Source of the DNA: a virus
DNA length: 12,076 nt
IMG/VR virus record: IMGVR_UViG_3300010244_000045
Location: 1 to 12,076 of that record
Strand: one strand, 5' to 3'
Shown here: positions 1 through 12,076 of the stretch, piece after piece
Layout of the letters: every line of letters begins with the position of its first letter
Numbering within the stretch: the stretch's first letter is position 1
Program-made: the position numbers and the translations under genes
The notes under the pieces: model-generated
What the model was told of the DNA's origin: nothing
The model's input: the letters and a program-made list of their open reading frames with translations, nothing else
The model's database searches: none

Positions 1-199
1 GCAGAGCTGTGAATGACCGACCTTCCCTAACACAGATGTCAACACCTGTCAAGAAATAGGGTGAAGATACGAAACCGAGATATATAGAGGTGAGAAGTCA
101 ACAAGTGAGAAGTCAACAAGTGAGAAGAGTGAAATAGAGAGGGTAGACTAGAGAGGGTAGTAGTGGTGGTGTAGCCTGAGTTAACCTAATGAGAGGCTA
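1..199 (+). repeat. Terminal module copy A (199 bp, GCAGAGCTGTGAATGACC...GAGAGGCTA) with 2 iterons
   Basis: The same sequence restarts at 207 after a 7-nt spacer (GGGTAGT). The only difference from copy B is the 15-mer copy number: 274 - 199 = 75 = 5 x 15. Confidence 0.95.
90..127 (+). repeat. 15-bp tandem iteron array GTGAGAAGTCAACAA, 2 full copies plus an 8-nt partial
   Basis: Full copies at 90-104 and 105-119. Partial GTGAGAAG at 120-127. Confidence 0.97.
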
Positions 200-229
200 G
201 GGTAGTGCAGAGCTGTGAATGACCGACCT

Positions 230-258
230 TCCCTAACACAGATGTCAACACCTGTCAA
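230..258 (-). promoter_or_regulatory. Outward-facing promoter-like element in module B (copies also at 24-52 minus, 11819-11847 plus and 12025-12053 plus)
   Basis: Read on the strand pointing to the nearest genome end: TTGACA, a 17-nt spacer ending in TGT, then TAGGGA. The -35 is perfect and a TGn motif is present, but the -10 is weak. A second TTGACA lies 10 nt downstream. Confidence 0.3.
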
Positions 259-295
259 GAAATAGGGTGAAGATACGAAACCGAGATATATAGAG

Positions 296-408
296 GTGAG
301 AAGTCAACAAGTGAGAAGTCAACAAGTGAGAAGTCAACAAGTGAGAAGTCAACAAGTGAGAAGTCAACAAGTGAGAAGTCAACAAGTGAGAAGTCAACAA
401 GTGAGAAG
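296..408 (+). repeat. 15-bp tandem iteron array GTGAGAAGTCAACAA, 7 full copies plus an 8-nt partial
   Basis: Seven perfect head-to-tail copies at 296-400. Partial GTGAGAAG at 401-408. Confidence 0.97.
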
Positions 409-577
409 AGTGAAATAGAGAGGGTAGACTAGAGAGGGTAGTAGTGGTGGTGTAGCCTGAGTTAACCTAATGAGAGGCTATATGTGAAGAGATAAGGGTT
501 AACGAATAGTAACGCCTTAGAATGATATAGAATGGCTTAGACGTTGAATGTGAAGGTCTGAGAGGTGGTATGAAATG

Positions 578-599
578 ATAGGGTTGTAATAGGGTTGTA
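578..599 (+). repeat. 11-bp tandem duplication ATAGGGTTGTA x2 inside the ITR (mirror at 11478-11499)
   Basis: 578-588 is identical to 589-599. Confidence 0.9.
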
Positions 600-680
600 G
601 TCAAGGTCTCTAGGTTCAAGCAAAGAGAGTAAGAAAGAAATAGAGTAAGCTACTAAGAAGTAACCTACTCTAGTTGTTGT

Positions 681-748
681 CTATTCGTTTATGTAAACAC
701 CTTGTCTTAAGAGTGTTTGAATGGTTTCTTGTTCAGTTTCTGAGGCTG
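681..748 (-). pseudogene. Orphan copy of the last 22 codons plus stop of the 722-aa tail gene, carried in the left ITR
   Basis: Exact reverse complement of 11329-11396 (...ASETEQETIQTLLRQGVYINE stop). It has no upstream reading frame, start codon or RBS on the minus strand. Confidence 0.85.
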
Positions 749-751
749 AAC

Positions 752-780
752 TTGTAATTGTATTCTATTTGTGTTAGAAT
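752..780 (+). promoter_or_regulatory. Early promoter P1, immediately inside the left ITR boundary
   Basis: TTGTAA (752-757), a 17-nt spacer with TGt at 772-774, then TAGAAT (775-780). The context ATTTGTGTTAGAAT matches the recurring promoter box. Confidence 0.6.
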
Positions 781-840
781 GATAGTAGGTGTTATAAATT
801 GATTAGGGATTAGTGTACTTTCGTTTCTAATGTCAACAGA

Positions 841-856
841 TATTTGTGTTATATTA
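841..856 (+). promoter_or_regulatory. Early promoter P2 (extended -10 box TATTTGTGTTATATTA)
   Basis: TGt at 847-849 and TATATT at 850-855, about 30 nt upstream of the AAAGGAGG RBS of the first ORF. TGTCAACA at 831-838 overlaps the spacer/-35 region. Confidence 0.55.
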
Positions 857-887
857 AGTATAGAAGGCAATAAAAGGAGGTGAAATT

Positions 888-989
888 ATGTATACAGTAG
901 ATGATTTATTAGAGTTTGTTGAGCATTGCAAACAAGAGGGTATTGAAGTAACTATGATGAACTTTGAAAAGTATAAAGAAGATAAATAG
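888..989 (+). CDS. Small hypothetical protein, 33 aa (MYTVDDLLEFVEHCKQEGIEVTMMNFEKYKEDK), not in the supplied ORF track
   Basis: ATG at 888 preceded by AAAAGGAGGTG (872-882) at ideal spacing. Open to TAG at 987-989. It is the first frame downstream of the early promoters. Confidence 0.5.
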   Translation: MYTVDDLLEFVEHCKQEGIEVTMMNFEKYKEDK

Positions 990-1004
990 AAGGGGGTGTT
1001 AACA

Positions 1005-1268
1005 ATGGCAGAAGTATTAGACAGAAAAGAACAGTCTAAACGTTATGGTGCATTTTGTAAGAACTTTCGTATCGAGTATTTACGAATGGGCTTAGTGGAG
1101 TTCTCAGAACAGACTGATTTGAATTATAAGAGTGTATCGGCTTTTGAGAGTGGTAGGGCTAATAGTTTAGTTTACTTGTACCATTACTACAATATGGCTA
1201 GTGAAAATCAAAAGAAAGTTTTTGCAAATAACATATTTGAAAGAGTAGGAGGTTGTTTTAATGGCTAA
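1005..1268 (+). CDS. XRE-family helix-turn-helix transcriptional regulator (87 aa from ATG 1005)
   Basis: LRMGLVEFSEQTDLNYKSVSAFESGRANS fits the Cro/CI-type HTH pattern. AGGGGG (991-996) lies 8 nt before ATG 1005, so that start is preferred over the track's GTG at 996. Its stop overlaps the next start (ATGGCTAA). Confidence 0.7.
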   Translation: MAEVLDRKEQSKRYGAFCKNFRIEYLRMGLVEFSEQTDLNYKSVSAFESGRANSLVYLYHYYNMASENQKKVFANNIFERVGGCFNG

Positions 1269-1851
1269 ACGAGGAAGAGGTAGACCTTCAGACCCTCCAG
1301 AGATTAGGGCTTTAAAAGAGAAGTATAGAAACGAAATAGCGAAAGCAAATGCAAGGCTACGAAACATCAGAAAAAAAGAGGCAGAGTATTCTCCGGCTTA
1401 TCAGGCTTGGGAAAATAATCTAGGTAGAAACTTTTCAACTGGTGGTCTGAAGAGTGAAAATGAAATTAAAAACGAGATGAGCCGAGTTAGAAAGTTTTTA
1501 AGTAATGAAACAAGCCTCCCAAGTGTAGCTGAAAAGTTTACCGAAAAGCTAGGCGAACGAATAGGCAGGCTAACTCAAGGGTATCGAACAGATGTAGATG
1601 TAGCAGTAGAACCTTTGACTCAGGATCAAATGAAACCTGTATTTGAAGCAGTAGGGAAATACCGACAGGAAAGACAAAAAAGGCGAAACGCTACTGACTT
1701 AACGTCAACAAGAATCTTTCAGGAAGTTCAAGAATTTTCTGAGGGATTAGGAATAGACCTAGCAGAAATGGATTCCGTGGACGTTGAAAGAGCAGTACAA
1801 CAAATGTTTAATATAGAACCCGACGAAGAAATTAATTTCTTTGACTTTTAG
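1261..1851 (+). CDS. Candidate terminal (priming) protein, 196 aa
   Basis: Lies directly upstream of, and translationally coupled into, the protein-primed polymerase module. It has a basic N-terminus (MAKRGRGRP...IAKANARLRNIRKK) and an acidic C-terminus ending in FFDF, loosely resembling phi29 p3 as I remember it. GGAGG lies 8 nt upstream of the ATG. Confidence 0.55.
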   Translation: MAKRGRGRPSDPPEIRALKEKYRNEIAKANARLRNIRKKEAEYSPAYQAWENNLGRNFSTGGLKSENEIKNEMSRVRKFLSNETSLPSVAEKFTEKLGERIGRLTQGYRTDVDVAVEPLTQDQMKPVFEAVGKYRQERQKRRNATDLTSTRIFQEVQEFSEGLGIDLAEMDSVDVERAVQQMFNIEPDEEINFFDF

Positions 1852-1872
1852 TAGGGGGTGAAGAATTGAATA

Positions 1873-3996
1873 ATGAATACTAGATTAGATTTAACAAATA
1901 TAAAAAAGCCCAAAACATACAGCAAGGACAATGTAGACTATCTTAACATCGAATGTGGGTTCGATATCGAAACAAGTTCTACATTAGATGAAAATGGGAA
2001 ACCATTTTCGAACATGTACGCTTGGACTTTTGGAATACAAGATAAAAATCATATAGTTTACGGCAGAACTTGGGAAGAGTTTGAAGCCTTAATGTATGAA
2101 CTGAAAGATTACTTCAATCTTGGGAAGGGTAGAAGATTAATCGTTTATGTTCATAATTTAACCTATGATTTTCAATTTATGAGAAAAAATTTTAAATGGT
2201 CTCGAATTTTTGCTAGAGATGTACGAAAACCAATTATAGCAACTACGGAGTTAGGAATTGAGTTTAAAGATAGCTACTTATTGAGCGGTTACTCATTAAA
2301 TGATGTAGCTGAACGGTTAACAAAACCTGAACACCAGATTAAAAAGTTAAAAGGTGACATGAACCATGATTTAGTTAGACATTATGACACTAAACTAACA
2401 AACAATGAGCTAAAATATATGGAAAATGATGTGCTTATCATTCTCTATTATATTAACGAACAGATAGAGCTTTATGATAATCAAATTACTAAAATACCAT
2501 TAAGCAATACTGGACGAGTAAGACGGTTCATCAAATATAATTGTTATTTTTTCACCCCGAAAGGAACGAAGGACTCTAATGGACAAATAGCAAGGTTTGA
2601 CCAAGATATTCATGGCTTAACGTTGAGTTCAAACGTATATAGATTATCTAAACAAGCCTTTATGGGTGGCTTTACACATGCAAATAGTAAATACGTAAAC
2701 AAAGTTGTTAAAGATGTAGTTAGTTATGATTTATCTAGTTCGTACCCTTCAACGTTACCAACTGAGCTTTTCCCAATGAGTACAGGTGAAAGAATCCACC
2801 CCGAAAACTTGGAAGAACTAAAAGCCCAAAAGAGTAATTATTGTTTATTATTTCAAATACGCTTTAAAAATATCTCGAGGAAATCACATATCCCAGACGA
2901 CTATATAAGTTCTAGCAAGTGCCAGACCCTAGAAGCTCCTATCTTAAGCAACGGACGAGTAAACGGAGCTGATGAGCTAGTAACTACTATTACAGATGTA
3001 GACCTAGACATCATCGAACGTGTTTACACGTGGGATAGTGTAGAAATAGCTGGAGTATATAGGTTTAAAAAAGGCTATATACCAAAACGTATCATTGATT
3101 CTATTATAACACTATTTAGGAACAAAACAAAGCTGAAAGGTATTAAAGATAAGATTTTAGACTACCAACTAAGTAAAGAAATGCTTAATGCAGTATACGG
3201 AATGATGGTAACTGACCCTGTAAAATCTGATATTGTTTATAATAAAAAATTTGACGAGTGGGGAGAGGTAGACCCCGACATGAAGAAAGAACTTAAAGAA
3301 TATAACGAAGAAAAATATAGAACCCTTTTTTATCCTTGGGGTATTTGGGTTACAGCTTACGCTAGGCGTAATTTGTGGTACTTAATCGAGTCACTGGGAC
3401 AAGATTATATTTACTCTGATACCGACTCAGTGAAGTTTAAAAACCATGAAAAACACAAGCATCTGTTTGAACGGTATAATAAAATGGTAGAGAAAAAACT
3501 AGAAGTTAGAGCTGGTAAAAATCACGGGTACACTCTCGAAGACTTCAAGCCTCAGACACCTGAGGGTGAAACGAAAACACTTGGATTTTGGGAGCTTGAC
3601 GGTGAATATTCCAAGTTTAAAACCTTAGGAGCTAAGATGTATCTAGTCGAACACAAAAACAACAAAGAACTTGAAGTAACCGTATCAGGACTAAGCAAGG
3701 AACATGGGAAAAACTACCTTAAAAAGCATTTTGAAAACACTGAAAACATCTTTAATAATTTTACAAATAAACTGACTATATCAGCTGAGGAATCAGGCAA
3801 AAAGTCCGTTTACTACTTGGACAAGTCCCGAAATGCTAAAATAACGGACTACCAAGGACAAACAAGAGCAGTCCACTCACGAACAGGTGTTTATATGGAA
3901 AATGCACACTTTACTTTAGATGAGACTGAACGAGATTTTGACTTAGTAAAAGACCTATTCAACGGCTACATTTACGAAGGTGAAAGTAGAATATAA
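1873..3996 (+). CDS. Protein-primed family-B DNA polymerase, 707 aa
   Basis: Motifs found: Exo I GFDIETSS; Exo II YVHNLTYDFQF; Exo III YMENDVLI; motif A YDLSSSYPS; motif B KEMLNAVYGMM; motif C YSDTDSV; KxY motif LGAKMY. The order and spacing match phi29-type polymerases. Confidence 0.97.
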   Translation: MNTRLDLTNIKKPKTYSKDNVDYLNIECGFDIETSSTLDENGKPFSNMYAWTFGIQDKNHIVYGRTWEEFEALMYELKDYFNLGKGRRLIVYVHNLTYDFQFMRKNFKWSRIFARDVRKPIIATTELGIEFKDSYLLSGYSLNDVAERLTKPEHQIKKLKGDMNHDLVRHYDTKLTNNELKYMENDVLIILYYINEQIELYDNQITKIPLSNTGRVRRFIKYNCYFFTPKGTKDSNGQIARFDQDIHGLTLSSNVYRLSKQAFMGGFTHANSKYVNKVVKDVVSYDLSSSYPSTLPTELFPMSTGERIHPENLEELKAQKSNYCLLFQIRFKNISRKSHIPDDYISSSKCQTLEAPILSNGRVNGADELVTTITDVDLDIIERVYTWDSVEIAGVYRFKKGYIPKRIIDSIITLFRNKTKLKGIKDKILDYQLSKEMLNAVYGMMVTDPVKSDIVYNKKFDEWGEVDPDMKKELKEYNEEKYRTLFYPWGIWVTAYARRNLWYLIESLGQDYIYSDTDSVKFKNHEKHKHLFERYNKMVEKKLEVRAGKNHGYTLEDFKPQTPEGETKTLGFWELDGEYSKFKTLGAKMYLVEHKNNKELEVTVSGLSKEHGKNYLKKHFENTENIFNNFTNKLTISAEESGKKSVYYLDKSRNAKITDYQGQTRAVHSRTGVYMENAHFTLDETERDFDLVKDLFNGYIYEGESRI

Positions 3997-4050
3997 GCTA
4001 GTTAGAATAGAATAATTGCAAGAATTATGATGAAAATAGAACGCCCCTTC

Positions 4051-4066
4051 ATTTATGTTATATTAG
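4051..4066 (+). promoter_or_regulatory. Promoter box upstream of the packaging module (ATTTATGTTATATTAG)
   Basis: TGt at 4056-4058 and TATATT at 4059-4064. The 15-nt context is near-identical to the boxes at 841-856 and 6724-6739. It lies inside the track's N-terminal extension of the ATPase ORF. Confidence 0.5.
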
Positions 4067-4098
4067 AGAGAGAAGGGGCAAAAAGGAGGCTTCACGAG

Positions 4099-5223
4099 TT
4101 GGTAAAAGTTGAACAAGATATACCAAAAAAGAACAAGAAAAATAAATATTACTCCTTAAATTCAATTCTAGGTAAAAACGCCGTCTATAATGTTGTATTT
4201 GGGGAACGGTCAAACGGTAAAACGTACGCCGTGCTTAAATACGCTATTGACCAGTATTTTAATGGCAATGGTGGAGAGTTTGCTATCATAAGACGGTGGC
4301 AAGAAGATATACGAGGGAAACGGGCTAGTGCTATCTTTTCCGCCCTCATTGAAAACAATGAAATTTACGAGCTATCAGGTGGTGAATATGAAGGGGTAAC
4401 CTACTTTAACGGTAGGTTCTTCTTTTGTAACTATGAGGGCAACAAGCCTATTTACAACGAAGGTGATGTATTCGCTTACATATTTTCATTATCTGACCAA
4501 GAACACAATAAGTCTTTTTCATATCCAAAAGTGAAAACGATTTTATTTGATGAGTTTCTAACCAGAGGTATGACGTTAACAGATGAATTTGTACTTTTCA
4601 TGAATACTATTTCAACTATCATCAGACAGCGAACAGATGTAAAAATTTTCATGCTTGGGAATACCGTAAACAAATATTCCCCGTATTTTAAGGAAATGGG
4701 CTTAAAACACGTACCAAAACAGGAACAGGGTACCATAGACGTTTACGATTATGGGGAGAGCAAGCTAAGAGTAGCGGTTGAATATGCTTCTAGTTCAGAA
4801 GCCAAGAAAAAGAATAACTTTTACTTTGCCTTTGATAATCCAAAACTAAGCATGATTACAGACGGAGCTTGGGAGTTAGACATTTACCCTCATTTACCCG
4901 TCAAGTACAAACCCCAAGACATTTTACTTACATATTTTATCAAGTTTGACGGCAACATTTATCAAGCTGAAATCATAGATACAGACGGAGAACCGTTTAC
5001 CTACATACATGACAAGTCAACTCCTATCAAGAACGAGAATGAAGACCTTGTTTTCAGTCTTGAATTTAACCATAAAATGAACTATCAAAGAAGCATATAT
5101 AAACCTGTAAACCAAGTAGGAAAAGCGATACTCTACTTTTTTCAAATGGATAAGATTTTCTATCAAGATAACGAAGTAGGAGACGCTATTAATAACTACC
5201 TGAATATATCAAAACAACTATAA
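4099..5223 (+). CDS. DNA encapsidation (packaging) ATPase, phi29 gp16-like. Proposed TTG start at 4099 (374 aa); the track start at 4027 is the alternative.
   Basis: Walker A region NVVFGERSNGKTYA followed by FAIIRRW, and Walker B KTILFDEF, parallel phi29 gp16 (FVIGARGIGKSYA...FIYVRRY...FDEF). AAAGGAGG (4082-4089) lies 9 nt before an in-frame TTG at 4099. There is no SD before ATG 4027, and a promoter box sits at 4056-4064. Confidence 0.88.
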   Translation: MVKVEQDIPKKNKKNKYYSLNSILGKNAVYNVVFGERSNGKTYAVLKYAIDQYFNGNGGEFAIIRRWQEDIRGKRASAIFSALIENNEIYELSGGEYEGVTYFNGRFFFCNYEGNKPIYNEGDVFAYIFSLSDQEHNKSFSYPKVKTILFDEFLTRGMTLTDEFVLFMNTISTIIRQRTDVKIFMLGNTVNKYSPYFKEMGLKHVPKQEQGTIDVYDYGESKLRVAVEYASSSEAKKKNNFYFAFDNPKLSMITDGAWELDIYPHLPVKYKPQDILLTYFIKFDGNIYQAEIIDTDGEPFTYIHDKSTPIKNENEDLVFSLEFNHKMNYQRSIYKPVNQVGKAILYFFQMDKIFYQDNEVGDAINNYLNISKQL

Positions 5224-5236
5224 AGGAGCTGAACAA

Positions 5237-6706
5237 ATGGCTTATAATGAAAAATTCGATTGGGGTATTTATAACGGAATCGGAATTACATATGACTATA
5301 AAGATAAGTCCTTAAACGTACGTAGACAAATTCACTATATGCTGAACAGAAGTTTACTGATGTTTAAATATCACGGGTTACCTGATTCCCTCCCTGCTAA
5401 AGAATTAGAACGACTATTACAAACGAATGGATACGCTGGGGTTACTGAGGTAGAAGGTGACTTATACGCCTTTTACGGTGGGTTAGGAGGTGAACCGAAC
5501 GTTTACGGAAAACCTACTACAATGACCATAGCCAACCCTGCTTTAAACTACAATGAAATGCTAGAAATTGGAGAAGAGGTTGTTTTAGCTAAGAATGACG
5601 ATTTAATGATGGGCTTAGTTCCTATTTACTCAAAATATTCAACGCTTATGAATGAAAATGAGATAACTATGATTCTCAGCCTCATTAATAAACGAGCTAA
5701 CAACATGATTAGTGTTACAGATGATAACACAGCAGAATCAGCTAGGCAGTACCTGAAGAACCTTGAAGCTGGAGACTTAGGCTACATATTCGAGAACAAA
5801 CTCTTTGATTCCCTGAAAACCAATCCGACTGGAGAAGGTTCAGGAACCAATTTAAACGAGTTAGTAGAGTTTGAACAGTACGTTAAAGCTAGTATGTATA
5901 ACGAGATAGGCTTAAATGCTAACTTCAACATGAAGCGTGAACGCCTTGTTTCAGACGAATTAGAAGCCAACTCAGAAACCTTGTACCCTCTAGTAGATAA
6001 TATGCTAGACAATAGACGTCAAGCCGTAGAACAGATTAATGAAATGTTTGGTACAGAGATTCAAGTAGAATTTAACTCAAGCTGGGATATGAGACTAGGA
6101 CAAGAAGAATATACAGAAGCTTCAGACGAGACCCGAGAAGAAGAGTTAAACCCTGAAACTGATTTAGGGTTAGAAGATATAACATCAGAAGAAAATGAAA
6201 GTCCTCAAGGTGAAGACGTAGAAAATGACTTAAACCTTAATGATGAAGGAATAACTGAAGATACTGAAGCATTGGAGTATTTACACACCTTAGAGCCTGA
6301 AGAATCTGAAGAGGACACTGAGACGGAATCAGAGGACGAACAAGAGGTTACTGACACTGAAAACGATGAAGAGACTGCTTATCCCTCAGAAGACAGTACA
6401 GAGCCTTTAAATGAGTCTGATGAAGACGTTGAAGAACCGACTGAAGAACCTCAAGGAGAGAATACAAATATTGATATAGATATCAACGTAGACTCTCAAT
6501 CAGAAGCCACAGAAGAGCCTGAGAATGATTTAGAAGAAGAGAATGAAGAAACACCTGAAGAGGATACAGAAGAGCTCACAGAGTATTCTGAGGACGATTC
6601 AGAGGAAGAGGTTAACGTAGAGGTCAACGTAAACACTGAAGAGAATACTGAAGAACCTGAAGAGGAAGACGAGGACGAAGAGGGAGACGAACAACTTTCA
6701 GACTAA
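5237..6706 (+). CDS. Portal/connector protein (phi29 gp10-like, aa 1-288) fused to a 201-aa polyacidic C-terminal tail
   Basis: Several blocks are co-linear with phi29 gp10 as I remember it: LLMFKYHGLPDSLP, NVYGKPT...ANP, NENEITMILSLINKRANNMISV, MYNEIGLNANFNMKRERLVSDE and RRQAVEQINEMFGTEIQVEF. AAGGAG RBS at 5222-5228. Confidence 0.9.
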   Translation: MAYNEKFDWGIYNGIGITYDYKDKSLNVRRQIHYMLNRSLLMFKYHGLPDSLPAKELERLLQTNGYAGVTEVEGDLYAFYGGLGGEPNVYGKPTTMTIANPALNYNEMLEIGEEVVLAKNDDLMMGLVPIYSKYSTLMNENEITMILSLINKRANNMISVTDDNTAESARQYLKNLEAGDLGYIFENKLFDSLKTNPTGEGSGTNLNELVEFEQYVKASMYNEIGLNANFNMKRERLVSDELEANSETLYPLVDNMLDNRRQAVEQINEMFGTEIQVEFNSSWDMRLGQEEYTEASDETREEELNPETDLGLEDITSEENESPQGEDVENDLNLNDEGITEDTEALEYLHTLEPEESEEDTETESEDEQEVTDTENDEETAYPSEDSTEPLNESDEDVEEPTEEPQGENTNIDIDINVDSQSEATEEPENDLEEENEETPEEDTEELTEYSEDDSEEEVNVEVNVNTEENTEEPEEEDEDEEGDEQLSD

Positions 6707-6723
6707 AAATGAAAGCACTTCCA

Positions 6724-6739
6724 ATTTGTGTTATATTAG
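6724..6739 (+). promoter_or_regulatory. Promoter box upstream of the head module (ATTTGTGTTATATTAG)
   Basis: TGt at 6729-6731 and TATATT at 6732-6737. The flanks match the 4051-4066 box, including the downstream AGAGAGAG. Confidence 0.5.
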
Positions 6740-6759
6740 AGAGAGGAGGGTAAAGAAGA

Positions 6760-7374
6760 ATGCACGTACATAATTTATATAAAGATGGAAAAGGCATTTT
6801 TCATTACATAGACCAACTAGAAGAACTACCCTTCAGGGAAATGTTAGATACAGAAACCGTAGACCTGCTTTTTATCAGCCTTCACGGTTCGAGAGAAGTA
6901 TCAACAACCGTCCGAAATATAGTAGGTGATGAAGAAGTAACAGAGGATAATTTAAAGGCAGTAGCTAGTATGCTTCACGGACTTTATTTTAAAAAGTGGG
7001 TGAACTTATACAACATTTACGCCCGAGAGTTAGAACTTGAGACTTATAACCTAACAACCACTGAAACCATTGATGATGACGGGAAAACAAGTTCAGATAC
7101 CAATGACTCAACAACAACAACCAGACAAACAGGCGTAGCTGGTTATAATAGTGAAGATTTTGCTAATGATGAAGAAGAATCACTAAAAGATGAGGCAACA
7201 GGTGAACGAACAGGAACAAGTCAAAATGAACGAACCAGAGAAACACAGGTTAAAGGTAATACTGATAACCTAATAGATGATAGAAATAAAGCAATAAATG
7301 CACTTAAATATAACCTACTTCAAGATACAATCTTTAAAGATGTGAATCAGTTTGTAGGTACACTAATTTATTAA
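6760..7374 (+). CDS. Virion-module protein of unknown role, 204 aa (candidate scaffolding protein or lower-collar/adaptor)
   Basis: AGGAGGG RBS, and a position between the portal and capsid genes. The termini look helical and the centre is rich in T/S/D/E. I recognised no diagnostic motif. Confidence 0.6.
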   Translation: MHVHNLYKDGKGIFHYIDQLEELPFREMLDTETVDLLFISLHGSREVSTTVRNIVGDEEVTEDNLKAVASMLHGLYFKKWVNLYNIYARELELETYNLTTTETIDDDGKTSSDTNDSTTTTRQTGVAGYNSEDFANDEEESLKDEATGERTGTSQNERTRETQVKGNTDNLIDDRNKAINALKYNLLQDTIFKDVNQFVGTLIY

Positions 7375-7388
7375 AGGAGAATGAATCA

Positions 7389-8552
7389 ATGAGAGTTGAA
7401 CAAATACATGAAATTATGAACCAATCGACATCAGAAGTATTAGGTAGAGAAGGTATTGTAAAAGAAGACCTTTCTAATATCGTAGACGTGGGTAACGAGA
7501 TTATTGGTTCAGATAATATTGATAACTATGTTAAAAAGCTAGTCAACCATATTGGAAAAGTGGTTTTTGATAACCGAACATATTCAGGAAACGTTCCAAG
7601 CGTATTAATGGATAGCTGGGAATTTGGATCAATCCTAGAGAAAATCAGCGCAGATATTCCACAAGCTGAAGAAAACGAAAGCTGGAATTTAAACGATGGT
7701 GAAGTATACGGACAAGATACTTTCTACCAACCTAAAGTAAACGCTAAATTCTTCAACTCTAAAGTAACTTTTGAAGTACCAATTTCATTTACTGAGCTTC
7801 AGGTTAAAGAATCGTTCTCTAACGCTGAACAGCTAAACGGTTTCTTATCTATGATTTTCAACGCAGTAGAGAAATCTCTAACTATCAAAACTGATAACTT
7901 AGTTATGAAAATGTTGAATAACATGACAGCTGAAACCCTAACAGATGACTTAGTAGACGGAGAAGGTACTTTACAGTTGAGCCAATCAGGAACAAAGGCT
8001 ATTAACTTGTTGAGTCTATACAATGAGCAAGCTGAAGGAACAGTTACGAAAGATGTTGCACACCGTAACCCTGATTTTATCCGTTTTGCTTCATACGTGA
8101 TTAACCTTTATAAAGACCGTATGACTAAGATTAGTACGTTGTTTAACGTTGGTAAGAAAGAACGCTTCACACCTGAACAAGATATTAACGTAGTTCTTCT
8201 TTCAGACTTTGCAAGCGCTTCAACAGCCTTCTTACAGTCTGATACTTACAATAGTGAGTTAGTAGCGTTACCGAACTATGAAACAGTGCCTTACTGGCAA
8301 GGTTCAGGGGAAACGTATGACTTTACAGAGGTTTCTAAAATCTCAGTCAAAACATCAAACGGTGACCATGTAACCACTGATGGAATTTTAGGAGTTATGT
8401 TTGATAAACAAGCCGTAGGTGTAGCTAACTTAGATAGACGAGTTACTTCCCACTACAATGCTAAGGCTGAGTTCTACAACAACTTCTACAAAGCAGACGC
8501 AGGTTATTTCAACGACTTAAACGAAAACTTCATTGTTTTCTTTGCTGCTTAA
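7389..8552 (+). CDS. Major capsid protein, 387 aa
   Basis: Its size, its position after the portal/scaffold-like genes, its AAGGAG RBS and the strong terminator downstream all fit. Blocks such as KKLVNHIGKVVF and GVMFDKQAVGVANL resemble phi29 gp8 (LVDRIGLVV, LVDKDWFMVYDNL). Confidence 0.78.
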   Translation: MRVEQIHEIMNQSTSEVLGREGIVKEDLSNIVDVGNEIIGSDNIDNYVKKLVNHIGKVVFDNRTYSGNVPSVLMDSWEFGSILEKISADIPQAEENESWNLNDGEVYGQDTFYQPKVNAKFFNSKVTFEVPISFTELQVKESFSNAEQLNGFLSMIFNAVEKSLTIKTDNLVMKMLNNMTAETLTDDLVDGEGTLQLSQSGTKAINLLSLYNEQAEGTVTKDVAHRNPDFIRFASYVINLYKDRMTKISTLFNVGKKERFTPEQDINVVLLSDFASASTAFLQSDTYNSELVALPNYETVPYWQGSGETYDFTEVSKISVKTSNGDHVTTDGILGVMFDKQAVGVANLDRRVTSHYNAKAEFYNNFYKADAGYFNDLNENFIVFFAA

Positions 8553-8589
8553 TTAACTACATAAATCTAATCTAGTATTTAGGGTAGGG

Positions 8590-8770
8590 TTCTGATACTG
8601 AGGGATAAGGGTAGGTATCAACATTTAGTCAAAGTTACTCGTGCCGACATTCAAAAGTAACTTGTCCTTTTACATATCTATGTAAAAACAGATTCATAGA
8701 ATGGCTTAAAATGTCATTCTAAACTCACTAAGAGGGTAGGGGTAGGAGGTTACCCTTACCTTCTTTTTTT
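8590..8770 (+). ncRNA. Structured non-coding region (4 hairpins plus a terminator hairpin); candidate packaging RNA or structured 3' UTR
   Basis: Stems: 8593-8598/8615-8620; 8632-8639/8656-8663; 8668-8675/8680-8687; 8697-8705/8713-8721; 8731-8744/8751-8764. The region has no ORF or RBS. Confidence 0.3.
8731..8770 (+). terminator. Rho-independent terminator after the capsid gene
   Basis: AGAGGGTAGGGGTA (8731-8744) pairs with TACCCTTACCTTCT (8751-8764), including two G-U pairs, around the loop GGAGGT. A T-run follows to 8770. Confidence 0.8.
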
Positions 8771-8789
8771 ATATTAAGGAGCGTACCAG

Positions 8790-9221
8790 ATGGAAATAAA
8801 GTTGTATAATACAACCAATTCAAATAACACGATTAATAAAGAATTAACTGACGAATTAACGTATAATATTCAATTTACAGACACAGCCAATGTTATCAGC
8901 CCCGTTGTAAGATTAAAAGATGAACAGCTAGTTAAACGGAACTATGCTTACATACCTAACTTTAAACGGTATTATTTTATTCGAGATATAAGCAGTAAAC
9001 CGAATCGAATAACGACTTTAGAGTTAGAAGTAGACGTATTGGAGAGCTTCAAAGAGGATATTTTAGAATCATACGGAACTGTAGGACGACACTTAGGAGC
9101 TAACAAGTATTATGATGGTGGAAGTTACCCGAGTGAAGAAAGAAAGACTCATACGATTTATAAGAGTGATGTTACACCAGAATTTGAAGAAACAGTCTTG
9201 ATGACATTGATTGGAGGTTAA
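8790..9221 (+). CDS. Tail knob N-terminal-domain protein, 143 aa (phi29 gp9 N-terminus-like)
   Basis: NYAYIPNFKRYYFIRDISSKPNRITTLELEVDVLESFKEDI parallels phi29 gp9 [48 protein letters not shown] lies 8 nt upstream. Confidence 0.7.
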   Translation: MEIKLYNTTNSNNTINKELTDELTYNIQFTDTANVISPVVRLKDEQLVKRNYAYIPNFKRYYFIRDISSKPNRITTLELEVDVLESFKEDILESYGTVGRHLGANKYYDGGSYPSEERKTHTIYKSDVTPEFEETVLMTLIGG

Positions 9222-9227
9222 ATATAA

Positions 9228-11396
9228 ATGGCAAATTTATCTGAACTAAATCCTTTTCCAGAAAGAGACCCTTACGCAACCTCATTCCCTGTAAACAAAG
9301 TGTCTTCGCCAGCCATTGAAATTAGAAGCTCTACAAACGACGCAGGGCGAACTACATTAGACGATTCGGTTACGATTTGGGTAAGTGATAGGTTAAAAGA
9401 TATTGATAACGTTACAATATACATGTTCAAGGCGGGTACAAGTGGTGGCTTTTTCTCACAACCTAGCGAAAGTATATTTCCCGACAATGGTATACCTTCA
9501 GAACAGTATAAGGGTGCAAAGTACTTCAGATTTAGAATAGGCGATTACTTCACTGAAGACGATATTCTAGAAGAATTGAGGGTAAGGGTAGACGTTGTCC
9601 CTCAAGGGCAGGCAAAAACGGGAATACCTATAGAATTTAATCTTGATGATGAGCTTACAACCTCGAATAATCATTGGGAATACGTAGAACTTGATACGCC
9701 TATAACAATCAAAGCTGAATCAGACCAGGCTATTAATGCAATGAGAATCACGCGTGCTACAGGAATACATTCAAGTTGGCAGGATAACATTGCTGACACT
9801 GATTATTTTGATGTTAAAATACCAGACGAAAGTGTTCATAATCAGACTGAATTTACTTTTACTATAGGAGACTATAGAGCTAGTTTTGGTAGAGATTTAT
9901 GGTTCACAATAAACGCTACAAGCGTACCTGCTGAAGAAATACCACTCATCGAAGCAACTTACAGTGAATCATTGGTTAACTTAACTAGCGATAAGCTAGA
10001 TGATATGGTTATTGAAGGGCAAGACAACCTTGTAACATTTAGCTCTACTGATGACCATCATTATATAAGTTCACTAGAGATTGATTTAGAATATACAAAC
10101 ATGGAAGTAAACACTGTTGAGGTAACACTAAGTGAACGTCAAAAACATATAACTGTAGACCTGAGCAGATACCTTGAAGATGATTTACTTGGTATTCACA
10201 TGAAGGGTAGAGCTGATAAACTTAGAACATGGCTTACATACACAACTGAAGAAGAAGCAGAGGACAACCCAAGTTTCACTGCTACGGTAATCAATGCAAC
10301 AGTACAAAATCAGTCTGATATGATTAATGATGATGATATAATCGTGATTACAGGTAACTCAGGTAGAGTCTTTAATGACCCTATTACATTACGAATAGAT
10401 TACCCTGATGAGCTTATCAGAGGGGGGACAACAGCCCCCACACATGAAACATTCACAGCGTACCCTGATGACCCCGAAACAGCAGGTTATTTCAGTGAAG
10501 ACAAGGGAACTGTACGTATACCTGTTGCTGACTTTTGGAAGGAAGAGTACTACGAATTCCCACCTGGGAGGGTAACAATCACACAAGCTGTAGCGTCCCA
10601 AAAGAAGCTTACCGACGGTTTTGTAACCAACTATGCTAACATATTCAAAATGAGTAGAGAGAGCTTAGACGAGTTCACAGAAGCCTTGTACAGCTTTGAT
10701 TCGAATAGCTACCTAGATAGCGTTTATAATCGGGTACATTCAATCTACAGCATGCCTTTCAAGCTACCTGATGAGATGATTTCAGAGGAGCCTAAAGACA
10801 TTATTACATATAATTCAGGTGGTACTAATGTTGAGAGTCCTGAAGCTCGTTACATACTTGATAATAAGTACATTGTCCCTTTAGGCACGATTAGCGTAGA
10901 GGGCGAGTATGGTAACGTATATGACTTTAAAGACACTCAGGCATACGTACACGCACCTTATGTAGAGCAACCTATACTAGTAGACCCTAGTTACGTAATC
11001 AATGAGCAAGTCACTCTAAACGTCGCAATAGACCTTTATAACGGTAATGCTACACTGAACATACATTCGAGCAAGATACAAGGAGAGCTAGTGCAAAGGA
11101 ACAACATTCCTATTAAGCACGATATACCAATGGTAAGCAACTCTTACAACGTGATTGAGGGCGTAGTTGGTGGCTTTGTATACAACCAAGTAACCACACC
11201 TTTCATTGAGATTGTCCGTAATATACCTTATGAATCAGGTTCTATGTTCGGTAAAGAATCTAATGACTACTCACAACTCAAACACTTCACAGGCTATATT
11301 GAAGTGATGACAAGTCACGTCAACTCAACAGCCTCAGAAACTGAACAAGAAACCATTCAAACACTCTTAAGACAAGGTGTTTACATAAACGAATAG
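9228..11396 (+). CDS. Tail knob/receptor-binding protein, 722 aa: four tandem beta-rich modules plus a gp9-like C-terminal region
   Basis: The C-terminus FTGYIEVMTSHVNSTASETEQETIQTLLRQGVYI resembles the gp9 C-terminus [34 protein letters not shown]. GGAGG lies 10 nt upstream. It is the largest late ORF, and its last 68 nt lie in the ITR. Confidence 0.72.
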   Translation: MANLSELNPFPERDPYATSFPVNKVSSPAIEIRSSTNDAGRTTLDDSVTIWVSDRLKDIDNVTIYMFKAGTSGGFFSQPSESIFPDNGIPSEQYKGAKYFRFRIGDYFTEDDILEELRVRVDVVPQGQAKTGIPIEFNLDDELTTSNNHWEYVELDTPITIKAESDQAINAMRITRATGIHSSWQDNIADTDYFDVKIPDESVHNQTEFTFTIGDYRASFGRDLWFTINATSVPAEEIPLIEATYSESLVNLTSDKLDDMVIEGQDNLVTFSSTDDHHYISSLEIDLEYTNMEVNTVEVTLSERQKHITVDLSRYLEDDLLGIHMKGRADKLRTWLTYTTEEEAEDNPSFTATVINATVQNQSDMINDDDIIVITGNSGRVFNDPITLRIDYPDELIRGGTTAPTHETFTAYPDDPETAGYFSEDKGTVRIPVADFWKEEYYEFPPGRVTITQAVASQKKLTDGFVTNYANIFKMSRESLDEFTEALYSFDSNSYLDSVYNRVHSIYSMPFKLPDEMISEEPKDIITYNSGGTNVESPEARYILDNKYIVPLGTISVEGEYGNVYDFKDTQAYVHAPYVEQPILVDPSYVINEQVTLNVAIDLYNGNATLNIHSSKIQGELVQRNNIPIKHDIPMVSNSYNVIEGVVGGFVYNQVTTPFIEIVRNIPYESGSMFGKESNDYSQLKHFTGYIEVMTSHVNSTASETEQETIQTLLRQGVYINE

Positions 11397-11404
11397 ACAA
11401 CAAC

Positions 11405-11446
11405 TAGAGTAGGTTACTTCTTAGTAGCTTACTCTATTTCTTTCTT
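11405..11446 (+). terminator. Terminator-like hairpin after the last gene, encoded within the right ITR
   Basis: TAGAGTAGGTTAC/GTAGCTTACTCTA forms an imperfect 13-position stem with 2 mismatches and a 6-nt loop, followed by TTTCTTTCTT. The mirror copy is at 641-672. Confidence 0.55.
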
Positions 11447-11596
11447 ACTCTCTTTGCTTGAACCTAGAGACCTTGACTACAACCCTATTACAACCCTATC
11501 ATTTCATACCACCTCTCAGACCTTCACATTCAACGTCTAAGCCATTCTATATCATTCTAAGGCGTTACTATTCGTTAACCCTTATCTCTTCACATA

Positions 11597-11870
11597 TAGC
11601 CTCTCATTAGGTTAACTCAGGCTACACCACCACTACTACCCTCTCTAGTCTACCCTCTCTATTTCACTCTTCTCACTTGTTGACTTCTCACTTGTTGACT
11701 TCTCACTTGTTGACTTCTCACTTGTTGACTTCTCACTTGTTGACTTCTCACTTGTTGACTTCTCACTTGTTGACTTCTCACCTCTATATATCTCGGTTTC
11801 GTATCTTCACCCTATTTCTTGACAGGTGTTGACATCTGTGTTAGGGAAGGTCGGTCATTCACAGCTCTGC
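11597..11870 (-). repeat. Terminal module copy B, right arm (mirror of 207-480)
   Basis: Reverse complement of 207-480, ending in ...CACAGCTCTGC at 11870. Confidence 0.95.
11669..11781 (-). repeat. Mirror of the 7-copy iteron array (TTGTTGACTTCTCAC on the + strand)
   Basis: CTTCTCAC at 11669-11676, followed by seven TTGTTGACTTCTCAC units to 11781. Confidence 0.97.
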
Positions 11871-11877
11871 ACTACCC

Positions 11878-12076
11878 TAGCCTCTCATTAGGTTAACTCA
11901 GGCTACACCACCACTACTACCCTCTCTAGTCTACCCTCTCTATTTCACTCTTCTCACTTGTTGACTTCTCACTTGTTGACTTCTCACCTCTATATATCTC
12001 GGTTTCGTATCTTCACCCTATTTCTTGACAGGTGTTGACATCTGTGTTAGGGAAGGTCGGTCATTCACAGCTCTGC
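11878..12076 (-). repeat. Terminal module copy A, right arm (mirror of 1-199)
   Basis: Reverse complement of 1-199. Confidence 0.95.
11950..11987 (-). repeat. Mirror of the 2-copy iteron array
   Basis: Reverse complement of 90-127. Confidence 0.97.

Follow-up and report, generated by a model that had tools for sequence, protein, structure and literature searches.

A probably complete 12-kb genome from an uncultured, φ29-related member of the Astrithrvirus-like mini-phages

The 12,076-nt stretch of DNA analysed here (IMG/VR record IMGVR_UViG_3300010244_000045; hereafter, the window) is very probably the complete linear dsDNA genome, or all of it but a few nucleotides or repeat units at the termini, of a φ29-related podophage that has not been cultured and that belongs to a reduced sub-lineage of the Astrithrvirus-like mini-phage group. 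It encodes a protein-primed family-B DNA polymerase (PolB), a gp16-type packaging ATPase, a gp10-type portal, a φ29-type capsid protein and a tail knob's N-terminal portion (Table 1). A preliminary description had read the DNA as a complete linear, protein-primed φ29-like genome with few genes, all on a single strand, and this reading is borne out for a genome that is entire or almost so. The further proposal of a newly small tailed phage is not, since cultured phages of 10.4–11.9 kb with a matching layout already have an ICTV genus. The kind of phage is described already, and all that sets the window apart is its count of ten genes, the lack of a recognisable lysis gene, very long inverted terminal repeats (ITRs) and a host that is probably Gram-positive.

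Table 1. Positions of the features in the window
Feature	Position	Strand	Remarks
Left ITR	1..748		100% complementary to 11329-12076
Terminal segment 'T', candidate replication origin	1..89	+	motif TGTGAAT..TTCCC at 8-27
Outer 15-nt tandem array, GTGAGAAGTCAACAA x2.5	90..127	+	TRF, 100% matches
Inner 15-nt tandem array, GTGAGAAGTCAACAA x7.5	296..408	+	TRF
Unique leader, early-promoter-like sites	749..887	+	TTGTAA-17-TAGAAT at 752-780; GTCAACA at 832-838
33-aa acidic ORF	888..989	+	strong RBS aaaggagg; called as gene in independent JGI/Logan annotations
p90, candidate Cro/XRE-type HTH DNA-binding protein	996..1268	+	weak HTH signals
p196, candidate terminal protein (protein primer)	1261..1851	+	directly upstream of PolB
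Protein-primed family-B DNA polymerase	1873..3996	+	PF03175 2.7e-15, phrog_1907 9e-71
gp16-type DNA-packaging ATPase	4027..5223	+	PF05894 1.3e-17, phrog_2150 7.5e-31
gp10-type portal (upper collar)	5237..6706	+	PF05352 2.2e-16, phrog_2038 3.6e-39
p204, homologue of Astrid ORF7 / Phanie gp7	6760..7374	+	hhalign vs gene-7 family: probability 96.7%, E 3.6e-10
φ29-type (HK97-fold) major capsid protein (MCP)	7389..8552	+	PF25622 3.8e-53
Strong intrinsic terminator 3' of capsid gene	8730..8765	+	16-bp stem, then T-run
p143, tail-knob N-part	8790..9221	+	equivalent of φ29 gp9 N-terminal tube-like domain
p722, presumed knob C-part	9228..11396	+	Ig/FN3-like β-domains + C-terminal module
Right ITR	11329..12076		inner ~110 nt = last gene's 3' end + its terminator
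Intrinsic terminator, end of single long operon	11405..11436	+	14-bp stem, then T-run; inside ITR

All ten credible genes (nine ORFs of at least 85 aa and the 33-aa ORF) lie on the + strand, and the coding fraction of positions 888–11396 is 96%. Minus-strand ORFs of at least 40 aa all fall in the ITR or leader or run antisense within + strand genes. The assignments of PolB, ATPase, portal and capsid protein made previously were confirmed by Pfam and PHROGs alike, with all four above the Pfam curated cut-offs.

The gene order is syntenic with that of the cultured Astrithrvirus and its allies (Salmonella astrithr/Astrid, Acinetobacter Phanie and Pectobacterium DU_PP_III), which likewise have linear, ITR-bounded genomes. 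The shared order is small protein, terminal protein-like, PolB, ATPase, portal, gene 7, MCP, knob N-part and knob C-part, with identities of 45–47% for PolB (over its full length), 57–60% for the ATPase and 54–61% for the MCP. In comparison to these phages, which carry 13–15 genes and infect Proteobacteria, the window lacks the endolysin, the 62–70-aa TM protein found between ATPase and portal, and the two to four minus-strand genes that each has at the right end. The nearest relatives are two uncultured genomes, L014 (IMGVR_UViG_3300010165_000021; MCP 76% identical) and L015 (IMGVR_UViG_3300020227_000038; 73%), which show the same reduction: the nine large genes of the window are all found in L014, and those plus one in L015. 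Co-linearity on one strand holds for the window but not as a rule for the clade, in which L015 (whose left 7.3-kb module is inverted), L020, L021 and L026 carry inverted modules.

Within the replication region, the catalytic motifs of PolB (Exo I–III, motifs A, B and C, and KxY) are intact. The candidate terminal protein p196 is 27% identical to Phanie gp2 (5e-9) and its family is present in 10 genomes; a p3-like terminal protein has been reported for the Astrithrvirus-like group (PMC11476376). An hhalign comparison with φ29 gp3 and a PDB profile search were both negative, and the earlier terminal-protein call retains gene position and family homology as its evidence. For p90, a start at the ATG at 1005, giving 87 aa, is more likely than the 90-aa form. 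Its family is conserved in L014, L015, L019, Phanie (gp1) and Astrid (ORF1), and the HTH signals are weak (HTH_19 0.0036 in one family member; SinR E 0.5), so that naming it a regulator, as had been done, overstated the case. The 33-aa ORF matched no family.

The packaging ATPase carries a Walker A motif (GERSNGKT at 59) and a Walker B motif (ILFDE at 172), and the portal ends in a polyacidic C-terminal tail of 199 aa with 47% D+E. The product of the following gene, p204, is a candidate, and probable, short lower collar (tail tube). It has 600 homologues, nearly all on contigs of at most 12.8 kb, and its AF2 model comprises a helical core with residues 92–171 unmodelled; no PDB match was returned, and a BFVD search reached an annotated lower collar at E=2 only.

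The tail knob is presumably encoded by two genes, an organization already published for Astrithrvirus-like relatives (PMC11476376). The two best PDB matches of the p143 family profile were the knobs of phage C1 (4eo2, E 0.0037) and Andhra (8egs_Y, E 0.25), in both cases within the N-terminal part of the protein, and hhalign aligned p143 with residues 91–131 of φ29 gp9 (E 0.0026). Homologues are Astrid ORF9 and Phanie gp9. The large subunit p722 (AF2 pLDDT 80.7) is composed of about four tandem Ig/FN3-like β-domains (approximately residues 30–460) followed by a conserved C-terminal module (466–722). Its Foldseek matches were repeats of the fibronectin-III/Ig kind and one adhesin repeat; none was an enzyme fold. 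The C-terminal module is common to 626 representative proteins of 163–1487 aa and matches the C-terminal ends of Astrid ORF10 and Phanie gp10 at 27–30% identity. The large subunits of Astrithrvirus and its allies also bear Ig-like inserts, whereas the N-terminal two-thirds of p722 is unrelated to theirs; the corresponding knob protein of L014 is 1059 aa long, with G5 domains. A link between p722 and residues 533–584 of gp9 recurs across tests and is not significant. Of the two-part, gp9-like knob proposed beforehand, the N-part is thus corroborated and the resemblance of the C-part to gp9 is not.

The ITR arms are perfectly complementary over 748 nt, flush with both window edges, and make up 12% of the genome; a repeat of this length and perfection cannot have arisen by chance. 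Terminal ITRs are present in 11 relatives (84–639 nt) and are much shorter in the cultured phages (84 nt in Astrid, 171 nt in Phanie). Long ITRs abut the knob gene in L014 (576 nt) and L015 (639 nt) also, beginning at its stop codon, but these are not alignable with the arms of the window except for the terminal motif and leader. Here the right arm begins inside the last gene, and its last 22 codons and terminator therefore lie within the repeat; positions 11329–11436 hold the conserved C-terminal motif of that gene as well as the terminator. The ITR has in this way absorbed functional right-end sequence. The outer 206 nt (1–206) form a direct repeat of 207–480, the two differing in the copy number of the 15-nt unit, and segment 'T' has a second direct copy at 207–295, with mirror copies in the right arm. 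Four matches to the terminal motif were counted where 0.135 would be expected, and the motif begins at nt 8 both in the window and in L014, and at nt 25 in Phanie. The array core GTCAACA occurs 24 times against 1.7 expected, and also in the early-promoter region, and the inner array is a candidate platform on which a phage DNA-binding protein could bind at multiple sites.

The leader, which is conserved with those of L014, L021 and Phanie, contains an extended -10 element read by eye (TGtTATATT near 845–855), while a promoter consensus scan was at chance level overall (34 found versus 33 expected). The terminator behind the capsid gene sits in a 237-nt intergenic region where GGGTAG is clustered, and the right-end terminator has a mirror copy on the minus strand at 641–672.

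Completeness of the genome is well supported at the level of assembled sequence. The same phage was found at ≥99.6% identity in at least five samples (two from ENA, two from Logan, two JGI samples). The junction of the right ITR with unique sequence (11329) is reproduced in the independent assemblies L004, L005, L008 and L009, and the left junction is covered by L008, L009 and L012. The arms of L009 are 96.7% identical to each other and, because they differ, must have been assembled separately. Support for the terminal ~408 nt of either arm, and with them for the 206-nt duplication and the precise number of array units, comes from the assembly of the window only; every other assembly breaks at the 15-nt array, and terminal 27/33-mers found no match in IMG/VR or JGI metagenome contigs.

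It is conceivable that the assembler folded one end of the contig back on the other, hiding a right-end module (endolysin, small early genes) like that of the cultured relatives, or that the 206-nt duplication arose by graph unrolling. The first base of the contig is also the first of a repeated unit, and the identity of its arms, in contrast to those of L009, is what a repeat-collapsing assembler would yield by construction. We nevertheless regard such incomplete or chimeric ends as improbable. Four independent assemblies show the succession of knob gene, terminator and inner-ITR sequence, and that inner-ITR sequence also lies ahead of the early genes on the left; the divergent L014 and L015 are complete ITR-bounded contigs without the module; the register of the terminal motif in L014 is that of the window; and the X-GGGTAGT-T junction requires real reads. 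Far less credible still is an element integrated in a Tetragenococcus-type chromosome, or a domesticated remnant within one, in which case the contig would be no free replicon. Two JGI scaffolds do join such phages to lactic-acid-bacterium DNA: Ga0116604_10169 places window positions 676–11647 between NanE/PTS/GH4 and RNase R/ECF/QueG genes of a Tetragenococcus-like genome, and Ga0116604_10136 does likewise for an L014-type phage. However, at every junction the sequence is discontinuous, interrupted by one N within the ITR, and the joins reflect scaffolding rather than integration; no contig was found that reads past the ends into host DNA. The breakpoints are asymmetric, 73–78 nt (left) and 319 nt (right) inside the inner ITR boundary, resembling k-mer overhang into a repeat. 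Moreover, both scaffolds come from one assembly, free contigs ending in the ITR occur in four others, the window encodes no integrase, and GTDB genomes scanned with PolB held no close relative. Integration is therefore largely refuted.

Circumstantial evidence points to Tetragenococcus, or a neighbour of it among the halophilic lactic acid bacteria (Firmicutes), as the probable host. Sample ecology speaks for a Firmicute: SRR7719421 is a smokeless-tobacco metagenome whose 16S reads are 56% Enterococcaceae, 29% Carnobacteriaceae and 0.004% Proteobacteria (PMC6943401). The scaffold partners, albeit joined through Ns, are Tetragenococcus-like (GH4 95% identical in protein, about 90% in nucleotide sequence), and the strong AGGAGG ribosome-binding sites of the window and the G5 and InlB-repeat domains of sibling knob proteins also count for Firmicutes. 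Tetranucleotide usage gave no host signal. GC match is an unreliable guide to host in the Astrithrvirus-like group, astrithr having 39.7% GC on Salmonella.

The window, L014 and L015 yielded no recognisable endolysin, tail lysin or holin-like TM protein, and the window no + strand TM ORF, so release and cell-wall penetration would depend on an unrecognised protein or a co-infecting helper phage. This absence fits poorly with autonomous growth on a thick-walled Firmicute, and a satellite-type mini-phage needing the tail of a co-infecting phage, together with its holin, endolysin and tail lysin, is possible if doubtful. Phanie, which has the same split knob with Ig-like domains, is non-infectious unless bound to the tail of a helper myophage, according to the summary of Pourcel et al. 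2024 in PMC11476376. Yet Phanie retains an endolysin, the Salmonella relatives came into culture as plaque-forming isolates, and no helper phage was identified; a lysis protein may also lie unrecognised in the 33-aa product (p33), p204 or an embedded ORF, and the Firmicute host is itself probable rather than proven.

In the mechanism we propose, p196 would prime replication as terminal protein at the conserved origin motif 8 nt from each end. The small protein p90 would bind the GTCAACA arrays and the early-promoter copy, and so may organise the origins and regulate early transcription after the manner of φ29 p6/p4. A single rightward transcription unit would run from about 750–880 to the terminator at 11405–11436 and be attenuated 3' of the capsid gene, at 8730–8765. 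The virion is predicted to comprise a small φ29-type head, portal, short collar (possibly p204) and two-protein knob, the large subunit displaying its four Ig/FN3-like domains for binding. The ITR may have grown by copying of right-end sequence, namely the gene 3' end and terminator, to the left end.

Bacillus phage φ29 (Salasmaviridae) shares with the window the PolB, gp16 ATPase, gp10 portal and gp8-type MCP families, an ITR-bounded linear genome and a knob on the gp9 plan, as supported for the N-part. It differs in size (19.3 kb, 27 genes), in its 6-bp ITR and divergent early and late operons, and in possessing pRNA, for which the window gave no Rfam match at E≤1. The single-gene knob of φ29, its appendages (gp12), tail lysin (gp13) and holin/endolysin (gp14/gp15) have no counterpart in the window. 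The Amedibacillus phages AD70P2 and AD70P3 (Guelinviridae, 12.2–12.3 kb, 17 genes) are likewise small and φ29-like, with a Gram-positive host and nearly all genes on one strand, but belong to another family and are distant in sequence (PolB 34%, MCP 30%).

The preliminary description took the window to be a whole φ29-like linear replicon, with ITRs flush with both edges and its gene set on the + strand. Both class and completeness are upheld by the Pfam hallmark proteins, the ITRs, junctions that recur in other assemblies and a motif register shared with a relative. The two 748-nt arms are 100% complementary and make up 12.4% of the genome; a linear genome with ITRs is a φ29-like feature also present in relatives. 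The ORF survey bears out the + strand gene set, with nine + strand ORFs (90–722 aa) between the arms and a 33-aa ORF preceded by a strong ribosome-binding site. Minus-strand ORFs all fall in the repeats or leader or lie antisense within + strand genes, and 96% of positions 888–11396 is coding. Stops are TAA or TAG throughout, in-frame TGA is absent, and translation under table 11 leaves every gene intact. The PolB, packaging ATPase, portal and MCP scores exceed the Pfam curated thresholds and PHROGs agree; the PolB motifs (Exo I–III, A, B, C and KxY) are complete, and the ATPase contains Walker A and Walker B. The five remaining proteins and the 33-aa ORF gave no match in Pfam, PHROGs or NCBIfam, and p90 (proteins are named by length in aa) has weak HTH signals of the Cro/XRE type only. 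Judged from sequence, the replication and packaging enzymes, head proteins and terminal repeats of a φ29-type phage are present. The coordinates of the main features are collected in the table.

Features of the window and the matches of its hallmark proteins
Feature	Position	Detail
Left ITR arm	1-748	
Outer terminal unit, left arm	1-206	mirror copy in right arm
Inner terminal unit, left arm	207-480	mirror copy in right arm
15-nt array, outer copy	90-127	GTGAGAAGTCAACAA x2.5
15-nt array, inner copy	296-408	GTGAGAAGTCAACAA x7.5
GTCAACA in early-promoter leader	832-838	
p196, candidate terminal protein	1261-1851	
PolB		PF03175 56.7 bits (cut-off 25.8); phrog_1907 9e-71
gp16 packaging ATPase		PF05894 64.7 bits (cut-off 25)
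gp10-type portal (connector)	5237-6706	PF05352 60.6 bits (cut-off 25.6)
p204, lower collar candidate	6760-7374	
φ29-type MCP		PF25622 181.4 bits (cut-off 27); 3.8e-53
Post-capsid gap	8553-8789	237 nt
GGGTAG in post-capsid gap	8582, 8609, 8734, 8740	n=4
Terminator	8730-8765	16-bp stem; within post-capsid gap
37-aa ORF	9754-9867 (+)	alternative frame in p722
Right ITR arm	11329-12076	starts within p722 gene
Terminator	11405-11436	strong; inside right ITR

A tblastn search of 50,697 phage records with the window PolB identified cultured phages of 10.4–11.9 kb as the nearest annotated genomes, namely Phanie (Acinetobacter), Astrid, astrithr and assan (Salmonella), DU_PP_III (Pectobacterium), Entb_47 (Enterobacter), K58 g2 (Vibrio) and a Shigella phage; the ICTV genus of these relatives is Astrithrvirus. 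Identity to them is 44–47% for PolB over its full length and 54–61% for MCP. Genus-level nucleotide similarity to Astrithrvirus astrithr was not found, a megablast of the whole window against the 50,697 records returning no match, and protein identities of 45–61% agree with placement in a separate genus or at a higher rank. From the first small gene up to the large tail protein, genes are ordered as in the Astrithrvirus-like phages: TP-like protein, PolB, ATPase, portal, gene 7, MCP, and small and large knob are syntenic with OX458330, NC_048862 and MK080312. The window also has their split knob with Ig-like inserts in the large part (p143 and p722, with FN3/Ig-type β-sandwich domains), whereas their endolysin gene after the knob gene and their minus-strand genes at the right end are without counterpart. 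The group (cluster 23) has been described as φ29-related, with genomes of 11–14 kb that encode a TP-like protein and a short lower collar, and with a knob split over two genes whose large protein has Ig-like inserts, and every cultured member infects Gram-negative bacteria (PMC11476376). A 12-kb φ29-like phage is thus of a kind already cultured, classified and reviewed (PMC11476376), and its novelty had been overstated because the comparison was made with φ29 alone. The window is a reduced new variant within this known mini-phage group. The placement of all genes on one strand holds for the window and fails as a clade trait: in L015 (IMGVR_UViG_3300020227_000038, 526–7273), one of its two nearest uncultured relatives (L014 and L015), and in L020, L021 and L026, the replication–packaging–portal module is inverted with respect to the capsid–knob module with the ITRs kept, so that inversion between the ITRs is apparently tolerated.

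Exact-protein look-ups recovered the phage at ≥99.6% nucleotide identity from two assemblies each of ENA and Logan and from two JGI metagenomes. Two independent assemblies, L004 and L005, continue past the tail gene and reach 293–333 nt into the right arm, and the left junction is covered by L012 and L009. The latter has both arms, whose mutual identity is just 96.7%, so these must have been assembled independently. One JGI scaffold, Ga0116604_10169 (27.5 kb; L008/L013), holds window positions 676–11647 between bacterial genes and at first seemed to show contigs running into host DNA, as an integrated prophage would. Its phage/host junctions, however, each consist of one N; there are four such joins (positions 7498, 18471, 21392 and 23699), and the breakpoints lie inside the ITR, 73 nt at the left and 319 nt at the right. 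In a second scaffold, Ga0116604_10136 (L112), a phage of the L014 type is joined to bacterial DNA via an N at position 4025, 78 nt inside the ITR. The two scaffolds carry different mini-phages and come from one assembly, IMG metagenome 3300009048. Since all junctions in both are single Ns within the ITR, an integrated prophage is rejected, and the joins are the product of scaffolding of repeat-bounded contigs. No integrase is encoded in the window, and a PolB scan of 185,579 GTDB genomes for a host or prophage found nothing. The N-gap scaffolds of IMG 3300009048 could pass for prophages in automated surveys.

The motif TGTRAAT(N0-16)TTCCC occurs four times against 0.135 expected; counted from the end, it starts at nucleotide 8 in the window and also in L014, and in Phanie at nucleotide 25. 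That two unrelated assemblies share the register to this conserved motif argues for position 1 as the real end or a few bases off. The terminal 33-mer and 27-mer had no match in IMG/VR or JGI metagenome contigs. Terminal ITRs are found in 11 relatives, three of them short; lengths include 84 nt in Astrid, 123 in L021, 136 in L025, 171 in Phanie, 198 in L019, 515 in L017, 576 in L014 and 639 in L015. The RefSeq astrithr genome (11,569 bp) is shorter than Astrid (11,713 bp, 84-nt ITR) by about 66 nt per end, leaving an 18-nt terminal match, and the Astrithrvirus reference genome is probably end-trimmed.

In each arm of the window the outer 206 nt duplicate the next ~275 nt in the same orientation. 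The terminal unit consists of an origin segment, a 15-nt array and 72 nt rich in GGGTAG; its two tandem copies are joined by GGGTAGT and differ only in the number of 15-nt repeats. This doubling could be a genuine duplicated origin or population heterogeneity. Only the window assembly contains the outermost ~408 nt of each arm, the other assemblies ending at the 15-nt array, and for this stretch the perfect arm identity, the number of array units and the doubling of the terminal unit are less certain. Further inward, ~110 nt of the ITR are right-end functional sequence, comprising the last 22 codons of p722, with a family-invariant Gly and a conserved E..I..LL..GV.I motif, and the strong terminator; the copy of this stretch in the left arm is accordingly secondary. 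The repeat appears to have grown inward, the left end having received a copy of the right, which is what end homogenisation by strand switching or recombination in protein-primed replicons would lead one to expect. With a gene end, a terminator, a doubled origin segment and 15-nt arrays, an ITR of 12% of the genome offers a handy natural example of protein-primed ends growing and homogenising.

The repeat core GTCAACA is present in 24 copies (1.7 expected), 11 per arm and one in the early-promoter leader, with orientation kept, and GGGTAG in 18 (3.5 expected in the window), clustered in the ITR and in the gap 3' of the capsid gene. By analogy with φ29 p6 and p4, we infer that these may be putative protein-binding arrays tying origin organisation to early-promoter control. 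The leader promoter region is conserved with L014, L021 and Phanie. The gap after the capsid gene is unusually long; L014 has 97 nt at the equivalent place and L015 has 60 nt. In contrast to φ29 and the Salasmaviridae, no pRNA counterpart was detected: neither pRNA nor any other known RNA matched Rfam at E≤1 on either strand, and the window has no tRNA. pRNA is a feature of the Salasmaviridae only, and is not known from the astrithr-like group.

A profile of the p143 family (13 sequences) was compared with 177,635 PDB sequences, and the top two were tail-knob proteins, those of Streptococcus phage C1 (4eo2; E 0.0037, residues 70–152) and Staphylococcus phage Andhra (8egs_Y; E 0.25). The block of p143 that matches them aligns to φ29 gp9 residues 91–131 in hhalign, and together these matches support p143 as the predicted N-part of the knob. 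For p722, a word-indexed homologue search returned the query itself only, both as single sequence and as profile; an exhaustive HMMER search gave 626 representatives with total lengths of 163–1487 aa, which have only the C-terminal ~255 residues in common, always at the extreme C-terminus. The AlphaFold model (61 homologues, pLDDT 80.7) comprises approximately four β-sandwich domains, after which comes the C-terminal module. Foldseek against the PDB returned repeats of the fibronectin-III/Ig type, along with a repeat from a bacterial adhesin, and no enzyme fold, the whole-chain comparison being swamped by Ig/FN3 domains. The C-terminal module aligned with φ29 gp9 533–584 in three independent comparisons (E 0.016–0.2, none significant), and had no PDB sequence match; a deeper profile of 149 homologues, built by local jackhmmer/hmmsearch and compared by hhalign, brought back only the non-significant gp9 alignment. 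For these reasons the presumed assignment of p722 as the knob C-part depends on its resemblance to the homologues Astrid ORF10 and Phanie gp10 (27–30% identity, E 1e-15 to 3e-17) and on the published modelling of those proteins; the p143/p722 pair has Astrid ORF9/ORF10 and Phanie gp9/gp10 as its homologues. Across the large knob family the ~255-aa C-terminal anchor is constant and the N-terminal parts are freely exchanged; of 61 members sampled, 4 have G5 domains and 2 have InlB B-repeats. The large knob is a modular host-range or helper-docking cassette.

Two further assignments follow the shared gene order. p196 occupies the position expected of the terminal protein and belongs to a conserved family, which makes it a candidate for that role; hhalign to φ29 gp3 gave a probability of 0.3%, and a profile search of the PDB no TP match. 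p204 is a homologue of the gene 7 product of Astrid and Phanie (hhalign probability 96.7%), and its family numbers 600 or more proteins, almost all from contigs no longer than 12.8 kb. In its model the helical core is confident and segment 92–171 is unmodelled; Foldseek gave no PDB match and, in BFVD, uncharacterised podovirus proteins with a 'lower collar' match at E=2, and comparisons with φ29 gp11 (hhalign) and PDB profiles were negative or insignificant. As the sole candidate, by elimination, p204 is our best guess for the short lower collar. Upstream of it, the C-terminal tail of the portal (residues 291–489, 199 aa) is 47% Asp+Glu and 1% Lys+Arg, and twelve such tails in a tiny head could serve as DNA mimic, pressure buffer or built-in scaffold. 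The window has no evident scaffold gene of its own; L015 and L016 have a separate 126–133-aa ORF between the portal and the p204 gene in place of the acidic tail.

In the mode of life that we propose, p196 would prime replication at both ends from the terminal TGTGAAT..TTCCC origin, and one rightward transcription unit would start in the leader promoter region, be attenuated at the post-capsid terminator and finish at the terminator within the right ITR. The gp16 ATPase would drive TP-DNA through the acidic-tailed portal, and the tail would be formed by p204 and a hetero-oligomeric p143/p722 knob, with the Ig/FN3 arms of p722 binding either to the cell surface or to the tail of another phage. 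To exit and to penetrate the wall, the phage would rely on a function with no recognisable gene in the window.

To examine that absence, the ORFs of the window and of 19 related genomes were compared all against all. A CHAP/amidase endolysin family is found in Astrid, Phanie and L025–L028, a 62–93-aa membrane protein between ATPase and portal in seven genomes, and minus-strand genes at the right end in Astrid, Phanie, L017 and others; all three are absent from the window, L014 and L015. L014 has the same nine large genes as the window and L015 those plus one, and in both the ITR begins at the knob stop codon, leaving no space for further genes. A hidden holin is rejected on the screen of + strand ORFs of at least 25 aa outside known genes, in which no TM-grade hydrophobic segment was found; the sole match, a weak one, is the 37-aa ORF embedded in p722. 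A lysin or depolymerase concealed in p722 is likewise rejected, its AF2 model matching Ig/FN3 types only and its sequence nothing in Pfam, PHROGs or NCBIfam. An alternative code or a wall-less Mollicutes host, considered as the reason for the missing lysin, is at odds with the intact table 11 genes, the TAA/TAG stops and the walled-LAB ecology. Given the agreement of the window, L014 and L015, the lack of a TM ORF and the lack of an enzyme fold in p722, the absence of a recognisable lysis or wall-degrading function is a reproducible trait of this sub-lineage and not truncation. Two options are live for exit and wall penetration, an unrecognised small lysis protein or a co-infecting helper as for Phanie, which PMC11476376, citing Pourcel et al. 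2024, relates to be infectious only with the contractile tail of a helper myophage. Helper dependence of the window phage is a tentative reading that we rate as rather doubtful. Should the window encode an embedded membrane-active peptide akin to φX174 E, the 37-aa ORF is the one candidate on the + strand, having a stretch of moderate hydrophobicity (Kyte-Doolittle 1.64); the part of p722 that contains it is not conserved in relatives.

Circumstantial evidence makes a Firmicutes host probable. The phage is recovered from SRR7719421, a smokeless-tobacco metagenome in which recG of T. halophilus reaches 420x, and the bacterial scaffold partner is Tetragenococcus-like (GH4 at 95% protein and ~90% nucleotide identity to T. 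halophilus), the other flank carrying RNase R, nucleoside deoxyribosyltransferase and ECF genes. The knob of the sibling phage has G5 domains (large knob gene at 8818–11997 of L014/L113) and two homologues have InlB B-repeats, both being domains of Gram-positive surface proteins. Ribosome-binding sites in the window are of the strong AGGAGG type. The GC-normalised tetranucleotide correlation with Tetragenococcus loci is ~0 and carries no host signal, and GC match is an unreliable host indicator in the astrithr-like group. The SRR7719421 sample was reported as 56% Enterococcaceae and 29% Carnobacteriaceae, with Proteobacteria at 0.004% of 16S reads (PMC6943401). A Firmicutes host contradicts the published view of the split knob and short collar as Gram-negative adaptations, which would need revision if the assignment is right.

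The ten-gene sub-lineage of the window, L014 and L015 bears on the minimal needs of a tailed phage and on the spread of Phanie-type helper dependence. It is conceivable, if unlikely, that it is a lysin-less lineage in Gram-positive halophilic LAB whose cycle can be finished only with a helper, the tail of which serves for entry and the lysis cassette for exit. Were this true, Phanie-type 'tail piracy' would extend to Firmicutes, the ten genes would be the smallest known set building a DNA-filled tailed-phage head, and the split knob with Ig-like arms would be an adaptation to helper docking and not to Gram-negative envelopes. Since Tetragenococcus is used in industrial fermentation, of soy sauce and fish sauce, its phages are of practical interest.

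Follow-up and report, generated by a model that had tools for sequence, protein, structure and literature searches.

Nested terminal modules in the 748-bp inverted terminal repeat of a phi29-type phage contig: a probable tandem of origin units and an assembly-graph loop at the contig end

Linear genomes that replicate by protein priming carry at their ends a terminal reiteration for sliding or jumping back (PMC5175343), which is 3'-TTT in phi29, 3'-CCCC in PRD1, 3'-GTAGTA in adenovirus and 3'-ATAATA in Bam35 (PMC5175343). In phi29, the p6 protein nucleates 46–68 and 62–125 nt from the genome ends (PMC4974454). The described phages closest to the DNA analyzed here are those of the Astrithrvirus group (Astrid/astrithr, DU_PP_III and Phanie), which together with metagenomic relatives have the same gene set in the same order in ∼12 kb: small early genes, a candidate terminal protein, the protein-primed polymerase, the Gp16 ATPase, the connector, the phi29-type MCP and tail genes. 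They also have inverted terminal repeats (ITRs), in which a TTCCC(C) box that is conserved at the terminus precedes short tandem repeats. ITRs of the isolates measure 60–219 bp, and lengths of 515–639 bp are found only in a sub-clade consisting of contigs L010, L011 and L013. DU_PP_III and Phanie, with 30–40% intergenomic similarity, fall below the threshold of the genus (PMC11476376). Iteron-bearing ITRs of protein-primed phages are an established theme, of which the locus reported here is a variant.

The window, by which we mean the whole stretch of 12,076 nt analyzed (IMG/VR record IMGVR_UViG_3300010244_000045), has all its genes on the + strand. A family B DNA polymerase of the protein-primed type is encoded at 1873–3996 (+; Pfam DNA_pol_B_2, E = 2.7e-15; score 56.7 bits, cut-off 25.8). 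Further Pfam matches are to Phi29_MCP (3.8e-53), Phage_connector (2.2e-16) and the packaging ATPase Podovirus_Gp16 (1.3e-17), and a PHROG match identifies the upper collar connector (3.6e-39). Directly upstream of the polymerase lies a gene for a 196-aa protein (1261–1851, +), which returned no Pfam or PHROG match and of which L010, Phanie and L001 encode homologues at the equivalent place; from this position we infer that it is a candidate terminal protein. With a protein-primed polymerase, the MCP/connector/Gp16 set and a linear genome bounded by ITRs, the window is, judged by its predicted genes, a 12-kb phi29-type phage related to Astrithrvirus that presumably replicates by protein priming. 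Unlike the Astrithrvirus group, it contains neither an endolysin nor leftward genes at its right end. The MCP is 53–61% identical to those of Astrithrvirus-group phages of Gram-negative hosts with genomes of ∼11–12 kb (Shigella vB_SHGBLB0004, Salmonella astrithr, Astrid and assan, Pectobacterium DU_PP_III, Acinetobacter Phanie and Vibrio K58 g2). Identity to astrithr, Astrid and assan is only 57–58%, and megablast and blastn searches against phage records gave no nucleotide-level match; these two results place the window close to Astrithrvirus but outside the genus.

The window is bounded by an exact ITR of 748 bp. Positions 1–748 are the reverse complement of 11329–12076 (neither arm is assigned a strand), identity ends abruptly at 749, and the features of the left arm are mirrored on the right arm at 12077 − x. 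The inner boundary of the left ITR at 748 and the sequence inward from ∼324 are also present in the independent assemblies L028, L027 and L031, and the inner boundary of the right ITR is present in L028, L027, L034 and L113. A module at 1–199 occurs again, in direct orientation, at 207–480, with GGGTAGT between the two copies (200–206, +). Each module is composed of a conserved terminal core (P), an array of 15-bp GTGAGAAGTCAACAA units and an 80-nt segment (S). The outer copy of P (1–89, +) contains a TTCCC box at 23–27 and GTCAACA/TGTCAA boxes at 37–52. It is followed by 2.5 iteron copies at 90–127 (+; TRF, 100% matches), with two full units at 90–119, and by the outer copy of S (120–199, +), in which a 14-bp GAGAGGGTAG(ACTA) unit is present twice (137–163). 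In the inner module, P (207–295, +; identical to 1–89) leads into 7.5 iteron copies at 296–408 (+; TRF score 226, 100% matches), with seven full units at 296–400, and then into S (401–480, +; identical to 120–199) and unique ITR sequence; the junction from S to position 481 is also present in L028, L027, L034 and L113. P and S are 100% identical between the outer and the inner copy, which is far above chance expectation, and the number of GTGAGAAGTCAACAA units, 2 versus 7, is the sole difference. The exact stretch shared from the contig end is 127 nt (1–127 = 207–333), base 127 being the last one common to both copies before they branch. A preliminary description of this DNA had reported the two modules, the GGGTAGT between them, the 2 versus 7 iterons and the 748-bp ITR, and all of these numbers were reproduced on recomputation. 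It had also pointed to the same asymmetry on the right arm. The asymmetry is present in the contig, but it has no weight as independent evidence, since a de Bruijn assembly spells both ITR arms from the same edges; perfect identity of the outer 324 nt between the arms is expected from such graph collapse.

The terminal 127-mer is the only 127-mer that is repeated on an arm, and there are no repeated 128-mers. The JGI metagenome workflow uses metaSPAdes with k = 33, 55, 77, 99 and 127, of which 127 is the largest (bioRxiv 10.1101/2020.09.30.320929). Several near-identical and related contigs originate from JGI samples. We compared the window with hypothetical outward extensions (GGGTAGT (7 nt), 50 nt, one to three more modules, and asymmetric arms). 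The 128-mer set of the window comprises 11,328 canonical edges, and six alternative genomes give the same set; in contrast, trimming 1 nt off each end removes one edge, and adding a foreign base gains one. The window is therefore the shortest string that spells the loop once. In graph form, the structure is a 206-bp self-loop on one node with an exit, from which a one-pass contig must start k bases before the branch, and the window starts exactly 127 nt upstream of its sole branch point. Both k-mer features of a contig end made by de Bruijn loop closure are present, in that the terminal k-mer recurs and longer structures are indistinguishable from the one assembled. As in SPAdes-type circular-contig overlaps, the terminal k-mer of the contig equals an internal k-mer over exactly k = 127; unlike in such overlaps, the repeated element is a 206-bp tandem unit at a linear end, not a whole circular replicon. 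Position 1 is very probably the point at which the assembler stopped and the loop closed, rather than a measured genome end, and the agreement with k = 127 could be a coincidence with a chance of ∼1 in 200 for that exact value. The relative L088 shows the same loop signature at k = 55, the other common SPAdes k: its positions 1–55 equal 87–141, this being its only repeated 55-mer, and it contains no repeated 56-mer. The L088 contig stops short of the conserved terminal box. The proposal that GCAGAGC, with which the contig begins, is the genome terminus is not supported by this analysis, as longer genomes have the same edge content and GCAGAGC carries no terminal reiteration. The statement that each arm holds two modules is accurate for the contig as assembled and, taken as a count, gives a lower bound: there is at least one 206-bp unit per arm, and symmetry of the arms is not established by the contig.

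To place the terminus, the ends of relatives were aligned on the conserved TTCCC(C)/TTTCCC box. In sample 3300045988, many contigs keep an Illumina adapter tail (...GTGCTCTTCCGATCT) fused straight to AAAGGTACAC. Twelve ends begin exactly with AAAGGTAC, which marks the physical 5' end of those genomes, and in them the box starts at nt 30. In the isolates and in other contigs beginning with GGGTTATCC, GGGTATATCC or GGGATATCC, the box is located at nt 31–36. The box of the window lies at nt 23 when counted from the contig start and at nt 30 when GGGTAGT is taken as nt 1–7, and nt 30 is the most frequent offset among relatives whose ends are adapter-marked or come from isolates. GGGTAGT offers a GGG reiteration, whereas GCAGAGC at the contig start offers none. 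On account of the GGG reiteration and of the box at nt 30, the heptamer that had been described as a spacer is better read as nt 1–7 of the unit and as the probable true 5' end sequence; from this alignment, it is fairly probable that GGGTAGT is part of the unit and forms the likely terminus. The window does not have the C-run that most relatives carry between the end and the TTCCC box, and its terminus consequently aligns imperfectly to theirs. With GGGTAGT as nt 1–7, the inner copy would represent a complete end sequence in direct orientation within the contig.

An assembler running at k = 127 cannot invent 128-mers, and reads must thus exist for each of the links around the junction, provided that the contig is a k = 127 assembly from error-free k-mers. 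The links that fit into one 128-mer are S-GGGTAGT-P, P-2 iterons-S-GGGTAGT (112 nt), P-7 iterons-S (115 nt) and at least 3 iterons-S-unique sequence (126 nt). The inner array spans 113 nt, which is less than 127, so that its length is resolvable at this k. A junction upstream of a 7-iteron unit needs at least 135 nt and hence lies beyond any k-mer. The difference of 2 versus 7 iterons and the junction are probably physical, at whatever frequency, and it appears quite likely that the junction exists in at least some molecules. An assembler artefact of a repeat, which the preliminary description had itself named as a route to refutation, may account for the nesting, although the S-GGGTAGT-P junction must have been present in the reads.

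We surveyed 87 related contigs of at least 9.5 kb each, taken from isolates and from a capsid-profile search of IMG/VR. Terminal ITRs are present in 66 of the 87 and range from 25 to 639 bp, and the 748-bp ITR of the window is the longest in the survey. The ITRs of its nearest relatives measure 576 bp (L010, 76% capsid identity), 639 bp (L011, 73%) and about 517 bp (L013). Minus the extra 206 bp, the ITR of the window is 542 bp long, which is ordinary for its sub-clade, where near relatives have 515–639 bp, and the ITR is not an outlier. Arrays within ∼30–220 nt of the end are common in relatives, as exemplified by L015 (41–113, 9 × 8 bp), L008 (31–68, 16-bp units), L011 (41–108, 33-bp units) and L013 (173–217, 15-bp units). 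A nested end duplication is seen, among the contigs surveyed, in the window and in L088 only.

Exact-protein look-ups located the same phage, at 99.6–100% identity, in five to six other assemblies, which include L028 (JGI 3300020216), L027 (JGI 3300009048), L034 (ENA, MEGAHIT k141), L113 (ENA) and Logan contigs. These assemblies share the inner ITR boundary at 748 on both arms and the S sequence. All other assemblies of this phage differ from the window by a T-to-A change near position 600 that affects both arms, as homogenisation of the arms would predict. Five of the other assemblies end between ITR positions 324 and 676: L028 breaks in the 15-bp array on both sides, L113 breaks in the 14-bp repeats, as does L027 on its right side, and L034 breaks in S. 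The 14-bp unit GAGAGGGTAGACTA is present in 4 and 3 copies on the two arms of L028, compared with 2 in the window. The distal ITR is a variable-copy region that breaks assemblies. Neither P nor the S-GGGTAGT-P junction was found in any independent assembly in viral_contigs, metagenome_contigs or genome_contigs (IMG/VR, JGI metagenomes and GTDB genomes). An exact search of viral_contigs with the start of P returned no match, a search of metagenome_contigs returned only two unrelated chance 20-mer matches (L032 and L033), and the iteron pair had no match in viral_contigs or genome_contigs. The proteins of the spurious ITR open reading frames (245–400, 296–418 and 467–619) have no exact-protein record, and the reading frames that span the junction are each shorter than 30 aa. 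In L027 the phage appears to sit between bacterial genes; this insertion was rejected because both joins are single-N scaffold gaps. The resemblance of the astrithr contig start GGCTAGGGT to the junction was attributed to chance because this sequence is internal in the longer Astrid record.

Two short motifs recur in the window far above expectation. GTCAACA occurs 24 times (1.7 expected); it is part of P and of each 15-bp iteron, and a single further site at 832–838 lies just upstream of the promoter-like element of the first gene. The 17 occurrences of AGGGTAG (1.35 expected) are found at GGGTAGT, within the 14-bp repeats of S and at three sites of the intergenic region 8553–8789. Relatives have just 43–96 nt at the place of this intergenic region, so that a covariation analysis of its structure is impossible. 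L010 also carries GTCAACAC near its end. The arrays of the window are tandem exact repeats whose position, but not sequence, is conserved among relatives, as in origin-proximal iteron arrays. By analogy with the p6 nucleation regions of phi29 (PMC4974454), the 15-bp and 14-bp arrays are putative sites at which a phage protein would bind to organise or open the origin. A protein that binds the iterons could not be identified among the small early proteins, which have no Pfam or PHROG family matches; these include an 87-aa protein (1005–1268) that looks HTH-like by eye only, with no Pfam or PHROG support. A scan of 1–480 returned no promoter-like site. The iterons contain minus-strand TTGAC(A/T) hexamers, for which no −10 partner was seen by eye, and a role as promoters was rejected. 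Open reading frames in 1–480 are translations of the repeats. A search of the whole window against Rfam gave no match at E ≤ 10, and thus no pRNA or other known RNA in the ITR; a pRNA may be absent from this phage group or too divergent.

Farther inward in the ITR, at 641–672 (−), lies a hairpin whose 14-bp stem precedes a run of T residues, and its right-arm copy (11405–11436, +), 9 nt past the stop codon of the last gene (9228–11396), is likely a late-operon terminator. Positions 681–748 (−) duplicate the final 68 nt of the 722-aa tail gene, which on the right arm runs across the inner edge of the ITR. On that arm, the innermost 108 nt of the repeat have a function, comprising the end of the tail gene and the predicted terminator. 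In L010 and L011 the homologous tail gene also ends at or adjoining the right ITR, which points to ITR growth in this clade through copying of one end onto the other. A faint match to S at 560–601, possibly an older degenerate copy, has a score of 26, which is reached by 3 of 300 shuffles.

On balance, we lean toward a reading in which 1–480 form the outer part of a genuine long ITR and represent a head-to-tail tandem of a terminal origin unit, with position 1 as the loop closure and GGGTAGT as the unit start. The unit would comprise, in this order, GGGTAGT, the 89-nt core with the TTCCC box at nt 30 and the GTCAACA boxes, the 15-bp GTCAACA iterons, and the 80-nt segment with the 14-bp GGGTAG iterons, and its length would be 206 bp in the 2-iteron form and 281 bp in the 7-iteron form. 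A phage protein bound to the iterons would organise or open the origin beside the priming site, and the length of the array would shift through slippage or unequal recombination. Duplication of the unit could have resulted from a single event in which a complete terminus was joined non-homologously to the end of S, and ITR homogenisation would then keep or spread the duplication. The inner unit would be a complete embedded origin, silent for terminal-protein priming unless exposed, and could be a template for repair or recombination. The joined sequence reads ...GAGAGGCTA-GGGTAGT-GCAGAGC, with nt 1 of the unit directly after the final base of S, and visible microhomology is absent. Re-annealing of a 3' end at an internal GGGTAGT (155–161 in S, or near 600 in other strains) was rejected as an origin of the duplication: it predicts junctions of the form ...CTAGAGA/GGGTAGT or ...GTAATA/GGGTAGT, whereas the junction observed is ...GAGGCTA/GGGTAGT. 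As the most economical route, we propose a non-homologous terminus-to-internal join or a template switch, after which the arms would have been homogenised. A further step, which we regard as doubtful, is that virions carry a variable telomere-like array of complete origin units at both ends, two or more at each. In such an array every unit would start with the GGGTAGT priming sequence and units would differ in iteron number, with origins embedded at 206 bp and multiples thereof that could serve as a buffer or repair template against end loss, or as extra sites for loading the binder.

Several other structures have to be weighed against a tandem of origin units. The nesting could be a product of assembly, the dominant genome having a single unit (GGGTAGT-P-7 iterons-S) and the 206-bp loop, derived from a minor variant, a co-occurring strain or chimeric or aberrant molecules, having been threaded by the assembler once into each arm. 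The graph-loop signature of the window, its counterpart in L088 at k = 55, the heterogeneity across samples of a distal ITR in which every other assembly breaks, and the restriction of nested duplication to L088 among the 86 other relatives surveyed are all in keeping with this. Yet all junction 128-mers had to be in the input, and random chimeras would not keep joining the same internal base (480/199) to the exact start of the unit. In addition, a single 128-mer can hold "2 iterons-S-GGGTAGT", and likewise "at least 3 iterons-S-481", so that the two contexts are distinct in real reads. We consider an assembly product unlikely.

Less likely still, and in our view improbable, is the structure as literally drawn in the preliminary description, in which every genome ends at GCAGAGC and has two modules per arm, a 7-nt spacer and an inner copy acting as a reserve or alternative origin. 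It matches the contig sequence exactly and is one of the many structures that give the observed 128-mer set, but it demands that the position exactly 127 nt ahead of the branch happen to be the physical end. It would also leave the genome with an end lacking the terminal reiteration of characterised protein-primed ends (PMC5175343), and with the TTCCC box at nt 23, compared with nt 30–36 in ends verified by adapter or isolate, and its apparent confirmation by the right arm is a consequence of assembly. The 206-bp loop might instead be a separate small molecule, such as a multimeric or circular mini-replicon or a defective origin-unit element, that has only the 127-mer in common with the genome end. 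The 2-iteron unit always leads, in the graph, to GGGTAGT-P and never to unique sequence, and no k-mer ties GGGTAGT to the 7-iteron context, for which at least 135 nt are needed. Direct support for such a molecule is nil, and a duplication within the genome is the more parsimonious explanation. Moreover, the short derivatives of protein-primed genomes known to us are inverted duplications rather than direct tandem arrays, and we find a separate molecule hardly credible.

The finding becomes of interest only if complete origin units prove to be tandemly repeated in virions. In that case, the phage would hold a natural, complete protein-priming origin inside a genome, a configuration of which, to our knowledge, no natural example has been described for a protein-primed phage. 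It would allow direct tests of three points: whether a free end is strictly required for terminal-protein priming, in what way ITRs grow and are homogenised, and how origin strength in the smallest tailed phages is tuned by the number of iterons. At present the value of the locus is mainly cautionary, as the k of the assembler can set the contig ends of ITR-bearing linear phages and perfect arm symmetry is uninformative. In practical terms, adapter remnants and conserved box spacing can locate true termini.

Compared with known systems, the proposed origin unit resembles the p6 region of phi29, in which a dsDNA-binding protein assembles tens of nucleotides from the priming site and helps to open the end (PMC4974454). 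The locations are comparable, with p6 at 46–68 and 62–125 nt in phi29 and the iteron array starting at unit nt 97 in the window. In phi29, p6 recognises bendability rather than sequence, the ITR is 6 bp long and iterons are absent, unlike in the window with its exact 15-bp and 14-bp repeats, which suggest a sequence-specific binder; no p6 homologue was detected in the window. Adenovirus, which also has a protein-primed linear genome, has ITRs made up of a terminal core origin and auxiliary NFI/Oct-1 sites, and both it and the window combine a terminal core with adjacent protein-binding sites, which are putative in the phage. Laboratory adenoviruses with embedded ITRs provide a second likeness, in that an internal copy of the end could in principle serve in repair or become active when exposed, but these copies are engineered and are not natural tandem duplications, and adenovirus, unlike the window phage, is a eukaryotic virus that uses host factors. 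Poxvirus ITRs contain variable-copy direct repeats, which lengthen and shorten through unequal recombination and undergo homogenisation across the two arms, and they share with the window, as do other telomere-like arrays of linear replicons, variable direct repeats inside the ITR. Poxvirus genomes end in hairpins without a terminal protein, and their repeat units exclude the terminus and origin, whereas the unit of the window would include both.

At the contig ends of the related phages L082, L071, L059, L063, L085, L013 and L105, all from IMG/VR sample 3300045988, we found an Illumina adapter remnant (...GTGCTCTTCCGATCT) fused to AAAGGTACAC. The adapter sequence is contamination of these public contigs, and the point of fusion shows exactly where the corresponding phage genomes physically begin at the 5' end (AAA...). 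The related phages L003, L054, L050 and L076 carry GGG-type termini, whose first 15 nt read GGGTTATCC(G/C)..., GGGATATCC... or GGGTATATCC... and, judged by sequence, look like a TTATCC core of the DnaA-box type with a C-run after it.

A second contig carrying a nested terminal direct repeat is L088 (positions 1-141 and the mirrored right end). Its repeat has a period of 86 bp, and the shared stretch is exactly 55 nt long, equal to the default top k of metaSPAdes. The degenerate third copy that comes next in L088 suggests that modules in these inverted terminal repeats (ITRs) also undergo tandem duplication naturally. Copy number varies within the phage of the window: its assembly from another sample, L028, contains four of the 14-bp GAGAGGGTAGACTA units in one ITR arm (60-115) versus three in the other (11298-11353). 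This difference may reflect true asymmetry of the arms, or two population alleles that the assembler placed once each.

Another assembly of the same phage, L027 (JGI 3300009048, Ga0116604_10169), is a 27.5-kb scaffold in which the sequence corresponding to window 676-11647 is flanked by bacterial sugar-utilization genes (GntP, PTS and NanE). We considered an integrated prophage and rejected this reading, because each of the two phage/bacterial joins (7497 and 18471) consists of a single N; L027 is thus a scaffolding chimera. In the contig of L011, a close metagenomic relative, the homologue of the 204-aa protein is inverted and located at the left end (529-1137, - strand), with its 3' end within the ITR. 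Inversion also affects the homologue of the 87-aa early protein; the loci involved in L011 further include 7034-7264 (- strand) and 11810-11917. Either the genome has been rearranged, or the contig was misassembled across the ITR.

The right end of the window (9228-12076) lacks the two to four small leftward genes found at this position in the Astrithrvirus isolates L002, L003, L004 and L005, and the last gene is the tail gene, which extends 68 nt into the right ITR. No endolysin or holin is recognizable in the window or in its relatives L010 and L011.

The element ATTT(G/A)TGTTA(T/G)A(T/A)T recurs at 767-780, 842-856, 4051-4065 and 6724-6738, with two sites upstream of the first gene, one where the ATPase gene begins and one preceding the 204-aa gene. 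It looks like an extended -10 promoter, and three 40-nt versions of it (at 842, 4051 and 6724) show 75-100% similarity to one another. The intergenic region 3' of the capsid gene (8553-8789) measures 237 nt, compared with just 43-96 nt at the equivalent position in relatives. It folds far more strongly than shuffled sequences (z = -4.4). Three AGGGTAG motifs lie within it, and a strong terminator hairpin forms its end; the region may be a structured RNA.

The connector of the window phage ends in a repetitive, extremely acidic (Asp/Glu-rich) C-terminal extension of ∼200 residues (window 6100-6706, residues ∼290-489), whereas the connectors of the isolates are shorter and have no such extension.

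What the first reader, a model, noticed from the sequence alone, without database searches (positions are those of the whole stretch)
6101..6703. Portal protein carries a 201-residue polyacidic, lysine-free C-terminal tail
After the gp10-like core ends (...QVEFNSSWDMRLG), the same ORF continues for 201 residues. By hand count about 95 of them are Asp or Glu, with one Arg, one His and no Lys. The rest is mostly T/S/N/P, with short motifs such as NIDIDINVD and EVNVEVNVN. In phi29-type portals the C-terminus faces the capsid interior. A dodecamer would therefore place roughly a thousand negative charges inside a head that packages only 12 kb. Possible roles are a built-in scaffold or head-size determinant, a DNA-mimic or volume filler that tunes packaging density, or an ejected anti-defence DNA mimic. 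None of these can be decided from the sequence.
Basis: partly seen in the sequence, partly recalled or inferred. Interest (0 to 1): 0.7.

Follow-up and report, generated by a model that had tools for sequence, protein, structure and literature searches.

The report
Polyacidic disordered tail on phage portal
The portal protein of this 12-kb phi29-like phage really does carry a 201-residue, almost purely negative, unstructured C-terminal tail; this tail is an extreme case of a trait shared by a whole clade of the smallest tailed phages, and its function is still unknown.

Summary
ORF 5237-6706 encodes a 489-aa phi29-type connector. Residues 289-489 (nt 6101-6703) hold 70 Glu, 25 Asp, 1 Arg, 1 His and no Lys. 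Two other metagenome assemblies keep the same frame without indels, so a sequencing frameshift is very unlikely.

The tail is not a one-off. All 120 closest homologues carry tails of 82-201 aa. Of 150 representatives clustered at 50% identity, 130 carry tails of at least 30 aa (range 3-333), and all 130 are net negative. Cultured relatives (Salmonella phage astrithr, Acinetobacter phage Phanie) have them too. In relatives the tails are often Thr/Glu repeats that grow and shrink.

Homology to phi29 gp10 puts the tail root at the wide end of the portal, inside the head.

The 12 tails give about -1130 charges, which is only 4.7% of the DNA charge and about 300 bp of volume. Tail length does not track genome length. 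A role as a global filler or pressure tuner is therefore weak.

Best guess (about 0.35): a portal-tethered polyanionic brush that stands in for a scaffold or inner core. I rate it a new variant of a known kind, of moderate interest.

The parts
5223..5228 (+). Shine-Dalgarno AAGGAG of the portal gene, 8 nt before the ATG at 5237
   Evidence: read directly from the sequence
5237..6706 (+). portal (upper collar connector) gene, 489 codons plus a TAA stop
   Evidence: ORF list; Pfam PF05352, 60.6 bits; PHROG 2038; phi29 and GA1 connectors in the PDB, E 3e-14 to 4e-10
5237..6100 (+). conserved connector core, aa 1-288; the last invariant residues among close homologues are Q289 and E291
   Evidence: alignment A1; 5240 homologues
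6101..6703 (+). polyacidic, lysine-free, predicted-disordered C-terminal tail, aa 289-489 (E70, D25, R1, H1, K0; net charge per residue -0.47)
   Evidence: AF2 gives no secondary structure for 281-489; not alignable to homologues
6470..6490 (+). first alternating hydrophobic/polar strand motif, IDIDINV (aa 412-418)
6611..6631 (+). second alternating strand motif, VNVEVNV (aa 459-465), 24 residues from the C-terminus and followed by NTEEN; this is the window's copy of a recurrent sub-terminal module; it overlaps a 12-nt tandem duplication at 6607-6631
6704..6706 (+). TAA stop codon of the portal gene
6724..6763 (+). 40-nt promoter/RBS-like element just after the portal stop (extended -10 TGTTATATT plus GGAGG); two further copies at 842-881 and 4051-4090; it marks the start of the next unit (orf204 and MCP)
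   Evidence: repeat family D9; promoter-like hit at 6709-6737; sequence reading
6760..7374 (+). 204-aa ORF; likely lower collar (phi29 gp11-like topology), not a scaffold
   Evidence: AF2 model shows N-terminal helices, a long beta-hairpin and a C-terminal helix, matching the gp11 description in PMC6542822; it lies in the same position as the ~190-aa ORF in relatives; no sequence or Foldseek hit
7389..8552 (+). phi29-type major capsid protein, the possible partner of the tail; no N-terminal delta-type scaffold domain
   Evidence: Pfam PF25622, 181 bits, covering aa 12-385
4027..5223 (+). gp16-type packaging ATPase directly upstream of the portal gene
   Evidence: Pfam PF05894
1..748 (.). left inverted terminal repeat (the right copy is 11329-12076); it shows the window is a complete linear protein-primed genome with only about 10 genes

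Best explanation
WHAT IT IS (confidence about 0.9). The tail is a translated, intrinsically disordered, polyanionic C-terminal extension of a phi29-type portal. It is the long extreme of a trait shared by the astrithr-like clade of 10.5-13 kb protein-primed podophages. It evolves by in-frame gain and loss of short acidic coding units. Selection acts on its bulk character (negative charge, few basic residues, low hydrophobicity) rather than on its sequence. Twelve copies are rooted on the wide, inward-facing end of the portal. They form a brush of about 2400 residues, 276 kDa and about -1130 charges around the inner mouth of the DNA channel.

HOW IT MOST LIKELY WORKS (confidence about 0.35; inferred, not shown). 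It is a built-in substitute for the separately encoded scaffold or inner-core proteins of larger phi29-like phages.
- In the empty prohead, the brush spreads from the portal. Its random-coil reach is about 11 nm and its contour length about 72 nm.
- It fills the space over the portal. Through short sticky elements it contacts the inner face of the neighbouring capsid proteins. In this phage those elements are the alternating strands IDIDINV and VNVEVNV. In most close relatives the equivalent is a terminal amphipathic helix.
- The shell therefore nucleates on, and incorporates, exactly one portal.
- When DNA is pumped in, like-charge repulsion strips the tails off the wall. The tails collapse into a DNA-excluding plug on the portal axis and stay there as a fused 'inner core'.

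SHOWN: ORF continuity, composition, family-wide distribution, absence of any recognisable scaffold gene, motif recurrence, and the position of the tail root by homology.
INFERRED: that the tail is retained in virions, that it contacts the capsid protein, and that DNA evicts it.
For: - One ORF of exact composition. The frame is kept in three assemblies, and the only changes are E->D, Y->D and one synonymous change.
- The tail lies deep in the disordered region of the charge-hydropathy plot: mean hydropathy 0.303 against a boundary of 0.581. AF2 gives no secondary structure for 281-489.
- Distribution: tails of 82-201 aa in all 120 closest homologues. In 130 of 150 representatives at 50% identity the tail is >=30 aa, up to 333 aa with 144 acidic residues. 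All 130 are net negative, with a median of -0.33 per residue. Astrithr (151 aa) and Phanie (86 aa) have tails too.
- Every astrithr-organised genome in IMG/VR with an intact portal ORF keeps a tail of >=45 aa. Many are TE/TD repeats that differ by whole units between near-identical lineages, 54-102 aa.
- Position: the alignment with phi29 gp10 ends at residue 283 of 309. phi29 has only a 26-aa tail. The phi29 wide end lies inside the head and the gp10 residues compared reach 284 (PMC6542822).
- Gene inventory: about 10 genes, none scaffold-like. orf204 has lower-collar topology. The review of phi29-like phages lists no p7 homologue for this group (PMC11476376).
- In phi29, a temperature-sensitive mutation in the scaffolding protein gives isometric T=3 shells that lack the connector (PMC11476376). 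In phi29, then, proper scaffolding goes together with connector incorporation.
- Motif: the [VIL]x[VIL]x[VIL]x[VIL] strand occurs in 15 of 130 representative tails against 3.3 expected. The extended form occurs in 10 against 0.34 expected. It ends 20-30 aa from the C-terminus in 9 of 16 cases against 1.5 expected (P = 3e-5). The carriers fall in at least 12 separate core clusters.
- 103 of the 120 closest homologues instead end in a conserved amphipathic motif.
- Precedents: P68 has 72 inner-core subunits on the inner face of its portal, with arms that reach capsid hexamers (PMC6795507). In Pa193 an acidic scaffold turn binds basic capsid residues (PMC11456595).
Against: - No direct evidence shows that the tail is present in virions or touches the capsid protein.
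- The sticky element is not universal. Most TE-repeat tails have no hydrophobic tip, and a general test for hydrophobic clustering was not significant (7 of 92 at p<0.05 against 4.6 expected).
- Some relatives have tails of only 3-30 aa, with no scaffold candidate identified. A long tail is therefore not essential to this portal fold.
- Twelve tethered chains are far fewer than the 150-180 scaffold copies in phi29.
- The capsid protein is itself acidic (net -23), so any contact must be local.
- The motifs in the window overlap micro-duplications and could partly be slippage products.
- The AF2 model was poor throughout (mean pLDDT 37), so its 'coil' call for the tail is weak evidence.
Confidence: 0.4

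Rival explanations
1. DNA-management brush only. The tails have no assembly role. As a polyanionic cushion on the portal crown they keep packaged DNA off the channel mouth, define a DNA-free axis for spooling, and so ease packaging and complete ejection. This would be a disordered functional analogue of the P22 portal barrel or the T7 and P68 inner cores.
For: - The tail root sits at the inner channel mouth.
- Every tail >=30 aa is net negative and basic residues are depleted (the window has 0 Lys). That is what a DNA-repelling element would need.
- Bulk composition is conserved while sequence and length are not.
- Portal C-terminal structures projecting into the head are known. P22 has a 15-nm barrel (PMC4992974 abstract). 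P68 has inner-core proteins on the portal.
Against: - The global effect is small: 4.7% of DNA charge, about 310 bp of volume, and 0.1-0.5 atm Donnan pressure in an empty head.
- Genome length does not compensate for tail length.
- This reading does not explain the conserved sub-terminal strand or the terminal helix modules.
- Relatives with 3-30 aa tails manage without a long tail.
Confidence: 0.22
2. Tolerated low-complexity passenger. The C-terminus points into free space, so slippage-prone GA-rich coding repeats expand and contract almost neutrally. Only purifying selection against basic or hydrophobic residues shapes the composition, because such residues would stick to DNA or aggregate. 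The tail has no positive function.
For: - Length varies enormously (3-333 aa) and jumps by repeat units between near-identical lineages.
- The tail is not alignable.
- Many tails are pure TE/TD repeats.
- Other portals tolerate C-terminal passengers. T4 portal-GFP fusions still package DNA (PMC3941703). Pa193 portal has 237 C-terminal residues without density.
- Genome size in the clade varies by about 2.5 kb, so 0.6 kb is affordable.
Against: - A tail of >=45 aa is kept in every astrithr-organised genome sampled that has an intact portal ORF, and one of >=82 aa in all 120 closest homologues. These genomes have only ~10 tightly packed genes.
- In GA-rich sequence any frameshift hits a stop at once, yet truncated tails are not seen.
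- Conserved tip modules exist.
- Substitutions between strains keep or add acidity.
Confidence: 0.2
3. Terminal-protein or DNA-end catcher. The acidic tails bind the strongly basic N-terminal part of the genome-linked terminal protein (orf196 begins MAKRGRGRP...RNIRKK) as the first DNA end emerges from the channel. This helps initiation and parks that end at the portal so that ejection can finish.
For: - The virion proteins are all acidic. The only strongly basic segment among the ORFs >=85 aa read here is the N-terminus of the putative terminal protein.
- In P68, one DNA end makes a unique contact with one portal subunit.
- The phi29 tail-tube lumen is electrostatically complementary to the terminal protein.
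Against: - The identity of orf196 as the terminal protein rests on position only; it has no family hit.
- Two terminal proteins would not need 12 x 201 residues.
- There is no comparative test.
Confidence: 0.08
4. Pre-assembly role in the cytoplasm. The tail acts as a solubility or anti-aggregation 'entropic bristle' that controls portal ring formation. Alternatively it is a DNA mimic (Ocr/ArdA-like) that titrates host DNA-binding defence proteins, possibly after cleavage or ejection.
For: The polyacidic, DNA-like charge density. Acidic tails are common solubilisers (general knowledge).
Against: - It is a late structural gene fused to a ring protein that stays in the capsid.
- There is no fixed charge pattern or fold, unlike Ocr and ArdA.
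- No protease gene is present.
- The tails are not conserved in sequence.
- A PADLOC or anti-defence comparison was not run.
Confidence: 0.06
5. Artefact. A sequencing or assembly frameshift joins a portal of about 290 aa to a non-coding or separately translated acidic frame.
For: None found. The only ground is general caution about low-complexity sequence.
Against: - Three assemblies from different samples agree with no indel.
- Hundreds of homologues from independent sources carry in-frame acidic tails.
- There is no ATG (Met codon) inside the tail.
Confidence: 0.01

Closest known systems
Bacillus phage phi29 gp10 connector (PDB 1FOU, 1H5W, 6QZ9; Pfam PF05352)
   Same: Homologous core (E 3e-14, aa 31-282 against 27-283). 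The C-terminus lies at the wide end inside the head. The last ~25 residues fall outside the residue ranges compared in the cryo-EM study (up to 284), and the extreme C-terminus is mildly acidic: [26 protein letters not shown].
   Different: phi29 has 26 residues beyond the core with 6 D/E and 3 R. The window has 201 with 95 D/E and 1 R. phi29 also encodes a separate scaffold (gp7) and has a 19-kb genome.
Portals of Astrithrvirus-like mini-podophages (Salmonella phages astrithr, assan and Astrid; Acinetobacter phage Phanie; Pectobacterium phage DU_PP_III)
   Same: Same genome plan: putative terminal protein, PolB, ATPase, portal, ~190-aa collar, MCP and a split knob, in a 10.5-13 kb linear genome with ITRs. 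Portal cores are 44-50% identical. They also carry long acidic/polar C-terminal tails, 151 aa in astrithr and 86 aa in Phanie.
   Different: Their tails are less acidic (26-33% D+E against 47%). They contain Lys, Gln and Gly and end in a conserved helix-like module (…DPESSDADKQAARELL…). The window's tail is lysine-free, longer, and has the strand motif instead. Those hosts are Gram-negative. The window's closest clade includes a contig labelled Staphylococcus xylosus.
C-terminal barrel of P22/Sf6-type portals
   Same: A portal C-terminal extension that projects about 15 nm from the crown into the capsid interior along the portal axis (PMC4992974 abstract).
   Different: The barrel is a 12-helix alpha-helical structure. 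The window's tail has no predicted helix, is rich in Pro, Thr and Asn, carries -0.47 charge per residue, and is unrelated in sequence.
Long unresolved C-terminal region of the Pseudomonas phage Pa193 portal
   Same: Residues 529-765 (237 aa) of that portal give no cryo-EM density (PMC11456595). Long, flexible portal C-termini inside heads therefore exist elsewhere.
   Different: It is an unrelated myophage portal. Its composition was not examined here, and that paper proposes no function.
Inner core protein gp22 and inner capsid protein gp21 of Staphylococcus phage P68
   Same: These are internal proteins of a phi29-like phage that cover the inward face of the portal. They are mostly disordered (only residues 91-114 of 147 are seen), and some reach and remodel neighbouring capsid hexamers. 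gp21 sits in the scaffold gene position.
   Different: They are separately encoded and present in 72 copies. gp22 is ejected with the DNA and has predicted pore-lining helices. The window's tail is covalently fused (12 copies) and polyacidic.
phi29 scaffolding protein gp7
   Same: Has a disordered tail and lies inside the prohead. A temperature-sensitive mutation in it gives isometric shells without a connector. That it is acidic is from my own knowledge, not checked here.
   Different: It is a free 98-aa helix-loop-helix dimer in about 150-180 copies. It shows no detectable similarity to the tail: no Pfam or PHROG hit lies in aa 297-489.
DNA-mimic anti-restriction proteins (T7 Ocr, ArdA)
   Same: A high density of carboxylates.
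   Different: Those are folded, early-expressed, free proteins with a fixed phosphate-like charge pattern (my own knowledge, not tested here). This is a disordered segment of a late structural protein.

Membership tests
phi29-type connector / upper collar portal (Pfam PF05352, PHROG 2038) | Profile match above the curated threshold over the connector domain | tested here: met
   PF05352 scores 60.6 bits against a cut-off of 25.6, aa 31-280. PHROG 2038 gives E 3.6e-39, aa 27-296.
phi29-type connector / upper collar portal (Pfam PF05352, PHROG 2038) | Sequence homology to structurally solved connectors | tested here: met
   phi29 1H5W/1FOU at E 3e-14 to 6e-14; GA1-type 7PV4/7PV2 at E 4e-13 to 4e-10.
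phi29-type connector / upper collar portal (Pfam PF05352, PHROG 2038) | Genomic company: gp16-type ATPase, protein-primed family-B polymerase, phi29-type MCP, linear genome with ITRs | tested here: met
   PF05894, PF03175 and PF25622; 748-nt perfect ITRs.
phi29-type connector / upper collar portal (Pfam PF05352, PHROG 2038) | Dodecameric ring with a central channel and the C-terminus inside the head | not testable with these tools
   Inferred from homology only. The monomer AF2 model was of low confidence (mean pLDDT 37).
Astrithrvirus-like mini-podophages (genus Astrithrvirus and unclassified relatives) | Linear genome of 10.5-13 kb with the shared gene order | tested here: met
   Window gene order against NC_048862 and OX458330; 12076 bp.
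Astrithrvirus-like mini-podophages (genus Astrithrvirus and unclassified relatives) | Nucleotide or protein similarity at genus level to Astrithrvirus astrithr | tested here: not met
   No megablast hit to any deposited phage. The portal core is only 45-50% identical. It is a related clade, not a member of the genus.
Astrithrvirus-like mini-podophages (genus Astrithrvirus and unclassified relatives) | Acidic C-terminal portal extension (a feature proposed here) | tested here: met
P22-type portal barrel | Alpha-helical, coiled-coil-forming C-terminal domain | tested here: not met
   AF2 gives no helix in 281-489. The tail has 10 Pro, 21 Thr, 16 Asn and a net charge of -0.47 per residue.
Phage scaffolding proteins (phi29 gp7 / P22 gp8 type) | Helix-loop-helix coat-binding domain, or sequence similarity to a known scaffold family | tested here: not met
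   No Pfam or PHROG family hits the tail and no helices are predicted.
Phage scaffolding proteins (phi29 gp7 / P22 gp8 type) | Binds the inner surface of the capsid protein and is required for correct prohead assembly | not testable with these tools
   Needs pull-downs, co-expression or cryo-EM.
Inner core / ejection proteins (P68 gp22, T7 gp14-16) | Separately encoded, stacked on the portal crown, ejected with the DNA | tested here: not met
   The tail is fused to the portal ORF. Only the location is analogous.
DNA-mimic anti-defence proteins (Ocr, ArdA) | Independent folded protein with a fixed DNA-like charge array, expressed early | tested here: inconclusive
   It is not an independent gene and no fold is predicted. 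The timing of expression and any inhibition of defence systems were not tested, and the padloc library was not searched.

The most novel reading that the evidence does not exclude
In the smallest tailed phages the portal carries its own scaffold. A polyanionic disordered leash with a short docking strand or helix recruits capsid protein to the portal. This guarantees one portal per shell without any scaffold gene. Incoming DNA then evicts the leash electrostatically, and it stays as a fused inner core. This would be a third solution to capsid scaffolding, alongside free scaffold proteins and the MCP-fused delta domain of HK97.
Probability: 0.25. Interest if true: 0.75.

Novelty: new variant of a known kind. 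Interest (0 to 1): 0.5.

Why it matters
These 10.5-13 kb protein-primed podophages are the smallest known tailed viruses (PMC11476376). With about 10 genes and no recognisable scaffold, how they build a portal-containing HK97-fold shell is an open question.

A clade-wide polyanionic tail fused to the portal is an obvious candidate for the missing function. It places about 1100 fixed negative charges in the same compartment as the DNA. It is directly testable in culturable members: astrithr on Salmonella, and Phanie on Acinetobacter with its helper phage.

Whatever the answer, it bears on three things:
- the minimal requirements for tailed-phage assembly;
- how charged disordered regions behave inside DNA-filled capsids;
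- the engineering of phi29-type connectors, whose C-termini are used as fusion points.

There is also a practical point. With one Arg and no Lys, the tail is almost invisible to standard tryptic proteomics, so it may have been missed in virion mass-spectrometry data.

Tried and rejected
1. Megablast of the whole window against 50,697 phage records gave no match. Relatives were reached only at the protein level.
2. AF2 of the full portal with a 25-sequence alignment gave a poor model (mean pLDDT 37). Low pLDDT in the tail is therefore not independent evidence of disorder. I rely on composition and charge-hydropathy instead.
3. I tried to identify orf204 by Foldseek against the PDB, by a PDB profile search and by PHROGs at E<=1. 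Nothing was found. Only the fold topology and gene position suggest a lower collar.
4. I tested whether short-tail relatives encode the missing function as a separate gene. Most do carry an extra ~100-aa ORF just upstream of the MCP gene. However, that ORF is beta-rich (GGYKLIDFK...). It also occurs in long-tail members of that clade (L015, L057). It therefore tracks phylogeny, not tail length. I rejected it as evidence.
5. The volume/charge-filler idea predicts a negative relation between genome length and tail length. I found none (rho 0.02-0.11, n=26), and the physical estimates are small.
6. A general 'hydrophobic island near the tip' test across tails was not significant. Only the specific alternating-strand motif and the clade-specific terminal helix are supported.
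7. TRF shows that the window's tail is not a clean tandem array; it has only two short 9-12-nt duplications. This contrasts with the TE-repeat tails of relatives.
8. Rfam found no pRNA or other RNA family.
9. The genome-contig scan returned only gut MAG contigs plus one short isolate-assembly fragment (Herbiconiux daphne, 711 nt), with no host information for this phage.
10. The key experimental paper on Phanie (Pourcel et al. 2024, J Virol) is not held. I could not check whether its virion proteomics or EM address the tail. Full-text searches found no description of acidic portal tails in this group.
Full report
**1. The window**

The 12,076-bp window is a complete-looking linear genome.
- It has perfect 748-nt inverted terminal repeats.
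- All substantial ORFs are on the + strand.
- In order they are: a 90-aa ORF; a 196-aa ORF with a very basic N-terminus (positionally the terminal protein); a protein-primed family-B DNA polymerase (PF03175); a gp16-type packaging ATPase (PF05894); the portal (PF05352); a 204-aa ORF; a phi29-type major capsid protein (PF25622); a 143-aa ORF; and a 722-aa ORF.
- No deposited phage matches at the nucleotide level.
- At the protein level, the closest annotated relatives of the portal core are the 11-12 kb Astrithrvirus-like phages. These are Salmonella phages astrithr, assan and Astrid, Acinetobacter phage Phanie, Pectobacterium phage DU_PP_III and others, at 44-50% identity.
- Closer, un-named relatives (66-71% identical) sit on metagenomic contigs of 10.6-12 kb. 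One carries a Staphylococcus xylosus label.

**2.

The portal ORF (5237-6706) has a good ribosome-binding site and encodes 489 aa. The part after ...SSWDMRLG is 201 aa (nt 6101-6703). It contains 70 Glu, 25 Asp, one Arg, one His and no Lys.

Against the composition of the phage's other proteins this is far outside chance. P is about 5e-27 for the acidity and 8e-7 for the lack of Lys. No other 201-aa stretch exceeds 42 acidic residues.

Both alternative + frames are closed by many stops. Two JGI contigs from other samples carry the same phage at 99.6-99.9% identity. They have no indel in the tail, and their three substitutions are E->D, Y->D and one synonymous change.

**3. The tail is not alignable but is a family trait**

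In an alignment of 25 close homologues, conservation is high up to SSWDxRxNQGE and then disappears. The last invariant residues are Q289 and E291.
- All 120 best homologues have tails of 82-201 aa (median 89, 38% D+E). The window type is the longest of these.
- An exhaustive HMMER search of 1.84 billion representatives found 2376 relatives.
- Among the best 150 (one per 50%-identity cluster), tails range from 3 to 333 aa with a median of 81.
- Of those, 130 are >=30 aa and 10 are >=200 aa.
- All 130 tails >=30 aa are net negative. The medians are -0.33 charge per residue, 39% D+E and 6% K+R.
- The window lies at about the 95th percentile for length. Six representatives carry even more acidic residues, up to 144.
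- The deposited phages astrithr (425-aa portal) and Phanie (361 aa) also have acidic/polar tails. phi29 itself has only 26 residues beyond the aligned core.

**4. How the tails evolve**

I fetched 80 IMG/VR loci and looked at the tails.
- Many are nearly pure repeats such as (TE)n, (ETE)n or TDGNDTETEETEETKE.
- Otherwise near-identical lineages differ by whole repeat units, 54-102 aa.
- The window's tail is a degenerate version with only two short tandem duplications left.
- Every genome with the astrithr-type organisation and an intact portal ORF keeps at least 45 residues.
- Shorter tails (20-47 aa) belong mostly to a sister group with a different gene order and genomes of 12.4-16 kb.

So length is free to drift, but presence and acidity are maintained.

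**5. Physical character and location**

The tail lies deep in the 'natively unfolded' region of the charge-hydropathy plot. Its mean hydropathy is 0.303 against a boundary of 0.581, and its net charge per residue is -0.47. AF2 predicts no secondary structure for 281-489, but the whole model was of low confidence.

Query residue 282 aligns with residue 283 of phi29 gp10. In phi29 cryo-EM structures the gp10 residue ranges compared stop at 284. The wide end rests on the inner capsid surface, with DNA rings wrapped on top of it (PMC6542822). The tail therefore almost certainly starts at the inner mouth of the channel.

Twelve tails amount to 2412 residues, 276 kDa and a net charge of about -1130. 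A random-coil estimate gives about 11 nm end-to-end and 72 nm contour per chain.

**6.

The tails equal 4.7% of the genome's phosphate charge and about 310 bp of DNA volume. Alone in an empty head they would exert only 0.1-0.5 atm of Donnan pressure (my estimate, assuming inner radii of 16-20 nm).

In 26 contigs with ITRs of at least 100 nt, genome length (10.7-13.2 kb) shows no relation to tail length or acidic count. Spearman rho is 0.02 to 0.21 and not significant. This role is weak.

**7.

The segment is fused to a late structural ring protein. It has no fixed charge pattern, and the genome encodes no protease. I consider this role unlikely, although it is not excluded.

**8.

Several facts are compatible with this idea.
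- The genome has about 10 genes and none looks like a scaffold.
- The MCP profile match covers the whole protein, with no delta-type domain.
- orf204 has the three-part topology described for the phi29 lower collar gp11: N-terminal helices, a long beta-hairpin and a C-terminal helix. Foldseek and profile searches, however, found nothing.
- The recent review of phi29-like phages lists polymerase, terminal protein, SSB, MCP, both collars and a split knob for this group, but no p7 scaffold (PMC11476376).
- The same review notes that a temperature-sensitive phi29 scaffolding-protein mutant makes isometric T=3 shells that lack the connector.

For an isometric mini-phage, the indispensable job of a scaffold may therefore be portal incorporation. 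A portal-tethered element could do that job.

**9. A new observation: the sub-terminal strand motif**

Two such heptads in one tail are unexpected from its composition (0.03 expected, p = 0.003).

The same motif appears in other tails as VEVNVEV, VNIEVNIEV, VNIDVEINV, VDIDITIDI, VTVEVNVEVSV and similar strings.
- It recurs in 15 of 130 representative tails, against 3.3 expected from shuffles (maximum 9).
- With the following N-[ST]-[DE] it occurs in 10, against 0.34 expected.
- It ends 20-30 residues from the C-terminus in 9 of 16 cases, against 1.5 expected (P = 3e-5).
- The carriers are scattered over at least 12 core clusters and are no more related to one another than average.

Two other clades have different tip modules.
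- In the window's closest clade, 103 of 120 portals end with a conserved amphipathic motif, [DE][FL][EQ]xI[IV][DE]x[FL]xxL, 2-9 residues from the end. The 17 without it, including the window type, have the longest tails.
- The astrithr clade has another conserved terminal module...DPESSxEDKQAARELL....

Many tails are therefore 'an acidic leash plus a short sticky tip', which suggests a docking partner. This is not universal, however. TE-repeat tails have no such tip, and a general hydrophobic-cluster test was not significant.

**10. Interpretation**

I am confident (about 0.9) about what the feature is. It is a real, translated, disordered polyanionic extension on the inward face of the portal, and it is lineage-wide and compositionally selected.

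For mechanism I commit, at about 0.35, to a portal-tethered scaffold/inner-core surrogate. The brush occupies the prohead lumen over the portal. It contacts neighbouring capsid proteins through its short motifs, so that the shell nucleates on the portal. Incoming DNA then drives it off the wall, and it remains as a DNA-excluding axial plug.

There are precedents for the individual pieces:
- P68's 72 portal-bound inner-core subunits, with arms reaching capsid hexamers (PMC6795507);
- acidic scaffold turns binding basic capsid residues in Pa193, and 237 unresolved C-terminal residues in that phage's portal (PMC11456595);
- the P22 portal barrel;
- tolerance of the T4 portal for C-terminal GFP (PMC3941703).

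The main rivals are:
- a purely DNA-managing brush (0.22);
- a tolerated low-complexity passenger shaped only by negative selection against basic residues (0.20);
- a catcher for the basic terminal protein (0.08);
- cytoplasmic or anti-defence roles (0.06);
- an artefact (0.01).

**11. Novelty and score**

The sequences of related tails are already in public records, and portal C-terminal extensions and inner cores are known concepts. I found no description of this polyacidic portal tail, or of its motifs, in the searchable literature. The key Phanie paper could not be read.

I rate it a new variant of a known kind, with interest 0.5. Against that, the clade-wide conservation, the missing scaffold and the recurrent motif make it a concrete, testable lead on how the smallest tailed phages assemble.

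Noticed in passing
window 1-748 and 11329-12076: The perfect 748-nt inverted terminal repeats are unusually long for a 12-kb genome. Each contains two blocks of 15-nt tandem repeats (GAGAAGTCAACAAGT; 62-142 and 268-423) and an internal 127-nt direct duplication. The right ITR overlaps the last 68 nt of orf722 (11329-11396).
   Followed up: partly
window 842-881, 4051-4090, 6724-6763: A 40-nt element (ATTTGTGTTATATTA...AGGAGG: an extended -10 plus an RBS) occurs three times, each just before a start codon. The starts are ATG 889 (a 33-aa ORF), an in-frame TTG at 4099 inside the listed ATPase ORF, and ATG 6760 (orf204). This suggests three transcription units and that the ATPase may really start at 4099.
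   Followed up: partly
L003 (JGI 3300009048, 27.5-kb contig) 1-5439 and 16412-21470: The same phage (window 676-11647, 99.9% identical) is flanked on one side by bacterial-type genes (GntR, RpiR, GH4 glycosidase, PTS EIICB, NanE) and on the other by two large ORFs with no Pfam hit. The junctions lie inside the ITRs. It could be a chimeric assembly or a real association; this was not resolved, and it might hint at the host.
   Followed up: no
window, whole: No endolysin, holin or phi29-type pRNA is recognisable. Pfam and PHROGs found nothing for orf90, orf196, orf143, orf204 or orf722, and Rfam gave no hit at E<=1. Cultured relatives encode an endolysin after the knob gene; here the 748-nt ITR follows directly.
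   Followed up: partly
L017 1885-2193, L019 2180-2482, L020 1948-2244, L073 2245-2556, L015 3980-4264, L057 3533-3829: A sister group of mini-podophages has the portal gene near the left end of the fetched contigs. It carries a conserved, beta-rich ~100-aa ORF (MxxGGYKLIDFK...) immediately upstream of the MCP gene. The window's group lacks this ORF. Its function is unknown; it may be a decoration or minor capsid protein.
   Followed up: partly
L036, L054, L055, L024, L025-L076 portal 3' ends: The portal tails of relatives are near-perfect Thr/Glu/Asp micro-repeats (for example TETDTETEKETD..., ETEETEETEE...). They vary by whole repeat units between almost identical genomes, so this is a hypervariable in-frame coding repeat.
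   Followed up: yes
window 8730-8765 and 11405-11436: Strong intrinsic-terminator-like hairpins follow the MCP gene (16-bp stem plus a T-run, ahead of the orf143 start at 8790) and orf722. The second lies inside the ITR, so it is mirrored at 641-672 on the minus strand.
   Followed up: no
PMC11476376 section 2.6 (literature): The relative Phanie is reported to be a satellite whose virions become infectious only after binding the contractile tail of a helper myophage. Whether the window's phage has a similar lifestyle is unknown. It has the same split tail-knob gene layout (orf143 plus orf722).
   Followed up: no
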